A DNA stretch of 64,000 nucleotides, taken from the NCBI GenBank assembly GCA_965207945.1, contig OZ242303.1, forward strand, positions 61,199 to 125,198. The letters run 5' to 3'. The notes under the pieces were generated by a model, which searched no databases, was not told the DNA's origin, and worked only from the letters and a program-made list of their open reading frames with translations. The first letter of the stretch is position 1; each line of letters begins with the position of its first letter. This document shows, piece after piece, positions 1-64,000 of this stretch. The stretch comes from Gammaproteobacteria bacterium. GTDB taxonomy: Bacteria; Pseudomonadota; Gammaproteobacteria; CBDBNL01; JAAOII01. The position numbers were made by a program, and so were the translations under genes.

Positions 1-1
1 T

Positions 2-769
2 CCTGCAGCCAGCAGCAGAAATCCACAACTAGCCGGCAAGCCCTACAAAGCATGCGGCATATCAATAGTTATCCATCCACTTAATCCTTCTGTACCAACA
101 AGTCATGCCAACTTAAGAATATTCTCGTTAGATGATGCGGAGCATAATGCCAGCCCCTCTACCGAGAAGGTGACTAACGGCTGGTGGTTTGGCGGTGGTT
201 TTGATTTAACTCCATATTACATAGAAGAAGAGGATTGCATCTTCTGGCATCAAGCGGCAAAAGACGTCTGCGATAAATTTGATAAGAATCTATATGGCGA
301 GCTAAAAAAGAACTGCGATGATTATTTCTACTTGCCGCATCGCAACGAAACCCGTGGCATAGGAGGATTATTCTTTGATGATTTTAACCGCTGGGATGCG
401 CAACGTTGCTTAGAGTTTGTTAAAGAAGTAGGGCAGTGTTATGTTAATACTTATATAGCATTAACACAAAGACGTCTGCGTGTTAATTTAGGCAAAGATT
501 CAGGAGAGAATTTTGGCAAGAAGGAAAGAGAGTTTCAGCTATATAGGCGTGGCCGTTATGTTGAATTTAACCTGCTATATGACAGAGGGACCTTGTTTGG
601 CTTGCAGTCAGGAGGACGTAGCGAATCTATATTGATGTCCTTGCCGCCTTTGGTCAGCTGGAAATATAAGCGTGATTCCTCTGAAGATAGCGCTGCCAAA
701 GATAATGCCGCCAAAGATAGTGATGAAGCCGTCTTGCAGAAATTTCTCCAAAAAAGAGATTGGTTATAG
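2..769 (+). CDS. hemF: Oxygen-dependent coproporphyrinogen III oxidase, 5'-partial. The frame is open from position 2, so the real start lies upstream of the window.
   Basis: The translation from position 2 (…[23 protein letters not shown]…[13 protein letters not shown]…[15 protein letters not shown]) matches the conserved C-terminal half of HemF. There is no stop between 2 and 170, and the GTG the ORF track reports at 170 is internal. Confidence 0.9.
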
Positions 770-779
770 CAGCGCAGTA

Positions 780-1361
780 TTATTTGGATTCTTTTCTGAG
801 GAATTCACCGCTGCTAAGGTCGCGAATATCTGATACAGCAGCAGCATTGCCTATATCTCCTGGGACAATATAATCCACCTGCTCACCAAAATATTCTTTA
901 ACTGAAGCACTATCTAAAGCGGGGGGATGCCCAGATATGTTGGCAGAGGTAGATACTAATGGCTTGCCAAATTCTTTAGCAAGCAAGGATACTACTGGAT
1001 GATGTGATATGCGAATAGCAACTTTGTTACTCCCCCCCCGGATATTACTCCCACCCTTGACTACGGCGGGAATATTGCCTGCTTTATCTTCAACCAACCA
1101 AGTGCAGGGATGAACTGTTGCCGCGCTTATCTTGTTAATATCCTCTTGGTTGATGTTTGGTAAATATGTGGCAAACTCTCTCCAATTGCCGGCTACTAAT
1201 ATAAATCCCTTGATAACCCCCCTGTTGCTTGGACGTTCTTTTATTTTCTGTAATTTACTAACTGCAGATAAACTCTCAAAATCACAGCCCAAACCCCAAA
1301 CTGCTTCAGTAGGATATGCAATAATCCCTCCCCTATTTAGGACAGCTACTGCCTCATCCAA
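780..1361 (-). CDS. tsaC: L-threonylcarbamoyladenylate synthase (single-domain YrdC/TsaC family).
   Basis: 193 aa consisting only of a YrdC domain; the N-terminal motif is RGGIIAYPTEAVWGLGCD. Confidence 0.8.
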   Translation of the reverse strand: MDEAVAVLNRGGIIAYPTEAVWGLGCDFESLSAVSKLQKIKERPSNRGVIKGFILVAGNWREFATYLPNINQEDINKISAATVHPCTWLVEDKAGNIPAVVKGGSNIRGGSNKVAIRISHHPVVSLLAKEFGKPLVSTSANISGHPPALDSASVKEYFGEQVDYIVPGDIGNAAAVSDIRDLSSGEFLRKESK

Positions 1362-1368
1362 TTGAGTT

Positions 1369-2151
1369 TTATTTGGCAGGATAGAACTGTTGTTTTAAGA
1401 TTAGGATGTAGGCATACAGCATGCCCCAATATTCATGCAGAGCCGTGTTGCTGTCTTTTAAACTATCTACCCGCGGAATAAGATCGTATGGAATATTAGC
1501 TTCTCCTACCCAACCTACATATCCAACCCCACTATATAGAGGAATCATCCCATAATGCTCTGCCCATACCTTGACGCGAGGAATATGAGTTGCCGTGCTT
1601 ACTATAAGAATATTGCTGCCAGCATTCACTATTTGCGAGATGCCGCGCAGTTCACTTTGTGTATCAAAAGCATTTGGGTTAATAATAATTTGCCATTCTT
1701 CAAGCCCTTGTTCAATAGCCGCTGCTTTTTGAGTATCAGCATGACTTATATCGCCATGTTTGAAGCCCCCGCTTACTATGAGATAAGCGTTTTTTTGTTG
1801 CTTCATTATAGCTACTCCTTCCAATACGCGCCGCAATGAAGCATCGTTAAGCGCATCTGTGCGAGAATTTTTATTCTTACTAGAATTAGAACCACCCATC
1901 ACTATCACATAATCAAAGTTTTGTGTTGTGTTAGATGCTTGTAACTGATTATAATGAGGGACATTTTTTTCTAAGCTATATGCCAAGAATCCAGCTACTG
2001 GTGGTAAGGCAAAAAACCATAATTGCATCAAGGACACAACAATTAGCCATATAGCAGCTCTGCGTCTAAAAATTAGAACGAGCAGCCCCAACAAAACTCC
2101 AACAAAAGCTAAAGTGGTGGGTTGCAGCAGTAAAGATAGTAGGGCTTTCAT
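1369..2151 (-). CDS. DUF218 (ElyC/SanA/YdcF-like) envelope-associated protein.
   Basis: 260 aa with N-terminal transmembrane helices followed by a DUF218-like core (VIVMGGSN…LIVSTATHIPR). Size and architecture resemble E. coli ElyC. Confidence 0.65.
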   Translation of the reverse strand: MKALLSLLLQPTTLAFVGVLLGLLVLIFRRRAAIWLIVVSLMQLWFFALPPVAGFLAYSLEKNVPHYNQLQASNTTQNFDYVIVMGGSNSSKNKNSRTDALNDASLRRVLEGVAIMKQQKNAYLIVSGGFKHGDISHADTQKAAAIEQGLEEWQIIINPNAFDTQSELRGISQIVNAGSNILIVSTATHIPRVKVWAEHYGMIPLYSGVGYVGWVGEANIPYDLIPRVDSLKDSNTALHEYWGMLYAYILILKQQFYPAK

Positions 2152-2253
2152 GGTTTTATGATCATGGTTCTATAATTCTATAATATAAGTTTTCAAAGTA
2201 CCTATATTATAAATGAATGATTATAAATGAATGATTGTAAATGAACGGCATGG

Positions 2254-2736
2254 CTATTTAATAATATTCACGCTTGTTCCTGGATCTAACATATCAAACA
2301 ATGCTATTACATCCTCATTGGAAACCCTTATGCAACCGCGTGAATTGGGAACGGATAAATCCACTGGCTCTGGCGAACCGTGTATGTAAATATACCTTTT
2401 CATAGTATCAACCTCGCCAAAACGGTTATAGCCCACCTGACATCCGCTTAACCATAAAATCCGCGTTAGAATCCAATCACGTTCTGGGGATTTATTGTAA
2501 AGTTCTGCATCACATATCTCGCCAGTCCATCTACGCCCTACCAAGACCGCTCCAGCAGGCAGATTGGCGCCTATTTTAGCGCGAATAACATGCTCGCCAA
2601 GAGGAGTGCAAAAAGAATTCATCTTATTGCCAGCGCCATTAGCTGCGGTTGATGCTTGGCAATGATAGATTAATTTGCCAGCCGATAATACAGATAAATC
2701 CTGGAGCGCAATGTTTATGCTGACTTGTTTAGACAT
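2254..2736 (-). CDS. L,D-transpeptidase catalytic-domain (YkuD/ErfK) protein.
   Basis: The C-terminal motif YIYIHGSPEP…SRGCIRVSNEDV is the characteristic His/Cys L,D-transpeptidase signature. Confidence 0.7.
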   Translation of the reverse strand: MSKQVSINIALQDLSVLSAGKLIYHCQASTAANGAGNKMNSFCTPLGEHVIRAKIGANLPAGAVLVGRRWTGEICDAELYNKSPERDWILTRILWLSGCQVGYNRFGEVDTMKRYIYIHGSPEPVDLSVPNSRGCIRVSNEDVIALFDMLDPGTSVNIIK

Positions 2737-2797
2737 TTAAATAGCGTTCAAGCAAATAAATAAGTTTGTCGCTCAAACAGTAGATTATTCCAGGGGA

Positions 2798-4270
2798 TTA
2801 TTCGCGCTGATAATTTGGTGCTTCGCCAGTTATCCGCACATCATGAACGTGACTTTCCTGCATTCCTGCGGCGGTGACGCGGACAAACTTAGCATTCTTT
2901 TGCAATTCTTCAATATTTTTAGCACCCAAATATCCCATGCCCGAACACAAACCGCCAGTCAGCTGCCCCACCACTATATTAACTGCTCCACGACTTGGGA
3001 CTATGCCTTCAACCCCTTCGGGCACTAATTTGTCTGGTTCATAATCATCTTGGAAATAGCGGTCTTTGGAGCCATCTCTAAATGCCCCTAATGAGCCCAT
3101 GCCGCGATATGTTTTATAGGATCTGCCCTGACGCAGAACCACCTCGCCTGGAGCTTCGTCTGTGCCAGCCAGCAAGCTGCCTATCATAACTGTGTCGGCT
3201 CCTGCCGCGAGTGCTTTGGTTATATCGCCAGAATAACGAATTCCTCCATCAGCTATTACGGTTACATGCGGATATTTAGATTTTAGTGCTTTGGTAGCAT
3301 CCGCTATGGCGGTTAGCTGGGGAACTCCTACTCCACTAATCATTCGCGTAGTACATATTGTCCCTGGTCCTATGCCAACTTTAACTGCATCTGCGCCGGC
3401 TTTTGCCAAAGCTAATGCGGCGGCACCAGTCGCTATATTGCCAGCAATTATGGGGATATTCAAAAATCGTTGGCGGCATTCTTGCACAGCATTGATAACT
3501 TTTTGTGAGTGGCCATGAGCTGTATCCAGCACTATGACATCAGTGCCAGCGGCGATTAGGGCTTCTGTTCTCTCAATGTTATGAGCATCTGTCCCAATTG
3601 ATGCTGCAACTCGCAACCGTCCATGCTCATCTTTGTTAGACAGCGGGTATCTTTTATCATACTCTACATCTTTTAGTGTCATCATGCCGCATAGAGTGTT
3701 GCCTTGTTTAACCAATAGAATTTTTTCAATCCGATTGTCATACATAAGCTTGCGCGCTTTAGCAGGAGATACATTCTCTGAGGCAGTTATTAGCTTGCTA
3801 AAAGGAGTCATTAGGTCTGCCACCTTTTTTGCTGGGTCCTTTTCAAGACGAAAATCGCGTGAAGTTACTATGCCAGCCAATTTGTGGGAATCCTTATCCA
3901 ACACTGGCACCCCAGATATTCCGTGACGTTCAGTGATATTGCGCAGCTCCTCTATGGAGGCATCACTGTGAATTGTTATGGGAGTCCGCACTATAACGCT
4001 TTCGTGTTTCTTTACTGTTATCACTTCCTGCGTTTGCTTTTCAATGCTGGTATTTCTGTGTATTACCCCTATGCCTCCCATTCTCGCCATAGCTACTGCC
4101 ATAGCCGATTCTGTTACAGTGTCCATAGCTGCAGAGAGAAAAGGTATGCTCAGTGATATGTTTTTAGTTAGTCGTGTTTGGGTTTCTACCTCGTTAGGAA
4201 GAACCGCTGAATAATTCGGTATGAGGAGGAGGTCATCAAATGTGTAGGCATCGCCTTCAATCTTTACCAT
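2798..4270 (-). CDS. guaB: Inosine-5'-monophosphate dehydrogenase.
   Basis: 490 aa. The N-terminal [15 protein letters not shown] motif, tandem CBS region and catalytic IGPGSICTT loop-like segment ([11 protein letters not shown]) are present. Confidence 0.95.
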
Positions 4271-4407
4271 ATATGTATTATAGGGAAAACTTTATAAATG
4301 TGAGGCAATGTTAAGCATAGTTAGACATTATTTGCGGAAATTTTGGATTATTATTGCTCTAATCACTTGTAATTGAAGCATAAAGATCTATAAATAACTG
4401 TGTAATG

Positions 4408-4416
4408 TGGTATAAT
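4408..4416 (+). promoter_or_regulatory. Candidate extended -10 element (TGgTATAAT) for rpoD in the divergent guaB/rpoD intergenic region.
   Basis: The sequence tgtggTATAAT sits 38 nt upstream of the annotated ATG at 4454. I see no good -35 hexamer. Confidence 0.3.
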
Positions 4417-4453
4417 TATACCCCAATCGGCACCCTTTACATTAAATACATAA

Positions 4454-7117
4454 ATGATTGATAAACAGACAAGCGGAAAAGCAGCAGAGCCGCCTAAAAA
4501 AGATGCGGGCAAATCCTCTGGAAACTCCGCTACAAAACCCGCAATAAAGATTGCAAAGGTTGCGCGTAAAAGTGCAACAGCAAAAACATTGAAGGCATCA
4601 GAAGTGCTAAAGTCGTCGTCAAAGGCAGTAAAGCCATCAGGGGCGTCAAAGCCGTTAAGCAAGCAAGCCAAGCCAGTTGCGGTTAAAAAAGCAAAACCAG
4701 CTGCTTCCGCTTCTTCCAAGCCAGCGAAGGGAACAGCGAAGGGAACTAAGTCAGCTAAGCCCAAGTCAGCAGCACCTAAAGCAGTTGTTTCTAAGAAGAG
4801 TGCATCAAGTCCATCCAAGACGAGCAAACCTTCAACTACAGCTAATAAGAAGGCAAAACCCGTCACCAAGGCAGCTGCTAAACCATCAGCCAAGCCATCC
4901 GCTAAATCATCAACCAAATTAAAGTCAGGGTCAAAGCTGACATCACGCAATAAATCTAATACTAAACATAAAGAGGGGACAAAAATGTTATCTACAGCTA
5001 CAACAACCGCAAACAAAGCGGAAGAGACGAGAGTAATAAAAACGGCAGACGCTTTAAATAAAACGGGAAATAAAACGGGAAAGAAAGCCAGTAAAAGCGT
5101 ATCAGCTAAACCAGCAACTAAAGGAAAAACAAAAGCTAAAATTACTGCATCAAACCAGAAAGCAGCTACCAGTAAAAAGACATCGCAAGATTCATCAACA
5201 ACTAAAGGCAAGGGGTTTGATGATTATAAAATTAGCGCCAGGTTGGAAGAGCTAATAGCCAAAGGAAAAGAAGCAGGCAAGATTGGCAACGATGATATAG
5301 ACCAATGCATTGCAGATATAGTGGAAGACCATGAAGATATCAATGTAACCGAACTCACTTCCCATATAGCCGAAGGGCTGCGCTCTAATGATGTTGACGT
5401 TAAAGACGAAAGTGAAAGCGATTTGGATTATAACGTTAGCGGCTTGTATGACGATGATGATTCAAGCTCGGACGTAAAAGTAGATGCAGATAGTTTAGGG
5501 GATGCTCCTTCAAGCGGAAATTTCTTGGCAGGGAGTATAGATGATATGGACCACCTAAGCCCCGAGGAATTAACTGGACCAGGCAGAGGGGCAATAAGCG
5601 CTCCAATAAAAATGTATATGCGCCAGATGGGTTCTCATGCTCTGCTGGATCGTGAAGAAGAATTAACCTTAGCCAAAAGGATAGAACACAATATGCGTAG
5701 TGTGATGGGGCAGCTGGCTTATTTTCACTACGAAGTTCAGAAAGTAGTTGATAGCCATAATGCAGCTCATAAAGCCAAAGGTAAATTTAATGAGGTGTGC
5801 ATGGCGCTTTATCGTGAAGATGAAGTAGATATGACAGCTCAGATAGCTGAAGTAAAGAAGAACATGCCCAAGAGTGTTTCGGTGCAGAAGCGCCGCAGCA
5901 ATATCAGCCAACGCATGAAGAAGCTGCGCAGCGATATGAACGATATAATGACTCGCTTGGAAAGACAACTCAAGGCAGCCAAACTATCTTATCAAAATGG
6001 CGATGCTCTGGGTAAGGTAGCTCGGAAAAAACAAGAGCACCTGAGCCGCACTCTTTCTTTGATGAAACTGCAGCCCCATTACTATGAGGAGCTAATTTTA
6101 AATGCAGAAAACCTATTGCGTTCTATTTATAAGGCGGAAGAGGTTATAGAAAACATAGCAGTTGGCAAGGCGGGCTACGACAAAGAACTTATTCACGAAA
6201 AGGTAATATCCACTCCTCGCTATTTTACCTCTCTGGCAAAACGCACTGGACCTAAGGCGAAGATAATTGAAAAACATCTGAAAGAACTTGAAGATGCAGC
6301 CAGTGATTTGCTTATGGTAGTCATGGTATGTAATATGCCGTTAGATATGATTAAGAAATTGACTAAGAATATTCTCACCGCGAATCGCCAAGCAGATAAG
6401 GATAAAAAGAAAATGGTAGAGGCAAATTTAAGGTTGGTTATCTCAATTGCTAAAAGATATACTAATCGCGGACAACAATTGCTGGACTTAATCCAAGAAG
6501 GCAATATTGGATTGATGAAGGCAGTGGATAAGTTTGAATATAAAAGAGGATTCAAGTTCTCTACTTATGCTACTTGGTGGATAAGACAAGCAGTTACCCG
6601 CTCTATCGCCGACCAAGCGCGCACTATACGGGTGCCCGTCCACATGATAGAGACAATGAATAAACTCAGCCGTCTGCAAAGAACCGCCATGCAGAAATAT
6701 CAGAGAGAAGCAACTCCGCAAGAACTCGCAGTGGAGATGGAATTGCCAGAAGATAAAATCCACCGCATGCTGAAAATTGCTAAAGAGACAATTTCTACCG
6801 AGACCCCAGTGGGAGATGAGGAGGACGCAAGTTTGAAGGATTTTATTGAAGACACCCAAACCCTATCTCCTTATGAAACAACTCTAAAGACAAACCTAAA
6901 GACCGAGATGCATAAAGCAATTAGCTCTTTACCCGAGAAAGAGGCAAAGGTGTTGAGTATGAGATTTGGCTTGGAAACCAATAGCGACTATACATTGGAT
7001 GAGATTAGCCGCCAACTTTCGGTAACCCGTGAAAGAATTAGACAGATAGAATCCCGTGCCCTGCGCCGCCTGAATAATTTAGCTAATGTTGAAACAATAA
7101 AAGAATTTAGGGAATAA
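4454..7117 (+). CDS. rpoD: RNA polymerase sigma-70 (RpoD) with a ~250-aa Lys/Ala-rich histone-H1-like N-terminal extension. An alternative internal start at 4985 is possible.
   Basis: Regions 1.2 through 4 are conserved ([10 protein letters not shown], the [19 protein letters not shown] 2.4/-10 recognition segment, and the region 4 helix-turn-helix). The N-terminal 250 aa are KPAAK/KSAKP repeats, and the ORF stays open through them. Confidence 0.9.
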
Positions 7118-7168
7118 GTTATTGCAAAACTTGCCTAAATCCCATAAAATAGAATAATCAATTTACGC

Positions 7169-7242
7169 GGGCCTGTAGCTCAGTCGGTTAGAGCAGTGGA
7201 CTCATAATCCATTGGTCGTAGGTTCGAGTCCTACCGGGCCCA
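7169..7242 (+). tRNA. tRNA with a CAU anticodon. By synteny after rpoD this is probably tRNA-Ile2 (ileX-like, lysidine-modified); elongator tRNA-Met is the alternative.
   Basis: A 74-nt cloverleaf can be drawn: acceptor GGGCCTG/CGGGCCC, D-stem GCTC/GAGC, anticodon loop CTCATAA, T-arm GTAGG-TTCGAGT-CCTAC. CCA is not encoded. Confidence 0.85.
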
Positions 7243-7259
7243 CTATTTATAAATACTTA

Positions 7260-10200
7260 TCAATCCACCCACAACCTGGCATTGTAAAACATTGCTTGCC
7301 AAGGGGTTATATAAGAGGTTGCCACCTCCGCTTTTCTTTGTATGGCTGTGGCGGATTTATCATGCCAGCACTGATTCACTCTTCTTAACGTCCTTTCTGG
7401 ATGCGGCATTAATAGCGTAACCCTGCCATCTTTGGATGTCATACCGGCAATGCCATGCTCAGAACCATTGGGATTGAGCGGATAAGCGGGATTATCATTT
7501 CCCTGTCCGTCTGTATAAACCATTGCTGCTCGTTTCTTGTTAAGCGCCTGTTCGCCGTCCTTGCTCCTGCTAAAAGTTGCCATGCCTTCACCATGTGCCG
7601 AAGCAATTGGTATAACGCTACCTTCCATGCCTGTAAAAAATATACTTGGTGATTTGCATATTTTCACCATAACCGTACGTGCTTCAAACCTACGTGATTC
7701 GTTACGCTGGAAGCGGCAATTCCAATCCGCCCCTTCAATAATCTCCTGTAGGCGAGACAGCACCTGACAACCATTGCATATCCCCAGCGTAAAGGTATCC
7801 TTGCGTTGAAAGAATTGCTGAAACTCTTCTTTAAGTTTGGGATTATATAGAATGCTTGCCGCCCAACCAACTCCAGCGCCCAAAGCATCGCCGTAAGTAA
7901 AGCCGCCACAGAAAACTGCCCCTTTATAATCCTTCAATTTATCGGAGCCATCTTTTTTGAGGTCATTTATATGCACATCCACCGCCTCAAAACCCGCATT
8001 ATGAAAGGCAAGAGCGGTTTCTATATTACTATTCACTCCCTGTGTGCGCAAAATTGCAACCTTAGGACGGCTTTTGTTTAGCAGCTTTATGCTGTTATAG
8101 CTATTATATTTCCCCGCCATATCAAACTTAATATTCTCTTGAATTCCTTTATAGTTAAAATCTTCTATTAGGAGCGCTTCCTGTTTAACACACTGTGGAT
8201 TATCATCCCTGAGTTCACGTATATTATCTGAAACCTTGTTCCACAACGAACGCATTGCACTCATCTTTTTATCTATCAGAGTCCGTCCAGCACAGCTAAT
8301 TTCTATCCTATCTTTATCAATGGGGACGCCAAGCTTATGCACAACTAAATTATGTTGCTTTCCACGCTCTAATACCTTACTCTCATTCTCGGGCGCCACT
8401 TGGATAACAGCACCTGCCTCTTCACCAAATAGGGCGGTATACTCATTCTGCTGTTGTTTCATCATCCCAGTTAAATCAATGGATAGCCCGCAATTGGAAG
8501 CAAAAGCCATTTCACTTAACGTTGTCCATAACCCGCCATCCGACACATCATGATAGGCAAGCAATAACTTATCGTGCACTGCATCGCTAACAAAAGAAAA
8601 GAAGTTGGCAATATCCTTGGGCGACTCTATGTCCGCAGTTTCCCCCTCCCATTGTTGCATCACTTGTGCCAGCGCCGAACCCCCAAGACGATTACTGCCA
8701 TGCCGTGTGCTAACCAGCCACAAGGAGGGCAGCATATTTTTATAAGTGTCGGTATGTAATAGTGAGTTGTCAGCACCAGTGTTTTTATAAGTGTCGGTTT
8801 GCAATAGCGAGTTGTCAGCACCAGTGTTTTTATAAGTGTCGGTATGCAATAGTGAGTTATCGCCATCAATGTTTTTATAAGTGTCGGTTTGTAATAGTGG
8901 GTCAACCCCCAACCTGACATCTATTAGTGGCGCCAGCCCGCTCATTATCAAAGATAGAGGCGATATAACATTTTGCTTATCCCAGGAGGCAGACATAAAT
9001 AAAGAATCCTTGCCAACCGGTATAGCAAGCCCCAACTCCTGACACATTTCTTCAGTTAAAGTCCTAACCCCCTCATAGAGATTTGCCATCTGACCATCCT
9101 CATTGCTGGCAGCCATCCAGTTAGCACATAGTTTTATATCCTGTAGTTTCTTTATGCCGCTGGCAGCCAAATTAGTTACTACCTCTGCCAATGCCATACG
9201 CACCGCCGCTTTGGGATTGAGGATTGCCAAAGGAGTACGCTCACCAATTGCCGCCGCCTCACCACCAAACCCGCTAAAATCTGCCAAAGTGGCGGCATAA
9301 TCATTGATTGGCACTTGCCAGGGACCAACCATCTGCTCTCGCGCCGTCAGACCGCCAACAAACCTATCACCAATAGTAATTAGAAAGCCCTTGCTTGCCA
9401 CCGCTGGCAACTGCAGCACCTTCTCTGCATACTCACTAATCTCGCTAATGTTTGGTACCACAAAATCCTTAGTTTCAACTGGTACATAAGAGACGATAAT
9501 CTCCTTAGGTGTTTTAGGGAATAGAATTTCAAGGGGCAAGTTGATGGCATCGGTATCCCGACTATCTTCTTTATTCTCACGATTATCCTTATTATCCTGC
9601 TGCATCAGACGCAGTTCACCACTCTTGTTAGTTTTACCTATTACCTTGTAAGGAGCATTCTCACGCTGGCAGATTTTATCAAACTCATCCAAACGCTCTG
9701 GATCCACCGCCAGCAAAAATCTCTCTTGGCTTTCATTACTCCATACTTCTGCTGGAGACATAGAAGGATCCGCAACAGGAATATCACGCAGCTCAACCTC
9801 ACCACCACATTTGCCATCCTTCAACAGTTCCGCTACTGCGTTGCCGAGCCCTCCAGCTCCCAAGTCGTGTATAAAAATAATTGGGTTTTTCTTCCCCTGG
9901 CGCGAGCAGGCCTCAATCGCCTCTGCACATCTTTTTTCCGTCTCCGCATTATCACGTTGCACCGAAGCAAAATCTAACTCTACATTCTTCTTGCCGCCGC
10001 TACTTTTAAGGGAAGATACTGAACCACCACCAATCCCAATTCGTAATGCAGGTTCTCCCATAAGCACTAAATGCGCTCCCTCATCAATTTCCTCTGGCTT
10101 GATAGCTTGGTCGTTGCTAATCTCGCCCCAACCACCAGCAAGCATAATTGGTTTATGATAACCGTATTTGATACCATCTCTTTCACAACTTAGAGTGCGA

Positions 10201-11507
10201 AAGTATCCTGCCAAGGTAGGTCTGCCAAACTCATTAGCATAGTGACTGCTACCCAAAGGTGCCTCCAACATTATCTGTTGGGCTGATGCCTTGCCAAAAG
10301 GGCAACCAAAATCCTGCTCCCAAGTATAATTATTTTTATCCAACAGCAGGTCGGATACACTAAAGCCAGCAAACCCAGCTTTAGTTCTACCTCCTATGCC
10401 GCAGGCGAGTTCATCCCTTATCTCTCCGCCAACCCCAGTGGCAGCCCCTGGAAAGGGTGACACAAATGTAGGATGATTGTGTGTTTCGGCTTTGAATATT
10501 AGATGACGCTTTTGTTCTCTATGCTGATATTCACTAGAGCTATCTCCCTCATAACGATTGAAAGCAGATATCTTTGCAGTGGCAAAGATAGCCGCATTAT
10601 CTGTATATGCGGAAACTAAACCAGCAGGAGATTTTTTACTGGTTTCTTTGATGAGCCCAAACATTGTCGGACTGTGACCATTCTGGCTTGAAGATTTATC
10701 CGCCGAGTCGTCGCTGCTTATCACAGCATTAAAAATCTTATGGCGACAATGTTCCGAATTAAGTTGCGCAAACAGCATCAACTCTGCATCTGTAGCAGGG
10801 CGTTCAAGCTTGTGATAAACCTCCCGCAGATACTCTAACTCATCCTCACTAATCGCCAAACCCCATTCTCTATTGGCAACTTGCAGCTCAGCAAGGTCAT
10901 CCATATTGACACGCCTTAAATCATTGTCGGCATGGCTATCAATAAAATACCGCTCCAATTCTTGCTCGGACAATATCTCTTGCGTCATCTTATCGCAAAC
11001 TGAACCTTTCAACTCGTCTATATTATTTTTCAATGAAGCAGGAAGTGCATATTTATAACCCTTTTCAATTAATCTTCCACCATCCCAATCTTTTAACGAA
11101 GGAAAAATATCCTCAAGTATATCCTGCGTCTTGCTCGACCAAGGAGAATGAGTGCCACGCCGCGGCGCCACATAAAAGAGGGTATCTCGGAAGGAGTGAG
11201 TAGCCGCCTGGCTGTGAGAGGGTGCATCATCTTTATTAGCCAGTGATATCGCGCCAAAATTTGTACTGAATAATAATTTTTTCAGTTGTTCTTTTTCTCG
11301 CTCATTAAAAGGGTGATCTGGATGAAGGAAAAAGAACTCGCTACGAGTTGCAGTATAAATTGATTTAACAACATGCCCTTTACCGGATTTGGGTGCATGA
11401 AGGATAACTGGAATATCTATCTTCTCACTTGACAATCCCTTTTCGTCAAAAATAATCTCGGTGCGTGATTGTTTGTCCGACTCTGACACCAAATCCTTAT
11501 GATTCAT
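7260..11507 (-). CDS. purL: Phosphoribosylformylglycinamidine synthase, large single-chain form.
   Basis: 1415 aa. The FGAM synthetase core is followed by a C-terminal glutamine amidotransferase domain with GICNGCQ. It carries extra insertions relative to E. coli PurL (1295 aa). Confidence 0.95.
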   Translation of the reverse strand: MNHKDLVSESDKQSRTEIIFDEKGLSSEKIDIPVILHAPKSGKGHVVKSIYTATRSEFFFLHPDHPFNEREKEQLKKLLFSTNFGAISLANKDDAPSHSQAATHSFRDTLFYVAPRRGTHSPWSSKTQDILEDIFPSLKDWDGGRLIEKGYKYALPASLKNNIDELKGSVCDKMTQEILSEQELERYFIDSHADNDLRRVNMDDLAELQVANREWGLAISEDELEYLREVYHKLERPATDAELMLFAQLNSEHCRHKIFNAVISSDDSADKSSSQNGHSPTMFGLIKETSKKSPAGLVSAYTDNAAIFATAKISAFNRYEGDSSSEYQHREQKRHLIFKAETHNHPTFVSPFPGAATGVGGEIRDELACGIGGRTKAGFAGFSVSDLLLDKNNYTWEQDFGCPFGKASAQQIMLEAPLGSSHYANEFGRPTLAGYFRTLSCERDGIKYGYHKPIMLAGGWGEISNDQAIKPEEIDEGAHLVLMGEPALRIGIGGGSVSSLKSSGGKKNVELDFASVQRDNAETEKRCAEAIEACSRQGKKNPIIFIHDLGAGGLGNAVAELLKDGKCGGEVELRDIPVADPSMSPAEVWSNESQERFLLAVDPERLDEFDKICQRENAPYKVIGKTNKSGELRLMQQDNKDNRENKEDSRDTDAINLPLEILFPKTPKEIIVSYVPVETKDFVVPNISEISEYAEKVLQLPAVASKGFLITIGDRFVGGLTAREQMVGPWQVPINDYAATLADFSGFGGEAAAIGERTPLAILNPKAAVRMALAEVVTNLAASGIKKLQDIKLCANWMAASNEDGQMANLYEGVRTLTEEMCQELGLAIPVGKDSLFMSASWDKQNVISPLSLIMSGLAPLIDVRLGVDPLLQTDTYKNIDGDNSLLHTDTYKNTGADNSLLQTDTYKNTGADNSLLHTDTYKNMLPSLWLVSTRHGSNRLGGSALAQVMQQWEGETADIESPKDIANFFSFVSDAVHDKLLLAYHDVSDGGLWTTLSEMAFASNCGLSIDLTGMMKQQQNEYTALFGEEAGAVIQVAPENESKVLERGKQHNLVVHKLGVPIDKDRIEISCAGRTLIDKKMSAMRSLWNKVSDNIRELRDDNPQCVKQEALLIEDFNYKGIQENIKFDMAGKYNSYNSIKLLNKSRPKVAILRTQGVNSNIETALAFHNAGFEAVDVHINDLKKDGSDKLKDYKGAVFCGGFTYGDALGAGVGWAASILYNPKLKEEFQQFFQRKDTFTLGICNGCQVLSRLQEIIEGADWNCRFQRNESRRFEARTVMVKICKSPSIFFTGMEGSVIPIASAHGEGMATFSRSKDGEQALNKKRAAMVYTDGQGNDNPAYPLNPNGSEHGIAGMTSKDGRVTLLMPHPERTLRRVNQCWHDKSATAIQRKAEVATSYITPWQAMFYNARLWVD
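8737..8905 (-). repeat. In-frame tandem 45-bp repeat of about 3.7 copies inside purL, encoding four 15-aa units of the form LLQTDTYKN(T/I)G(A/D)DNS.
   Basis: The plus strand shows tttttataagtgtcggt(a/t)tg(t/c)aatag(t/c)gagttgtcagcaccagtg repeated head to tail. The frame is preserved through the repeats. Confidence 0.85.
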
Positions 11508-11956
11508 TAGAGTAAAACTTTAATTGTAATTGTCTTATATCTATCCGCACGCAAACTCCCTAAAACTAACATATTCATTTAGCAAGCAAGGTTATTGAAA
11601 AAGTGCATTCATTGTAGCACTATTATATTACATTATAGAGATTTCAATCCTTGTAGTCATCGGTTGTATTGAATATTTCTGCCCGTTCTGTTTTATTGCT
11701 TTACCCTAAAAATAGAAGAATACTTACTTAATGGGAGATAGTATAATTCCCCTTGATAAAATTGTACTTCAGTTAGTCAGCAGACACCAAAAAACCTCTT
11801 CAGATTAAACGTCACTATGCAAAGATGATTAAAGAATTTTATATGGAGATATTTGAACCAGGCGCTATAATTTTCATGGTCATAATTAATTTTTTAATGT
11901 ATAATTAACGTTTTATTATTAATAAATTTTTATAAACCATACAAAGGAGTAGTACC

Positions 11957-12262
11957 ATGATTGAAGCAGTATTTATAAACAATGATGGAAAGATCGTAGA
12001 AGTTTCTGTGAGGAACATTTATGATATTTCCAATAAAATCCAACGATTAGTAAATGATAACAACTTCCCATTGCATGAAAGTGAGGAAGAAGCTACGAGG
12101 GCTGGAAGTTCGTATGATCGCATCTCCAGATCTGATATGAATGAGTGGACTGATGCCCGTAAGGAATTAATAAAGCAGGCAGATAGTAATCAAAGTTTAT
12201 GGATATTAATTTCTTTCTTTGATTCTTTGGCGGAAAAAGTTGGGATGCAGAACTATAAATAA
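11957..12262 (+). CDS. Hypothetical small protein (101 aa) at the left edge of the island.
   Basis: The ORF has a good AAGGAG Shine-Dalgarno 7 nt upstream. I see no recognisable domain. Confidence 0.4.
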   Translation: MIEAVFINNDGKIVEVSVRNIYDISNKIQRLVNDNNFPLHESEEEATRAGSSYDRISRSDMNEWTDARKELIKQADSNQSLWILISFFDSLAEKVGMQNYK

Positions 12263-12355
12263 TATAAATATTTTAAGGAGTATGTTGTTGATAAACTAGG
12301 AGGCTTATTCTAATACACTTTCTGCTAGTATATCTTTAACTTATAATATAAAGCA

Positions 12356-12718
12356 ATGAAAGAGAAAATGAAGTTTAATTACGGCAACGTTAGGCGCATA
12401 CCTGATAATCTATCTGGGGTTTATGCATTTTGGGTTTTCCCTGAGGCTATTAGTGTTTGGCGATGCCTTTATATTGGAAAAGCAGACGTTTGCTTAAAGA
12501 AAAGATTAAAAAATCACTGGGATAGAGAACCTAGTGTAGGGAAAGATTTTATTGATGATAGAGAGGTATACTCAGATGATTTGTACTTTTGTTACTATTC
12601 AAGGAGTTATCTAGATAAGCAAAAGGTACATAACTTGGAGAGTATGCTAATTAAAAAATGGGGGCCTGATAGTAATACTGTCAAAAAAATTAAGAAATTA
12701 AAGTATAATAGAAAGTGA
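12356..12718 (+). CDS. GIY-YIG nuclease-family protein (120 aa).
   Basis: The GIY-YIG motifs are visible: GVYAF…YIGKA…RLKNH, followed by a conserved Glu. Confidence 0.65.
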   Translation: MKEKMKFNYGNVRRIPDNLSGVYAFWVFPEAISVWRCLYIGKADVCLKKRLKNHWDREPSVGKDFIDDREVYSDDLYFCYYSRSYLDKQKVHNLESMLIKKWGPDSNTVKKIKKLKYNRK

Positions 12719-12754
12719 ATTTAGTAATAATTAACCGAAGAGGAAATTAATAAC

Positions 12755-14071
12755 ATGTCAATTACATTACCTGTGATAAGAGGTCAAATGGGGATACATA
12801 CATATTATGTGGCTACAATGTCTGCACAAGATGCGACATTATTAATAAAAATGCCAAGCATTGTACCTGGCTGGAATTCTATTGAAGCTAGAGCTCAAAG
12901 AACGGTGGATTCTAAAAGAGTTGAGAAGGGGTTATATCCTTACTTAACTAATAAAAGTGCCGATAGATTTTTTGGCTCTTTAATAGTTGGAGTTCAATAT
13001 CTGGAAGAGGCGGATACTAGTAGTAAGATAGACAAAAAAAAGAAAAAAATTGTTTTTGAACCTATCGAAAAATATGGGGATTTACCCGTTGCATATGACC
13101 AACCAGCCGAAAGAATGGGAATATTAACTATAAAAGATAGTAGTATACTAGTAGTTCCTTATGATGGACAGCATAGGTTATTAGGATTAAGGTATGCTAT
13201 TGAAGGAAGAAAAAACACAGGGGATGAGATTCGTTCAGGAGAAAACAATCTCTCGGTGGCTAAGGATATAATTTCTGTTATTCTTCTTCCATATAGCGTA
13301 GGAACTTCCAGAAATATATTTACCAAACTTAATAGATATTCTAAGCCAACCAGTGCTACCCAGAATTATATCACCGATGATGATGACTCTATAGCGAGCA
13401 TAGCAAGAAAAATAACAAATACGGTTATTAACCAAAAGAGAGACGATATTGATTTAGTTAATTGGATAAGCAATTCTTTAAAGAAGAAGGATGGTTACTT
13501 CACCACACTTGATACGATTTACAAATGCACAAAGGCAATAATAGAAGAGATAGCGTCTAAAAAAATTCTAACAGGTGAAAGATTGAAGGATGAACTGGAG
13601 AGGAAATATTTTAAAGCAGCAAAGGATACTTGGGAGTTTTTATTAAAAGAGATAGATGAGTTTAAGGATGCTTTAAAGAATAGAACTAAAGCGGGTGATG
13701 AAAATAGAATGCAGATACGCGAATATTCGTTGCTTGGGAAGCCAGTGCCTCAGCAATGCATAGTAGAGGCATTTTTAAAAATTATAAGAGATAAAAAGAT
13801 ATCAAAGGAAGAGGCTGTTAAAAGGTTAAATAAAATACCCTGGGATATAGGAAATCCGCTATGGGATAGCATACTGTGGCAAGGAGATGGGGATACAGGA
13901 AAAATATTGACCAAAGGTAAAAAAATTGCCATTGATCTAGTATCTTACATGTGTGGGGCAACCATGACAACTGCTCAAGAAAGTAATCTATTAGCAAGAT
14001 ATGAGGCTTTATTATCACCTGATGATAATAGGAGGGGAAAGTTACCTAATAAGTTGAATAAACGCAGCTAG
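12755..14071 (+). CDS. DGQHR-domain protein, DndB-like (ParB/sulfiredoxin fold).
   Basis: The N-terminus LPVIRGQMGIHTYYVATM matches the DndB PAIRG…YY signature, and the eponymous YDGQHRLLGL motif is present. 438 aa. Confidence 0.8.
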   Translation: MSITLPVIRGQMGIHTYYVATMSAQDATLLIKMPSIVPGWNSIEARAQRTVDSKRVEKGLYPYLTNKSADRFFGSLIVGVQYLEEADTSSKIDKKKKKIVFEPIEKYGDLPVAYDQPAERMGILTIKDSSILVVPYDGQHRLLGLRYAIEGRKNTGDEIRSGENNLSVAKDIISVILLPYSVGTSRNIFTKLNRYSKPTSATQNYITDDDDSIASIARKITNTVINQKRDDIDLVNWISNSLKKKDGYFTTLDTIYKCTKAIIEEIASKKILTGERLKDELERKYFKAAKDTWEFLLKEIDEFKDALKNRTKAGDENRMQIREYSLLGKPVPQQCIVEAFLKIIRDKKISKEEAVKRLNKIPWDIGNPLWDSILWQGDGDTGKILTKGKKIAIDLVSYMCGATMTTAQESNLLARYEALLSPDDNRRGKLPNKLNKRS

Positions 14072-15243
14072 TGGTTAGATCACTTTCTGCTGCCGTCCCT
14101 GCTACAGATAACATAATAGCGACAAGTGCGGAATTCCTTAATCCTATTAGCTTAAAAGAAAAAATATCACGCATCCAAGCAGACATAGAGGAAGCCTATT
14201 TTGAGAAGACCTGTCCGTGGGTTATTGCTTATTCCGGAGGGAAGGACTCTACTATGGTACTTCAGTTGGTCTGTGAGTTCTTATTATCCTTGCCCAAAGA
14301 CAAGCATAATAAAGAAATCCATATAGTGTCAAATGATACTCGTGTGGAGTCGCCCGTTATATCACAACATTTAGATAAAAGCTTGGAGTTACTCAAAAAA
14401 TTTCAAAAAGAACACTCGCTACCTATCAAGGTGCAGAAAACAGTGCCAGCAGAGAATGATTCTTTTTGGGTGAATCTCATAGGGCGTGGTTACATACCAC
14501 CGACTAGAGTGTTTAGGTGGTGTACTAGCAAGATGAAAATAGAACCAACCAACAAGTACATTAAGAACTTCATAGATAGGAATGGTGAAGTAGTCCTTTT
14601 ATTAGGGGTAAGGACAAGTGAATCAACTTCGCGCGGAAGATCTATTAAGAAGCACACCAATGACGATGGGACTAGGTATAACCCTCATAGTATGATGCCG
14701 AAGTGCTTAATATATAGACCGATTATAGATATAGAGAATGAAGAAATATGGCAGTTACTGCTGCAACGTCCTTCCCTTTGGGGTGGAAATAATCGCGAGC
14801 TAATTACTATTTACAGAAATGCTGCTGGTGGAGAATGCCCTACAGTTCTGTCCGAAGACGATGCCCCTTCTTGTGGGTCGTCATCTGTTAGGTTTGGTTG
14901 CTGGACGTGCACCGTTATTAGCAAAGATAGGAGCTTGGGCGGCCTAGTAGATTCTGGACTTGATTATCTAGAACCCTACATGAATTTTAGAGATTGGTTA
15001 ATAGAATTAAGAGAAGATGATGGCAATAGAACACCCGTGCGTAGAAATGGCCGTTGGAAGAAAAAAGAAAATGGTTCTACGGTTAAGGGACCATTTTTAA
15101 TAAGTATTCGCAAGGAGATATATAGTAGATTACTTGAATTAGAGAAAGAAGTAGGAGAGAAATTAATTACTAAGAGCGAAATTTTCTTAATAGAAAGAAT
15201 CTGGCGCCAAGATGAGAAAAAAGCAATCTGGCCAGTAAATTAA
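14071..15243 (+). CDS. PAPS-reductase-family PP-loop ATP pyrophosphatase, DndC/SspD/IbrA-like, with a C-terminal Cys cluster.
   Basis: The PP-loop VIAYSGGKDST is present, together with Cys motifs ECPTV…SCGSS…RFGCWTCT. The GTG start overlaps the upstream stop (TAGTG), consistent with translational coupling. Confidence 0.8.
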   Translation: MVRSLSAAVPATDNIIATSAEFLNPISLKEKISRIQADIEEAYFEKTCPWVIAYSGGKDSTMVLQLVCEFLLSLPKDKHNKEIHIVSNDTRVESPVISQHLDKSLELLKKFQKEHSLPIKVQKTVPAENDSFWVNLIGRGYIPPTRVFRWCTSKMKIEPTNKYIKNFIDRNGEVVLLLGVRTSESTSRGRSIKKHTNDDGTRYNPHSMMPKCLIYRPIIDIENEEIWQLLLQRPSLWGGNNRELITIYRNAAGGECPTVLSEDDAPSCGSSSVRFGCWTCTVISKDRSLGGLVDSGLDYLEPYMNFRDWLIELREDDGNRTPVRRNGRWKKKENGSTVKGPFLISIRKEIYSRLLELEKEVGEKLITKSEIFLIERIWRQDEKKAIWPVN

Positions 15244-15254
15244 GTAGTGTTATA

Positions 15255-17000
15255 GTGAAGAAAAATCCTTTTTCTGCCAAAGCTCTACCACTGTATGAAC
15301 TCTTTAATGGCTTTATGGCGGAGCACAATATAGAGTCATTTCTCATTCCACAATATCAGAGGTTCTACTCATGGAAACCTAAGCATGTGAAGGACCTTTT
15401 ATCAGATATAGCTATGGCTATAACTGATAATGAAGATGGTTTTTTTTTAGGACCCATTCTATTATCTAATTCCCCAGAATCCCAGAAGAGTATTTCAATA
15501 GTTGATGGTCAGCAGAGGATAATAACCACGTCCCTAATTTTAGGGGCATTAATGCATCATGTTTATAACTTGAAACAAGAGAACAATGAAGTTGCTATGC
15601 GCTGCCTTTGGGATTTACCCAAAGAACTCACAGATATAGCCCATATATCACCTGGCAATATACCAACTAAACTAAGCTTTTCTTTAGAAAATGATGATAC
15701 TTCTTATCAGCTGATGATATGTGATAATCAGGCATATATTTCAGGACCTATTAAAAAAGCTTATGAAAGTATAAATGCATTTTTTGCTGGGTACTCTTAT
15801 GAAGATACTTGTAAGTATATCAATTATCTCACTAATAAGGTGTTCTTTGTGGCAATAAAACCAGATGAACATGTCAAGCAAATAAACAAGATATTTGAAA
15901 CATTGAATGATAGAGGGATGCCTCTTAATCAAATAGAGTTATTTAAGAACTTTGCACTTAGTTATTTTAGCCCCCGTGACAAGAAATTTGATTTATTTGA
16001 AAAACTATACATGTGGCTAAATACTGTGGATTCTGTTGAAAGATATTTGGCTGTATATTCTATGCTGCACTATGATTATAAGACAGTTAAGCGTGAGAAA
16101 AATTTATACAGGTTATGGAAAAATAGAATCTATGAATATCCAAAGTCCGAGAGGAAGAGTCAAATGCGTATTATTCTTGATGACCTCTCATCCTCTCTTG
16201 AATATTACCAGGCGATCTCCAAAGAGGGCAGTTCGCTTTGGATGACAAGGTATAAAGGTGCAGCAATGAATGATGACAGAATGCTTGCTATGATTCAATT
16301 TTTGAGTAAATACAAAATTACTCATCCTATTCTTTTTGCTATAGTTAAAAGAGAACCTGGCTATAAGGTTTTGAAAAGCTGCTATCATATAATTTATTCC
16401 CTTTTAGCTAGAGTGTGGTTAATTCACTCTCTATCACGGGCTGGCAATTTGGAGGAAATATTAACCACTGTAGCATTAGGTATAAATAAGAAAGAAATTG
16501 AACTATCTCCTGATAATCTATATAAGAATATAGTTAAACAAGCTGGATCTCACTATACAGATATAACGGATGATAAACTATTTAGTACCAAGTTGGGCGT
16601 TATAGAATATCCAGGAAATGTGGATCCCCGCACTAAATTCATATTTACTGAGATAGTTAACTCAAATCAAAAAGAGATTAAGATTATGAAGGAAGATACC
16701 CTCAAGGTATCCCATGTATTGCCTAGGGATGAAGGGGAGCTCTCCGATTGGGGTGGCTTCCCTTTAGCGGATTACCTTACAAGCCGCCATAAATTAGGAA
16801 ACATGGTTTTATTAAATGGAGAAGCCCCTCGGGTTGTTAATAGTCAATCTTTTAAAGAAAAGAAAAAGATCTTTGCGGAATCTGATTTTGATATAACTAA
16901 AAATATATCTTTGGTGCATAATTGGGGTCCACAAGAGATCCAACAAAAGCAAAAAGAATACGCCCAGCAAATCACCCAAATACTTTCATTGCCCTCTTAA
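15255..17000 (+). CDS. DUF262 + DUF1524 protein (GmrSD/SspE-like putative modification-dependent or modification-sensing nuclease).
   Basis: The N-terminal DUF262 signature is IPQYQRFYSW…VDGQQRI. The C-terminal DUF1524 His-Me motif is VSHVLPRDEG…GN(M)VLLN. 581 aa, with a GTG start. Confidence 0.8.
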   Translation: MKKNPFSAKALPLYELFNGFMAEHNIESFLIPQYQRFYSWKPKHVKDLLSDIAMAITDNEDGFFLGPILLSNSPESQKSISIVDGQQRIITTSLILGALMHHVYNLKQENNEVAMRCLWDLPKELTDIAHISPGNIPTKLSFSLENDDTSYQLMICDNQAYISGPIKKAYESINAFFAGYSYEDTCKYINYLTNKVFFVAIKPDEHVKQINKIFETLNDRGMPLNQIELFKNFALSYFSPRDKKFDLFEKLYMWLNTVDSVERYLAVYSMLHYDYKTVKREKNLYRLWKNRIYEYPKSERKSQMRIILDDLSSSLEYYQAISKEGSSLWMTRYKGAAMNDDRMLAMIQFLSKYKITHPILFAIVKREPGYKVLKSCYHIIYSLLARVWLIHSLSRAGNLEEILTTVALGINKKEIELSPDNLYKNIVKQAGSHYTDITDDKLFSTKLGVIEYPGNVDPRTKFIFTEIVNSNQKEIKIMKEDTLKVSHVLPRDEGELSDWGGFPLADYLTSRHKLGNMVLLNGEAPRVVNSQSFKEKKKIFAESDFDITKNISLVHNWGPQEIQQKQKEYAQQITQILSLPS

Positions 17001-17158
17001 CTGTCATTATCTCTCAGCCAGTATAAATTATTCTGGCTTATAATTCTATAATACCTTTTATACAATTTACCCAATAATAATGCAGGCATACAACCTCCAC
17101 ACCATACCCCCCCAACCTCACCATCTTGCAATCCCAACATATAATATAATCCATATAT

Positions 17159-18226
17159 ATGAAAGATAAGATTAAGGTAGCTATTTATGGAGCTTCGGGT
17201 TATACCAGTTCGGAGTTGTTGCGGTTGCTTGAGCAGCATCCGAATGTGCAGGTTTGCGCGGTGGTGTCGCACTCGCAAGTTGGTAAGTGTTTGGGTGCGT
17301 TGCATCCCCATCTTGGTGAGGAGCTTGGCGCTATGGAGGCGATTTCTGCCGAGCAGGTTCCTGATTGTGATTGTGTATTTTTTGCTACGCCAGCGTGTGT
17401 TGCAATTAAGGAGGCGGGTAGGTTGTTAGATAAGGGGGTAAAAGTTATAGATTTGTCGCCCGATTTTCGGATTAAGGATGCCAAGTTATGGCAGCAGTGG
17501 TACGCAAAGGAGCATGGCGCGACTGATTTATTGGCAGAGGCGGTGTATGGTTTGCCTGAGGCGAATCGCGCTGCCATTAAGAAGGCGCGGCTTATTGCTA
17601 ATCCAGGTTGCTATGCAACTACGGTGCAGTTGGCATTGTTGCCGTCATTGCTATCCGCTAAGCATGGTGGGCAACTTGCAGGTAAGGAGTTAGTCGTGGA
17701 TGCCAAGTCCGGCGTTAGTGGGGCGGGTAAGAATCTGGCAACCGATCTTTTATTGGGTGAGGCGGGAGAGGATTTTACCTGCTATTCAGCGGAAGGGCAT
17801 AGGCATCAGCCAGAGATGGAGGAGTCATTACAAGAAAAGAGTGGAGTAAATGTGAAGCTACGTTTTGTTCCTCATTTATTGCCGCTGGTGCGTGGAATTT
17901 TTGTGGATATATATTTACCGCTTGGCAGTGGAAGTGATAACAATCCAGCTGCTGATGAATTAAGAAGCGTGTATAGTAAGTTTTATGCCGCCGAGCCGTT
18001 TGTGAAAGTATTGGCTAAGGGGCAGGCACCACATATTAAACATACTCGCGGGAGCAATCATTGTCATTTAGCTGTTTTCGCTGCTCCTGGTTCTACTTAT
18101 ATACAGGTGTGTGGAGTTTTGGATAACTTGGTTAAGGGGGCGTCTGGTCAGGCGATCCAGAATATGAATATTATTTTTGGTTTGGATGAGAAGGAGGGGC
18201 TGCAGCAGGCAGCGTTGACGCCTTAG
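17159..18226 (+). CDS. argC: N-acetyl-gamma-glutamyl-phosphate reductase.
   Basis: IAIYGASGYTSSELLRLLEQHP at the N-terminus and the catalytic-Cys region NPGCYAT. Confidence 0.9.
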   Translation: MKDKIKVAIYGASGYTSSELLRLLEQHPNVQVCAVVSHSQVGKCLGALHPHLGEELGAMEAISAEQVPDCDCVFFATPACVAIKEAGRLLDKGVKVIDLSPDFRIKDAKLWQQWYAKEHGATDLLAEAVYGLPEANRAAIKKARLIANPGCYATTVQLALLPSLLSAKHGGQLAGKELVVDAKSGVSGAGKNLATDLLLGEAGEDFTCYSAEGHRHQPEMEESLQEKSGVNVKLRFVPHLLPLVRGIFVDIYLPLGSGSDNNPAADELRSVYSKFYAAEPFVKVLAKGQAPHIKHTRGSNHCHLAVFAAPGSTYIQVCGVLDNLVKGASGQAIQNMNIIFGLDEKEGLQQAALTP

Positions 18227-18232
18227 TAAAGT

Positions 18233-19099
18233 TTAGGGGGTATTGTTAGTCATGCGGGCTACTTTAAAAAGCTTACCATCTTCCAGTCGTTTGGCTGCTA
18301 AGTGTAGTCCCCAAGCACAGCCATAATCCATCGCCAGCATTTTTGCTTGGTTGGTTACGCCGCGGATAGCAGCCCAATGTCCAAAGACAATCAGCGTCTT
18401 TTCTTTTCTGGGATAGTCAAACCATGCTGCGCAGTTGGCGGGTGCTTCATTTGCTGCTCCTGCACTGCTCAGTTCCATCTTACCTTCGGCAGTGCAGAAG
18501 CGCATGCGGGTTAGGTAGTTGATAATTACCCTTAGGCGTTCACTTTCGTTGGATACCTCATCCATAGAAGAGGGCTGGTTGCCATATAGACCGCTCATTA
18601 GTTTTTGCATAGCAATTTGTTGTGTGGGGGCAGAACCAGAGGCATAAGTGCTTTGTAGTTGCTGCTCAGCATATCTGGCAAATCTCGCTGCTTGCTCTAT
18701 GCTCCAAATATGGGGTATTCCAGCATGCACCAAAACATAGTCATCTTGCTTGTTCCAATATAACAGCGATTGATGCAGCAGCCATTCAATTATTTGTTGG
18801 GCATCGCTGGCATCTATAATTTGGTTTAGGGTTGTATCTTGGTTTTTATCTCTGTCGTAGCCGCCAAAGTAAAGGGCGATTAGGTGCAGGTCGTGATTGC
18901 CAAGGACAACTTTCACCTCGGGATTTTCTTGCTGTAAGGAACGGACTAAGTGCACTGTTTTATATGCCTCGCTGCCACGCCCCACTAAGTCGCCAGTGAA
19001 TAGAAGTTTGTCTTGGTTCGGTTGATAGGATATAGCATCAAGCATTTTTGCTAGTTCATCATAGCAGCCATGCACATCGCCAATAAAATAAGATGCCAT
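18233..19099 (-). CDS. apaH: Bis(5'-nucleosyl)-tetraphosphatase (symmetrical).
   Basis: FIGDVHGCYDEL…TGDLVGRG…LGNHDLHL are the ApaH metallophosphatase motifs. Confidence 0.9.
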   Translation of the reverse strand: MASYFIGDVHGCYDELAKMLDAISYQPNQDKLLFTGDLVGRGSEAYKTVHLVRSLQQENPEVKVVLGNHDLHLIALYFGGYDRDKNQDTTLNQIIDASDAQQIIEWLLHQSLLYWNKQDDYVLVHAGIPHIWSIEQAARFARYAEQQLQSTYASGSAPTQQIAMQKLMSGLYGNQPSSMDEVSNESERLRVIINYLTRMRFCTAEGKMELSSAGAANEAPANCAAWFDYPRKEKTLIVFGHWAAIRGVTNQAKMLAMDYGCAWGLHLAAKRLEDGKLFKVARMTNNTP

Positions 19100-19132
19100 G
19101 CTGGATTAACTCCAGCTTTTGTTAGTCATTGA

Positions 19133-19519
19133 TTAATTGATAATTCGCGGTATAGAGAGCGTGAATTTTTTGATCGGAACATTAAATTCCATGCCATCCG
19201 AGCTGCGCATAATGTATTCGCCTTCCATGGTTCCCATCTCGGTATCCAACATTATTCCACTGGTATATGCAAACGAATGATTGGGTTCAATAACGGGCTT
19301 CTTGCCCACCACGCCTTCTCCTTCAACTTCGTGTGATTCGTTGTTGCCATCGGTCACTGTCCACTTACGTCCCACCAGCTGTATATTGTCATCGCACAAG
19401 TTTGTTATGCCGATGGTATATAAGAAGACATAACGATTCTCATTTGGGTTGGATTTTTTTCCATCATATTTTGTGAATATCTCTATTCGCAAAGCTTCGT
19501 CGTCGTGTTTAGAATTCAT
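19133..19519 (-). CDS. apaG: ApaG (DUF525) protein.
   Basis: NENRYVFLYTIGITN…EVEGEGVVGKKPVIEP…YTSG corresponds closely to E. coli ApaG. It sits in the conserved rsmA-apaG-apaH context. Confidence 0.85.
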   Translation of the reverse strand: MNSKHDDEALRIEIFTKYDGKKSNPNENRYVFLYTIGITNLCDDNIQLVGRKWTVTDGNNESHEVEGEGVVGKKPVIEPNHSFAYTSGIMLDTEMGTMEGEYIMRSSDGMEFNVPIKKFTLSIPRIIN

Positions 19520-19577
19520 AACGCTTATTTAAGGTTGTTTAGGTATTATACAAGACATCTGCGTATTTATGCATACT

Positions 19578-20549
19578 TTAACTTAGCGCTCGCATTATGC
19601 TGATGAAGTCAGCGAGGGATGTTTGTTTGGCGCGTTTTTCTGCAAGGTTTAGGTGGTGCAGGGTTTCTTGCTGGTGTAATTCTTTAATGGTATTACGCAG
19701 ATGGCGGTTAGGGCGGGAGAAGGCGGAAGTTATGATACCATTGAGTGTGCGTATTTCTTGCGGGCTAGTTATACTTTCGTATAGGCATGGTGTTAGACGA
19801 ACAAAGGAAGACATTACTTTAGGTGGGGGGACAAAAGAACGGGGCGGTAAGTCAAACAACTTTTCACCCTGAGCCATGGTTTGGCGCATTAAGCTGAGAC
19901 GACAATAGTTGTCGCCGCCCACTGCGGCAAGTAATCTTTGCGCTATTTCTTTTTGCACCAAGAAGTGCATGTCTCTTACATTGATTGCCGCAGTGTTGTT
20001 TGCGGCGGAATTATTAACGCCATCATTGCTTGCGACACTTATCCTCTCGCTGCCGATGCCGAAGTGGGCGAGCAGAAGAAACCGTTCCATTAAGTGCACG
20101 CTGATGTTATAGGGTAAGTTGCCCACTATACGTATTTCTTTTGATTTCGTCTTCGCCCCTGCCTCTATCTTCGTCTCCGTCCCTACCTTTGCCCCTGCCT
20201 TATTGTCCTCGCCCTCACTCTCCCCAGGTAATCCAGCAAACGCATCATCAAGGTTATCCTTTAGAGCATCTGCATTAATGATAGTTAAGTTGTTTATATG
20301 GGAGGTCTTGTCGCGTAAGTTGGTTGCCAGCTGTTGGTCTATTTCTATGGCTGTTATATGCCGACACCTTTCGCTGAGCGGCAGAGTTAGAGCGCCATCA
20401 CCACATCCTATTTCTATAAAAACATCTTCCTTTTGAGGTGCGATTGCTTCAACCAATCTATCCAGCGCATTGGGGTTGCGTAGAAAGTGCTGCCCTAAGC
20501 TCTTGCGCGCTTTTGGCTGATTATTGTTTGCTTGCTTCTTCAATCTCAA
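19578..20549 (-). CDS. rsmA: 16S rRNA (adenine1518/1519-N6)-dimethyltransferase, carrying two low-complexity insertions.
   Basis: LGQHFL…IEIGCGDGALT…GNLPYNIS are the KsgA motifs. 323 aa against ~273 aa typical. The inserts are GLPGESEGEDNKAGAKVGTETKIEAGAKTKSKE and SNDGVNNSAANNTAAIN. Confidence 0.9.
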   Translation of the reverse strand: MRLKKQANNNQPKARKSLGQHFLRNPNALDRLVEAIAPQKEDVFIEIGCGDGALTLPLSERCRHITAIEIDQQLATNLRDKTSHINNLTIINADALKDNLDDAFAGLPGESEGEDNKAGAKVGTETKIEAGAKTKSKEIRIVGNLPYNISVHLMERFLLLAHFGIGSERISVASNDGVNNSAANNTAAINVRDMHFLVQKEIAQRLLAAVGGDNYCRLSLMRQTMAQGEKLFDLPPRSFVPPPKVMSSFVRLTPCLYESITSPQEIRTLNGIITSAFSRPNRHLRNTIKELHQQETLHHLNLAEKRAKQTSLADFISIMRALS

Positions 20550-20550
20550 T

Positions 20551-21807
20551 TTAGTTTTTATGTAATCTCAATGCCAGACGCACTGCATATTCCATGCTGC
20601 CACTATTTGCCTTGCCACTGCCTGCCAATGAGAATGCGGTGCCATGGTCAGGAGATAAACGTAAAAAGGGCAAACCAAAAGTTAACTGTGCCCCCTGGTT
20701 AAATGTTAATGCTTTGAATGGAGTAAGTCCCTGGTCGTGGAACATAGCGATGACGGCGTCATAGTGTGCGAGATTACCTACGGCAAATAACGAGTCCGCT
20801 GCCAATGGGTCGGATACATTTATACCTTCCCCTTGGAGACGGCGAGCTAAGGTCGTCATCCATTGTGCTTCTTCTTCACCAAGCAGCCCCTCTTCACCAG
20901 CATGAGGATTGAGCCCGCATAGCGCCAAGCGGGGAGGGGGCAGTGGGGATGGAGTAGAGGGGGCAGATGTAGAGGGTGATAGAGTAGAGGCGGGCGACGT
21001 GGCGAGGGATGATGCGGTGGCGGGCGATGTGCTGTCTGACGTTGGCGATTTACAACTAAAATACTTTTGCATAATTATGTTGGTGTCGCGGATAGTGCGT
21101 TCCACAAGTTCTGGGTTAAGCTTGTTAGCAATCTCACTCACAGGAATATGCATAGTGGCAAAGGTTACCCGTAACTCTTTATCGCTGCCTACATCATTGC
21201 CTGTATCATAGATCGCGCTGTTTAGTTTTCCGCAAAACATTCTAAGCATCGTTGTTGTCGCTTGAGTTGTTTGGAGTGCTTGATATTCTTGCGATGTAGC
21301 AGGCAAATCTTTTGGCGCAGTTGATAAAAGCGATAAATCTGATGAGCATGTCTCCTGTAAAAATTCACTGAGGCCGATGAAGGGGATGCTCTTGTTGATA
21401 AGCTGCTTGCTTACTGGGGCGGTAACCATTGTGGTGTATTCACGCTTCATGCATAACTGCACTGCTTGCTTAAGCATTCCCAGTAGATAGGGATTATTTT
21501 CTGCATCTGGCTTTCCAGGAGTTACTTCTTTATTGAGTGGCAGATGGATAAAACGGAAGTCGGTATCATTTGTTCTGGCAGTTGTGCTGCCGTTCGTGCT
21601 GCCAGCCATCCCAGATGCCTTGCTTTCCACCTGACTATTTTCCACCCGCTTAAAAGAGACCTTCAGCCCTAATGACTCTGCTCTTTCAGATAGCATATCA
21701 CCATCGCCCATGAACACCAAATCCTGCCGTAGTTCAGATGGCAGCATAAGGCATATATCAGGACCTATACCGGCGGGTTCTCCTGTGGGGATTAGTATTT
21801 CTTGCAT
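20551..21807 (-). CDS. pdxA: 4-hydroxythreonine-4-phosphate dehydrogenase, with a Ser/Thr/Pro-rich insertion.
   Basis: PAGIGPDI…LCGLNPHAGE…DHGTAF are the PdxA motifs. 418 aa against ~330 aa. The insert TSDSTSPATASSLATSPASTLSPSTSAPSTPSPLPPP precedes the catalytic loop. Confidence 0.85.
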   Translation of the reverse strand: MQEILIPTGEPAGIGPDICLMLPSELRQDLVFMGDGDMLSERAESLGLKVSFKRVENSQVESKASGMAGSTNGSTTARTNDTDFRFIHLPLNKEVTPGKPDAENNPYLLGMLKQAVQLCMKREYTTMVTAPVSKQLINKSIPFIGLSEFLQETCSSDLSLLSTAPKDLPATSQEYQALQTTQATTTMLRMFCGKLNSAIYDTGNDVGSDKELRVTFATMHIPVSEIANKLNPELVERTIRDTNIIMQKYFSCKSPTSDSTSPATASSLATSPASTLSPSTSAPSTPSPLPPPRLALCGLNPHAGEEGLLGEEEAQWMTTLARRLQGEGINVSDPLAADSLFAVGNLAHYDAVIAMFHDQGLTPFKALTFNQGAQLTFGLPFLRLSPDHGTAFSLAGSGKANSGSMEYAVRLALRLHKN

Positions 21808-21813
21808 CGTCTT

Positions 21814-22560
21814 CTAAAAATGATAATTAAATAGGGATATCTCCTTGGCGCAACTCCTTGCCACAATGTTTTTTTGCTCTTCATTGTATATATGTTGATA
21901 TTGTAACTTTTCCTTTTTGTTGCTGCGCTTAAGCTTTATGTTTAGTTTGCCACTAAATGGGATGCCAAGTTGTTGGCATACTGCGCCAAAATCATCATCC
22001 AATCTCTCAAATCTCATAACCTTGTCTGCTAATACTTTACCTGAGGCATCACTATAAAAAGAAAAGTCACTTATATATGGCGAGGTTACAGCGCTATGTT
22101 TTATAAACTCATCAAACAGCTCGGGGGATATATTATTGGGTAATTGCTGGTCTTTATTGTGATAACTCCAGCAGTAGCGAGATAGAAGCTTGTCCCAAGG
22201 ATTACGTTCACAACAGAACTTAAAATAACTATTCCAGATATTGCGAGGAATACAATGTTTAATGTCTCGTGCTCTTATATGGTTGAAAAAATTGCCATTA
22301 ATTATCTGCCTCCTTTGCGAGCCGCTAGGGTGATGTTGGATAGGATTTTGCCAGAAGGACATTTCACCGATTCGCAGAGGAAGACGCCACCAAGGGACGG
22401 TTCCCTCCCAATTGCGCGATAGGTCATACTCCGCAGAGGACTGCATGGGCGTTATTATGTCATCTGCGCCACAATGTTGCGCTAAATACGCCTCTATGCT
22501 GCTGCCAGCACACTTGCGTATCTTTATAAAGATGAACTTATGCTTATGTGAAATTATCAT
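21814..22560 (-). CDS. Putative sulfotransferase-family protein (Sulfotransfer_2-like).
   Basis: The N-terminus HKFIFIKIRKCAGSSIE resembles the 5'-phosphosulfate-binding loop (hIPKtgGTS) of carbohydrate sulfotransferases. It sits where surA would lie in the E. coli surA-pdxA-rsmA order, next to tRNA-Leu. Confidence 0.5.
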   Translation of the reverse strand: MIISHKHKFIFIKIRKCAGSSIEAYLAQHCGADDIITPMQSSAEYDLSRNWEGTVPWWRLPLRIGEMSFWQNPIQHHPSGSQRRQIINGNFFNHIRARDIKHCIPRNIWNSYFKFCCERNPWDKLLSRYCWSYHNKDQQLPNNISPELFDEFIKHSAVTSPYISDFSFYSDASGKVLADKVMRFERLDDDFGAVCQQLGIPFSGKLNIKLKRSNKKEKLQYQHIYNEEQKNIVARSCAKEISLFNYHF

Positions 22561-22589
22561 TTATATTGTTATTATAAACTCACTACAAA

Positions 22590-22672
22590 TACCGAGGGCG
22601 AGACTTGAACTCGCACTCCCAAAAGGAACTGGTTTTTGAGACCAGCGCGTCTACCGATTCCGCCACCCCGGC
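22590..22672 (-). tRNA. tRNA-Leu (anticodon CAA), class II with a long variable arm.
   Basis: The reverse complement reads GCCGGGGTGGCGGAATCGGTAGACGCGCTGGTCTCAAAACCAG…GCGAGTTCAAGTCTCGCCCTCGGTA. The anticodon loop is CTCAAAA and the T-arm is GCGAG-TTCAAGT-CTCGC. Confidence 0.8.
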
Positions 22673-23015
22673 TAAAGATGTTGTAGCCCATTATAGCATA
22701 ATCATAAAGGAGGAATACTTGCTTCCTAACGCTTGCATGCACTTATATAGTGGCTTTTAATCAGAAAAATCTCTAAAAATCTTGGAAAAAGCAAAAAATT
22801 AATTATTAATATGCGTTAATAAAGTTAACCTGTGTTATACTTGTAATGTTGTGTTTATTTATTTTGTTGCAACGGGAAATTTAGTGAGAAGTTTAGTGAG
22901 AGATTTGTTATGTTAGTAGTAATGTCGGCAATAAAAACTATGGTCTTCGGATTATGGAGCCGAACAGACCTGGACGAAAGTCCAGGGGTTCAGTCATCGG
23001 ATGCATCTTATTTAT

Positions 23016-24079
23016 GGAGGCATCCGATGACCTTTTTGAAGATTCCAGTTTTATGGACAGGAATCTCACAAACCCAGCAAACCCAGCAAATTAAGTCAAG
23101 CTACTTCAAAGGATTAGTCACTGCCTTTTTAGTAATAGGGCTAACAGCGTCTTTTATGCCGCAGCAGGGGCAAGCAGATGACCTTGACTTTAAGAAAGAG
23201 CGGGGTAAGAATTATGAAGTGATCACGTCCATTGCTCAGCTAGGTGAACCCCTCGCACATATAACGGAGAGCTGTGTTTATGTAAAGAGCCTACTGGGTA
23301 GTGGAACGGATCCTCATTTATATCGTCTTAGTAGAGCCGATGTTCGAAAAATGCATCGCTCTGAGATGGTTCTGTATGTTGGCCATTTATTGGAAGCACA
23401 GATGAAACCATTTCTGCATTTATTATCAATTACCAAACCAGTTCATCCAGTGGGAGAGTTAATAAATCCTAATCTGATGATGGAAGTAGAGCCAGGTATA
23501 CATGACCCTCACCTATGGATGGATCCTGTTTTATGGAGCGAGGTATTACAAGTCGCAATTAATATTATTATCAATCAGTATCCGGCATGTAAAGAAACTA
23601 TAATGGCAAGGGCTAATACGTATTTTTACGAATTGGGGGTGCTCCATGAAAAAACTGAAAAAATATTTCACTTAGTCCCTAAAGAGAAGAGAATATTAGT
23701 TACTTCCCATGATGCTTTTGGTTATTTTGGTGCCCGCTTTGGGATTAAGGTTTTAGCGATTCAAGGGATATCCACTGATAGGCAGATTAGTATCAATAAA
23801 ATAAATTCTTTGGTTGATTCTTTAATTGAATATAACATTAAAAGCGTATTTGTGGAAAGCTCGGTTAGTTCGCGTGATATTCTTGCAGTTATTGAAGGAG
23901 CGGCAAGCAGGGGGCATGAAATAAAAATAGGAGGGACTCTGTATTCTGATGCTATGGGAGAAAGCGGAACTTTGGAAGGAACTTATATGGGTATGTTGGA
24001 ACATAATATACGAACTATTGCAACAGCTTGGGGAGTGGATACTTCCATTTTAGATTCAGTAGCTTTAGACAGCTTATAA
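23016..24079 (+). CDS. Metal (Mn/Zn) ABC transporter substrate-binding protein, TroA/ZnuA family. The ORF is open from 22910, but 23016 is the likely start.
   Basis: The HDPHLWMDP metal-binding-region motif is present. A GGAGG Shine-Dalgarno lies 6 nt before the ATG at 23016, and a signal-peptide-like KGLVTAFLVIGLTASF segment follows. Confidence 0.75.
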
Positions 24080-24117
24080 CCCCTGCACAGGAGGCATCAC
24101 TGGAGGCATCGCAATAG

Positions 24118-24840
24118 ATGAAAGCAAGTAACACGAACATCATTGAGTGTAGCGGCTTGTCAGTTTTTTATGGTAAAAAACAAGTATTGGGAACGTTAAA
24201 CTGTAATTTAAAGCGTGGGGTTAAGATAGGCATTTTGGGACCCAATGGGGCGGGGAAAAGTACATTTCTTAAAGCGATAGTTGGTCTCATTCCGTATAAA
24301 GGAAAGATAATTAAAAACTGTTCATCTTTGGTGTATACTGCGCAACGTCAAGAAATAGATTGGGACTTTCCAGTAACTTGCCGTGATGTAGCTCAAATGG
24401 GATTGTATCGTAACATTGGTTGGTTTAAAAAAGTAACACGTCAGCATAAGGATAAAGCACTTGAAGCATTGAAAGATGTAGGTATGGAGAATTACGCAGA
24501 CACCCCTATAAGCGACCTTTCTGTAGGGCAGCAACAGCGTATCTTTTTAGCGCGCGCTATGGTGGATGATAATGCCGACCTATTTCTTTTTGATGAACCC
24601 TTAGCAGGGGTTGATATGAAAACTGAGCGGGTAATTCAAAACCTGTTCAACCGCCTGATTAAACAAGGCAAGAGTATTCTATGTATTCATCATGACTTAT
24701 ATAGTGCTGCAGTTCATTTTGATTATGGAATACTACTTAATAGCAAGTTGATAGCCAGTGGTCCCATTAACAAGGTTTTATCTGCGACTAACTTACGTCG
24801 CGCTTATGGCAGCGGTATTGTCATTCCTAAATTGCGCTAA
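24118..24840 (+). CDS. Metal ABC transporter ATP-binding protein.
   Basis: Walker A GPNGAGKST, signature LSVGQQQR and Walker B LFLFDEP. Confidence 0.85.
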   Translation: MKASNTNIIECSGLSVFYGKKQVLGTLNCNLKRGVKIGILGPNGAGKSTFLKAIVGLIPYKGKIIKNCSSLVYTAQRQEIDWDFPVTCRDVAQMGLYRNIGWFKKVTRQHKDKALEALKDVGMENYADTPISDLSVGQQQRIFLARAMVDDNADLFLFDEPLAGVDMKTERVIQNLFNRLIKQGKSILCIHHDLYSAAVHFDYGILLNSKLIASGPINKVLSATNLRRAYGSGIVIPKLR

Positions 24841-25745
24841 TGTTTTCTATAGATTATAATTTTCAAGAATTCACCTCAGCCCTATTATTTTCATATTCAT
24901 ATAATTCTGCCGTAGTATCCAGCGCGGTCATGATGCAGGGTATTGCGTCTGGTATTTTAGGTGCCTACTTATTATATAGACGTAAAGCGTTGTTGGCAGA
25001 TGCGCTAAGTCATGCATCTCTTCCAGGTGTTGGCTTGGGTTTCTTGGTGGCGCATTTCTTCTTGGGGGGTACTCGCGAGGAATGGGTAATTATTGCAGGA
25101 GCTTTCGTTACTATTTTTATATGTCTAATTTTCATTAATTTCTTAACCCGTCATATAAAACAGGATGCCGCCTTAGCTCTTTCCCTCAGTAGCTTCTATG
25201 GCTTGGGGATAGTGTTGCTTAGTTATATCCAAAGCATTCCCAGTGGCGCCAAAGCCGGTTTGGAAACATTTATTTTAGGACAGAGCGCCACAATCAATTT
25301 AGCAGAAGCGCAGCTTATTGGCTTGGGTGCTTTGGTAGTGGTGCTAATGTGCGTTCTTTTTTATAAAGAATTACAATTGTTATGTTTTGATGAAATATTT
25401 GCCTTGTCTCAGGGCTACAGAGTTCGGCTGTTAGATTTTGTAATAACCCTGCTGGCAGTTATTGTTATAGCGATCGGAATGAAGGCGATGGGTTTAATTC
25501 TTATTATGGGGTTATTAACTATTCCACCTTTAACCTCGGCTTTGATATTTAAGAACTGGCATACTTTCTTAATTAGCTCAGCCACCATAGGCGGGTTGAG
25601 CTGTCATTTAGGAGCTGCAATAAGTACTGGGCTGGAGGGCATTCCCACTGGGGTGTCAATAATATTGGTGTGCGCTTTTTTCTATATCATTGGCTTATTA
25701 TGGTCGTTTAATAAAAATGTCATTCACAGATTTTTGGCTAATTGA
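24840..25745 (+). CDS. Metal ABC transporter permease (ABC-3 family, TroC/ZnuB-like).
   Basis: A multi-transmembrane protein with a typical ABC-3 N-terminus (…LADALSHASLPGV). Its start overlaps the upstream stop as TAATG. Confidence 0.85.
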   Translation: MFSIDYNFQEFTSALLFSYSYNSAVVSSAVMMQGIASGILGAYLLYRRKALLADALSHASLPGVGLGFLVAHFFLGGTREEWVIIAGAFVTIFICLIFINFLTRHIKQDAALALSLSSFYGLGIVLLSYIQSIPSGAKAGLETFILGQSATINLAEAQLIGLGALVVVLMCVLFYKELQLLCFDEIFALSQGYRVRLLDFVITLLAVIVIAIGMKAMGLILIMGLLTIPPLTSALIFKNWHTFLISSATIGGLSCHLGAAISTGLEGIPTGVSIILVCAFFYIIGLLWSFNKNVIHRFLAN

Positions 25746-26634
25746 TTTTGCCCCTTTGCTTGCTGCTATTCTTAGCGGAATTTGCTGCGCTTTATGCGGC
25801 AATTTTTTGTTAGTGCGGGGGCATAGTATGACGGTGGACGCGCTTTCTCACATGGTATTGCCAGGGATGGTTGTTGCATTTTTTATTGCTGGAAGCATCT
25901 CTTTTTTCTATATGTTTTGGGGGGCATTGGCTGCGGCGCTTATCGGCATTATTCTCATTGAGCTGTTAAGCCGCATTCAAGATAGAAACGCAGTTATGGG
26001 CATGATATTTAGTGTGATGTTTGCTATGGGTATTTTGTTACTAGAACTTTTTGTTGACCGCAGAGTTCACTTTGATGTAACTCATATTCTATTTGGCAGT
26101 TTAGAATCAGTTTATTGGGTTGGTTTAGGAACGCCTGATATAGGCGTATGGGATCTGCTTGGGTACATCCCGTCTTCTATTGCGGTGCTTATCTTTCTTG
26201 TTGGGTTAATATCTTTATTGATAATATTATTTTATAAAGAGTTATTGTTAGTATGCTTTGACTATGAATTTGCGCGCTGCACTATTAAAGGAGCTCGTTT
26301 AATTTATTATGCCATCCCTATTATAATTACGATGACTGTAGTAGGTGCCTTTAGATTAGTGGGATTAATATTAATTGTGGGAATGTTTATAATCCCGCCG
26401 CTTATTGCTTCTTTATTTGCGAAATCCATAGTGTCGCGCATATTTATTAGTTGCTTGCTCTCGGTGGTGTTATGCATAGCAGGTTATAGCATAGCGGTTT
26501 ATGTTCCCATTTATATGCTCAATGAGGGCTTTAGCTTAAATGTTGGAGGGACTATTGTTACTACAGGAGGGGTATTATTATTTTTAATGCTTTTGTGTAA
26601 GCAATTATTTATTACGACAACAAAAACGACTTAG
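25717..26634 (+). CDS. Second metal ABC transporter permease (ABC-3 family, TroD-like). The ORF is open from a TTG at 25690; the ATG at 25717 is preferred.
   Basis: It is paralogous to the upstream permease (…VDALSHMVLPGM…) and overlaps it by 29 nt. Confidence 0.8.
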   Translation: MSFTDFWLIDFAPLLAAILSGICCALCGNFLLVRGHSMTVDALSHMVLPGMVVAFFIAGSISFFYMFWGALAAALIGIILIELLSRIQDRNAVMGMIFSVMFAMGILLLELFVDRRVHFDVTHILFGSLESVYWVGLGTPDIGVWDLLGYIPSSIAVLIFLVGLISLLIILFYKELLLVCFDYEFARCTIKGARLIYYAIPIIITMTVVGAFRLVGLILIVGMFIIPPLIASLFAKSIVSRIFISCLLSVVLCIAGYSIAVYVPIYMLNEGFSLNVGGTIVTTGGVLLFLMLLCKQLFITTTKTT

Positions 26635-26650
26635 TTGGAATTCTTGCGAC

Positions 26651-27067
26651 TCAGTTTGAATTATAACGGGTAAACTTTTCCAGGCAGCTCAGGGATTCTT
26701 CACTGAGATAATGCTCAAGTCCTTCGGCATCCTGCTCTGCATTTTCCTTGCTTACCCCTAATGATAATAAAAACTTAACTACCAGTTCATGACGTTTGGC
26801 GCACTTTTCTGCCAACTCTTGCCCCTCATCAGTTAAGAAAACGGAGCGATAAGGGTCGGAGCGAACCAGCCCTTCTTTCTTTAAACGAGCAACCGCTCCA
26901 TTAACTGCTGATTGAGAAACACCAAAAGCAGTAGCCAAATCAGTTGAACGCGCTTCACCTTTTTCTGCAATTAAAGATGCAATCATTTCTACATAGTCCT
27001 CTTGCAATTCTTTACTTTGTGCCTCGCGGGTCTTGTTAAATCTAAGATATGTTTTATCTTGTTCCAT
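26651..27067 (-). CDS. DtxR/MntR-family metal-dependent transcriptional regulator.
   Basis: 138 aa with an N-terminal winged helix-turn-helix (IASLIAEKGEARSTDLATAFGVSQSAVNGAVARL) and a C-terminal metal-binding/dimerisation helix region. It is divergent from the adjacent metal importer operon. Confidence 0.8.
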   Translation of the reverse strand: MEQDKTYLRFNKTREAQSKELQEDYVEMIASLIAEKGEARSTDLATAFGVSQSAVNGAVARLKKEGLVRSDPYRSVFLTDEGQELAEKCAKRHELVVKFLLSLGVSKENAEQDAEGLEHYLSEESLSCLEKFTRYNSN

Positions 27068-27102
27068 AATAGCTTTTTATATTATAAGGCATTGGTAGTG
27101 CG

Positions 27103-29001
27103 TTACAAATCGGAATTAAAGAAACCCGAGTCAGGATTTAGTGCCCGCCAATTTACGCTATGCGAATCCATTACTTTCCGCAGAACATCAGAATTTGAAT
27201 CCTGTTCGTAAGCAGTTAACCAGATATACTTAGCTCTTTGAATCTTATTCTGACTCCATGACACCTCGCCAAGATGCGCGGCAATCTCAGCGTCTTGTTT
27301 TTGTCTGTATGCCCATTGCAGTAGGTCCTCTGCCTTTTGCAGTTCCCCTTTACGAAAATACCACCAACCCAAGCTATCAACATAAGCGGGGCTGATGGGG
27401 TTTGCTTCAATAGCATCATCTATTAATTTCTTTGCCTTATCAAGCTGGATATTTTTGTCGGTTAATGAATAGCCATAACTATTCTTTATCGCATGACTTT
27501 GACCGCTGACACTCATTGCCTTATCAAATTGCTTTTTCATTGCTGAAATCTGGTTTATTTCGTAATACATAAATGCGGATGACTGGATTAAATCCTCATC
27601 AAGCGGAATTCTATTATTAGCGGTTTTCATAATAGCTCCCGCCTCTTTAACATAGCCACGTTTGCCTAGTTCATTAGCATATCTGCCGGTAAGGAATACA
27701 TATTCTCGGCGGCTATAGCTAAGAACTTCTTCCAGCAACGACTCTCCAGCACTAAAGTCCTTAGTGTTTATAGAGTTTTTTAATCTAAGCCATAACGCAT
27801 TGTATGAAAAATCGGATGAGGTTGAGACCCTGCTTAGAAACTCTTCCGCGAGCACTTCATTTCTGCCTGCCAAAGCAACCATGCCCATCCTAAAAGATGA
27901 CTCATTTTTATCCGGTAAATTTTGCAGATAAGTTGCTGATTTACGAAATAAATCTTCCATGCCTTGTTTTTGCGCTCCCATAGTTAAAAAGAGTATAGTA
28001 TTTGTTTCTTTTGCTGGGATTAATTTTTTCTCTAACATTTGAATCAATATTTTTTCTGCTTTCTCTTCTTCTTGTTGATTAATCAAATATAAGGCATAGT
28101 AGATTTGCAACGGATAGGACTCAGGGTTTTCTCTTATGGATTTTACATAAAACGGTTCGCCATTGCTTCTTTTAGTTAAGTAATAAATACGCCCCTTGAG
28201 TTCTATAACCTGTTGCATCAAACGCACATTGTTGTTAGATTTATTAGAGTCAATAATTAGGTTTAGTAGCTGTAAGGACTTATCATGCTGTTCTTGGTAA
28301 AAAAGAAAATGAGCTAAACGATAATAGGCGATTTCTAACCCCGCGCGCAAGTTATTTTTTGCTTCGGGGTATATGTTCATATAGCGGATATATGTCCTAA
28401 TTAAATCTCTTGCCTGCTCTTCATCTAATAATTGGTAGAAGTTGGCGATGGGTCTGAAATCGCTAGTTCTTCCTTGTTCAATTCGCTGTGCCATTAACTC
28501 AAAGGCGAGTTTATAGTTGGAATTTGTAATTAGTTCTTTGATATAGCTGCTTTGGGCTGCCGATGATTGAGGGTCAATCTCATACCACAGCTTTGCAGTT
28601 TCCCTTGATATATCAGAATTGTATAAAAATACGGAAAGGTCATAAGCCCGTTGGGCAATTTCAGGGTCGTTATAGGTTTTAGCATATTTAAGCATTCCTT
28701 CAACGGACTCTGTTTTATCGGGGTTTCTTTGCGCGCTTATCTCCAGACGAAGAATTTCACCTAAATCAAAAGAAGGGGGTTCCTCCTCTATAATTCCTGG
28801 CGAGGCGCTTGCAGCCCCAAATCCTTTTATGCTTTTTCCTGCTTCTTCCACCCCCAAATCTACTCCGTAGCTACGGGTTTTACTTTTTTTGTGAACTCTA
28901 CTTTCTTCAAAGCCAGGAGTGGAAACCCGTGAAGAATTATTAATAGTGGCGCAGGAAAGTAATAGTAGAGATAAAACTATTAACGTAAATATTTTTATCA
29001 T
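27103..29001 (-). CDS. TPR-repeat lipoprotein (632 aa) in the LapB/YciM genomic position, but lacking a rubredoxin-like Cys domain.
   Basis: A lipoprotein signal (LLLSC) is followed by many TPR-like helical repeats. There are no C-terminal CxxC pairs. Confidence 0.55.
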   Translation of the reverse strand: MIKIFTLIVLSLLLLSCATINNSSRVSTPGFEESRVHKKSKTRSYGVDLGVEEAGKSIKGFGAASASPGIIEEEPPSFDLGEILRLEISAQRNPDKTESVEGMLKYAKTYNDPEIAQRAYDLSVFLYNSDISRETAKLWYEIDPQSSAAQSSYIKELITNSNYKLAFELMAQRIEQGRTSDFRPIANFYQLLDEEQARDLIRTYIRYMNIYPEAKNNLRAGLEIAYYRLAHFLFYQEQHDKSLQLLNLIIDSNKSNNNVRLMQQVIELKGRIYYLTKRSNGEPFYVKSIRENPESYPLQIYYALYLINQQEEEKAEKILIQMLEKKLIPAKETNTILFLTMGAQKQGMEDLFRKSATYLQNLPDKNESSFRMGMVALAGRNEVLAEEFLSRVSTSSDFSYNALWLRLKNSINTKDFSAGESLLEEVLSYSRREYVFLTGRYANELGKRGYVKEAGAIMKTANNRIPLDEDLIQSSAFMYYEINQISAMKKQFDKAMSVSGQSHAIKNSYGYSLTDKNIQLDKAKKLIDDAIEANPISPAYVDSLGWWYFRKGELQKAEDLLQWAYRQKQDAEIAAHLGEVSWSQNKIQRAKYIWLTAYEQDSNSDVLRKVMDSHSVNWRALNPDSGFFNSDL

Positions 29002-29273
29002 TTATCTGCCTGTTCTTTTATCAAGCTCTTACTTTTACTGTTTCTTTGTTTGGACTTTCCGATGATTGTTAGAGATGCTATAAACCCAAGGATAAAACCA
29101 CATAAAAGTAGCATAATGCTTAGCAGCCCTAAATTTATTTGAGGTATTTGTAAGAAGATTAAATCAAACTTTACAAGTTGTTGATTATGCAGAGCAAAGT
29201 ATATTCCTAAGAATATAAATAACAAGCAAATGATTAGCTTGGCTATAAATACAGGTCCTGATAAAAATTTCAT
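28998..29273 (-). CDS. lapA: LapA/YciS-like small inner-membrane protein (DUF1049).
   Basis: 91 aa with two transmembrane helices and the segment ALHNQQLVKFDLIFLQ between them, analogous to the LapA AQNDQQVTFNYLL segment. It lies immediately downstream of rpsA. Confidence 0.55.
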   Translation of the reverse strand: MKFLSGPVFIAKLIICLLFIFLGIYFALHNQQLVKFDLIFLQIPQINLGLLSIMLLLCGFILGFIASLTIIGKSKQRNSKSKSLIKEQADK

Positions 29274-29348
29274 TTCAAACCTAACTGGAATATTTTAAAG
29301 GTTGTTAATAAATGCTGCTTACTCCAACAAGTAAACCCCAAAAGTAAA

Positions 29349-29372
29349 AACTGTTATGAGACGTCATAAAAT
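29349..29372 (-). terminator. Weak candidate intrinsic terminator downstream of rpsA.
   Basis: An imperfect 9-bp inverted repeat (agacgccat/atgacgtct on the transcribed strand, one mismatch) is followed by a T-rich tract (gtttttactttt). Confidence 0.2.
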
Positions 29373-29387
29373 AATGGCGTCTGTCAT

Positions 29388-31394
29388 TTAGCTGTCGCTG
29401 TCTTTAGCCGCGTCTTCTTTTACTTTTACTTCTTTGCTGTCTTCTGTAGATTCCCCAGATTCTTCTGTTTCTGTAGATTCTTCAGTTGCGAGCTTCTCTT
29501 CGGCTTCTTCCTGCTCTGGGCTGTCTTTATTTTCTTCGGCTTCGTCAGCTACTTCTTCAGATTTCTTATCTTCGGTCTCTTGTGCTTCCTCACCTTCTGC
29601 ATTTGCTGTTGCTTCTACGGGCTCTTCTTGTGTAGTCGTTTCTTCAGTGGCGTCCTTGTCCGAAGTTTCTTTTGCTTCTTTTGCTTCTTTTGCTTCCTCG
29701 CCTTCGCCTTCTTCTCCTTCGGTATCTTGTTTATCTTTCAGATTCAATATATCTCCCAATGTTGAAAAGAAACCGCCTTTCTTCTTCTGTTGATGATCCA
29801 GCGCAACTTGGTCTTGTTGCTCATTTACTGCTCTCAACGAAAGAAAGATTTGTCTTTTCTTAGTGTCCACTCTCCATATCAAAGCAGTTAGTTCTTCACC
29901 CACTTTGACTAAATCTGCAGGTTCTTTCATTTTGTCAATGCCCAACTCAGAAGCATTTATTATGCCATCCAAATCGTCATTTATTTTAACTATAACTTTC
30001 CTGCCGTCCACGGACTTGACTATGCATTTAACTTCGGTTTTCTTAACAGGATTCCTCTTAATAAAATCCATAAAGTTATTTGGCTTGGTCTTCTTAATGC
30101 TAAGAGAAATCTTTTCTTTAGGAACATCTATTACAGTTATCACAGCTTTAACCATATCATTTTTGGAATATAGTTTTAATGCTTCTTCGGCTGGGATTTC
30201 CCAATCAATATTGTTAGCATGAATAAAACCGTCTAAATATTCATTAAGTTCCACAAACATTCCAAACTCTTTTATGTCTTTAATCCTGGATTCTACAATA
30301 TCACCTGCTGAATTGAGTTGCGCATATTCATCCCAAGGATTATTAAAGCATTGTTTATAGCCCAATGATATGCGGCGATTTTGAATATCTATGGAGAGGA
30401 TTTTAATGTTTACTGTATCGCCAACCTTAACATAGTTTGCGGGGCGGGGCGATTTATTTACCCAGTCAATCTCAGAAATATGAACCAATCCCACTATACC
30501 AGGAGCAAGCTCAACAAAGAAGCCGTATTTATCAATCTTAGTTACTAAGCCACTAACTTCTTGACCTTCCTCAATCTTACCTTCAAGCTCATCCCAAGGG
30601 TTATTTTGCATCTCGCGTAAACTAAGTGATAAGCGGTTCTTTTCTCTATTATAATTAATGACCTTAAATTCATACTCTTCCCCGACTTTTAGCACCTCAC
30701 TGGGGTGTTGAATTCTTTGCCACATAATATCGGCTATGTATACCAGCCCTTCGCCTTTGCCGAGATCTATAAAAGCACCGAAATCCATAATCTTCTTAAC
30801 TCTGCCCCTGACAGTTCCAGCTTCCATTAGTGATTCAAAGAATATTTGTTTATCTGAATCGCTTTTTTCATCGCTTAGTGATTTGTGCGAAAGCACTACA
30901 TTAAACCTAGACCTGCTTATCTTGACTATTTTGAAATTTGTTTCGGTATTTTCCCATGCGGCTGGATTAACTCCTTCGCCTATTTCAATTAATGAGCCGG
31001 GTAAGAACCCTTTAATTCCATCTATGAATACGCTAAAACCACCGCGCACTCTATTCTTAATTAATCCTTTAACTGTTTCGCCCTTTTTATATGACGCTTC
31101 AAGTTCCGTCCATCTGCGCCAGAACTTGGCTTTCCCATAAGAAACCTGTGTTCTTCCCAACCCGTTTTCAACGGATTCAAGCATCAGTTCAATTTCATCC
31201 CCTACGTGGACATCGGAATTTCCTTCGGTATCATTAAATTGCTCAAGTGGCAATATACTCTCAGTTTTAAGATGGGTATCTACTATAACCCAATTTTTTT
31301 GGACATCAATAATATTCCCTTTAATTAGGGCACCTGGCTTCATACTGGAAACCTTTAAGTCCTGTTCTACAATAGTAGCAAAATCAATTTTCAT
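29388..31394 (-). CDS. rpsA: 30S ribosomal protein S1 with a ~110-aa acidic C-terminal extension.
   Basis: Six S1 domains are present (…GFFVELAPGIVGLVHISEI…). The C-terminus is a Glu/Asp/Thr/Lys-rich low-complexity tail (EGEEGEGEEAKEAKEAKE…EEAEEKLATEESTETEE). 668 aa against ~557 aa in E. coli. Confidence 0.95.
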   Translation of the reverse strand: MKIDFATIVEQDLKVSSMKPGALIKGNIIDVQKNWVIVDTHLKTESILPLEQFNDTEGNSDVHVGDEIELMLESVENGLGRTQVSYGKAKFWRRWTELEASYKKGETVKGLIKNRVRGGFSVFIDGIKGFLPGSLIEIGEGVNPAAWENTETNFKIVKISRSRFNVVLSHKSLSDEKSDSDKQIFFESLMEAGTVRGRVKKIMDFGAFIDLGKGEGLVYIADIMWQRIQHPSEVLKVGEEYEFKVINYNREKNRLSLSLREMQNNPWDELEGKIEEGQEVSGLVTKIDKYGFFVELAPGIVGLVHISEIDWVNKSPRPANYVKVGDTVNIKILSIDIQNRRISLGYKQCFNNPWDEYAQLNSAGDIVESRIKDIKEFGMFVELNEYLDGFIHANNIDWEIPAEEALKLYSKNDMVKAVITVIDVPKEKISLSIKKTKPNNFMDFIKRNPVKKTEVKCIVKSVDGRKVIVKINDDLDGIINASELGIDKMKEPADLVKVGEELTALIWRVDTKKRQIFLSLRAVNEQQDQVALDHQQKKKGGFFSTLGDILNLKDKQDTEGEEGEGEEAKEAKEAKETSDKDATEETTTQEEPVEATANAEGEEAQETEDKKSEEVADEAEENKDSPEQEEAEEKLATEESTETEESGESTEDSKEVKVKEDAAKDSDS

Positions 31395-31403
31395 AAATAT
31401 TAA

Positions 31404-32081
31404 TTATAATGTATTAAATCTCTCTTTAGTCATTTTCATAATTTTTTCAACTGTTTGGTCAATAGTTAAATCTGTTGAATCCACAACAACGGCATCTTCT
31501 GCTTGTTTCAAAGGGGCGGTTGCACGATTGCGATCGGACTCGTCTCTTTTTTTGATAGCGTCAAAGATGTCGTCCATTTTAGCATATTTATCACCTAAAT
31601 TTTGAAATTGTTTTAATCTTCTAATTGCACGCTGTTCAAGTGAGGCAAATAGGTATATTTTAAGCCCTGCTTCAGGGAAAATAACGGTTCCCATGTCTCG
31701 TCCTTCAGCCACTAACCCTGGATGCTTGATAAAAGAACGTTGATATGGCATTAGTTTTTGGCGCAATTCAGGATAAATCGCTATTTGGGACGCTATTTCG
31801 CTGGTATTATCGCTGCTTATTTCTTCATCCACGCACTTACCACTTATATAAGTGTGTAATTGGCCATTTTCCACGATAAACTCTAGATTAAGCTGAGCTA
31901 TTAGCTTAATTACCTCGTCCCGATTCCGACTTTCAATGTTTTTTTGCTTTGCTTGCACAGCGATAGCGCGGTAAATATTCCCACTTGGCAGGATATGCCA
32001 TTTAATCTGTTGCGCTACTTGCAGTGCAACAGTTCCCTTGCCAGAAGCGCTGGGACCATCTATGGCGATAATATTATCCAC
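31404..32081 (-). CDS. cmk: Cytidylate kinase.
   Basis: IAIDGPSASGKGTV P-loop; 225 aa; sits upstream of rpsA as in other gammaproteobacteria. Confidence 0.9.
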   Translation of the reverse strand: MDNIIAIDGPSASGKGTVALQVAQQIKWHILPSGNIYRAIAVQAKQKNIESRNRDEVIKLIAQLNLEFIVENGQLHTYISGKCVDEEISSDNTSEIASQIAIYPELRQKLMPYQRSFIKHPGLVAEGRDMGTVIFPEAGLKIYLFASLEQRAIRRLKQFQNLGDKYAKMDDIFDAIKKRDESDRNRATAPLKQAEDAVVVDSTDLTIDQTVEKIMKMTKERFNTL

Positions 32082-34329
32082 TTTTTGTTATGATTTCCAT
32101 GCCTAAAGATGAAGCACATTCCCTAAAATCGGGAAATGAGGTAGCCACATTGGCGCATCTTTGCACGTGGATGGGCTTTTCTGCAGCGCAAGCAGCTACT
32201 GTAAATGACATAGCAATACGATGGTCTTGATACGAGTCCACAATCCCGCCCTTAACACCTTTTCCTCCTTCAATGACAGCGCCATCTTTGGTGGCTTTGA
32301 CTTTCACACCTATGCGGGTTAATCCATCAACCATTGCGGCTATTCTATCCGTTTCCTTCACTCTTAATTCTTCTGCTCCACTTATGCGAGTGGTTCCTTT
32401 AGCATAAGCTGCCGCCACCATAATAATTGGCATTTCATCTATTGCCAGAGGCACAAGTTCAGGGGCGATGGTTATGCCGCTAAGTTCGCTGCTGGTAACT
32501 GCAATATCAGCCACTGGTTCGTTGCCAAATTGTCTTTTATTTTGCAACTCTATATTTGCTCCCATCTGATTAAGGATAGTGATAATTCCAATGCGGGTTG
32601 GATTTACGCTTACATCTTTTAGTAATATGGAGGAATTAGGGGTGATTAAGGTGGCAACTATGAAAAATGCTGCAGAAGAAATGTCTGCGGGCACATTTAT
32701 TGATGCAGCGTTAAGCCGTCCACGCCCTTTAACCGATACGGTGCCGTCTTTGGTGCGAGCAACCCTGTAGCCAAAGTTCTTGAGCATTCTTTCGGTATGG
32801 TCGCGGGTTGGCGCTATTTCTTTGATTAGAGTTTCCCCGTCTGTATATAGAGAAGCGAGTATAAGCGCGGATTTTATCTGGGCGCTAGCCACAGGCATAT
32901 CATAATCAATAGGGCGCAGGGTGCGATTGCCAATAATCAACAAAGGCAAGCGATGGTTATTACTGGCATAGATGCGCGCTCCCATCTGACTTAGCGGGGT
33001 TATCACTCTATCCATTGGACGTGAACTTAGGGATATATCACCACGTATCTGGCTGGAAAAACTCTGACCACTCAACAATCCGCATAATAAACGGGCGGCA
33101 GTTCCTGAATTGCCGCAATCTAAGAAGTTGTCTGGTTTACGCAAGCCCTGCAGTCCTACGCCCTTTATTTTTATACTTTTTTTGCTCCGGTCCATAGTTA
33201 TGCTTACCCCCATAGCCCGAAAAATATTAATCGTGTTTAAGGTATCTTCTGCTGGCAGAAAATTATTTACCGAACTTATTCCTTCGGCAATTGAGCCGAT
33301 TATAATTGACCTGTGTGAAATAGATTTATCTGCGGCGGTCTTAATTTCTCCAGTTAACTGTGAGCAGGGGTAAGATACATAGTCAAATTCACTACTGAAT
33401 TCAATACTAGAGTCGTCTGTTGACTTCTTATGTTTTGTGGATGATTCTTTGGATTTACTTTCTTCAAAGCGTTGCCGTCCATGGCGCGCTCTTTTTATTC
33501 TGGCAATTAGCTGCTCTTCATTGCTTTCCTGTAGGTCGCCCCGCATCTGAGCGAGAAACTTTTGAAACCGCGTTATGGCTTTGAGTAAATTACCGCGATT
33601 AACCGCAAAGACATCCGCCCACATTCTTTCATCACTTGCAGCTATGCGAGTGAAGTCGCGAAATCCTCCTGCCGCATAGTTAAAAAAATCTTCAGCGTTA
33701 GGATCTTGTGACAGTGATTCAACCAAAGTATAAGAAAGAAGGTGCGGTAAATGACTGGTATAAGAAAAAATCTTGTCATGCAGTTTTATATCCATATAGG
33801 AAACATCACTGCCTATTGCTTGCCAAAAAGCAGCGATGCGCGCCACGGACTCTGGTAAATTATTATCCAAAGGAGTAATGATGCATTTGTGATTTTTGTA
33901 TAGTTCAGTGCTGGCATTTTTCAGCCCATTCTTTTCTATTCCTGCTATCGGATGACTGGGGACAAAATTACTAAGAGATGACTTACCTTTAAGGTGGGCT
34001 TGTATCATACGATGTAGATGGCCTTTAGCGCTGCCTATTTCTGTTATCAGAGATTTAGGTGACGCGGCGGTGCAATCTATCAGCACTTGCTCGGTTGCCT
34101 TCAGAGGGACGGCAATTATAATTAAATCATTTTCATCTTGCGCCAGTGCAGCTGCCTCACTCATTGTCGGCACTGCTTTATTTATTATCTTTCTTTTAAC
34201 CGCTTCTTCTAACGCTTGCTCATCGCAATCATAAGCGATTACTTGTTTTGCCAAGTTGTTTTTTTTGATTGCCAGGGATAAGGAACCCCCCATAAGCCCT
34301 AAGCCAGCAATGATGATGTTATTGAACAC
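32074..34329 (-). CDS. Bifunctional prephenate dehydrogenase / 3-phosphoshikimate 1-carboxyvinyltransferase (TyrA-AroA fusion).
   Basis: The N-terminus has an NAD-binding IAGLGLMGGS TyrA domain. The C-terminal half is an EPSP synthase (LDCGNSGTAARLL, …ELRVKETDRIAAM…DHRIAMSF). Confidence 0.9.
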   Translation of the reverse strand: MFNNIIIAGLGLMGGSLSLAIKKNNLAKQVIAYDCDEQALEEAVKRKIINKAVPTMSEAAALAQDENDLIIIAVPLKATEQVLIDCTAASPKSLITEIGSAKGHLHRMIQAHLKGKSSLSNFVPSHPIAGIEKNGLKNASTELYKNHKCIITPLDNNLPESVARIAAFWQAIGSDVSYMDIKLHDKIFSYTSHLPHLLSYTLVESLSQDPNAEDFFNYAAGGFRDFTRIAASDERMWADVFAVNRGNLLKAITRFQKFLAQMRGDLQESNEEQLIARIKRARHGRQRFEESKSKESSTKHKKSTDDSSIEFSSEFDYVSYPCSQLTGEIKTAADKSISHRSIIIGSIAEGISSVNNFLPAEDTLNTINIFRAMGVSITMDRSKKSIKIKGVGLQGLRKPDNFLDCGNSGTAARLLCGLLSGQSFSSQIRGDISLSSRPMDRVITPLSQMGARIYASNNHRLPLLIIGNRTLRPIDYDMPVASAQIKSALILASLYTDGETLIKEIAPTRDHTERMLKNFGYRVARTKDGTVSVKGRGRLNAASINVPADISSAAFFIVATLITPNSSILLKDVSVNPTRIGIITILNQMGANIELQNKRQFGNEPVADIAVTSSELSGITIAPELVPLAIDEMPIIMVAAAYAKGTTRISGAEELRVKETDRIAAMVDGLTRIGVKVKATKDGAVIEGGKGVKGGIVDSYQDHRIAMSFTVAACAAEKPIHVQRCANVATSFPDFRECASSLGMEIITKSG

Positions 34330-34340
34330 TTATACGCCGC

Positions 34341-35438
34341 TTAGATGCTGCGAGGATAGGAACCCAGAATCTTGATGAAACTGCTTTGGGATTTTAATCT
34401 ATCAATTGCTTTTTTAACTGCCGCATCTTCCAAGTGACCGCGGCAATCTATGAAAAAATTATACTGCCAGTCGCCCATACGGGTGGGGTGGGATTCAAGC
34501 AAAGTTAAATCAACATCCTCTTTATAAAAGCACTCTAACAATTTGTATAAGCTGCCTGGCTGATTTTTTGCCCCAACTACTATAGAGGTTTTATCATCGC
34601 CGCTTGCTTTGGTCTCTTGGTCGCCTATCACAAAAAAGCGTGTGGTGTTATCTGGCTGGTCTTCAATATTCTTTGCCATTAATTTTAATCCGTAAAGGTT
34701 GGCATTCAACTCTCCAGCTATAGCTGCAGAGTTTGGGGTTTGCAGGGTTTGTTGCGCCGCCCGCGCATTGCTGTTTTCTACCCGAATTTCTATATTAGGC
34801 AGATATTCGGCAAGCCATAATCTACACTGGGCAATTGATTGCTGATGAGAGAACACTAAAGAAATATCTTTTAGTGATTCCGCCCAAGGATGCCCCAATA
34901 GGCAATGATGTATTGCCATCTTTACTTCCCCCACTATCTTTAACCCCGAATCAACCAACACATCCATGGTGTTTGACACCATCCCTTCAGATGAATTCTC
35001 TATTGGGACTACGCCATAGAAAGAGTTCTTTGCCTCCACTTCGCGAAATACTTCAGGGATGGAATGGACTGGCATCAGCTCAGAGTTTTTGCCAAAATAT
35101 TTGATTGCTGCTTGTTGGGTATAGGTGCCTTCAGGTCCTAAGTATGCTACCTTAGTTAATGATTCGGCATTAAGACAAAGAGAAATTATCTCTCTAAAAA
35201 TATTGAGTAGCTGCTCCTTTGATAGAGCATTTGACGCATTTTTATTTTTCTCCGCAAATTGTTGCACCCGCCGCAGAACTTCGGCTTGTCTTTCAGGCCT
35301 TAGAAAAACAGGGTTATCGCTCTTTTCTTTATGTTGCCCTATGGTATGGGCATGGTCTACACGCTTATTGATGAGGTCAAGTAAACTATCATCAATTGCA
35401 TCTATTTGGGCGCGGAGTTTTTCAAGTTCTTTCGTCAT
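34341..35438 (-). CDS. pheA: Chorismate mutase / prephenate dehydratase (P-protein).
   Basis: An N-terminal CM_2 helix (LEKLRAQIDAIDDSLLDLINKR) is followed by a prephenate dehydratase domain (TRF motif, ESRP-like motif ESHP) and a C-terminal ACT domain. Confidence 0.9.
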   Translation of the reverse strand: MTKELEKLRAQIDAIDDSLLDLINKRVDHAHTIGQHKEKSDNPVFLRPERQAEVLRRVQQFAEKNKNASNALSKEQLLNIFREIISLCLNAESLTKVAYLGPEGTYTQQAAIKYFGKNSELMPVHSIPEVFREVEAKNSFYGVVPIENSSEGMVSNTMDVLVDSGLKIVGEVKMAIHHCLLGHPWAESLKDISLVFSHQQSIAQCRLWLAEYLPNIEIRVENSNARAAQQTLQTPNSAAIAGELNANLYGLKLMAKNIEDQPDNTTRFFVIGDQETKASGDDKTSIVVGAKNQPGSLYKLLECFYKEDVDLTLLESHPTRMGDWQYNFFIDCRGHLEDAAVKKAIDRLKSQSSFIKILGSYPRSI

Positions 35439-35518
35439 TTATCCGCAATTAGAAATTGTTGAAATTCTTGAGGTTGCTAGAATTATTGAGGTTGCTAGAA
35501 TTGCTAGAATTATTGGAA

Positions 35519-36256
35519 TTATTGAGTAACGTCTTTCCAGTATTCTCGTTTTACAAAGTAGGTAAGTACAATTAATAAAAGCAAAAACAGCATAACCTTC
35601 CAGCCCAATTTAACCCGCTGAATTTTTGCTGGTTCGCTGAGATAATCCATAAAGTTAACCAGGTCGGTCATTGCATTATGAAACTCCTTTTTATTCATAG
35701 AACCAGGTGTAGCAATCTCTAACCCCACTAATTTTTGCTCGCCATGGCTATCCTTATATACTGGGTCTTGTATTCCTTGCATGGAAACTAACACATTGCT
35801 CATAGCAGTCCCAGGGAAAATGACATTGTTGTAACCAGTGGATGAATCCCCATCCCGATAGAAACCTTTTAAGTAAGAAAGCATCCAGTTAAGTCCGCGA
35901 ACCTTAGCGCGCAGAGTTAAATCTGGAGGGACAACTGCATAAGCAGCCAGTGCCGCCTCTTCGCTAAGAGGGCTAATAATTGGTTCGTATATGCCGCCGC
36001 GCACCAACATATTCTCGCGCAGCTCATCATTGTTCCATTTTAAGTCCTCCCCTATGCGACTATATCTCATATACTGAGCGGAATGACAAGCAACACAATT
36101 TTGCGCAAATGTTTTGGCGCCTCTTCTTAATGACTCAATGTCTGTAATCTTAGTATATGCCTTATCTAATCTATAGCTGGATTCGGCTGCGGACGCAATG
36201 TTGATACTGCCTATCAGAACAACAGCGGTAAGGAAAAAAATATTGAAAATTTTCAT
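35519..36256 (-). CDS. petC: Cytochrome c1 of the ubiquinol-cytochrome c reductase complex.
   Basis: A signal peptide, a CVACHS haem-binding motif and a C-terminal transmembrane anchor. Confidence 0.85.
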   Translation of the reverse strand: MKIFNIFFLTAVVLIGSINIASAAESSYRLDKAYTKITDIESLRRGAKTFAQNCVACHSAQYMRYSRIGEDLKWNNDELRENMLVRGGIYEPIISPLSEEAALAAYAVVPPDLTLRAKVRGLNWMLSYLKGFYRDGDSSTGYNNVIFPGTAMSNVLVSMQGIQDPVYKDSHGEQKLVGLEIATPGSMNKKEFHNAMTDLVNFMDYLSEPAKIQRVKLGWKVMLFLLLLIVLTYFVKREYWKDVTQ

Positions 36257-37572
36257 TAGGTTAATCTAGTTGGGACCGGCTTAGTTTTCTCAAGCCGCGA
36301 ATATATGGGCATAGTAAAAAAGTACGCAAAGTATACTAAGGTTAAAACCTGAGCTATGTTTGTGTATAAAGAAGAGATGGGCAAAGTGCCAAGAATACCA
36401 AGCCCGATAAAACTTACAACAAATGCGGCTAAAAATATTTTACTAATCGGACCTTTATATCTTATAGATTTTACTGGCGACCTATCAAGCCAGGGCAGGA
36501 AAAACCACACTAATATAGCGCTAAACATTACTAAAGTTGCGGGGAACTGACTGCCTGCTATGCTTGGAACCGCTCTTAGCATGGCATAAAAAGGAGTGAA
36601 ATACCACACGGGGGCAATATGCGCCGGGGTCTTTAGTGGATTTGCTTCTTCATAATTAGGCGGCTCAATAAAGTATCCGCCACCAGTGGGCTGATAAAAG
36701 ATAATAAATGAGAAGATAAATAAGAAAATCATTGCCACAAATATATCCTTAACCGTCATATATGGATGAAAGGGCACGCCGTCTATAGGTATTCCTTGGC
36801 TGTTCTTATGTTCTTTAATTTCTATGCCATCGGGGCTATTGGAGCCGACATGGCGCAGAGCCATCATGTGCAACACCACAAACATTAATAACAGCAGGGG
36901 CATTAATATTACATGATAGGCAAAAAATCTGTTGAGAGTTACATCGGAAATCACAAAGTCGCCGCGTACCCACTCTGCCAATGAAGTGCCGATATAAGGA
37001 ACGGAGGCGAATAAATTGACAATTACCTGACCGCCCCATAAAGACATTTGTCCCCAAGGCAATAGGTAGCCAAAGAATGCTTCCGCCATAAGAATTAGAT
37101 ATATGCACATCCCCACAATCCACAATAATTCGCGTGGTTTGCGGTATGAACCGTAAAGGATACCGCGAAACATGTGTAGATATACCACGATGAAGAAGGC
37201 GGAGGCGCCTGTTGAATGCATATAGCGAATTAGCCAGCCATAATCTACATCACGCATTATACTTTCTACTGAGGCGAATGCTTTGGCAGCATCTGGTTTG
37301 TAACTCATAGTTAGGAATATCCCGCTGCCTATCTGAATTACCATCACCAATAAAGCTAAACTGCCCATGAAATACCAAAAATTGAAGTTCTTGGGAGCAT
37401 AGTAGCTCAGCAGTTGCTTTTCTATAAAATCAGTTACGGGTAGACGATCGTCTATCCATTTCATTGCCCCACCTTTATTAGTGCTTTTAGTATTAGTGTT
37501 TTTAGCGCTTTGTGTGTTTTGCTTTTCTTCGCTGTTTGCGTTGTTTACGTTGTCTCTATTGTCTGTTTCCAT
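36256..37572 (-). CDS. petB: Cytochrome b of the bc1 complex.
   Basis: 438 aa polytopic protein with conserved haem-ligand His pairs in helices B and D and a PEWY-like region (PVWYF). Confidence 0.9.
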   Translation of the reverse strand: METDNRDNVNNANSEEKQNTQSAKNTNTKSTNKGGAMKWIDDRLPVTDFIEKQLLSYYAPKNFNFWYFMGSLALLVMVIQIGSGIFLTMSYKPDAAKAFASVESIMRDVDYGWLIRYMHSTGASAFFIVVYLHMFRGILYGSYRKPRELLWIVGMCIYLILMAEAFFGYLLPWGQMSLWGGQVIVNLFASVPYIGTSLAEWVRGDFVISDVTLNRFFAYHVILMPLLLLMFVVLHMMALRHVGSNSPDGIEIKEHKNSQGIPIDGVPFHPYMTVKDIFVAMIFLFIFSFIIFYQPTGGGYFIEPPNYEEANPLKTPAHIAPVWYFTPFYAMLRAVPSIAGSQFPATLVMFSAILVWFFLPWLDRSPVKSIRYKGPISKIFLAAFVVSFIGLGILGTLPISSLYTNIAQVLTLVYFAYFFTMPIYSRLEKTKPVPTRLT

Positions 37573-37598
37573 TTTGAATAACCAAATAAATAAATATT

Positions 37599-38180
37599 TT
37601 AACTTTCCCCTATGATGATGCTGCTTGTATCAGTAAACCTATAGGGGGGAACTTCTAAATTTGTTGGAGCGGGCATGTTCTTATACACTCTGCCTGACAT
37701 ATCAAAGCGAGAACCATGACAAGGGCAGAAGAATCCTCCCTCCCAATCCGTGCCAACGTCTGGGTCGCCTTTCACGGGCTTATATAAAGGAGAGCAACCA
37801 AGATGGGTGCAAATTCCCACTAATACCAGGTATTCAGGGTTTATGGCGCGGGCATCGCCGCTTATCTGCGTTGGTTGGATGCTGCTTTTAGAGGTGGGAT
37901 CTGCCAACAGGGCAGCGTTAGTGGCTAATTCTTGAATAATGCTGGATGAGCGGCGGAGAATCCATATAGGTTTGCCTCGCCATTCAATAATTTTAAATTC
38001 GCCCATTTTTAAGCCCGATATGTCTACTTCTAAGGGAGCGCCTAGTGCCTTGACCAAATCATTAGGCAGTAATGACCTCATGAAAGGTATGGCGGCAAAC
38101 ACGAATCCTATGGAGGCGAATACCCCTGTAATAATATTCAGGACTTTGCGTCTTTGTAAATTAGGTTTATTTTCAATCAT
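37599..38180 (-). CDS. petA: Ubiquinol-cytochrome c reductase Rieske iron-sulfur subunit.
   Basis: Rieske boxes CTHLGC and CPCHGS. Confidence 0.9.
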   Translation of the reverse strand: MIENKPNLQRRKVLNIITGVFASIGFVFAAIPFMRSLLPNDLVKALGAPLEVDISGLKMGEFKIIEWRGKPIWILRRSSSIIQELATNAALLADPTSKSSIQPTQISGDARAINPEYLVLVGICTHLGCSPLYKPVKGDPDVGTDWEGGFFCPCHGSRFDMSGRVYKNMPAPTNLEVPPYRFTDTSSIIIGES

Positions 38181-38319
38181 CTCTATTAAATAATGTGTAC
38201 GTATTAATTATAAACAATAGGAGACATTTTACAGCAAAAACATCATTTCTGCTCCTCCTCCGCTTTAATTATACACCATTTATTCTCTGCCTTTTCCTTA
38301 TATAAGTATAATAACAATT

Positions 38320-39636
38320 ATGATTAAATACCTAAAACAAGCAACACGCTCCGATGACAAAACATCCCGTGAGCAAATATCACGCACAGTCGCTGATATT
38401 GTCAAATCAATAGAAGAACGCGGCGATGAAGCGATCCGCGAGTTCTCACAAAAATTTGATAACTGGTCACCTCCTTCTTTTCAAGTATCAAAGGATGAAA
38501 TCGCAGATGCGATGAAGCAAGTGCCCACTACTGCGTTGGACGATATTAAATACGCCCAACAACAGATAAGCACTTTTGCGCAAAAACAGCGCGATGCATT
38601 ACAAGACACAGAAGTAGAAATTCAGCCAGGAGTTATCTTAGGGCATAAGAATATCCCAGTAAACCGAGCTGGCTGTTATGTCCCTGGCGGCAAGTACCCG
38701 CTGATTGCCGCAGCAAGTATGAGCATTATTACTGCCAAGGTGGCGGGAGTTAAACATATAACCGCAATGGCACCACCACAAGGCGGCAAGCCGCATCCAG
38801 TGGTAGTGGCGACCATGCATTTAGCCGGAGCTGATAGCATCTTAATGTTGGGAGGCATTCAAGCAATTGCTGCAATGGCTTATGGCATTGAGGCAGAGAA
38901 CATTAAACCCGTTGATATAATCGTGGGTCCTGGCAATGCTTATGTGGCAGAAGCCAAACGCCAATTATTTGGTGTGTCAGGTATTGATTTATTAGCAGGT
39001 CCCACCGAAACCTTAGTGGTTGCCGATGACACAGTGGATGGAGAGTTATGCGCCGTTGATTTATTGGGACAGGCAGAGCATGGACCTACTTCCCCAGCAG
39101 TGTTGATTACGGATTCGCAAAAACTTGCCGAGGATACTATGCAACACATAGAGCGATTATTAAAAGTAATGCCCACTGGCGAAACAGCCGCAGCCGCCTG
39201 GCGCGATTATGGCGAAGTTATTCTTTGCGATTCGCTGGAAGCCATGGTGCAGGCAGCCGATGAGGTTGCCTCCGAGCATGTGCAGATAATGACGCGCGAT
39301 GACGATTATTTTTTACAAAACCTAACCAACTTTGGAGCGCTTTTTCTGGGACCGCGCACCAATGTTTGTTATGGCGATAAGGTTATAGGCACCAATCATA
39401 CTCTGCCCACACTGAAAGCCGCCCGTTATACTGGAGGATTATGGGTAGGGAAATTCCTCAAAACTTGCACTTACCAACGAGTAACCAGCGATGAAGCGTC
39501 AGTCAAAATTGGCGAGTATGCCGCCCGTCTGTGTATGCTGGAAGGTATGAAAGGACATGCCGAACAAGCCAATATCAGAGTTAGACGTTATGGCGGCAAA
39601 AACATCAAGCCATATAGCGGCGCTGAGGAAGCATAA
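38320..39636 (+). CDS. hisD: Histidinol dehydrogenase.
   Basis: 438 aa with Zn-binding and NAD-binding HisD motifs (…GQAEHGPTSPAVLI…, …EHVQIMT…). Confidence 0.95.
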   Translation: MIKYLKQATRSDDKTSREQISRTVADIVKSIEERGDEAIREFSQKFDNWSPPSFQVSKDEIADAMKQVPTTALDDIKYAQQQISTFAQKQRDALQDTEVEIQPGVILGHKNIPVNRAGCYVPGGKYPLIAAASMSIITAKVAGVKHITAMAPPQGGKPHPVVVATMHLAGADSILMLGGIQAIAAMAYGIEAENIKPVDIIVGPGNAYVAEAKRQLFGVSGIDLLAGPTETLVVADDTVDGELCAVDLLGQAEHGPTSPAVLITDSQKLAEDTMQHIERLLKVMPTGETAAAAWRDYGEVILCDSLEAMVQAADEVASEHVQIMTRDDDYFLQNLTNFGALFLGPRTNVCYGDKVIGTNHTLPTLKAARYTGGLWVGKFLKTCTYQRVTSDEASVKIGEYAARLCMLEGMKGHAEQANIRVRRYGGKNIKPYSGAEEA

Positions 39637-39711
39637 AAGCTTATATAAGTGTATATATAAGTGTAATGACATAGAAGCATCGCAGAAAATTAAGTAACAT
39701 ATTAAAGCACA

Positions 39712-40476
39712 ATGGATATTCCTCGCACTCCCAGCCAAGACCTCACAGGCAAGCGCGCCATAATCACCGGAGCTAATGGCGGTTTGGGCTTTGCCTGCGC
39801 TGCAGCTTTGGCACAGGCGGGAGCAGAAGTATTCCTGCTGGCACGCAATGCCAAAACGCTTCGCGCCGCAGAAGATGCAATAAATCAAAGCGGCGGCAAG
39901 GCGCACTCAGTGATAGCGGACATCAATGATGTAGCCGCAATGAAAAGTGCGTTGGATGAGATTCCTTTGTGCAGTATTTTAGTGAATAATGCTGGCATCA
40001 ACCGCTTGGCAGATTTTGTTGATGTTACAGAGGATGACTTTGATGCCATATTTAATATAAACGTCCGCGCCTCTTTTTTTATGGCTCAAGAAGTTGCCAA
40101 GCGGCTGGTGGCAGCTAAACAACCTGGCTCAATCATAAACATATCTTCGCAAATGGGCTATGTGGGCGGTAATCAACGCAGTGTATATTGCGCGTCCAAA
40201 CATGCGATGGAAGGTTTCACCAAAGCTATGGCTTGGGAACTTGGTCCGCATAACATAAGAGCAAACACTATATGCCCCACTTTTTTTGCAACTCCCCTCA
40301 CTAAGCCAATGTTTGAAGATAAAGAGTTCATGCAAGAAGTTCTTGCTAAAATCGCCCTGAAGCGAGTAGGTGAACCACAAGATATTATGGCAGCAGTAGT
40401 ATTCTTAGCGGCAGATGGTTCCGCCATGATTACTGGCAGTGCCCTAAAAATTGACGGCGGCTGGACCGCAGTTTAA
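39712..40476 (+). CDS. Short-chain dehydrogenase/reductase (SDR) family oxidoreductase.
   Basis: ITGANGGLGFA Rossmann motif, NNAG motif and the YCASKHA catalytic Tyr-x3-Lys. Confidence 0.85.
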   Translation: MDIPRTPSQDLTGKRAIITGANGGLGFACAAALAQAGAEVFLLARNAKTLRAAEDAINQSGGKAHSVIADINDVAAMKSALDEIPLCSILVNNAGINRLADFVDVTEDDFDAIFNINVRASFFMAQEVAKRLVAAKQPGSIINISSQMGYVGGNQRSVYCASKHAMEGFTKAMAWELGPHNIRANTICPTFFATPLTKPMFEDKEFMQEVLAKIALKRVGEPQDIMAAVVFLAADGSAMITGSALKIDGGWTAV

Positions 40477-40591
40477 GGAACCACATAAAGTTATGGATAA
40501 TTTTATTAAAACAATGATGTCGCTCCACATTATTTATAAATTTAGTGCGGGTCCTCTCCATCTCGTCCAATTCACTCAAACCTACTTATAT

Positions 40592-42352
40592 ATGAACTGT
40601 TACAGAAAAATTAAGCGCTATATAAGCTTTTTCATTACGGCTATAATTCTCTCCTCATTAATTGCTTGCGGTGGAGACAGCGCAGCTACAGCTACCCCTG
40701 CTCCCGCCACAACTCCCCCTGCTCCCGCCACTGGCTCCCCTGGTCCTGCTGGTGTTACTGTTGTCATACTATCGGACTTCACTTCCTTGAGGATAACATG
40801 GGATAATATGCCACAAACCACCCGCTATGAAGTGTATGATAGCAGTGGGGTGAGAGTTGCCACTGTTACTCCTCCTGCCACTAGTTACACCGCCACAAAC
40901 CTATTGCCCAACACAAAATATACCTACGGTATCAAATCATGTAATCCATCTGGCTGCTCGGATTCCACTGAAGTATCTTTTACTACTAAGCCCATAGGTA
41001 CATCAAATGCCCCACAAGTTGCTGTAGTTACTTCAACTATTAGTACAGGAGTGATTTTCTTAAGGATTTCTTGGGACCGCATATCGGAAGTTACATCCTA
41101 CCAAATACTTAATCGGGCTGAGGAAGTGGTTGCAACAGTTCCAGCCCCATCTACCAGCTACATTATCACGCAACAATCAGTATATACCATATATAAATAT
41201 AAAGTTAGGGGCTGCTATGCCTCATCTGTCCCTGGAAGTTCCAATATATGCGGTGAGTTATCCCCAGCTGGCTCTGTTACCATTTCCACTGCTGACACTA
41301 ATATTATTAATAACAATACAGTTGGCGCTATAAGCATTAGTAACGCTACTGAACTTGCAGCTATCCGCACTAATAGCACTACTTTATCTGGCAACTATAA
41401 TCTAACTGGAAATATAGATCTATCCACCATACCTAATTGGCAGCCGATTGGCAACAAAACTAACGGGTTTACTGGCAGCTTTGATGGCAATGGTTACAAC
41501 ATAAGCGGAGTAAGTAGCTCGGGCTATCAACATGCTGGTCTGTTTGGTTATATGGAAAATGCAAATATAAGAAATATTCAGGTTTTGGTTGGTAATCTAT
41601 CATCACCAATATCTTATGCAGGAGGCCTGGTTGGTTTGGCTCGTTCAAGCGAGATTAGTAATTCTTATGTAGTAGTTGAAGGTAGTATATCATCAATATA
41701 TTCAGGAGGTCTGGTTGGCCATGCTGTCCGTAGTCGGATCAGCAATTCTCATGCAGTAGTTGAAGGGAGCATATCATCCTCATTTTCTGCAGGAGGTCTG
41801 GTTGGCTGGGCTGATAAAAGCTCAATAGGCAATTCTTATGCATTAGTTGCAGGCAGCATATCAGCATCAACATCATCAGATTATTCAACATATTCAGGAG
41901 GTCTGGTTGGCTGGGCTGATGAAAGCTCAATAAGTAATTCTTATGCATTAGTTGCAGGCAGTATATCAGCATCATCATCAAAATATGTTGGTTTTTCAGG
42001 AGGTCTGGTTGGCTTAGCTGAGAATAACTTGATTATCAATTCTTATGCAGCAGTTGCGGGCAGTATATCATCATCATCTAATCCTAGTTTTAGTACTTAT
42101 GCAGGAGGCCTGGTTGGCGAAGGCGATAATATGGATATTAAACGTTCTTATTACAACGGCAGCCGTAAATCTTCGGAAGGGGGATTTAGCAACACTCTCG
42201 GCACTTCTGAAACCCTTAGCGGATTGCGCAGATTAACTGCTGCGACTACTGGCTGGGACACAGGCATCTGGAATTTCGGTGCTGCTACTAACCTGCCGAC
42301 GTTGGTTGATAATCCTCTTACCGTGACTTTGCCGCCAGCTTTTCGGGAGTAG
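40592..42352 (+). CDS. P1: surface lipoprotein with two fibronectin-III-like domains followed by GLUG-like beta-helix repeats. The ORF is open from 40451, but the ATG at 40592 precedes the lipoprotein signal.
   Basis: The lipobox is LIACG. The FN3-like segments are (L/V)RI(T/S)WD…RYEVY…TSYT…NLLPNTKYTY. An NWQPIG…FTGSFDGNGYNISGV module is followed by repeated GGLVGx6-8SxIxNSYA units. Confidence 0.7.
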   Translation: MNCYRKIKRYISFFITAIILSSLIACGGDSAATATPAPATTPPAPATGSPGPAGVTVVILSDFTSLRITWDNMPQTTRYEVYDSSGVRVATVTPPATSYTATNLLPNTKYTYGIKSCNPSGCSDSTEVSFTTKPIGTSNAPQVAVVTSTISTGVIFLRISWDRISEVTSYQILNRAEEVVATVPAPSTSYIITQQSVYTIYKYKVRGCYASSVPGSSNICGELSPAGSVTISTADTNIINNNTVGAISISNATELAAIRTNSTTLSGNYNLTGNIDLSTIPNWQPIGNKTNGFTGSFDGNGYNISGVSSSGYQHAGLFGYMENANIRNIQVLVGNLSSPISYAGGLVGLARSSEISNSYVVVEGSISSIYSGGLVGHAVRSRISNSHAVVEGSISSSFSAGGLVGWADKSSIGNSYALVAGSISASTSSDYSTYSGGLVGWADESSISNSYALVAGSISASSSKYVGFSGGLVGLAENNLIINSYAAVAGSISSSSNPSFSTYAGGLVGEGDNMDIKRSYYNGSRKSSEGGFSNTLGTSETLSGLRRLTAATTGWDTGIWNFGAATNLPTLVDNPLTVTLPPAFRE

Positions 42353-42540
42353 ATTTGTAAGGGGGGGATAATACATATATAAGTGCGTTGCGAGCATGAG
42401 GATAGTTTATAGCAAGAGTTAAACATTTAGCGGACGGAGCCAGGGGGGATGAATATAGGCCCTCCGCCCCTACAGACCTGAGTTGCAAGGATTTATGTAT
42501 TATGTAAATTTGTGGACGCTGTAAAATAATTGATATGGCG

Positions 42541-42570
42541 GTTGTATTTTGGAGGGGATAGTGTTATAAT
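42541..42570 (+). promoter_or_regulatory. Candidate sigma-70 promoter for P2: TTGTAT, 17 bp, TATAAT.
   Basis: -35 at 42541-42546, a 17-nt spacer and a perfect -10 at 42564-42569. It lies in the 285-bp gap upstream of the second GLUG-repeat gene. Confidence 0.4.
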
Positions 42571-42646
42571 GGGCTTCTGTTAAATAAAGGGATTTAATAG
42601 AAGGGATTATTATACAAAGGGGATTTATACACAAGGGGTGATTCAA

Positions 42647-45600
42647 ATGAGGGGAATTAATCAATCAAAGATTAGTCAATTAATGGCTAATACATTAAGG
42701 ATTAGTGCATCAAAACTTAATAGCAACAAGCTATTTTTACAAGCGTTGTTATTTAGCGTTGCGCTGCTTGGCGCCTGTAGTTTAGATGTAAGCGTGTCTG
42801 ATGGAGAAGACGTTGCTTCGGTTCCACCGCAGCAGCCACAACCACCAGAGCAGCCAGGTATCCCGCCAGAGTATAATCCCCAGGAGCGATTTCCTGACAG
42901 CATCATCTTTGATGCGGATGGAGATGGAATTGTTAATGCTTATGACTTTGCTCATCTTGATAGCAATGTTCAGGTTAGAGGCAGAGGCACCCTTGATAAT
43001 CCTTTTATTATTCGTAATATTTATCAGTTGCAAGCAATTGCTGGAGTTGACCATACAGGGGTTGTATTGGACTCATCAAAATTCACTGATAGCACTTGGC
43101 TTTATGGCAACAGCAGAAGAGGGCAGCTCGGTAAGGCATACACCCTTGACAACAATATAGACGCAGCGCCAACCCGCGACTGGAATCATTATAGGGTGCA
43201 CGGTGTCTCAGAGGGATTATATCCGATAGGCAATTGCGGCAGAGACAATATCTGTAATAGTTTTGATGATTTACCTTTTAGCGGTAGTTTTATTGCTTCC
43301 TCTTTTTCCATTAATAACTTATATATACTACAGTCGTTTTTAAATGGAGTCGGCTTGTTCGGCATGGTTGCGGAGGATGCAGTTGTCGCTTCCCTGCGCT
43401 TAATTGGATTTGAGGTTAGCGGTAATAATAAAGTTGGTGGTTTGGCTGGCTTTAACGAAGGAACGCTTGGGGATATTTATGCTTATGGGACAGTTAACAG
43501 CAGATCAGAAGCTGGCGGGTTAGTTGGTGTTAACCGCAAGGATATTATTAATTCTTATGTCGGTGGCATAACTAATGGCGTGGATGTCACAGGCGGAATG
43601 GTGGGGCGCAATCAAGGCAAGGTTGAACACTCATCTTCCGCTGCCATAGTGCATGGCGGATCTTTTTCTGGTGGGATGATTGGCGTCAATGATGCTACTG
43701 GATTAATTGATTATTCTTTTGCGTTAGGAAAGATTATCGCCACTTCCGTAGTTGGTGGATTAGTAGGCAGCAATAATGGCAAGACACTTAATTCTTATGC
43801 CAGCGGCAATATGCATGCCGATGAAGAGGTGGGCGGTTTAGTCGGTAATAATCAAGGTTCAGTGGTTAGTTCTTATGCCTCAGGGAATGTCATCGGCGAG
43901 ATAAGTGTAGGCGGTTTGGTTGGCATGGGTGAAGGTCTTATAGATTATTCTTATGCGCACGGCAGTGTTACAGGAGGTAAAAAAGTTGGCGGCTTGGTAG
44001 GTTTCCAAAACGCTCATTCAGGAATATCATCTTCATATTCTACAGGGGCGGTGACAGGCACCAGCTTTGTCGGTGGATTGGTGGGTTATAGCTTAGCGGA
44101 TGCTTCTTTTTCATCATACTGGGATATACAAAGTAGCGGGCAGACGCAAAGTTTTGGTGGCTCTGCAGTGCAGGGTGTTACCACAGAGCAATTGAAAAAC
44201 TGCGGCATCAATGGCATCAGAGTTAACGATAATTTAGCTGTTGACTGTTCTGACTTATTTCCAGGAGATCTGTGGGATAGTAGGGATAACTCCGATGGCT
44301 CATCAACCTTATGGGACTTCTCATCTTCACAACACTACCCGCTTCTTACAGTTGGAGGTAAAAAACCTGGACGGATTAGATTTAGTGGCAGCTCTAACTT
44401 GCTACCCAATGAGATTTGTTTTGATATTGACAATATACGAGGAACATGTGTGAATAATATCTATGTGTTGGATGCAATTCAAGGGCTGGAAGTTGGCAGG
44501 ATTCTCGTAGCAAATAATAAGAATGCTTATTCTAAATTCACCTATACTTTTGCTGATGCCGATGCTAATGCCGACACTGACGCCGATGATAGCACCAATA
44601 ATATTAACAGGAGCATCACAGAATTATTTGCCATTGACTCAGATAGCGGTGTTATTACTATGGTGCGCAATGCCACTGTTGATGATATTGCTGCGTATCA
44701 GATGACTATTATAGCCCGCCCACAGAATCAACTACCAGGAAGAGAAGTTGAGCGCAGGCAACTTGTGGTTGAGTTTACTGCAGAGCTCACCAATGGAGAG
44801 CCGTTCTTTGATAAGCAAGATTATTCTTTCTCCAATCTGCCTGGTTATTTTATTACCCCTCTCGTTATGGTTAGTGCTGTAGACCCAGAAGGAGGAGATA
44901 TCTTATATACACTGGATTCCCCAGCAGCAACTCTGTTTCAAATAAGCGACACCGGCATAATAACTCCACGTAGTAATCTTGCTGCGGGTAAATATACAAT
45001 TGAGGTTACTGCCACTGATGAGGCAGGAGTATCCACCAGTAAAATTGCGCTGCTATATATAGCGTATGAGGATGCAGATAGAGATTTAGTGGTGGACCAT
45101 TATGATGCATTCCCTAATGATGCCTCAAAGTTTTCAAATGGTACTGGCACTGCCGAAGACCCTTTTATTATTAGCAACATATATCAGTTACAGGCAATCT
45201 CAGGATTTGATCATACATATAAAATAATTTCAAAAGCCGATTCATTAACAGGCGGCAGCTGGCTGTATGGCACAAGTCGTCTGGAACAACTTAACAACCA
45301 TTATCAACTTGCCAATAATATAAACGCCACGATTACTCATACTTGGTCCCCACATATTGCGGACGGAACAGAGGTCTCACCCGAGAATACACTATCTGGG
45401 TTTATACCTATCGGTAATTGCATAACTAACAAATCTTTTTCATGCGATGCAGGTGATACACAATTCTCTGGTTCTTTTGATGGTCGCGGCAATAGCATCA
45501 ACAACTTGCATATTAATTCTACGCAGGGGGAAAGAATAGCCCTGTTTGGCTCGCTTGCCTCAAATGGCAGCATAACCTCAGTAGGACTTCAAAACGTTGA

Positions 45601-46333
45601 TATATATGGTGGCAATAATGTTGCCGCTTTGGTTGGAGAAAACCATGGTTCGATCACCGCATCTTATGCTACTGGCAGGGTGGAGTTGTTTAGTAATGGT
45701 GGTATGTTGGCTGGATATAACAAGGGCGATATATATGCATCTTATGCAACAGGTAATTTGCATGGTTCTTTTGATGTCGGTGGATTAGCAGGTTACCATG
45801 AATTTGGCAACATAACTTCTTCTTACGCAGCCGTTAACATAATAGGCGGTTCGGCAAGTGGTGGTTTTGTCGGTCAGGCATTGCAGGGGTTCATTTATGC
45901 TACTTATTCTACGAGTATTATAAATTCTGAGGAGGGTGGTAGTGCCTTTGCGCACAGTAGATTATTGACTGTTATCTATTCATCTTATTGGGATAATAGA
46001 ACTAGTGGGGTGGATGTTGACATAGAAGATGATTTGATTGAGGATAAGAACTATTCCCCTACATCCATAACAACCCAACGTTTGCAGGGTTGTGGTAGAA
46101 ATGGAATACCTACGAGGGACTACTCAGGCAATGATTGTCTTGGAGTTTTTCCTGAAGTAGTATGGGGGGATGTTACAAACTCTCGCGGCATGACGATAGG
46201 TTGGATTTTTGAGCCCTTTAATCATTACCCTAAGTTAAGAGTGGTGGATAAGTTAGGCAACTCTTTAATGCCAAGCCCTGTAGAACAGTTCTGTCATCGT
46301 CAAGGGCTTTTCCTTGGCTGCTCAAATAATTAA
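42647..46333 (+). CDS. P2: large GLUG-repeat surface lipoprotein (about 1228 aa) with an internally duplicated module and a cadherin-like segment. A GTG at 42638 is also in frame.
   Basis: The lipobox is LLGAC. There are two copies of the D-x-D-x-D-G + PFII(R/S)NIYQLQAI(A/S)G(V/F)DHT + WLYG(N/T)SR module, each followed by GGLVG/NSYA repeats. The central segment AIDSDSGVITMVRNATVDD resembles a cadherin-like domain. Confidence 0.75.
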   Translation: MRGINQSKISQLMANTLRISASKLNSNKLFLQALLFSVALLGACSLDVSVSDGEDVASVPPQQPQPPEQPGIPPEYNPQERFPDSIIFDADGDGIVNAYDFAHLDSNVQVRGRGTLDNPFIIRNIYQLQAIAGVDHTGVVLDSSKFTDSTWLYGNSRRGQLGKAYTLDNNIDAAPTRDWNHYRVHGVSEGLYPIGNCGRDNICNSFDDLPFSGSFIASSFSINNLYILQSFLNGVGLFGMVAEDAVVASLRLIGFEVSGNNKVGGLAGFNEGTLGDIYAYGTVNSRSEAGGLVGVNRKDIINSYVGGITNGVDVTGGMVGRNQGKVEHSSSAAIVHGGSFSGGMIGVNDATGLIDYSFALGKIIATSVVGGLVGSNNGKTLNSYASGNMHADEEVGGLVGNNQGSVVSSYASGNVIGEISVGGLVGMGEGLIDYSYAHGSVTGGKKVGGLVGFQNAHSGISSSYSTGAVTGTSFVGGLVGYSLADASFSSYWDIQSSGQTQSFGGSAVQGVTTEQLKNCGINGIRVNDNLAVDCSDLFPGDLWDSRDNSDGSSTLWDFSSSQHYPLLTVGGKKPGRIRFSGSSNLLPNEICFDIDNIRGTCVNNIYVLDAIQGLEVGRILVANNKNAYSKFTYTFADADANADTDADDSTNNINRSITELFAIDSDSGVITMVRNATVDDIAAYQMTIIARPQNQLPGREVERRQLVVEFTAELTNGEPFFDKQDYSFSNLPGYFITPLVMVSAVDPEGGDILYTLDSPAATLFQISDTGIITPRSNLAAGKYTIEVTATDEAGVSTSKIALLYIAYEDADRDLVVDHYDAFPNDASKFSNGTGTAEDPFIISNIYQLQAISGFDHTYKIISKADSLTGGSWLYGTSRLEQLNNHYQLANNINATITHTWSPHIADGTEVSPENTLSGFIPIGNCITNKSFSCDAGDTQFSGSFDGRGNSINNLHINSTQGERIALFGSLASNGSITSVGLQNVDIYGGNNVAALVGENHGSITASYATGRVELFSNGGMLAGYNKGDIYASYATGNLHGSFDVGGLAGYHEFGNITSSYAAVNIIGGSASGGFVGQALQGFIYATYSTSIINSEEGGSAFAHSRLLTVIYSSYWDNRTSGVDVDIEDDLIEDKNYSPTSITTQRLQGCGRNGIPTRDYSGNDCLGVFPEVVWGDVTNSRGMTIGWIFEPFNHYPKLRVVDKLGNSLMPSPVEQFCHRQGLFLGCSNN

Positions 46334-46355
46334 TTAATAAAGGAGGTATATACAA

Positions 46356-48908
46356 ATGAGGAGGAAGTTCATAGAGAAGCTTATTAAGTTTCAGGCGGCA
46401 TTGATGCCGTGGCATGTCTTTAACAAACATAACATAAGCATTGTAATTTTATCATTTATGGCTTTAGTGCTAACATCTTGTGGTTCAAGCGATAATTCTG
46501 GGACTACGCGCCCGTTTGTCAACGAAGTTATTTCAGTGGAACAAAATGCGCCTATACTGGATAATGAGGGCAATCTGGAAAGAAGCGGACATCTTTTTGT
46601 TAGCTTATCCGTAGACGAATTATTTTGGCGGCAGGTATCACAGGCAACAAGTAAAATAGAAGTTGTTAATGAAGATACTGAAGAGAGTGTAGAAATAACG
46701 GTTCCCCTTGCCTATCTGGCAAATAGCTGGAGGGTTGATTTTGGTTTTGTCTATCCTGGCAACTATACCCTTGCCGCAACCTTTTCTCGTGTAGATGGCG
46801 TAAATATAAACGGCACAGACATTGCTTATATTGAAACTCCTATTCAGATTACTCAGGGCGAAGAAGAAAACTCCTTCATTTATTTTGATGTAGATTCTGC
46901 TCTTATTATAATTCCACCGCAGAGGTTAGTGGACACAGATGGTAACGGTCTGCTGGAAATAATAGATATGGCTCAATTTGAAGATGTCCGTGGAAATCCA
47001 AACGGCAACTATGAGTTGACGCGTGATTTTGACCTGACGAGATACCTCAATTACAAAACTCCTATTGACTCCATGGACTATAGATTAGGACGTAGCTTTG
47101 GGAAATGGCAGCCCATCGGCAAAGATGAGTTTACTCCTTTTACTGGCATATTTGAAGGTAACGGTTATACCATTAGCGGCGTTTCCGTTGAGGGGTTTGA
47201 GTATACTGGCTTTTTTGGCTATGTTAGGGGAGCAACAATTAGCAACACTGACTTTAACATAACGAGCATCAGCGGCAATTCTCATGTTGGCGGTTTAGCG
47301 GGCATTGCAACAACTAATAGCCGCATCAGCAATGTGAATGTTACTATAAGTGGAGATTTATCTAGCACAGCTTTAAATGACAAAGATAACTTATTTGTCG
47401 GTGGTCTACTCGGAAAGGGTGATGATATTTTTATGGTTGATTCTTATGCTACTATTGAGGGGGATATCTATGCAAGTGGCGGAGCTTCATCGCGAGTAGG
47501 TGGATTAGCTGGCAACATATATCGCAGCATAATTCAAAACCCTAAGGTCAGGGTTGCTGGAGATATACTATTGTCTGCAACTGGGGATGATTCATTAGGT
47601 GGAGGATTGGCTGGCATGTCAGAGCAAAACCAAATAATCAATCCGCAAATTACGGTTGGCGGCAAAATATCTTCTTTCCCAGTTCTTGAGTCCGCTAGTA
47701 ATTTTGTAGGTTCTTTTAAGTTAGGTGGCATGGCAGGCATAGCTTATGATACTGATATTAAAAATATTACTATTGAAGTTGATAATGGTATCATGGCTCA
47801 ATCCGCAGGGTATTCCTACTTGGGCGGTTTAGCCGGAGATATGGATGGCACGGATATACAAGAGGCACTTATTCGTATAGGTCAACCTATCAGTGCTGAA
47901 CTGTTAGATAGTGGCAGCTGGGTTGGAGGCGTGGCAGGAAGTGCCCGTAATGCTCTGGTGAATGCTACCGATGTGATTGTTGATGATCTAAAGATTACCT
48001 CTTCTGCACAAGCTAATAATTATGGCGGCGGCTTATTCGGCTTTGCTCGCCAAGTTGATATGGCTTCTATAGTTTTATCCGTAGAAGAGGTTGATGTTTC
48101 TGCGATTAATCATAATGCTTTTGCTGCTGGTTTGATTGGTGTTAGTGAGGATAATAATATCAACAAAGTGTCTATGTCCGTAAATAAGATCACTGCCTCT
48201 GCCCCACGTTCAGAGGGCTACAGCAGCGGCTTGATAGGGGTATCGGATGGCGATGAAATTACTGATGTATTTTTGGGCACCTCCTCTACCATAAATGCTG
48301 TTGGGCGGACAACTACCTCAGCAACAGGAGGGATTGGTTCTTTTGTTGACGGCACTCTATCATCATCATATTTTCTTATGGGTGGTAATATACACTCATT
48401 ATCAATGGGTGAAGTTAATGAGTTGGCTAATACTTATGCATCAGGAGTTGTAGGGTTTTGTAGTTTTTGTGAGATGAGTAACATTTATGTAGAGGCGGAA
48501 AGAAATATAAGCGCTTCCGCGACAGGAACGGTCTCAGTCGGCGGCATTATAGGAGCAGCAAGTTCTGCTTCAGTTATTACAAACTCTTACGCGGTTATCA
48601 GGGGAGATATATCTGCGCCTTACCCTCATTCTTATACTGGTGGATTAGCAGGATGGATATTAAATGGTGAGCTGGCAGCAACTGGAGTTTATTATCTGGC
48701 AAATCGCGCCACAAGCCAGAACAGTGGTATTTTTGAGAGTTCAGCTGGTGAGGCACGTAGTTTGCAACAGCTAAGTTGTCCTACTGCACCCAATGCCAGC
48801 TGCGAACTCCAGGGAAATGGCGTTACCTATTCTGATTGGGATGAGAGTATATGGAACTTTGGCACGACAGACGATCTGCCAGAATTACGGATTTTTCAAA
48901 ATTTTTAA
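46356..48908 (+). CDS. P3: GLUG-repeat surface lipoprotein (850 aa).
   Basis: GGAGG Shine-Dalgarno, lipobox VLTSC, the W(Q)PIG…FTGIFEGNGYTISGVS module, then GGLAG/GGLVG beta-helix-type repeats. The conserved C-terminus is ELQGNGVTYSDWDESIWNFGTTDDLPELRIF. Confidence 0.75.
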   Translation: MRRKFIEKLIKFQAALMPWHVFNKHNISIVILSFMALVLTSCGSSDNSGTTRPFVNEVISVEQNAPILDNEGNLERSGHLFVSLSVDELFWRQVSQATSKIEVVNEDTEESVEITVPLAYLANSWRVDFGFVYPGNYTLAATFSRVDGVNINGTDIAYIETPIQITQGEEENSFIYFDVDSALIIIPPQRLVDTDGNGLLEIIDMAQFEDVRGNPNGNYELTRDFDLTRYLNYKTPIDSMDYRLGRSFGKWQPIGKDEFTPFTGIFEGNGYTISGVSVEGFEYTGFFGYVRGATISNTDFNITSISGNSHVGGLAGIATTNSRISNVNVTISGDLSSTALNDKDNLFVGGLLGKGDDIFMVDSYATIEGDIYASGGASSRVGGLAGNIYRSIIQNPKVRVAGDILLSATGDDSLGGGLAGMSEQNQIINPQITVGGKISSFPVLESASNFVGSFKLGGMAGIAYDTDIKNITIEVDNGIMAQSAGYSYLGGLAGDMDGTDIQEALIRIGQPISAELLDSGSWVGGVAGSARNALVNATDVIVDDLKITSSAQANNYGGGLFGFARQVDMASIVLSVEEVDVSAINHNAFAAGLIGVSEDNNINKVSMSVNKITASAPRSEGYSSGLIGVSDGDEITDVFLGTSSTINAVGRTTTSATGGIGSFVDGTLSSSYFLMGGNIHSLSMGEVNELANTYASGVVGFCSFCEMSNIYVEAERNISASATGTVSVGGIIGAASSASVITNSYAVIRGDISAPYPHSYTGGLAGWILNGELAATGVYYLANRATSQNSGIFESSAGEARSLQQLSCPTAPNASCELQGNGVTYSDWDESIWNFGTTDDLPELRIFQNF

Positions 48909-48933
48909 TATGATTAACAGGGAGGATTAATTT

Positions 48934-51690
48934 ATGCAAGCGGAGGTTATTAAAACAAGGGCTATTATGGCTGTCTTGTTGCTGGCAGCACTGTTCAGCG
49001 GCTGCAGTTCCAGCAGTAAATCAAACAGCAGTGGGGCGTCACAGAATCCAGCGCAGAGTCGCGGGGAAGCCAGGGAAGAGCTGGGGACGATAAAAGAACC
49101 GGCTTCAAGTGGCGAGATAAACAATGAATATAGTCCAGGCAGTGGGCGTCTTATTGTTAAGTTGGAAATTCTTGATAACTTAATTAGTTATGAGCAGGTA
49201 TCGTATGCGCGAGTCCATATAACTCCGCAGGACCTGACGGGCAAGGTGGGAGAATATTTATCGCTGCCAGAAGATTCCGCACCACAAGATGAGATTCCAC
49301 TTGACATTGATGCCTCGCTGGGCATTGATGTAGCGCTTAGCGTGGGGGATGAAAGCGCCCGTCTGGACTTTGGCTATGTTGCTTTTGGACGCTACATCCT
49401 CAATGCGACAATCTATCATAACAACGGCAGAGCTCTTGCTTATAGCGAATTACTTATTGATGTTGGCTTGGCGGACGATGTCCAAGTTGGCGACTCCCAA
49501 GTTGGCGACTCCCAGATTGACGACACCCAGATTGACGACACCCAAACAGGCGAAGCAGAAGTTCCAATAGAGTATATTCGTCCGAATCCTGATGCGACAG
49601 ATACCGCTTTAGCGGAATATACAGCTACACTCATTTTTGATTTATCTTCGGCTTTGTTTCGTCTGGTAACTCTGCCGTTAGTTTTTACTGATGATGATAA
49701 TGATGGACTACTGGATGTCTGGCATCCCGCCTATCTTGCAGCAATTGCTAATGACTTAGATGGCGGATTGGATGGCAGCTATGAACTGACAGAAGATATT
49801 GACTTATCTTCCTATGATAACCGGGGAAACTGGGACAACCGGGGAAACTGGCAGCCACTGGGCAGTGAAGAGCAGCCCTTTAGGGGAACTTTTGTTGGCA
49901 ATGGTCATAGCATTAGAGGTCTCTCCGTCAAGGGACATAGCAGAGCCGGCTTATTCGCCGCTTTAGATGGAGCGAGCGTAAGAGACCTGATGGTTGAGGT
50001 GTGGCAGATTAATGCATCTAACTATAATGATGCTTCATATAGCGCTGGTTTTGCGGGAGCTGTTGCGGGGCTTGCCACTCATAGTACTTTTGCCAACATT
50101 ACAGTTGAGATGAATTCTTATGACGATGAATCACCATACATAACTGCATTTGCACAAGATGGTGTAACTTATGTTGGTGGCTTGGTTGGCCGCGTCAGGA
50201 ATAGCGTCATAGATAACACAACAATTATGGCGAACGGCATAATATCAGCCATGTCATTGGGAGATGACTATAGGGCACGTTCTTACGTTGGTGGATTGGC
50301 TGGATTAGTTAATCTATTCAATGAAATTACAAATGTTGAAGTTGTTGGGGAAGTTGATTTGCTGGCGAGCAGCTTTGATGGGGTATCAATGGGTGGTCTG
50401 ATAGGGTCGCTAACAAGGAGTGAAGTTAGTGCGGCAAGGGTTGCACTTAGCGGCGACATAATATCTTATAGTGATAATAATTATTTATTATCTGGCGGCG
50501 CAGTGGGAGAATGCAGCAGCTCTCCTATTGTTGATATGAATATTTTTGTTGAAGGAAATATACTGGCGGAATCATCCGGGGGTGGTGGTGATGTCTATGT
50601 TGGCGGAGCTATTGGGGAAGCAGACCGTTGCAACATTATCAATTTAAAAACAGATACTTATGGGACCATTAGCACTACAGGCAGTTATGCGGATAGAACT
50701 TATTTTAGCACAGGAGGTTTAGTGGGTTTTAGTCAACGGACGGAAACTAATCATGTTACGGTTACGCATAATGGCGATTTGCTTTCATTGGGTGATTCTT
50801 GCTATGTTGGTGCTGTAGTGGGTTACTCCTATTATGAAATAATGAATAATGTATCCGCAACAATTAATGGCAATCTAATCGCTGGAGCACCTAATAGTGA
50901 AGTTGGTATTTCTTTTAATTGCCATGTCGGGGGTATACTCGGTTATTCAGAAAATCTTATTGTAAGCAATTCTTATGCCATAGTTAATGGAGATGTTCTC
51001 TCTTATGCTAATAATAACCCTGCTAAGGCGGGAGGAATTGTGGGGAAAAATGAGAAAGACATAGAAATTGATAACTCTTATGCATTGATTAAAGGCAACT
51101 TGGCTGCCACTTCATTTTTTGCGCCGACTTATATAGGCGGTTTGGTTGGCGACTCTGATGGTGAGCTGTTGATAGTCCATGATTCTTATGTTCAGATTTT
51201 AGGCAATATAACCCTGCGGAGTATTTTTTCTGAGGATGAAAATGTCTCTTCTGGTGGAAACTTTGTTGGCATAACAAAGGGAGCTTATTTTGCTAACTCT
51301 TATGTTTTTATTGGCGGCAAGGCATCTGCCATAAATATACCGGTGCTCGGCACTTCTTCACCAGCCGTCTTTGGCGGTGCCTGGGGTGAGACAAAGATGA
51401 CTAACAATGACCCATATAGTATAACGTTGAGCTCGTCTTATTATAGGTCGCAGCGCGAGTTAGGTGAGGGTGGTTTTAATAGCGCTGAAGTGGACGGTGA
51501 TGCGATTGATGTAGATCGCAGTGACTTGCAACTACGTTGCCCGCAAGCGGCGGGACAAAATTGCGGAGGAGCCGTAACGCCAGGCAATCCGCAAACTTAT
51601 GTCGGTTGGGATGAGAGCGTATGGGACTTTGGTGCGGCAGACGAACTGCCCAGATTAAGAGTTTTTCCAAGTACTAATTTATTGGATTGA
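48934..51690 (+). CDS. P4: GLUG-repeat surface lipoprotein (918 aa), a member of the near-identical paralog set P4-P8.
   Basis: The GGAGGATTAATTT-ATG ribosome-binding site and lipobox LFSGC are conserved. So are the N-terminal ~130-aa block (GRLIVKLEILDNLISYE…), the DDDNDGLLDVWHPAYLAAIA and NWQPLGSE(E)QPFRGTFVGNGHSI(R/S)GLS module, and the C-terminus QLRCPQAAGQNCGG…TPGNPQTYVGWDESVWDFGAADELPRLRVF. Confidence 0.8.
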   Translation: MQAEVIKTRAIMAVLLLAALFSGCSSSSKSNSSGASQNPAQSRGEAREELGTIKEPASSGEINNEYSPGSGRLIVKLEILDNLISYEQVSYARVHITPQDLTGKVGEYLSLPEDSAPQDEIPLDIDASLGIDVALSVGDESARLDFGYVAFGRYILNATIYHNNGRALAYSELLIDVGLADDVQVGDSQVGDSQIDDTQIDDTQTGEAEVPIEYIRPNPDATDTALAEYTATLIFDLSSALFRLVTLPLVFTDDDNDGLLDVWHPAYLAAIANDLDGGLDGSYELTEDIDLSSYDNRGNWDNRGNWQPLGSEEQPFRGTFVGNGHSIRGLSVKGHSRAGLFAALDGASVRDLMVEVWQINASNYNDASYSAGFAGAVAGLATHSTFANITVEMNSYDDESPYITAFAQDGVTYVGGLVGRVRNSVIDNTTIMANGIISAMSLGDDYRARSYVGGLAGLVNLFNEITNVEVVGEVDLLASSFDGVSMGGLIGSLTRSEVSAARVALSGDIISYSDNNYLLSGGAVGECSSSPIVDMNIFVEGNILAESSGGGGDVYVGGAIGEADRCNIINLKTDTYGTISTTGSYADRTYFSTGGLVGFSQRTETNHVTVTHNGDLLSLGDSCYVGAVVGYSYYEIMNNVSATINGNLIAGAPNSEVGISFNCHVGGILGYSENLIVSNSYAIVNGDVLSYANNNPAKAGGIVGKNEKDIEIDNSYALIKGNLAATSFFAPTYIGGLVGDSDGELLIVHDSYVQILGNITLRSIFSEDENVSSGGNFVGITKGAYFANSYVFIGGKASAINIPVLGTSSPAVFGGAWGETKMTNNDPYSITLSSSYYRSQRELGEGGFNSAEVDGDAIDVDRSDLQLRCPQAAGQNCGGAVTPGNPQTYVGWDESVWDFGAADELPRLRVFPSTNLLD
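49483..49555 (+). repeat. Internal 15-bp x~5 in-frame repeat in P4 (QVGDS QVGDS QIDDT QIDDT QTGEA). Shorter versions occur in P5 (~52273-52310) and P8 (~60511-60565).
   Basis: caagttggcgactcc and cagattgacgacacc units lie head to tail. Confidence 0.8.
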
Positions 51691-51715
51691 CATGATTAAC
51701 AGTGAGGATTAATTC

Positions 51716-54442
51716 ATGCAAGCGGAGGTTATGAAAGCAGGGGGGATTACAACAAAGGGGATTACAACAAGAACTGTTATAGTGTTTTTGTTGCTGGCAG
51801 TCCTGTTCAGTGGCTGCAGTTCTAGCAGCAACTCAGGTGGTGCAAAATCGCCAGGGACGCCACAGCAGCCAGAGCAGAGTCGCGGGGAAGCTAGAGGAGA
51901 AGCTGGCGCGGGGCAACAACCGACTTCAAGCCCAATTTCAAGCGGTGAGATAAACAATGAATATACTCCTGGTAGTGGTCGCCTTATTGTTAAGTTAGAT
52001 ATTCTTGATAACTTAATTAGTTATGAGTCAGTATCGTTTGCGCGAGTATATATAACTCCGCTGGGCATAGATGCTGCGCATGATATTGATGACTCGCTGG
52101 GCATAGATGCCTCGCTTAGCATTGATGTTGCGCTTGATGTGGGAGATGAAAGCGCCCGTCTGGATTTTGGTTATGTTGCTTTTGGACGGTATATCCTCAA
52201 CGCGACAATCTATCACAGCAACGGCAGTGCTCTTGCTTATAGCCAGTCACTTATTGATATTGGTTTGGCGGATGACACCCAAGTTGGCGACACTCAAACA
52301 GGCGAAGCAGAAATCCAAATAGAATATATTCGTCCGAGTCCTGATGCAACAGATCCCAACTTAGCGGAATATACTGCCACGCTCATTTTTGATTTATCTT
52401 CATCTTTATTTCGTCTGGTAACTCTGCCATTAGTTTTTACTGATGATGATAATGATGGACTACTGGATGTTTGGCATCCCGCATATCTTGCGGCAATTGC
52501 TGATGACTTGACTGGTAGTTATGAATTAACGGCAGATTTGGATTTATCCTACTATAACGGTTGGGGTAACTGGCAGCCGCTGGGTAGTGAAGCATTACCT
52601 TTTAGCGGAACTTTTGTCGGCAATGGTCATAGCATTAGCGGACTCTCTAGCAAGGGATATAACAAAGCTGGCTTATTCGCCGTTGTAGAAGGAGCGAGCA
52701 TAACCGACCTTATAGTTGAGGCGTGGCAGATTAATGCATCGGACTATTACTATTCAAACGGTAATTTAAACGGAGATTTAAATGGGGCTTCTTATGCTGG
52801 CGTTGTTGCAGGTCTTGCCCGTTCCAGCACTTTTGCCAACATCACAGTTGTGATGAATTCTTATGACGATGAATCACCATATATAACTGCGTTGGCGCAA
52901 GATGGCGCAACTTATGTTGGTGGTTTGGTTGGTCGCGCCAGCAATAGCATTATAGCTAACACAACAATTGTGGCGAGTGGCATAATATCAGCCAATGCCT
53001 GGGGGAATAATAGTAGAGCGAAATCTTATGCTGGTGGGCTGGCAGGGTTGGTTGATGAAGGCAGTGAAGTTATGAATGTTGCGGTTACTGGGGAAGTTGA
53101 TGTGCGGGCGGACGGATTAACTGAAGCATTATCAGGCAATAAGTATGCTGGCGGTTTGTTAGGTAGAATAAATGATAGCAGAATAAGCGCGGTGAAAGTT
53201 GAGCTTAGTGGCGACATAATAGTTGATAATGGCAATTATTTATCAGCGGGCGGTGCAGTGGGCAACTGCAGGCACTCTTCCGTTGTTGATATGAATATTA
53301 TTATTGCTGGCAATATATTGGCGGAGTATTCTGGCAGGAATAACGATGCGGCTGCTGCTGGAGTACTTGGTGAGGTATTTCGTTGTGACATTACTAATGT
53401 AGTAAGCAAGTTCTTCGGTTTAATCAGCGCTGAAGGTTATGGTTATGTGACTGCAGGAGGGTTAATGGGATATGCTGAATATACGGCAATCAGCAATGTT
53501 AAGGTTACCCACCATGGCGATTTACTCTCATCAGGTGATTATTGCTACGTTGGCGGTTTAGCAGCTTACCACTCTTCATCTACTGCTCCCATACATAATT
53601 CATCCGCAATAATTAATGGCAATATAATTGCGGGGGTACCTAATAGTGAAGTCGGAGTTTACCTTGATTGCGAAGCTGGAGGGATGATTGGTTATTTATC
53701 TGGAGGCACTATTAATAGTTCTTATGCCATAGTTAATGGAGATGTTCGCTCTTATTCTAGTGGTAAACCTTCTGAGGTGGGAGGATTTGTGGGGAGTGGC
53801 ACTGGTGAACTAAAAATTGAGAAATCTTATGCATTGATTAAAGGTAACTTGGTTGCCTCTTCATTTTTTGCGCCAACTTATGTTGGCGGTGTAGTCGGCA
53901 TCTCTTATGGTTCGTTGGTGACAGTCCGCGATTCTTATGTTCATATTTTAGGCAATATAACCCTGCGGAGTATTTTGTCTGAGGATGACGCCATTTCTTA
54001 TGGTGGCAATTTTATCGGCAGAGTAAAGGGAGCTAATTTTGCTAACACTTATGTTTTTATTGGTGGCACGGCATCTGCCATAAATATACCAGAGATCGGT
54101 ACTTCCTCGCCGGCTATCTTTGGCGGCGTTTGGGGTGCTATTTCAAAGAGGACTGCCAATGAATCGCATAATATCACATTTAGCTCTTCTTATTATAGAT
54201 CGCAGCGCGAGCCAAGGGAGGGTGATTTTAACAGCGCTGATGTGGGCGGCGATGCAATTGATGCGGCTCGTAGTGATTTGCAACTACGTTGTCCGCAAGC
54301 GGCGGGACAAAATTGTGGCGGACTCATAACACCAGGCAACCCACAAACTTATGTCGGTTGGGATGAGAACGTATGGGACTTTGGTGCGACGGACGAGCTG
54401 CCCAGATTAAGAGTTTTTCCAAGTACTAATTTATTGGATTGA
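51716..54442 (+). CDS. P5: GLUG-repeat surface lipoprotein (908 aa), paralog of P4.
   Basis: It has the same conserved 5' and 3' blocks and ribosome-binding site as P4, with a divergent central repeat region. Confidence 0.8.
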   Translation: MQAEVMKAGGITTKGITTRTVIVFLLLAVLFSGCSSSSNSGGAKSPGTPQQPEQSRGEARGEAGAGQQPTSSPISSGEINNEYTPGSGRLIVKLDILDNLISYESVSFARVYITPLGIDAAHDIDDSLGIDASLSIDVALDVGDESARLDFGYVAFGRYILNATIYHSNGSALAYSQSLIDIGLADDTQVGDTQTGEAEIQIEYIRPSPDATDPNLAEYTATLIFDLSSSLFRLVTLPLVFTDDDNDGLLDVWHPAYLAAIADDLTGSYELTADLDLSYYNGWGNWQPLGSEALPFSGTFVGNGHSISGLSSKGYNKAGLFAVVEGASITDLIVEAWQINASDYYYSNGNLNGDLNGASYAGVVAGLARSSTFANITVVMNSYDDESPYITALAQDGATYVGGLVGRASNSIIANTTIVASGIISANAWGNNSRAKSYAGGLAGLVDEGSEVMNVAVTGEVDVRADGLTEALSGNKYAGGLLGRINDSRISAVKVELSGDIIVDNGNYLSAGGAVGNCRHSSVVDMNIIIAGNILAEYSGRNNDAAAAGVLGEVFRCDITNVVSKFFGLISAEGYGYVTAGGLMGYAEYTAISNVKVTHHGDLLSSGDYCYVGGLAAYHSSSTAPIHNSSAIINGNIIAGVPNSEVGVYLDCEAGGMIGYLSGGTINSSYAIVNGDVRSYSSGKPSEVGGFVGSGTGELKIEKSYALIKGNLVASSFFAPTYVGGVVGISYGSLVTVRDSYVHILGNITLRSILSEDDAISYGGNFIGRVKGANFANTYVFIGGTASAINIPEIGTSSPAIFGGVWGAISKRTANESHNITFSSSYYRSQREPREGDFNSADVGGDAIDAARSDLQLRCPQAAGQNCGGLITPGNPQTYVGWDENVWDFGATDELPRLRVFPSTNLLD

Positions 54443-54467
54443 TATGATTAGCGGAGAGGATTAATTT

Positions 54468-57170
54468 ATGCCAGCGGGGGTTATGAAAGCAGGAGGGATT
54501 CAAACAGAGAGGATTCAAATCGGGGAGATTCAAACAGGGGGAATTCAAACAGAGAGGATTAAAACAAGGGCTGTTATAGTGTTTATGTTGTTGGCAGTTC
54601 TGTTGCTGACAGCACTGTTCAGCGGCTGCAGTTCCAGCAGCAACTCAGGTGGTGCAAAATCGCCAGGGACGCCACAGCAGCCAGAGCAGAGTCGCGGTGA
54701 AGCGGGAGGAGAAGCTGGCGCGGGACAACAACCGACTTTAAGCCCAATTTCAAGAGGAGTAATAAACAATGAATATACTCCTGGTAGTGGTCGTCTTATT
54801 GTTAAGTTAGAGATTCTTGATAACTTAATTAGTTATGAGTCAGTGTCGTTTGCGCGAGTATATATAACTCCACTGGGCATAGATGCTGCGCAGGATATTG
54901 ATGCCTCGCTTAGCATTGATGTTGCGCTTCGCTTGGGGGATGAAAGTGCCCGTCTGGATTTTGGTTATGTTGCTTTTGGACGCTATCTCCTCAATGCGAC
55001 AATCTATCATAACAACGGCAGTGCTCTTGCTTATAGTGAATTGTTTATTGATGAGACAGATCCCAGCTTAGCGGAGTATACAGCTACGCTCGTTTTTGAT
55101 TTATCTTCGTCTTTGTTTCGTCTGGTAACTCTGCCATTAGCTTTTACTGATGATGATAATGATGGACTACTGGATGTTTGGCATCCCGCCTATCTTGCAG
55201 CAATTGCTGGCGACTTGACTGGTAGTTATGAATTAACGGCAGACCTGGACTTATCCTCCTGGGGCAACTGGCAGCCGCTGGGCAGTAGAGTTCAGCCCTT
55301 TGAAGGAATTTTTGTTGGCAACGGTCATCGCATCAGCGGTCTCTCCAGTCGGGGATATAGCAGCGCCGGCTTATTCGGTGTTGTGGAAGGAGCAAGCATA
55401 ACAGACCTGATGGTTGAGGTGTGGCAGATTAATACATCGGGCTATTATTCTTTAAATGGACATTTTTTAAGCAGTAATTCAAGCAGTAATTCAAGCAGTG
55501 ATTCAAGCGGTGCTTCTTATGCTGGTGCTGTTGCGGGAGCTGTTGTAGGTTTGGCACGTTCTAGTATTCTTGCCAACATCACAGTTATGATGAGTTCTTA
55601 TAATAATGAATTGCCATATATAACTGCATTTGGGCAAAATGAAGCAACTTATGTTGGCGGCTTGGTTGGTCACGCCAGCAATAGCACAATAGCAAACACA
55701 ACAATTATGGCAGCAGGACTAATATCGGGAGCTTCATCAATAGTTAAAAGTTATGCCAAAACTAATGTTGGTGGTTTGGCGGGGTTCGTTGATAATGGTA
55801 GTGATATTATAAATGTTGCGGTTACAGGTAAAGCGGATGTGCAGGCAGGTGGACTCCTTAATGTATTGTCAGGCAATTATATATCTGGCGGACTGTTAGG
55901 GAGAATAAGGCATAGCAGAATGAGAGAGGTAAGAGTTGCACTTAGCAGTGACATAACAACCTATAATGGTAAATTTTTATCAACCGGCGGCGCAGTGGGC
56001 GAATGCTTCAGGTCTTCTGTTGTTGATATAAATATTGTTGTTGCTGGCGATATACTAGCGGAGCATCCGCTCACTAATGGATATGCGTATGCTGGCGGAG
56101 TACTTGGCGAAGCTTATGAGTGCGGCATTACTAATGTAGTAAGTGAGACGTTCGGCTTAATCAGTGCTGTAAGTTCCAGTTTTACGTCTGCAGGAGGGCT
56201 AGTGGGTTATGCCGAATATGTGACAATCAGCAATATTAGGGTTGCCCATCATGGTGATGCATTCTCATCGGGTAAGTATTGCAACGTCGGTGGTTTAATG
56301 GGTTACTACTCTTTTTTAGATGATGAATCCATAAATAATACATCCACAATAATTAATGGCAATCTAATTGCCGGGAAGGATAATAATCCAGCAAGAATTC
56401 ACTTTAATTGCCAGATAGGAGGGATGATTGGTTATTTGGAAGGCGGCGCCATTAATAATTCTTATGCCATAGTTAGTGGAGATGTTCAATTATATTCTAA
56501 TGGAGAGAATGTTGCGGTGGGAGGAATGGTGGGGCGCAGTGCAACAGACATATTGGAGATTACGAATTCTTATGCATTGATTAAAGGCAACTTGGCTGCC
56601 GTTTCATTTTTTGCGCCGGCTTATGCTGGTGGTTTGGTTGGCATCTCTGAGGATAAATTTATGACAGTCCGCAATTCTTATGTTCAAATTTTAGGCAATA
56701 TTACTCTGCGGAGTATTTTGCCAGAGGATGATGCCATCTCTTATGGTGGCAATTTTATTGGATTAGTGGAAAGAGCTAGCGGCAGTTTCACTAACACTTA
56801 TGTTTTTGTTGGCGGCGCGATATCATCTATTCGTGATTCCTTGCCGGCTATCTTTGGCGGCACTCGGGGGAGTATTAGTACTGCCAAAGAATCGCATAAT
56901 ATCACATTTAGCTCGTCTTATTATAGGTCGCAACGCGAGCTAAGCGAGGGTGATTTTAACAGCGCTGAAGTGGGTGGCTATATAACTGATGTGGCTCGCA
57001 GTGATTTGCAACTACGTTGTCCGCAAGCGGCGGGACAAAACTGCGGCGGACCTGTAATGCCGGGTAATCCGAAAACTTATGTTGGTTGGGATGAGAGTGT
57101 ATGGGACTTTGGTGCGGTGGACGAGCTGCCCAGATTACGAGTTTTTTCTCTAATCAATATATTGGATTAA
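54468..57170 (+). CDS. P6: GLUG-repeat surface lipoprotein (900 aa), paralog of P4.
   Basis: It has the same conserved blocks. The signal-peptide n-region carries 5 copies of the 15-bp pentapeptide repeat (GIQTE RIQIG EIQTG GIQTE RIKTR). Confidence 0.8.
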   Translation: MPAGVMKAGGIQTERIQIGEIQTGGIQTERIKTRAVIVFMLLAVLLLTALFSGCSSSSNSGGAKSPGTPQQPEQSRGEAGGEAGAGQQPTLSPISRGVINNEYTPGSGRLIVKLEILDNLISYESVSFARVYITPLGIDAAQDIDASLSIDVALRLGDESARLDFGYVAFGRYLLNATIYHNNGSALAYSELFIDETDPSLAEYTATLVFDLSSSLFRLVTLPLAFTDDDNDGLLDVWHPAYLAAIAGDLTGSYELTADLDLSSWGNWQPLGSRVQPFEGIFVGNGHRISGLSSRGYSSAGLFGVVEGASITDLMVEVWQINTSGYYSLNGHFLSSNSSSNSSSDSSGASYAGAVAGAVVGLARSSILANITVMMSSYNNELPYITAFGQNEATYVGGLVGHASNSTIANTTIMAAGLISGASSIVKSYAKTNVGGLAGFVDNGSDIINVAVTGKADVQAGGLLNVLSGNYISGGLLGRIRHSRMREVRVALSSDITTYNGKFLSTGGAVGECFRSSVVDINIVVAGDILAEHPLTNGYAYAGGVLGEAYECGITNVVSETFGLISAVSSSFTSAGGLVGYAEYVTISNIRVAHHGDAFSSGKYCNVGGLMGYYSFLDDESINNTSTIINGNLIAGKDNNPARIHFNCQIGGMIGYLEGGAINNSYAIVSGDVQLYSNGENVAVGGMVGRSATDILEITNSYALIKGNLAAVSFFAPAYAGGLVGISEDKFMTVRNSYVQILGNITLRSILPEDDAISYGGNFIGLVERASGSFTNTYVFVGGAISSIRDSLPAIFGGTRGSISTAKESHNITFSSSYYRSQRELSEGDFNSAEVGGYITDVARSDLQLRCPQAAGQNCGGPVMPGNPKTYVGWDESVWDFGAVDELPRLRVFSLINILD
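54492..54566 (+). repeat. A 15-bp tandem repeat of 5 copies in the 5' coding end of P6. The same repeat family is present in 2 copies at 51740-51769 (P5), 4 copies at 57205-57264 (P7), 5 copies at 59955-60029 (P8) and 1 degenerate copy in P4.
   Basis: The unit is (g/a)(g/a)gg(g/a)gatt(c/a)aaaca. It is in-frame and encodes the pentapeptide G-I-(K/Q/T)-T-x in the signal-peptide n-region. Confidence 0.85.
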
Positions 57171-57195
57171 TATAATTAACGGAGAGGATTAATTT

Positions 57196-59907
57196 ATGCA
57201 AGCAGGGGGGATTAAAACCGGGGGGATTAAAATAGAGAGGATTAAAATAAAGATTATTAAAACAAGAGCTGTGATAGTGTTTTTGTTGTTGGCGGTTCTG
57301 TTGATGACAGCGCTGTTTAGTGGCTGCAGTTCCAGTGTCAACTCAAATAGTAGCGATACTACACAGAATCCAGAGCAGAGTCGCGGGGAAAGCAGAGAAG
57401 AACTGGGAGAAGAATCTGGAGCAGTAGAACAACCAAATTCAAGCCCAATTTCAAGAGGAGTAATAAATAATGAATATAGCCCAGGCAGTGGCCGTCTTAT
57501 TGTTAAGTTGGATATTCTTGATAACTTAATTAGTTATGAGTCGGTATCGTTTGCGCGAGTCCATATAACTCCGCTTGACATTGATGCTGCGCTGGGCATA
57601 GATGCTGTGCAGGGCATTGATGTTTCGCTTGGCATAGATGCTGTGCAGGGCATTGATGTTTCGCTTGGCATAGATGTTGCGCTTCGTGTGGGCGATGAAA
57701 GCGCTCGTCTGGACTTTGGCTATGTTGCTTTTGGACGCTACTTCCTCAATGCGACAATCTATCATAGCAACGGCAACGCTCTTGCTTATAGTGAATTACT
57801 GATTGATGCAACAGACCCCAGTTTAGCGGAATATACAGCAACGCTCGTTTTTGATTCATCTTCGGCTTTGTTTCGTCTGGTAACTCTGCCACTTGTTTTC
57901 AATGATTATGATAATGATGGACTACTGGATGTTTGGCATCCCGCCTACCTTGCGGTAATTGCTAGCGACTTAGATGGCAATTATGAATTGACGGCAGATT
58001 TGGATTTATCCTCCTATTCTAACTGGCAGCCACTGGGCAGTGAAGATCAGCCCTTTAGAGGAACTTTTGTTGGCAATGGTCATCGCCTCAGTGGTTTATC
58101 CAGCAAGGGATATATGAATGCCGGCTTATTCGGTGTTGTGGAAGGAGCAAGCATAACAGACCTAATAGTTGAGGCGTGGCAGATTAGTTCCTTGGACTAT
58201 GATAACTCCAATGCAGGCGCTATTGCGGGGTTAGCCCGTTCCAGCACTTTTGCAAATATCACAGTTGTGATGAGTTCTTATGACGATGAATTATCTTATA
58301 TAACTGCGGTTTCTCAAGATGATACCGTTAGTGCAGGCGGTTTGTTTGGTCGCTTCAGAAATAGCACTATAGCTAACGCAAAGATTATGGCAGCAGGACT
58401 AATATCAGGAATTTCATCAAAAGTTGAAGGTTCTGCCAAAGTTTATGTAGGCGGCTTGGCAGGATATGTTTATAGGGGTAGTGATATCATAAATGCTGAG
58501 GTTATGGGTAAAGTGGATGTACAGGCAGGCGGTATCTTTGGAAATTCAACGGGCGATTATAAATCTGGCGGACTGATAGGGAGAATTAGTCGTAGCCGAC
58601 TTAGAGAGACAAAAATTATGCTTAGCGGAAACATAACAACTCATAATGGAGATTATCTAACATCTGGCGGCGCGATGGCTAAATGCGGGAGTTCTTCTGT
58701 AGTTGATATGGATATTGTTATTGTTGGCAATATACTGGCGGAAAATCCCACCATTAAAGATAGCGTCCTTGCCGCTGGAGTTATTGGTGAGAACAGTAAT
58801 TGTAGTATAAATAATGTAACGGCAGAAATATTTGGTTCAATAAGAGCCACCTCCACTTATGCTAAGTATGCGTTTTCTGGAGGGGTACAGGCAGGAGGGG
58901 AAAATAAATACGTTACTGATGTAACTCAAATTAGTGATATTATGGTTACAGTTCATGGTGATGTGCTTTCTTCAGGAAAGAAATGCGCTTCTGGGGGTTT
59001 GGGAGGAAACCAGAATAACAACATTAATATAAATAATTCGTCTGTAACTATTTATGGCGATATAATTGCTGGAAATCTTATAGAGGGAGACACTTATTTT
59101 ACTTGTAGTGGTGGAGGAATATTCGGCTCATTAAGTGGAGGAGTTATTAATAATTCTTATGCCATAGTTAATGGGGATGTTCGCTCTTATGCTAATGGAA
59201 GAACTTCTAAGGCGGGAGGCATGGTGGGCGTTAATATCTATCCATTAGAGATTATGAATTCTTATGCATTGATTAAAGGTAATTTAGATGCTACTGCATT
59301 TATTAAGCCAGTTTATGTTGGTGGCTTTGTTGGCAACTCTTATGGTTCACTATTTGTAGAGCGCAATGATTATGTCTCGTCGTTAGGCGTTCGTGATTCT
59401 TATGTTCAGGTTTTAGGCAATATGACCCTGCGGAGTATTTTGCCCGAGGATAATGCCCTCTCTTATGGCGGCAACTTTATTGGTGTAGGACAGACAAGCA
59501 TTTTCACCAACACTTATGCTTTTGTTGGTGGCACGATATCAGCTATTATTGATTCCACACCAGCCACTTTTGGCGGTATCCAGGGGCGTATTATAGATGG
59601 GAGTTTCGTAAAGGCGGCACGCGATGAACTACATAATATTTCATTAACCTCATCCTATTATAGGGGGGAGAGAGATCTAAGTGAGGATAACTTTAATAGC
59701 GCTGATGCTGACGGGGATGCAGTTTCTGCAGCGCGTAGTGATTTGCAACTGCGTTGTCCGCAAGCAGCGGGACAAAACTGCGGCGGACCTGTAATGCCTG
59801 GCAATCCGCAAACTTATGTCGGTTGGGATGAGAGCGTATGGAACTTTGGTACGCCAGACGAGCTTCCCAGATTACGTATTTTTTCAAACATTAATATATT
59901 GAATTAA
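57196..59907 (+). CDS. P7: GLUG-repeat surface lipoprotein (903 aa), paralog of P4.
   Basis: It has the same conserved blocks, 4 N-terminal pentapeptide repeats, and an internal 36-bp x2 repeat (GIDAVQGIDVSL). Confidence 0.8.
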   Translation: MQAGGIKTGGIKIERIKIKIIKTRAVIVFLLLAVLLMTALFSGCSSSVNSNSSDTTQNPEQSRGESREELGEESGAVEQPNSSPISRGVINNEYSPGSGRLIVKLDILDNLISYESVSFARVHITPLDIDAALGIDAVQGIDVSLGIDAVQGIDVSLGIDVALRVGDESARLDFGYVAFGRYFLNATIYHSNGNALAYSELLIDATDPSLAEYTATLVFDSSSALFRLVTLPLVFNDYDNDGLLDVWHPAYLAVIASDLDGNYELTADLDLSSYSNWQPLGSEDQPFRGTFVGNGHRLSGLSSKGYMNAGLFGVVEGASITDLIVEAWQISSLDYDNSNAGAIAGLARSSTFANITVVMSSYDDELSYITAVSQDDTVSAGGLFGRFRNSTIANAKIMAAGLISGISSKVEGSAKVYVGGLAGYVYRGSDIINAEVMGKVDVQAGGIFGNSTGDYKSGGLIGRISRSRLRETKIMLSGNITTHNGDYLTSGGAMAKCGSSSVVDMDIVIVGNILAENPTIKDSVLAAGVIGENSNCSINNVTAEIFGSIRATSTYAKYAFSGGVQAGGENKYVTDVTQISDIMVTVHGDVLSSGKKCASGGLGGNQNNNININNSSVTIYGDIIAGNLIEGDTYFTCSGGGIFGSLSGGVINNSYAIVNGDVRSYANGRTSKAGGMVGVNIYPLEIMNSYALIKGNLDATAFIKPVYVGGFVGNSYGSLFVERNDYVSSLGVRDSYVQVLGNMTLRSILPEDNALSYGGNFIGVGQTSIFTNTYAFVGGTISAIIDSTPATFGGIQGRIIDGSFVKAARDELHNISLTSSYYRGERDLSEDNFNSADADGDAVSAARSDLQLRCPQAAGQNCGGPVMPGNPQTYVGWDESVWNFGTPDELPRLRIFSNINILN
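57580..57690 (+). repeat. Internal 18/36-bp in-frame repeats in P7 (GIDAVQ GIDVSL x2 plus flanking LGIDAA/LGIDVAL units).
   Basis: ggcatagatgctgtgcagggcattgatgtttcgctt is duplicated exactly. Confidence 0.8.
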
Positions 59908-59945
59908 TATATTGAATTAATATAATTAAAAGAGAGAATAAATTT

Positions 59946-62678
59946 ATGCGAGCCGGGGGGATTAAAACAAAGGGGATTAAAACAAAGGGGGATAAAACAG
60001 AGATGATTAAAACAGGGGGGATTAAAATAAAGGGGGCTATTATAGCTGCCTTGTTGCTGGCAGCGCTGTTTAGCGGCTGCAGTTCCAGTGTCAACTCAAA
60101 CAGTAGCGATCCGCCACAGAACCCAGAGCAGAGTCGCGGGGAAGGCAGGGAAGAACTGGGAGCAGAATCTGGAGCAGTGGAACAACCAAATTCAAGAGGA
60201 GCGATAAACAATGAATATAGTCCGGGCAATGGGCGTCTTATTGTTAAGTTGGAGATACTTGATAACTTAATTAGTTATGAGTCGGTATCGTTTGTGCGAG
60301 TAGATATAACTCCTCAGAGCATAGATGCTGTGCAGGGCATTGATGCCTCGCTTAGCATTGATGTTGCGCTTCGCGTGGGGGATGAGAGTGCCCGTCTGGA
60401 TTTCGGCTATGTCGCTTTTGGACGCTACCTCCTTAATGGGACAATCTATCATGGCAACGGCAACGCTCTTGCTTATAGTGAATTGCTTATTGATGTTGGT
60501 TTGGAGGACGACCCCCAGATGGACAACATCCAAATCGGCGTCGCCCAAACGGGAGAAACAGAAATACCAATAGAATATATTCGCCCGAATACTGATGCAA
60601 CAGATCCCGCTTTAGCAGAGTATACAGCCACGCTCGTTTTTGACTCATCTTCTGCTTTGTTTCGTTTTGCAACTCTGCCACTTATTTTCACTGATGATGA
60701 TAATGATGGACTACTGGATGTTTGGCATCCCGCCTACCTTGCAGCAATTGATGGCGACTTAGATGACAGTTATGAATTGACGGCAGATTTGGATTTATCC
60801 TCCTGGGGCAACTGGCAGCCACTGGGTGATGATGCACAGCCCTTTAGAGGAATTCTTATCGGCAATGGTCATCGTATCAGCGGTCTCTCCAGTAAGGGGT
60901 ATAGCAGCGCTGGCTTATTCGGTGTTGTGGAAGGAGCGAGCATAACAGACCTGATAGTTGAGGCGAGGCATATTAATGCATCGGGCGGGTATTTAAATGA
61001 AATTTTAAACAATGCTAGTTTTGCGGGAGCTGTTGCGGGGCTTGCTCGTTCCAGCACTTTTGCGAACATCACAGTTGTGATGAGTTCTTATGACGATGAA
61101 TCGCCCTACATAACCGCATTTTCTCAGGATGGTGTATCTCATGCCGGCGGTTTAGTTGGTCGTGCCAGCAATAGCACCATAGCCAATACAACGATTGCGG
61201 CAAGCGGCATAATATCAGTTACCTCTTGGGGGGATAACTTTTATTTAGAATCTTATGCTGGTGGACTTGCGGGGTTGGTTGATGAGGGCAGTAGAATTAT
61301 GAATATTACGGTTACCGGGGAAGTTGATGTGCTAGCAAATGGTATAAGTGAAGCATCACCAGGCGACCGTATCTCAGGCGGCTTAATAGGGGTGATAGAT
61401 GAAAGCCAAATTAGCGCAGCAAGGGTTATGATTAGCGGAAATATAAAAACTGATAATGGTGAATATTTATCATCTGGTGGTGGAATGGGTTCTTGTGGCA
61501 GTTCTTCTATTACTGACGTGAATATTGTTATTGTCGGAAATATACTGGCGGATAATTTTGTATCTGGTGATACCTTAGCTTCTGGCGGAGCTATTGGCGG
61601 GATTAGCAGTTGCACCATAACCGATATAAAGGTAGAAATATTTGGTTCAATAAGAACTATCACTGATTATTATGCTTATGCCTTTTCTGGGGGGCTATAT
61701 GGATACATTGTTGATGGTTCTCAAATTAGTAATATCAAGGTTACAGTTCATGGTGATGTATTTTCTTCTGGAGGGGAATGCGCTTCCGGGGGGATGGGGG
61801 GATACCAGGGTAGCAATATCAATATGAATAATTTGTCCGCAACTATTTATGGCGATATAATTGCTGGGGAGTTTATAGAGAACGATATTATTATTGCCTG
61901 TAATGGTGGGGGGATGCTTGGTGAATCACGAGGAGGCGTTATTAATAGTTCGTCCGCCATAGTTAAAGGAGATGTTCTATCTTATTCTAACGGGGATTCT
62001 GCTGAGGCAGGAGGAATGGTGGGACGCAATACAGCCCCATTGGAGATTATGAACTCTTATGCATTGATTACTGGAGATTTAGTTGCTACTTCATTTCTTG
62101 CATCTTCTTATGCTGGTGGTTTTATTAGCAGCTCTTATAGTCGGACTGGTATAACGAGGAATAATCTTCTTTTTAATAGGGATTCTATAGTAACGGTAGG
62201 CAATTCTTATGTTCATATTTTAGGCAATATAACCTTGCGCAGTATTTTGCCTGAGGATGACGCTGTCTCTTCTGGCGGCAATTTCATTGGCAGAGGACGG
62301 CTAAGCAGTTTTACTAATACTTATGTTTTTGTTGGCGGCACTATATCAGCCATTCGCGATTCCTTGCCAGCTATCTTTGGCGGTTCTTGGGGGACGATAG
62401 GAGGGGTTGCAGTTGACTCTTACAATATCACGCTAACCTCATCCCATTATAGGGGCGAGAGGGAGCTAAGCGAGGATGACTTTAATAGCGCTGATGCTGC
62501 TGGAGATGAAATTGCTGCGGCACGTAGTGATTTGCAACTGCGTTGTCCGCAAGCGGCAGGACAAAATTGCGGCGGAGATATAACTCCAGGCAATCCGCAA
62601 ACTTATGTCGGTTGGGATGAAAAGATATGGGATTTTGGCACGGTAGACGATCTGCCCAGATTAAGAATTTTTCAATAA
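59946..62678 (+). CDS. P8: GLUG-repeat surface lipoprotein (910 aa), paralog of P4.
   Basis: It has the same conserved blocks and 5 N-terminal pentapeptide repeats (GIKTK GIKTK GDKTE MIKTG GIKIK). Confidence 0.8.
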   Translation: MRAGGIKTKGIKTKGDKTEMIKTGGIKIKGAIIAALLLAALFSGCSSSVNSNSSDPPQNPEQSRGEGREELGAESGAVEQPNSRGAINNEYSPGNGRLIVKLEILDNLISYESVSFVRVDITPQSIDAVQGIDASLSIDVALRVGDESARLDFGYVAFGRYLLNGTIYHGNGNALAYSELLIDVGLEDDPQMDNIQIGVAQTGETEIPIEYIRPNTDATDPALAEYTATLVFDSSSALFRFATLPLIFTDDDNDGLLDVWHPAYLAAIDGDLDDSYELTADLDLSSWGNWQPLGDDAQPFRGILIGNGHRISGLSSKGYSSAGLFGVVEGASITDLIVEARHINASGGYLNEILNNASFAGAVAGLARSSTFANITVVMSSYDDESPYITAFSQDGVSHAGGLVGRASNSTIANTTIAASGIISVTSWGDNFYLESYAGGLAGLVDEGSRIMNITVTGEVDVLANGISEASPGDRISGGLIGVIDESQISAARVMISGNIKTDNGEYLSSGGGMGSCGSSSITDVNIVIVGNILADNFVSGDTLASGGAIGGISSCTITDIKVEIFGSIRTITDYYAYAFSGGLYGYIVDGSQISNIKVTVHGDVFSSGGECASGGMGGYQGSNINMNNLSATIYGDIIAGEFIENDIIIACNGGGMLGESRGGVINSSSAIVKGDVLSYSNGDSAEAGGMVGRNTAPLEIMNSYALITGDLVATSFLASSYAGGFISSSYSRTGITRNNLLFNRDSIVTVGNSYVHILGNITLRSILPEDDAVSSGGNFIGRGRLSSFTNTYVFVGGTISAIRDSLPAIFGGSWGTIGGVAVDSYNITLTSSHYRGERELSEDDFNSADAAGDEIAAARSDLQLRCPQAAGQNCGGDITPGNPQTYVGWDEKIWDFGTVDDLPRLRIFQ

Positions 62679-62723
62679 TATTGATATTATTGTATTAATA
62701 TAATCAATGGAGAGGATTAATTT

Positions 62724-64000
62724 ATGAAGTGGGGGCTTCTTATATCTGCGCTATTATTGGCTATGGCTACGACTAGCTGTAACAGAACTGAATATGTGAA
62801 TGATAGACAATTAGAGAATGAGCAAGGCATAGAACAACCGGTAGAAGAACAACCGGTAGAAGAACAACCGGGAGAAGAACAACCACCGAAGGAAGAAAAA
62901 CCACCGAAGGAAGAAAAACCACCGAAGGAAAAACCACCGAAGGAAGAAAAACCACCGAAGGAAGAAAAACCACCAAAGGAAAAACCACCAAAGGAAAAAC
63001 AACCGAAGGAAAAACAACCGAAGGAAGAACCACCGAAAGAAAAAAAACCGAAGGAAAAACCACCGAAAGAAAAAAAACCGAAAGATAAATGCCTGGATGT
63101 GGGAACAACAGATAAAGATAAAAATTTAAATAGCACATTAATTGATGGCGATGGAAACGGCTTATTGGATATTTGGAATCATCTGCAGCTTGCTGCAGTT
63201 TCCCATAATCTTACTGGTAATTATGAGTTGAAAAATCATATATCTTTATCGTCTTGCGCCAACGCTAACTGGCAGCCGTTAGGTAATGACACTATTCCAT
63301 TTAGTGGTGTCCTTGTTGGCAACGACTATGGCATAAGCAACTTAGTTAGCAAGGGCTATCGCAGCGGTGGATTATTTGGAGTTATACAAGATGCGACAAT
63401 AAGTAATCTCATAATTGATGTAAAGCATATTAACTCAACCCAATATTCTGGCTCTCTTACGGGGTTGGCTAATTCTGGTGTGCTTGAGAATATTACAGTT
63501 CGCCTGCTTTCTTCCACAGATGAGATGCCTCATATAACGGCGGTTGCTTCATCTGGCGTGGCGAATGCTGGTGGTTTAATTGGCGGAGCTAACAATATCA
63601 TCATCAATAACGCAACAATTATAGCGGCAGATAGCACAATCTCTGCTTATGCTATTGATAATAACACATCAAAAGAAGCGTATGCTGGCGGATTGGTGGG
63701 GATGCTTAACCGCGGCACTGTAACCAATACCGCGGTCATGGGTGAAGTTAATGTACTGGCGTACGCGTTAGAGTATTCAGTTTCTAAAGCCCATGCTGGT
63801 GGTTTAGTAGGAGACGTAAGAAGAAGCAAGTTAATAGATACCCGAATTGAGATTAGTGGAGATGTAATAAGTAGTAGCAAAGATTTAGTGTCGTCTGGCG
63901 GGGTGGTGGGAAATTGTTTTCATTCCCCCTTTGATGGCATGGATATAATTTTCAAAGGGAGTGTATTAGTAGTGGAGCAGAAATATTCTAATATAGCTGC
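62724..64000 (+). CDS. P9: GLUG-repeat surface lipoprotein, 3'-partial (runs off the window), with a Pro/Lys/Glu-rich (PKEEK) linker.
   Basis: An ATG at 62724 follows GGAGGATTAATTT and the lipobox is ATTSC. The (E)EQPVEEQP…PPKEEKPPKEEK… repeats are followed by DGDGNGLLDIWNHLQLAAV…NWQPLGNDTIPFSGVLVGN…GGLIG/GGLVG repeats. The ORF track omits it because no stop occurs before the window ends. Confidence 0.75.
   Translation, partial: MKWGLLISALLLAMATTSCNRTEYVNDRQLENEQGIEQPVEEQPVEEQPGEEQPPKEEKPPKEEKPPKEKPPKEEKPPKEEKPPKEKPPKEKQPKEKQPKEEPPKEKKPKEKPPKEKKPKDKCLDVGTTDKDKNLNSTLIDGDGNGLLDIWNHLQLAAVSHNLTGNYELKNHISLSSCANANWQPLGNDTIPFSGVLVGNDYGISNLVSKGYRSGGLFGVIQDATISNLIIDVKHINSTQYSGSLTGLANSGVLENITVRLLSSTDEMPHITAVASSGVANAGGLIGGANNIIINNATIIAADSTISAYAIDNNTSKEAYAGGLVGMLNRGTVTNTAVMGEVNVLAYALEYSVSKAHAGGLVGDVRRSKLIDTRIEISGDVISSSKDLVSSGGVVGNCFHSPFDGMDIIFKGSVLVVEQKYSNIA
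62832..63085 (+). repeat. Coding microsatellite-like repeats of 12-18-bp units encoding EEQPV/PPKEEK/KPPKEK in the P9 N-terminal linker.
   Basis: aaccggtagaagaac, ccaccgaaggaagaaaaa and ccaccgaaggaaaaa units recur directly in the sequence. Confidence 0.85.

Follow-up and report, generated by a model that had tools for sequence, protein, structure and literature searches.

Length-variable in-frame mini-repeats in the N-terminal third of five tandem, putative GLUG-motif lipoproteins of an uncultured gammaproteobacterium

Five tandem paralogous genes, P4 to P8, all on the plus strand, occupy the last part of the 64,000-nucleotide stretch of gammaproteobacterial DNA analysed here (the window). 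Each encodes a putative lipid-anchored protein, and each is interrupted by short repeats that keep the reading frame. The initial annotation of this DNA proposed that these repeats form a single hypervariable linker at a position shared by all five genes. The question is whether this is so, how the repeats differ between related genomes, and what kind of process could have altered their length.

Every one of the five genes has its own SD-like sequence and ATG within a 25-38-bp spacer (in P4 the ATG is preceded by GGGAGGA). Pattern matching places the lipobox LFSGC in all five proteins, at residues 20-24 in P4, behind a K-rich n-region and a hydrophobic stretch, and on this pattern they are predicted to be lipidated bacterial lipoproteins. 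Lipobox patterns also match in P2 (LLGAC) and P3 (VLTSC), and a ninth gene of the family carries an array of about 13 KEEKPP units directly after its own lipobox. P4, P5, and P6 score 47.5, 31.5, and 42.4 bits against the GLUG motif family of Pfam (PF07581), all above its gathering threshold of 20.5 bits. P7 and P8 score under this threshold when taken alone; they are 61-72% identical to P4-P6 and contain 8-11 GG[LIMVFA]x[GA] motifs each. The layout suggested for all five starts with a signal peptide with lipobox; a linker of low complexity and a small N-terminal domain restricted to the lineage follow, and then comes a long beta-solenoid with GLUG motifs. A literature search on the GLUG motif gave no relevant paper.

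AlphaFold predicts a beta-solenoid for residues 280-800 of P4, while pLDDT in the same full-length model is below 50 for residues 1-279 and again for residues 294-304. A model of the N-terminal domain by itself has a mean pLDDT of 45 and puts the 2 repeat sites of this domain (sites A and B, defined below) between predicted strands, a loop placement that is only suggestive given N-terminal pLDDT values below 50. The stretch including the DDDNDG motif matched no Pfam family at E-values up to 10, which leaves the earlier description of FTDDDNDGLLD as a Ca-binding-like loop unsupported beyond a resemblance of motif. A word-indexed search with an alignment of the N-terminal domain produced zero matches, and an exhaustive search of 1.84 billion proteins found the domain at full length in only about 5 representatives. 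In fold comparison the P4 model comes closest to IgA1 protease chains and BACOVA_03286, at weak E-values of 7e-3 or worse. GLUG beta-helix domains (PF07581) are present N-terminally in M26 IgA1 proteases (PDB 6xja, 7uvl, 3n6z), and the threshold-passing scores of P4-P6 together with these fold matches ally the paralogs with GLUG-domain proteins. Peptidase_M26_N matches are all sub-threshold and correspond to the GLUG region. Unlike M26 IgA1 proteases, none of P1-P8 contains an HExxH motif, and we therefore rejected an identity as IgA1-specific metalloproteases.

Table 1. Coordinates of P4-P8 and of their repeat arrays and site-B short forms in the window.
Feature	Positions	Strand	Basis
P4, 918-aa GLUG-motif lipoprotein (predicted)	48934..51690	+	ORF, Pfam, lipobox pattern
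P4 site B, 15-bp units QVGDS x2, QIDDT x2, QTGEA	49483..49557	+	TRF, codon reading
P4 site C, 12-bp duplication LDGG/LDGS	49756..49779	+	
P4 site D, 18-bp duplication DNRGNW x2 directly before WQPLG	49816..49851	+	codon reading
P5, 908-aa paralog	51716..54442	+	ORF, Pfam PF07581
P5 signal-peptide n-region, 15-bp units (GGITTK)	51742..51770	+	TRF
P5 site A, 18-bp (G/S)IDxxL units, ~3.9 copies	52059..52127	+	TRF
P5 site B, short degenerate array TQVGD TQTGE	52277..52306	+	codon reading
P5 site E, 12-bp units NGNL/NGDL	52752..52782	+	TRF, codon reading
P6, 900-aa paralog	54468..57170	+	ORF, Pfam PF07581
P6 signal-peptide n-region, 15-bp units x4.7	54496..54566	+	TRF
P6 site B short form FIDETDPSLAEY	55044..55079	+	alignment
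P6 site E, 12-bp units SSNS x3.3	55469..55508	+	TRF, codon reading
P7, 903-aa paralog	57196..59907	+	ORF
P7 signal-peptide n-region, 15-bp units	57203..57262	+	TRF
P7 site A, 18-bp GIDxxx units x6.3	57572..57684	+	TRF, codon reading
P7 site B short form LIDATDPSLAEY	57799..57834	+	alignment
P8, 910-aa paralog	59946..62678	+	ORF
P8 signal-peptide n-region, 15-bp units x5.3	59957..60035	+	TRF
P8 site A, 18-bp units, 1.9 copies	60337..60371	+	TRF
P8 site B, degenerate array PQMDN IQIGV AQTGE	60513..60557	+	codon reading

The individual arrays that had been reported are all present when the sequence is read codon by codon. Site B of P4, described as QVGDS/QIDDT in 5 copies, consists of CAA GTT GGC GAC TCC twice and CAG ATT GAC GAC ACC twice, followed by a degenerate fifth unit, QTGEA (TRF gives a period of 15 and 4.3 copies). 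The 2 DNRGNW copies of P4 agree at 17/18 nucleotides, and the duplicated unit of P7 is a perfect 36-bp duplication within site A, GIDAVQGIDVSL x2 at 57595-57666. This identity or near-identity of neighboring units at the DNA level points to recent duplication. P5 and P8 do carry shorter versions at the P4 position, in degenerate form. The array claimed for P6 is present as well, with a 12-bp SSNS unit in 3.3 copies in place of the 15-bp SSNSS unit originally given.

All repeat units in P4-P8 are multiples of 3 (9, 12, 15, 18, or 36 bp). Tandem-duplicated regions with units of 12-60 nucleotides and at least 90% identity number 7 in the five genes, whereas 200 codon shuffles gave 0.06 on average and never more than 1. 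We relied on this stricter, shuffle-controlled count because low-score TRF rows (score at least 30) do not discriminate, occurring at about 1.2 per kb in positions 38000-64000 versus about 1.0 per kb in positions 1-38000. With repeats in excess of chance and copy numbers that are polymorphic between genomes, the arrays are coding VNTRs, or minisatellites.

No single position is common to the repeats. Aligning P4-P8 places those that had been noted at 4 distinct sites: the GID array of P7 lies upstream of GDESARLDFG (site A), LLID precedes the QxxDx array of P4, P5, and P8 (site B), the DDDNDG loop is followed downstream by DNRGNW (site D), and the SSNS array of P6 is found about 60 residues past site D, within the beginning of the beta-helix (site E). 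In the AlphaFold model of P4, DNRGNW forms a low-confidence stretch where the confident beta-solenoid starts. Only site B fits the proposed linker that would join the conserved N-terminal block to the DDDNDG loop, and about 30 conserved residues intervene before that loop. Nor is the length at site B different in every paralog, as had been stated, since P6 and P7 both lack the entire segment. We therefore rejected a single shared hypervariable site. What survives of the idea of a second hypervariable site per gene is the hypervariability itself, visible as unit-step differences between orthologs, and it is spread over at least 6 indel-prone sites per gene (6 or 7 once the signal-peptide n-region, the linker behind the lipobox, and a DLDG duplication are included), all in the first ~370 codons.

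Strain comparison, the check suggested along with the initial annotation, was carried out across about 6 related uncultured gammaproteobacterial genomes of 1.3-2.2 Mb. P4-P8 resolve into 5 clean orthogroups, with identities of 85-95% within a group versus 61-72% between paralogs, and in their N-terminal part the paralogs share 85-95% identity with one another; P0007, P0019, P0020, and P0013 are identical to P5, P6, P7, and P8 of the window, respectively. Copy number differs by whole units (5, 6, 4, or 3 aa) at matching places in all five orthogroups. The n-region ranges from 19 to 50 aa in steps of 5 (19/29/39 in P5 orthologs, 34/39/49 in P6, 29/39/44/49 in P7, and 40/45/50 in P8). Site A mostly measures 15/21/27/39 aa, in steps of 6, and the P5 orthologs have segments of 21/27/48 aa; in P7 it is 39 aa in the window versus 15 or 21 aa in the orthologs, which indicates a genome-specific expansion. 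Site B occurs as 10/39/44/49/54/59 aa, in steps of 5 except for a 53-aa form in one P8 ortholog (P4 orthologs, 10/44/49/54/59 aa, with one lacking the segment; P8 orthologs, 10/44/53 aa). The site C duplication of P4 is found in 3 of 6 P4 orthologs and 2 of 5 P7 orthologs. Site D measures 5/8/14/17 aa in P4 orthologs, with 9-bp (GNW)n units replacing DNRGNW in one genome, and site E measures 33 or 37 aa, the P6 ortholog P0014 being one unit shorter at 33 aa. Part of the length differences at sites A and B consists of non-repeat inserts, such as the 22-27-aa QGLIGQ... form.

The C-terminal 541-560 aa, by comparison, are nearly constant in length, with only 3 small indels of 1-3 aa. Two genomes that co-occur in one sample give a close view of this pattern. 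Their P4 genes are 97.2% identical, and exactly 2 indels separate them, one of 30 bp at site B and the other of 27 bp at site D; throughout P4-P8 every intragenic indel between the pair is a multiple of 3, and all except one lie within the first ~320 codons. The sites are thus length-hypervariable between genomes, and this hypervariability is confined to the N-terminal part. Frameshift phase variation was rejected, since all units and all intergenome indels within P4-P8 have lengths divisible by 3 and no ORF is closed by them. With every unit in frame, the changes affect protein length and do not switch expression on or off.

Site B also varies on a larger scale. The loop at this site, 87 bp or longer, has been lost independently in all five orthogroups, and the segment is absent from 10 of the 24 tabulated family members, including 3 of 5 P5 orthologs. 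The long form, which is retained by P0012 alone among the P6 orthologs and by the 4 other P7 orthologs, is bounded by TGATG to ATTGATG, a microhomology of 4-7 nucleotides, and the short forms match precisely what a deletion from one flanking copy to the other would leave. They also keep flanks specific to their orthogroup (IDVTDPA in P4, IDATDPA in P8, and IDETDPS in P5), which argues for independent losses in situ, and for this reason we rejected a spread of the short form by conversion from P6 or P7.

The best explanation for these observations is that permissive loops of the GLUG beta-helix lipoproteins have undergone replication slippage that stays in frame and affects only length, a reading to which we assign a probability of roughly 0.75. 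The mini-repeats are coding minisatellites with units of 9-36 bp in 2-6 copies, and the parts of the first ~370 residues that they occupy would be structurally permissive segments. Whole units would be gained or lost through replication slippage or unequal pairing of adjacent identical units, and slippage across the 4-7-nucleotide microhomology, (T)TGATG, could excise the entire site-B loop. Only in-frame products would survive, and the outcome would be loops and linkers whose lengths differ between genomes, with no on/off switch. Slippage as the mechanism is inferred, and likewise a position in loops or at the surface, as would be any benefit to the cell.

Variation of this kind extends beyond the lipoproteins. 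RpoD and RpsA of the lineage have low-complexity tails in which orthologs differ by small repeat units, and the length variation of P4-P8 is of the same ordinary sort as that in these housekeeping genes. This suggests a lineage-wide mutational tendency that shows wherever a protein tolerates it, and not a dedicated variation system; P4-P8 would simply offer unusually many tolerant sites. PurL of the lineage also contains an in-frame repeat. Taken with the RpoD and RpsA variation, it means that repeat variability alone is no evidence for an adaptive variation system. The repeats of P4-P8 reveal no new mechanism. Their value lies in a precise map: length variation of this lineage-restricted lipoprotein family between genomes falls almost wholly in short in-frame repeat sites of the N-terminal third, which can be used to type strains of an uncultured lineage and which mark the parts of the protein that tolerate insertions and deletions.

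We considered it unlikely that the variation is instead a selected system, in which five co-expressed lipoproteins change the lengths of their loops, linkers, and signal peptides and exchange N-terminal modules with one another, diversifying the surface of the cell against hosts, phages, or predators as a Gram-negative counterpart of size variation in the mycoplasma Vsa and Vlp proteins. The concentration of 6 or 7 variable sites per gene in lipoproteins is what such a system would lead one to expect, as are the repeated loss of one loop in every orthogroup, N-terminal modules that are mosaic across paralogs, and the KEEKPP array behind the lipobox of the ninth gene. The small genome and a divergent GuaB suggest a host-associated lifestyle, and tandem-repeat size variation in Vsa is an established precedent (PMC6080569). 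Against this, the similar unit-step variation of RpoD and RpsA, which are not surface proteins, makes a special mechanism unneeded, the short arrays (2-6 copies) predict modest mutation rates, an on/off component is absent, and the orthogroups are stable and syntenic. It is improbable, by our estimate, that the N-terminal third is a combinatorial surface-variation module of a reduced-genome, probably host-associated gammaproteobacterium. Were that so, it would combine 6 or 7 independently mutable length sites per gene in 5 to 6 tandem paralogs with N-terminal exchange, a loop of 29-49 aa that can be excised between stretches of microhomology would recur in it, and it would parallel, in a Gram-negative lineage, the size variation of mycoplasma lipoproteins without the on/off switch.

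Gene conversion among P4-P8, copying long and short forms and repeat blocks from one paralog to another, has also left traces. The nearest neighbors of N-terminal regions often belong to another orthogroup, region N2 of the P6 ortholog P0012 being 99% identical to that of P5 orthologs, and an identical 60-aa linker is carried in different genomes by P0009 (a P5 ortholog) and P0012. Identity at four-fold sites is 57-86% in the N-terminal part versus 41-65% in most of the core, and the long non-repeat insert at site A is patchy in the P4, P5, and P8 groups. These paralog-crossing alleles and the elevated four-fold-site identity indicate that conversion contributes beside slippage. That it is the main source of the length alleles seems doubtful, however, since the unit-step series arise inside single orthogroups (44/49/54/59 aa at site B of P4, and n-regions by 5), local duplication and deletion are simpler for such series and for adjacent units that are identical in DNA, and the site-B short forms retain orthogroup-specific flanking residues. 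It is very unlikely that the repeats are functional modules whose copy number tunes activity, with acidic QxDDT or GIDxxL units that bind metal or act as spacers. A DxDxDG motif is close to the units, which abound in D, Q, G, and T and in the case of GIDxxL have a hexapeptide periodicity, but the site-B segment is dispensable in members of all five orthogroups, unit sequences are poorly conserved between paralogs, and the region is without a Pfam match. Tandem repeats are in general open to mis-assembly (PMC6868369). No array here exceeds 113 bp, a length that any current read would span, and some 7 independent assemblies, including a 128x circular contig, differ only by whole in-frame units at homologous sites with reading frames that remain open. 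Array length and the agreement in whole units make misassembly very unlikely, and we regard an assembly or sequencing artefact as scarcely credible.

In-frame length variation of this kind has parallels in known systems. Coding VNTRs occur in bacterial surface proteins such as those with the staphylococcal Sdr/Clf serine-aspartate repeats, and slipped-strand mispairing is their accepted mechanism (PMC3899988, PMC3324548). P4-P8 share with Sdr/Clf the in-frame tandem units, the (here predicted) anchoring, the strain-variable copy number, and an effect on length in place of expression. They differ in that Sdr/Clf have a single long stalk array, while the P4-P8 arrays are very short (2-6 units) and scattered N-terminally at 6 or 7 sites, and in that their host lineage is an uncultured gammaproteobacterium. 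Vsa of M. pulmonis and Vlp of M. hyorhinis have long C-terminal arrays of up to ~60 units of 10-19 aa, and their phase variation, by site-specific inversion or by promoter repeats, leaves a single gene active at any one time (PMC6080569). Like these, P4-P8 form a clustered family with a conserved N-terminus and lipobox in which in-frame repeats yield size variants. Unlike these, their arrays are short and N-terminal, the bulk of the protein is a conserved (predicted) beta-solenoid, and no expression switch is seen, judging from gene spacers and SD/ATG. The Neisseria Opa (P.II) genes have CTCTT repeats in the signal-peptide coding region that act as a frame-shifting on/off switch (PMC3899988). 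Tandem repeats likewise lie inside the signal-peptide coding region of P5-P8, in the n-region arrays, but in contrast to the 5-bp unit of Opa these units are 15 bp, and all alleles seen are in frame.

The window carries eight consecutive genes with GLUG motifs, P1-P8 (40451-62678, forward strand), among which P4-P8 encode lipoprotein paralogs of 900-918 aa with pairwise identities of 61-72%. The spacers between P4-P8 measure 25-38 bp, with an SD-like sequence ahead of every ATG, and the N-termini consist of a K-rich n-region, a hydrophobic stretch and, by pattern match, the lipobox LFSGC. A Pfam search placed P4-P6 in the GLUG family above threshold. An identity as M26 proteases was ruled out since the catalytic motif, HExxH, is absent from all of P4-P8 in a motif search.

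Read codon by codon, the mini-repeats that the initial annotation listed for P4 (QVGDS/QIDDT x5 and DNRGNW x2) are confirmed, with the QVGDS pair and the QIDDT pair each identical in DNA. The tandem copy in P7 is a perfect 36-bp duplication, and the shorter versions noted in P5 and P8 are degenerate arrays. The P6 repeat exists as well, but its unit is 12 bp and not 15 bp. Seven tandem-duplicated regions (unit 12-60 nt, identity at least 90%) were found in P4-P8, whereas 200 codon shuffles averaged 0.06 and never gave more than 1, and the unit lengths in the seven arrays are all multiples of 3. Low-score TRF rows in this region are uninformative alone, as their density is similar elsewhere in the window.

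These repeats had been assigned to one shared linker position, differing in length in every paralog. Alignment of P4-P8 refutes this, because the repeats are spread over different alignment positions. Seven sites can be distinguished, only site B fits the earlier description, and P6 and P7 are alike there, the entire segment being missing from both.

Genes, repeat arrays and variable sites (lengths are those within orthogroups)
Feature	Position	Strand	Description
P4	48934-51690	+	GLUG lipoprotein paralog
P5	51716-54442	+	GLUG lipoprotein paralog
P6	54468-57170	+	GLUG lipoprotein paralog
P7	57196-59907	+	GLUG lipoprotein paralog
P8	59946-62678	+	GLUG lipoprotein paralog
P4 array	49483-49557	+	QVGDS, QVGDS, QIDDT, QIDDT, QTGEA (codon-level reading)
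P4 DNRGNW x2	49816-49851	+	17/18 nt identical
P5 array	52277-52306	+	degenerate, shorter version of P4 array (codon-level reading)
P6 array	55469-55508	+	12-bp unit, SSNS x3.3
P7 array	57572-57684	+	18-bp GIDxxx units, TRF 6.3 copies; encloses 36-bp duplication
P7 duplication	57595-57666	+	36 bp, GIDAVQGIDVSL x2, perfect copy
P8 array	60513-60557	+	degenerate, shorter version of P4 array (codon-level reading)
n-region arrays	51742-51770, 54496-54566, 57203-57262, 59957-60035		
Site 0			signal-peptide n-region; 15-bp GGIKT-type units; 19/24/29 aa P4, 19/29/39 P5, 34/39/49 P6, 29/39/44/49 P7, 40/45/50 P8
Site L			linker following lipobox
Site A			ITP-(G/S)IDxxL units-GDESARLDFG; holds P7 array; 15/21/27/39 aa, steps of 6; some members with alternative non-repeat insert
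Site B			LLID-VGLADD(QxxDx)n QTGEAE..IEYIRPNPDA-TDP; holds P4, P5, P8 arrays; 10 (segment absent)/39/44/49/54/59 aa, steps of 5; one 53-aa form in a P8 ortholog
Site C			DLDG duplication, present in P4; +/-4 aa in P4 and P7
Site D			immediately ahead of WQPLG; P4 DNRGNW duplication; 5/8/14/17 aa P4, 5/8 aa P5
Site E			after QINAS, solenoid start; P6 SSNS and P5 NGNL/NGDL arrays; 33/37 aa P6, 19/29 aa P8
RpoD	4454-7117	+	887 aa
PurL	7260-11507	-	1415 aa
PurL repeat	8737-8899		45 bp x3.6, in frame
RpsA	29388-31394	-	668 aa

The 15-bp units of the n-region (GAGAGGATTAAAATA in P7, GGGGGGATTAAAACA in P8) are very similar to the SD-plus-spacer just 5' of the start codons, gGAGAGGATTAAttt ATG (within 40 nt upstream). 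By this resemblance the arrays may have arisen by duplication of the ribosome-binding region into the ORF, and they put several SD-like motifs into the first codons.

Close relatives recovered by a protein search numbered just 23; they lie on about six contigs of chromosome size (1.29-2.24 Mb, OZ242292.1 among them) and on a few short contigs. Two of the contigs, at 128x and 10x coverage, come from the same ENA analysis. Four of the family proteins, P0007, P0019, P0020 and P0013, are identical to window P5, P6, P7 and P8, respectively. GuaB is 76% identical to that of a MAG labelled Candidatus Portiera sp., followed by a few metagenome proteins at 58-73% and other named relatives at about 58%, which indicates a deep-branching, fast-evolving lineage; from genome size and divergence we infer that it may be host-associated. 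The paralogs form five clean orthogroups, in which relatives share 85-95% identity with their window counterpart, and their gene order is conserved, so the five-gene array is older than the divergence of these genomes. One P6 ortholog, P0021 (791 aa; related-genome locus L001 15472-15911, OZ242292.1, 2.06 Mb), has lost 22 bp of the intergenic/SD region as well as 234 bp from its N-terminal domain and may be a decaying copy.

Comparison of orthologs bore out the proposed hypervariability in the form of unit-step differences. The n-region changes in steps of 5 aa in every case, and a short form of site B, in which the segment is absent, is found in all five orthogroups, while the C-terminal 541-560 aa are near-constant in length per group, with only three small indels in the per-group alignments. 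In two co-occurring genomes, P4 is 97.2% identical in DNA and differs by exactly two indels: site B differs by two 15-bp units (30 bp) and site D by three GNW units (27 bp). All intragenic indels in P4-P8 of these genomes have lengths divisible by 3 and, apart from one 3-bp event, fall within the first ~320 codons. Misassembly, which had been named as the possible refutation, is very unlikely since no array exceeds 113 bp and the only differences between independent assemblies are whole in-frame units.

The AlphaFold model of P4, built with a 28-sequence family alignment, contains a confident beta-solenoid at residues ~280-800, with many 10-residue blocks at pLDDT >90, while residues 1-279 are below 50. 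Its best PDB fold matches, with weak E-values (7e-3 or worse), are IgA1-protease chains and BACOVA_03286, which are known GLUG beta-helix structures. A profile of the N-terminal region matched over its full length in only ~5 representatives of 1.84 billion proteins. Large, apparently GLUG-type proteins contain the last ~50 positions of this profile (DDDNDG motif through WQPLG) in as many as 14 copies each, which places site D within a widespread module that precedes the solenoid; in P3, a long insertion is found at the same point. As no Pfam match was found to the N-terminal stretch that includes DDDNDG, the "Ca-binding-like" label given to this loop stays a motif resemblance. A low-confidence model of the domain only (mean pLDDT 45) predicts six strands, and is suggestive of site A falling in the connection from strand 2 to strand 3 and site B in the turn that links strands 5 and 6.

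DNA-identical neighbouring units and alleles stepping by whole units are what slipped-strand mispairing characteristically leaves behind (review: PMC3899988). At site B, a direct repeat of 4-7 nt flanks the long form (ATT GAT G ... ATT GAT G in the related-genome locus L005, TGATG in the window), and the sequence of the short forms, ATT GAT G(AG/CA) ACA, is the exact deletion product between the repeat copies. Copying of the short form from P6 or P7 was ruled out by its orthogroup-specific flanks (IDVTDPA in P4, IDATDPA in P8, IDETDPS in P5), and the loop has therefore been lost independently several times. On sequence comparison, gene conversion apparently acts on the N-terminal part too, where nearest neighbours frequently come from another orthogroup, one P5 and one P6 ortholog, each from a different genome, share the same 60-aa linker, and four-fold-site identity among window paralogs is 57-86% versus 41-65% in most of the core (local peaks to 82%). 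Four-fold-site identity is 71-85% at the C-terminal gene end (last ~60 codons; the N-terminal end is the first ~300 codons). The higher identity at both ends suggests concerted evolution of gene ends and intergenic spacers in P4-P8. In our view conversion contributes to the unit-step alleles but is not their chief source. The best explanation, to which we give a probability of about three in four, is that slippage would make permissive N-terminal segments of the GLUG lipoproteins polymorphic in length, always in frame, to which microhomology-mediated loss of the site B loop and some inter-paralog conversion would add.

Selection may maintain the variation; a dedicated role in surface variation seems unlikely to us. 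The closest known kind is the coding minisatellite/VNTR of bacterial surface proteins, such as the staphylococcal SD repeats (PMC3324548; PMC3899988). Like P4-P8, the Vsa/Vlp lipoproteins of mycoplasmas are laid out as a gene family and have a lipobox and size variation, but they differ in their long C-terminal arrays and expression switch (PMC6080569). Neisseria Opa likewise has repeats in the signal-peptide coding region, but its 5-bp units act as a frameshift switch (PMC3899988); all P4-P8 units are in frame, and these genes are therefore not contingency loci. Housekeeping genes served as a control. RpsA has an acidic C-terminal tail of ~110 aa in which the window has EAK x3 and close relatives have it x2; the tail also shows an indel of 3 aa (ESA). 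RpoD has a K/A/S/T/P-rich N-terminal extension of ~240 aa with small repeats; its orthologs (at least 90% identity) span 809-887 aa, a range that leaves aside a 710-aa cluster member starting at an internal Met (window residue 178). Every RpoD indel falls in the first ~210 residues, within the extension, including unit differences in SASTSASK, TKPT, NKTG and DxKHK repeats, and a 66-aa N-terminal stretch occurs in the window protein only. PurL, whose 90% cluster has one member only, contains a tandem repeat of LLQTDTYKNTGADNS-type units, an unusual insertion for a housekeeping enzyme. Slippage-type length variation is thus a habit of the whole lineage at any place where the protein can tolerate it, and the lipoprotein paralogs are distinctive by the number of tolerant sites, not by a separate mechanism, which lowers the interest of their repeat variation.

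Repeat variability reaches other genes of the locus, since P1 has 87/102-bp repeats of whole GLUG modules (41615-42076) and the equivalent (L001 5517) of a D/A-rich 12-bp repeat in P2 (ANADTDAD, 44551-44574) differs by 36 bp between two co-occurring genomes. A ninth family gene on the forward strand (62723-64000) has the lipobox MKWGLLISALLLAMATTSC and continues past the window end; directly after the lipid anchor it encodes (EEQPV)x3 and ~13 units of a 15-bp KEEKPP repeat (62831-63082), with DGDGNGLLDIW downstream of the KEEKPP array. Upstream in the window, 12755-14071 (forward strand) encodes a DGQHR/DndB-like protein, a DNA sulfur-modification or defence-associated family.

Follow-up and report, generated by a model that had tools for sequence, protein, structure and literature searches.

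An in-frame 15-bp repeat of variable copy number in the signal-peptide n-region of tandem, predicted GLUG-family lipoprotein genes

Results

Layout of the repeat arrays

Five neighbouring paralogous genes of an uncultured gammaproteobacterium, P4 to P8, carry after the start codon an array of 15-base units whose number differs among strains and always preserves the reading frame; the presence of this array is confirmed. Read by codons, the signal peptides consist of M-x-A, n units of the form x-x-I-K-x and R or G, followed by a hydrophobic core and the lipobox LFSGC. In the window (the whole stretch of DNA that we analysed, 64,000 nucleotides), n is 1, 3, 6, 4 and 5 for P4, P5, P6, P7 and P8, and the unit consensus is RRG RKK ATT AAA AYA, encoding x-x-I-K-T/I.

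48934..62678, + strand: tandem paralogues P4-P8 (918, 908, 900, 903 and 910 aa), GLUG-motif lipoproteins with a predicted right-handed beta-helix core
48934..49005, + strand: P4 signal peptide (MQAEVIKTRAIMAVLLLAALFSGC), with the single unit EVIKT at 48943-48957
51725..51769, + strand: P5 array, 3 units (EVMKA GGITT KGITT), the last two being 100% identical 15-mers; signal peptide 51716-51817
54477..54566, + strand: P6 array, 6 units (GVMKA GGIQT ERIQI GEIQT GGIQT ERIKT); signal peptide 54468-54629
57205..57264, + strand: P7 array, 4 units (GGIKT GGIKI ERIKI KIIKT); signal peptide 57196-57327
59955..60035, + strand: P8 array, 5 units (GGIKT KGIKT KGDKT EMIKT GGIKI, +KG); signal peptide 59946-60080

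The first-pass annotation had counted 1, 2, 5, 4 and 5 copies. These numbers are exact for units of the type G-I-(K/Q/T)-T-x but miss a degenerate first unit, EVMKA or GVMKA, which precedes the first obvious one; because this segment is itself a unit, the whole n-region can be written as M-x-A plus n units plus R/G. The interval proposed at that stage (51740-60029) also left out the single P4 unit, and the placement of the repeats upstream of the hydrophobic core and the LFSGC lipobox was correct in five of five genes. Tandem Repeats Finder returned four 15-bp arrays, at 51742-51770 (1.9 copies, 100% match), 54496-54566 (4.7 copies), 57203-57262 (3.0-3.6 copies) and 59957-60035 (5.3 copies). 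Allowing one mismatch at most, the window has 12 matches to the core GGATTAAAACA, where 1.85 would be expected; none of 100 shuffles reached 12, and 11 of the 12 matches fall inside these four arrays.

P4-P8 are predicted to be large surface lipoproteins of the GLUG family with a beta-helix. In a Pfam scan PF07581 (GLUG) matched P4 with an E value of 1.5e-12, P8 itself staying under the threshold, and the same family is precomputed for homologues of P4-P6. AlphaFold2 predicts the beta-helix in the mature part, over residues ~280-800 (pLDDT mostly >85), and the best PDB matches to this predicted structure are the IgA1 protease N-domain, on top with a weak E value of 0.011, and autotransporter passengers; a PDB sequence search with P8 as query gave 0 matches. 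Further 12-, 15-, 18-, 36- and 54-bp arrays were observed in the interior of P4-P9, as was a 45-bp in-frame array (x3.6 copies) in purL.

Copy number, length and charge among strains

To describe variation we used 36 alleles from at least eight assemblies. All strain comparisons were made on assemblies, from strains whose P4-P8 genes differ by at least 2%, and the 2.24-Mb and 2.09-Mb genomes were compared at the protein level only. Alleles of this set carry 1-7 units. Cross-strain comparison bears out the proposed variability of copy number, since counts differ among assemblies at each orthologous slot (P4 1-3, P5 1-5, P6 3-6, P7 2-7 and P8 3-7) and no slot has a conserved number. Length differences among alleles are always multiples of 15 nt, and n-regions measure 9-40 aa, with lengths always of 4+5k or 5k aa. 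The repeats had been described as in frame and unable to turn genes off, and all 36 alleles are indeed open from the ATG to LFSGC. A phase-variable contingency locus of the SSR type, in which changes of tract length shift the reading frame or the promoter spacing, was rejected on these same grounds, a 15-nt unit and 36 of 36 alleles in frame. At P4 and P5 some alleles have just one unit and an n-region of 9 aa (P4 of the window, P5 in L003, and also P0013 and P0022), so that long arrays are dispensable at least at these two slots.

Net charge of the n-region ranges from +1 to +12 and never falls below +1. The earlier idea that the repeats hyper-charge the n-region applies to P5 (+1 to +7) and P8 (+5 to +12) but fails for P6 and P7, where additional units bring no net charge and n-regions of 14 to 39 aa all remain within +2 to +6. 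Combinations of E with K and of ER with Q hold the charge of a unit at zero or above, with GEIQT as the one exception.

Class of signal peptide

The N-termini of P4-P8 have the layout of lipoprotein signal peptides: a positive n-region in all 36 alleles and, by inspection, an uncharged h-region of 11-16 residues followed by L-F-S-G-C in all P4-P8 alleles. We take them to be putative signal peptidase II (SPase II) substrates, presumably cleaved by LspA. Signal peptidase II removes the n-region before Lol sorting, and Lol reads the residues after the cysteine; a role of the repeats in lipoprotein sorting is hence unlikely.

Other families were considered and rejected. Membership in ESPR was discarded: P4, P8 and the GLUG lipoprotein genes upstream of them (40451, 42638 and 46356), scanned with Pfam, gave either Glug or no match at all, and never PF13018. 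A Tat signal peptide, which has the motif (S/T)-R-R-x-F-L-K next to the h-region, does not fit: RR is confined to the sequence MRARRDKTE found in some P8 alleles, where 10-30 residues separate it from the h-region and an F-L-K context is absent. Pentapeptide-repeat proteins (PF00805, A(D/N)LXX) gave no Pfam match, and x-x-I-K-T, which sits in the signal peptide, is unrelated to them.

Related arrays in P2, L015 and other family members

The G-rich motif AAGGGGATTWA is common to the coding arrays, to the leader of the upstream gene P2 and to a distant relative, L015.

42586..42660, + strand: non-coding motif array in the P2 leader, 5 copies (AAAGGGATTTA, GAAGGGATTAT, AAAGGGGATTTA, CAAGGGGTGATT, then ATG-AGGGGAATTAA); P2 ATG at 42647
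42647..42730, + strand: P2 n-region (MRGINQSKISQLMANTLRISASKLNSNK), with pentapeptide periodicity x-K/R-I-N/S-Q

In the P2 leader, the G-runs are spaced by 14, 16, 16 and 16 nt and lie downstream of TTGTAT-17-TATAAT; this array is nearly identical in two strains despite upstream DNA that cannot be aligned. P2 of other strains shows clearer 15-nt repeats (LRINQ LKINQ SKINQ), with an extra unit in one strain. Gene A of L015 has a non-coding array of 13-nt SD+ATG repeats (13-bp x4.8, unit GGAGGG-ATTAA-ATG), and in the L015 genes the n-regions, 32-34 aa long, contain 15-bp repeats of their own (MKITEMKITEIGQIE). Long n-regions are found across the family (P2 28-33 aa, P3 about 27 aa, P0025 about 60 aa). 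Distant relatives carry 15-nt n-region repeats that lack the G-run, and one distant full-length homologue has a single GIIKTK only. A search with a 68-aa signal peptide as query gave no match. A two-unit DNA pattern yielded nine matches in JGI metagenomes, which we judged to be due to chance because none lies at a lipoprotein signal peptide.

Proposed origin and mechanism of the arrays

Identical adjacent units and a duplicated 30-bp double unit in P8 of L005 point to recent slippage. Two genes indicate exchange between paralogues: P4 of L003 begins with a P8-type 5′ end (MRAGGIKIKW...), and P6 of L001 with one of P7 type. The units are uniform in their codons, and these depart from genome usage: for Gly they have GGG, a codon that accounts for just 12-19% of Gly elsewhere; Glu is written as GAG throughout; and Lys is always AAG at position 1 and always AAA at position 4. 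Such uniformity is expected from common descent by duplication.

The reading that we prefer, tentatively and by analogy, is that slippage and recombination drive an in-frame minisatellite which builds an extended n-region, functionally analogous to ESPR, and alters the earliest steps of biogenesis. The 15-bp minisatellite would have been born by duplication of an ancestral n-region element, (G)-I-I-K-T-(K/R), and its copy number would change through replication slippage and also through unequal recombination or gene conversion among the five tandem paralogues. Translation almost certainly begins at the conserved ATG that precedes the array, and the repeats would be made as a Lys-rich n-region of 9-40 aa, cleaved off with the SPase II signal peptide and absent from the mature lipoprotein. 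As the repeats are in frame and cut off with the signal peptide, neither ON/OFF switching nor antigenic change is expected; we infer instead an effect on translation or export, the outcome of which would be a graded, heritable shift in translation initiation and in the kinetics of Sec targeting and translocation. The P6 and P7 expansions, which leave net charge unaltered, speak against this reading, as do the one-unit alleles, the lack of a conserved copy number at any slot and the signs of a constraint on the nucleic acid described below.

Alternatively, the arrays could be near-neutral by-products of a genome, and above all of these surface-protein genes, prone to in-frame tandem duplication, in which a permissive n-region accepts nearly any insert of polar or cationic residues and copy number drifts without a meaningful phenotype. 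We consider this somewhat unlikely. A purely mutational, tolerated origin nonetheless fits as well, since the genes have 5-8 further hot spots of in-frame indels and purL has a repeat of its own. Between orthologues, 3-11 additional sites show in-frame indels, most of them within the first ~1 kb; the extra arrays inside P4-P9, the one-unit alleles, the lack of a fixed copy number per slot and an accessibility of the ribosome-binding site (RBS) that is unaffected by copy number (rho 0.04) point the same way. Against drift stand the retention of extended n-regions in homologues of only ~30% identity, including the independent 15-bp arrays of L015, the lower limit of +1 on net charge in every allele, the E/K and ER/Q combinations that keep all units but GEIQT from being negative, and the near identity of the P2 leader array in two strains.

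Ribosome-binding sites and possible selection at the RNA level

48920..48933, + strand: P4 RBS, GGGAGGATTAATTT, directly before the ATG
51702-51715, + strand: equivalent P5 RBS
54454-54467, + strand: equivalent P6 RBS
57182-57195, + strand: equivalent P7 RBS
59932-59945, + strand: P8 RBS, weaker (GAGAGAATAAATTT)
62710-62723, + strand: equivalent P9 RBS

Each RBS sits in a spacer of 25-38 nt after the stop codon of the preceding gene, and SD-like 4-mers precede seven of the eight family genes of the window compared with 3 of 28 other ORFs. Promoter-like matches inside the region are not enriched (49 observed against 42 expected); a good internal match, TTGAAT-16-TATAAT, was found by promoter search in the P8 spacer only. 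Rfam returned two tRNAs and nothing else over the whole window.

In another explanation, (A/G)RGGGGAUUWA, placed every 13-16 nt around the start, would be selected as a series of SD-like or GGA sites, to which ribosomes or a regulator of the CsrA/RsmA type would bind; copy number would then set translation, and the pentapeptide would be merely what a permissive n-region tolerates. Sites bound by CsrA are GGA motifs, and these can sit on the SD, on the start codon and on the first codons to be translated (PMC7652899). The real RBS of each gene, GAGAGGATTAA, is almost identical to an ERI-type unit; the arrays have 5.4 GGA per 100 nt, the genes as a whole 2.1; and the frequent SD-like 4-mers before family genes agree with such a role. 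Synonymous positions are the most conserved of the unit (positions 3, 12 and 15 are invariant at 92-100%), and G, R and W, which alternate at amino-acid position 2, have only an NGG codon in common. Together with the untranslated arrays of the P2 leader and L015 gene A, these two features favour a constraint at the level of the nucleic acid, and the idea of an array of ribosome- or regulator-binding sites, which the first-pass annotation had put forward, thus gains some support from the non-coding arrays.

Recent duplication, however, also predicts conservation of synonymous sites: per-position frequencies are confounded by it, and a synonymous-site selection test counting distinct mutational events found no significant deficit. 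About one third of the units (EVMKA, KIIKT, EMIKT and others) have neither GGGG nor GGA, and the coding repeats of P2 and of L015 genes B and C (AAGATTAATCAG, GAAAATCACTGAAAT) lack the G-run and keep K-I-T/N. Folding of five 5′ regions was no better than that of shuffles (z-scores -1.0 to +1.6). In a test for CsrA features, GGA was enriched in the arrays and predicted to be single-stranded, yet no hairpins presented it and the ACA-N4-GGA spacing differed from the SELEX consensus ACA-R-GGA. Among 22 alleles, the SD-AUG region does not change in accessibility with copy number (rho 0.04); more units do go with a weaker overall fold (rho 0.76), a trivial effect because the array displaces the GC-richer h-region. 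A G-quadruplex was rejected by inspection: P8 alone has four or more G-runs, separated by loops of 11-23 nt, and neither P6 nor P7 fits. We regard an explanation at the RNA level as rather unlikely.

Both levels could also be combined, each unit being dual-coded as an SD-like/GGA site in the mRNA and as a cationic pentapeptide of the n-region, with slippage acting as a heritable, graded 'volume control' on the synthesis and export speed of each lipoprotein. We think this improbable. If true, it would make the array a graded contingency locus that acts on the signal peptide and the start of translation, in place of frameshift ON/OFF switching.

Probable translation of the arrays

To judge from the gene starts, translation almost certainly includes the repeats, which signal peptidase II would then cleave off: the upstream ATG is conserved (22 of 22 genes), an SD (GAGGA) stands 7 nt before it in seven of the eight family genes of the window, and an in-frame stop lies one codon upstream. 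Motif spacing is strictly 15 nt within ORFs compared with 13, 14 or 16 nt in non-coding arrays. The first-pass annotation had recognised that a start downstream of the repeats would change their meaning; SD, stop and 15-nt spacing support the upstream ATG well. A downstream start, with the arrays as 5′-UTR elements and the annotated N-termini as longest-ORF artefacts, could draw on a conserved internal Met in P8 (..DKTEMIK..), a second ATG at codon 6 of P5 and P6 preceded by GGAGG, and the similar untranslated units of the P2 leader, but is very improbable: besides the conserved ATG with its SD and stop, most units lie 3′ of the internal ATGs and would remain translated, the only candidates after the array are GTG codons in the h-region that would give a signal peptide without a charged n-region, none of the 36 alleles has a non-3n indel between ATG and lipobox, the 13-, 14- and 16-nt spacings are confined to non-coding arrays, and the Ile codons vary synonymously (ATT, ATA, ATC).

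Discussion

Bacterial lipoprotein n-regions are normally short, about 5-7 residues, and to our knowledge they are not recognised as sites of repeat polymorphism; the repeats that we know of in signal-peptide coding DNA work by frameshift. Our literature search found no paper on in-frame repeats in the n-region of a bacterial lipoprotein. If copy number tunes synthesis or export, the arrays would represent a new quantitative contingency mechanism for surface display, and their natural alleles, which span 1-7 units and charges of +1 to +12, would form a series for studying how length and charge of the n-region affect the handling of very large beta-helical cargo by SRP, SecA and LspA. If they are neutral, they illustrate the permissiveness of the n-region, and predictors of gene starts and signal peptides may mis-call such genes.

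The closest functional parallel to our preferred reading is ESPR (PF13018), which is likewise an N-terminal extension before a normal n-h-c signal peptide on very large beta-helical surface proteins, and which GLUG proteins in other bacteria often bear together with a TPS domain. ESPR is reported to slow export through the inner membrane (Sec), to prevent periplasmic misfolding of beta-helical passengers and to help their later folding (PMC8151025). It differs in being a conserved, non-repetitive stretch of ~25 residues on signal-peptidase-I substrates, whereas here copy-variable pentapeptides extend a lipobox (SPase II) peptide.

Repeats in signal-peptide coding regions have precedents in Neisseria, such as the CTCTT repeats of opa. 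In autB and autA, AAGC repeats in this region undergo slipped-strand mispairing and their number differs between isolates (PMC5118866). The units of autA, autB and opa are 4-5 nt long and switch expression ON/OFF by frameshift; ours are of 15 nt and all in frame, leaving only a quantitative effect possible, and their variation is known from between-strain comparison. For the RNA level, CsrA/RsmA leaders and CsrB-type RNAs similarly have multiple single-stranded GGA motifs over the SD, start and early coding region, and the arrays have one GGA per ~15-18 nt and AGGA as RBS; here, however, hairpin presentation is absent, the ACA-GGA distance is different and many units lack GGA, so that we speak of a resemblance only.

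In-frame pentapeptide or VNTR repeats are known in surface lipoproteins, as the AAEAP repeats of Neisseria Lip/H.8 and in Mycoplasma Vlp. These share with P4-P8 in-frame 15-bp repeats in lipoprotein genes and size variation among strains, but are part of the exposed mature protein and alter the size of the antigen, while ours lie in the cleaved signal peptide. The window also has an example of this classical in-frame type, in P9, where it is located within the mature tether (62831-63082).

Organization of the repeat-bearing lipoprotein genes

A same-strand run of GLUG-motif lipoprotein genes fills the 3′ quarter of the window, the remainder being ordinary chromosome (guaB, rpoD, purL, rpsA, aroA/tyrA, cytochrome b, hisD):

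40451-42352, GLUG-motif lipoprotein gene
42647-46333, P2, ATG at 42647
46356-48908, P3
48934-62678, P4 to P8, the five tandem paralogues bearing the 15-bp repeats
62724-64000 in the window, P9, GLUG-type lipoprotein gene

P4-P8 encode proteins of 900-918 aa with 57-66% identity among themselves, and are separated by only 25-38 nt, each spacer having a ribosome-binding site (RBS), GAGAGGATTAATTT, immediately 5′ of the ATG. The P7-P8 spacer also contains a perfect tandem repeat (59890-59929, 13 bp × 2.7, ATTAATATATTGA) forming a promoter-like TTGAAT-16-TATAAT (59899-59926), the only good such site in these spacers. The orthologous locus is present in a public MAG, OZ242292.1 (Gammaproteobacteria bacterium, 2.06 Mb), and a MAG labelled Candidatus Portiera sp. 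(L015, GCA_015163845.1) holds more distant homologues. The AlphaFold2 model of P8 shows a confident right-handed β-helix at residues ~280-800, and its best PDB matches, which are weak, are the IgA1-protease N-domain and autotransporter passengers. In mature P4-P8 a low-complexity tether of Ser, Gly, Pro and Gln comes after the initial CSSS.... They look like surface-anchored β-helical adhesin-like proteins.

Tandem Repeats Finder (TRF) detected 15-bp arrays in P5-P8. The core motif has 12 matches in the window against 1.85 expected, 11 of which lie inside the four arrays. Codon-by-codon reading returned the unit counts given for P4-P8 in the first-pass annotation (1, 2, 5, 4 and 5). In an aligned register all genes read M-x-A + n × [x-x-(I/M)-K-x] + R or G + hydrophobic core + LFSGC, with n = 1, 3, 6, 4 and 5 in the window when a leading EVMKA/GVMKA is counted as a degenerate unit. 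The DNA consensus of 91 units is RRG RKK ATT AAA AYA.

Copy number varies between strains at every slot

We read the orthologous arrays as DNA in four further contigs of other strains (L001, L003, L004 and L005) and added N-terminal sequences of cluster proteins in other assemblies, giving 36 alleles from at least eight assemblies. The predicted copy-number variability was borne out at each slot: P4 has 1-3 units, P5 1-5, P6 3-6, P7 2-7 and P8 3-7. The n-region ranges from 9 to 40 aa and always measures 4+5k aa (5k in P8), and the frame from ATG to lipobox is open in all 36 alleles, in agreement with the claim that an in-frame repeat would not switch genes off.

Slipped-strand change had been proposed as the source of this variation. 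Adjacent units are perfectly identical in P5 of the window, a 30-bp double unit is duplicated in P8 of L005 (GIKIKWIKIK × 2), and P4 of L003 (4416) has a P8-type 5′ end (MRAGGIKIKW...), which together point to slippage and to exchange between tandem paralogues. P6 of L001 (7572), shortened to 791 aa, begins with a P7-type 5′ end and follows P5 after a 3-nt gap, without spacer or RBS; on sequence grounds, the 5′ ends of L003 P4 and L001 P6 point to gene conversion or recombination between paralogues. Orthologues share 89-98% DNA identity, and in-frame indels at several further sites separate them, most of these within the first kilobase, so the n-region array is a consistent hot spot, yet one among several. 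The variation seen is between strains: the two contigs from sample ERZ25069764 are ~5% apart in P7.

Consequences for the signal peptide

The repeat had been expected to lengthen and hyper-charge the n-region, whose net charge is at least +1 in all 36 alleles. Both effects are seen in P5 and P8, where charge climbs with copy number, up to +12, because KGIKT and KWIKI each contribute +2. In P6 and P7 only the lengthening holds: EGIKI, GGIQT and ERIQT, the units gained there, bring no net charge, and the total remains between +2 and +6 across lengths of 14 to 39 aa. A further suggestion, the tuning of lipoprotein sorting, is unlikely, since the n-region would be removed and the Lol pathway, on established knowledge, reads sorting from the residues after the lipidated Cys. 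As it would leave with the signal peptide, the n-region should make no contribution to antigenic variation either.

Long n-regions recur in this family. That of P2 is pentapeptide-periodic (RGINQ SKISQ...), and other strains have LRINQ LKINQ SKINQ, with an extra unit in one strain. L015 genes B and C, at ~30% identity, have n-region repeats of their own, with a 15-bp unit, GAAAATCACTGAAAT (×3.0 and ×2.0), encoding MKITEMKITEIGQIE. Another full-length homologue has one GIIKTK only, which suggests that the array may have grown from an ancestral I-K-T-K/R element. In other bacteria, many GLUG proteins have ESPR (PF13018) and a TPS domain; ESPR reportedly slows passage through the inner membrane and guards β-helical passengers from periplasmic misfolding (PMC8151025). 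Given the recurrent long n-regions and the ESPR on other GLUG proteins, our preferred reading is that the arrays would be this lineage's own counterpart of an extended signal peptide, built from repeats, and that slippage would supply allelic variation in its length.

A subfamily of relatives of the 40451-42352 product (P0030, P0031, P0033, P0040, P0048, P0104 and P0160) has a ~45-aa extension ahead of a lipoprotein signal peptide (MHNFIKKM..LCLRKFNSDATDYVQSTQPTQT(I/T)QTNLY..YRKIRRHISFF..LIACGG), with a variable number of TQx triplets.

Alternative explanations

That the arrays are near-neutral is possible, though we doubt it. We consider it unlikely that the selected element is an SD-like, G-rich nucleotide motif acting at the RNA level. 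The unit is indeed SD-like in its G-rich half, the real RBS, GAGAGGATTAA, is nearly identical to an ERI-type unit, and the motif also builds non-coding arrays:

42586-42660, P2 leader, five AAGGGGATT-type motifs at 14-16 nt spacing
L015 3649-3710 (JAAOII010000049.1), 13-bp × 4.8 array, GGGATTAAATGGA, directly 5′ of GLUG lipoprotein gene A

Rare codons GGG and AGG are in use, G/R/W alternate at one position, all by NGG codons, and the arrays show a 2.6-fold enrichment in GGA; CsrA-type regulators recognize GGA motifs that overlie the SD, the start codon and the beginning of the coding sequence (PMC7652899). SD-like 4-mers precede 7 of 8 family genes versus 3 of 28 other window ORFs, with the latter starts as predicted. 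The synonymous unit positions 3, 12 and 15 are 92-100% invariant, but recent duplication likewise yields uniform synonymous sites. Moreover, the G-run is absent from one third of units and wholly from the P2 and L015 coding repeats, which retain K-I-T/N; no structure displays GGA, and predicted SD-AUG accessibility is unrelated to copy number. The proposed array of ribosome- or regulator-binding sites thus keeps the SD-like half, the non-coding arrays and the GGA enrichment in its favour, and is weakened by the units without a G-run and by copy-independent accessibility.

The P2-leader array is preceded by a near-consensus promoter, TTGTAT-17-TATAAT (-10 at about 42564-42569); promoter and leader are nearly identical in L005 (3545-3615), where the upstream DNA is unalignable. 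In L015, the gene A unit GGAGGG-ATTAA-ATG is a whole SD, 5-nt spacer and ATG. Three upstream ATGs start short ORFs ending within or just past the array, and the fourth (3696) shares the frame of gene A. A 12-codon ORF (5966-6004 and 10407-10445, MFAKNEGGISLK*) is conserved upstream of two L015 paralogues; its TGA and the main ATG share bases (ATGA), which hints at translational coupling. In the third paralogue, the MFA... start runs on in frame into the lipoprotein. The counts of SD-like 4-mers, in GLUG genes and other ORFs alike, are for positions -20 to -4 of predicted starts; guaB, purL, hisD and rpsA have none, and the genome may be SD-poor.

The ATG is kept in 22 of 22 genes read as DNA, with an in-frame stop one codon upstream and, in most, an SD-like GAGGA 7 nt upstream. 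No plausible start 3′ of the arrays leaves a charged n-region, the Ile codons of the units vary synonymously (ATT, ATA, ATC), and motif spacing is strictly 15 nt in the ORFs of all alleles, as against 13 nt upstream of L015 gene A and 14 or 16 nt in the P2 leader, both untranslated. These four observations indicate that the repeats are translated, and make it highly improbable that the arrays are 5′-UTR with translation beginning downstream.

Relation to known systems and other repeats

Mature lipoproteins with in-frame pentapeptide repeats have been described, and ESPR is a known extended signal peptide, of conserved sequence. Repeats in signal-sequence DNA are known to switch genes by frameshift, as do the AAGC repeats of Neisseria autB (PMC5118866). 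For an in-frame, copy-number-variable pentapeptide repeat in a lipoprotein signal-peptide n-region we found no description in the literature and, in a pattern scan of JGI metagenomes, no further instance. This repeat of an uncultured organism is real and unusual; its function is proposed from sequence.

The N-terminal third of mature P4-P7, to which inter-strain indels also map, contains further in-frame arrays (DSQVG/DDTQI, GIDAxx, SSNS):

49482-49546, 15 bp
52059-52127, 18/36 bp
55469-55508, 12 bp
57572-57684, 18/36/54 bp

P9 has a normal short signal peptide (MKWGLLISALLLAMATTSC) and 15-bp repeats in its mature N-terminal tether (62831-63082; EEQPV × 3 and KEEKPP/KEKPP, 12.9 copies by TRF), unlike those of the L003 orthologue. 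Even housekeeping genes seem to acquire in-frame repeat insertions in this genome: purL (7260-11507, minus strand, 1415 aa) has a 45-bp × 3.6 tandem repeat at 8737-8899, and rpoD (4454-7117, 887 aa) has a long N-terminal extension. A low-GC (0.36) segment at 12001-16000 (ORFs 12755-17000), with a DGQHR/DndB-like protein and a strong SD, could have been acquired as a DNA-modification or defence island.
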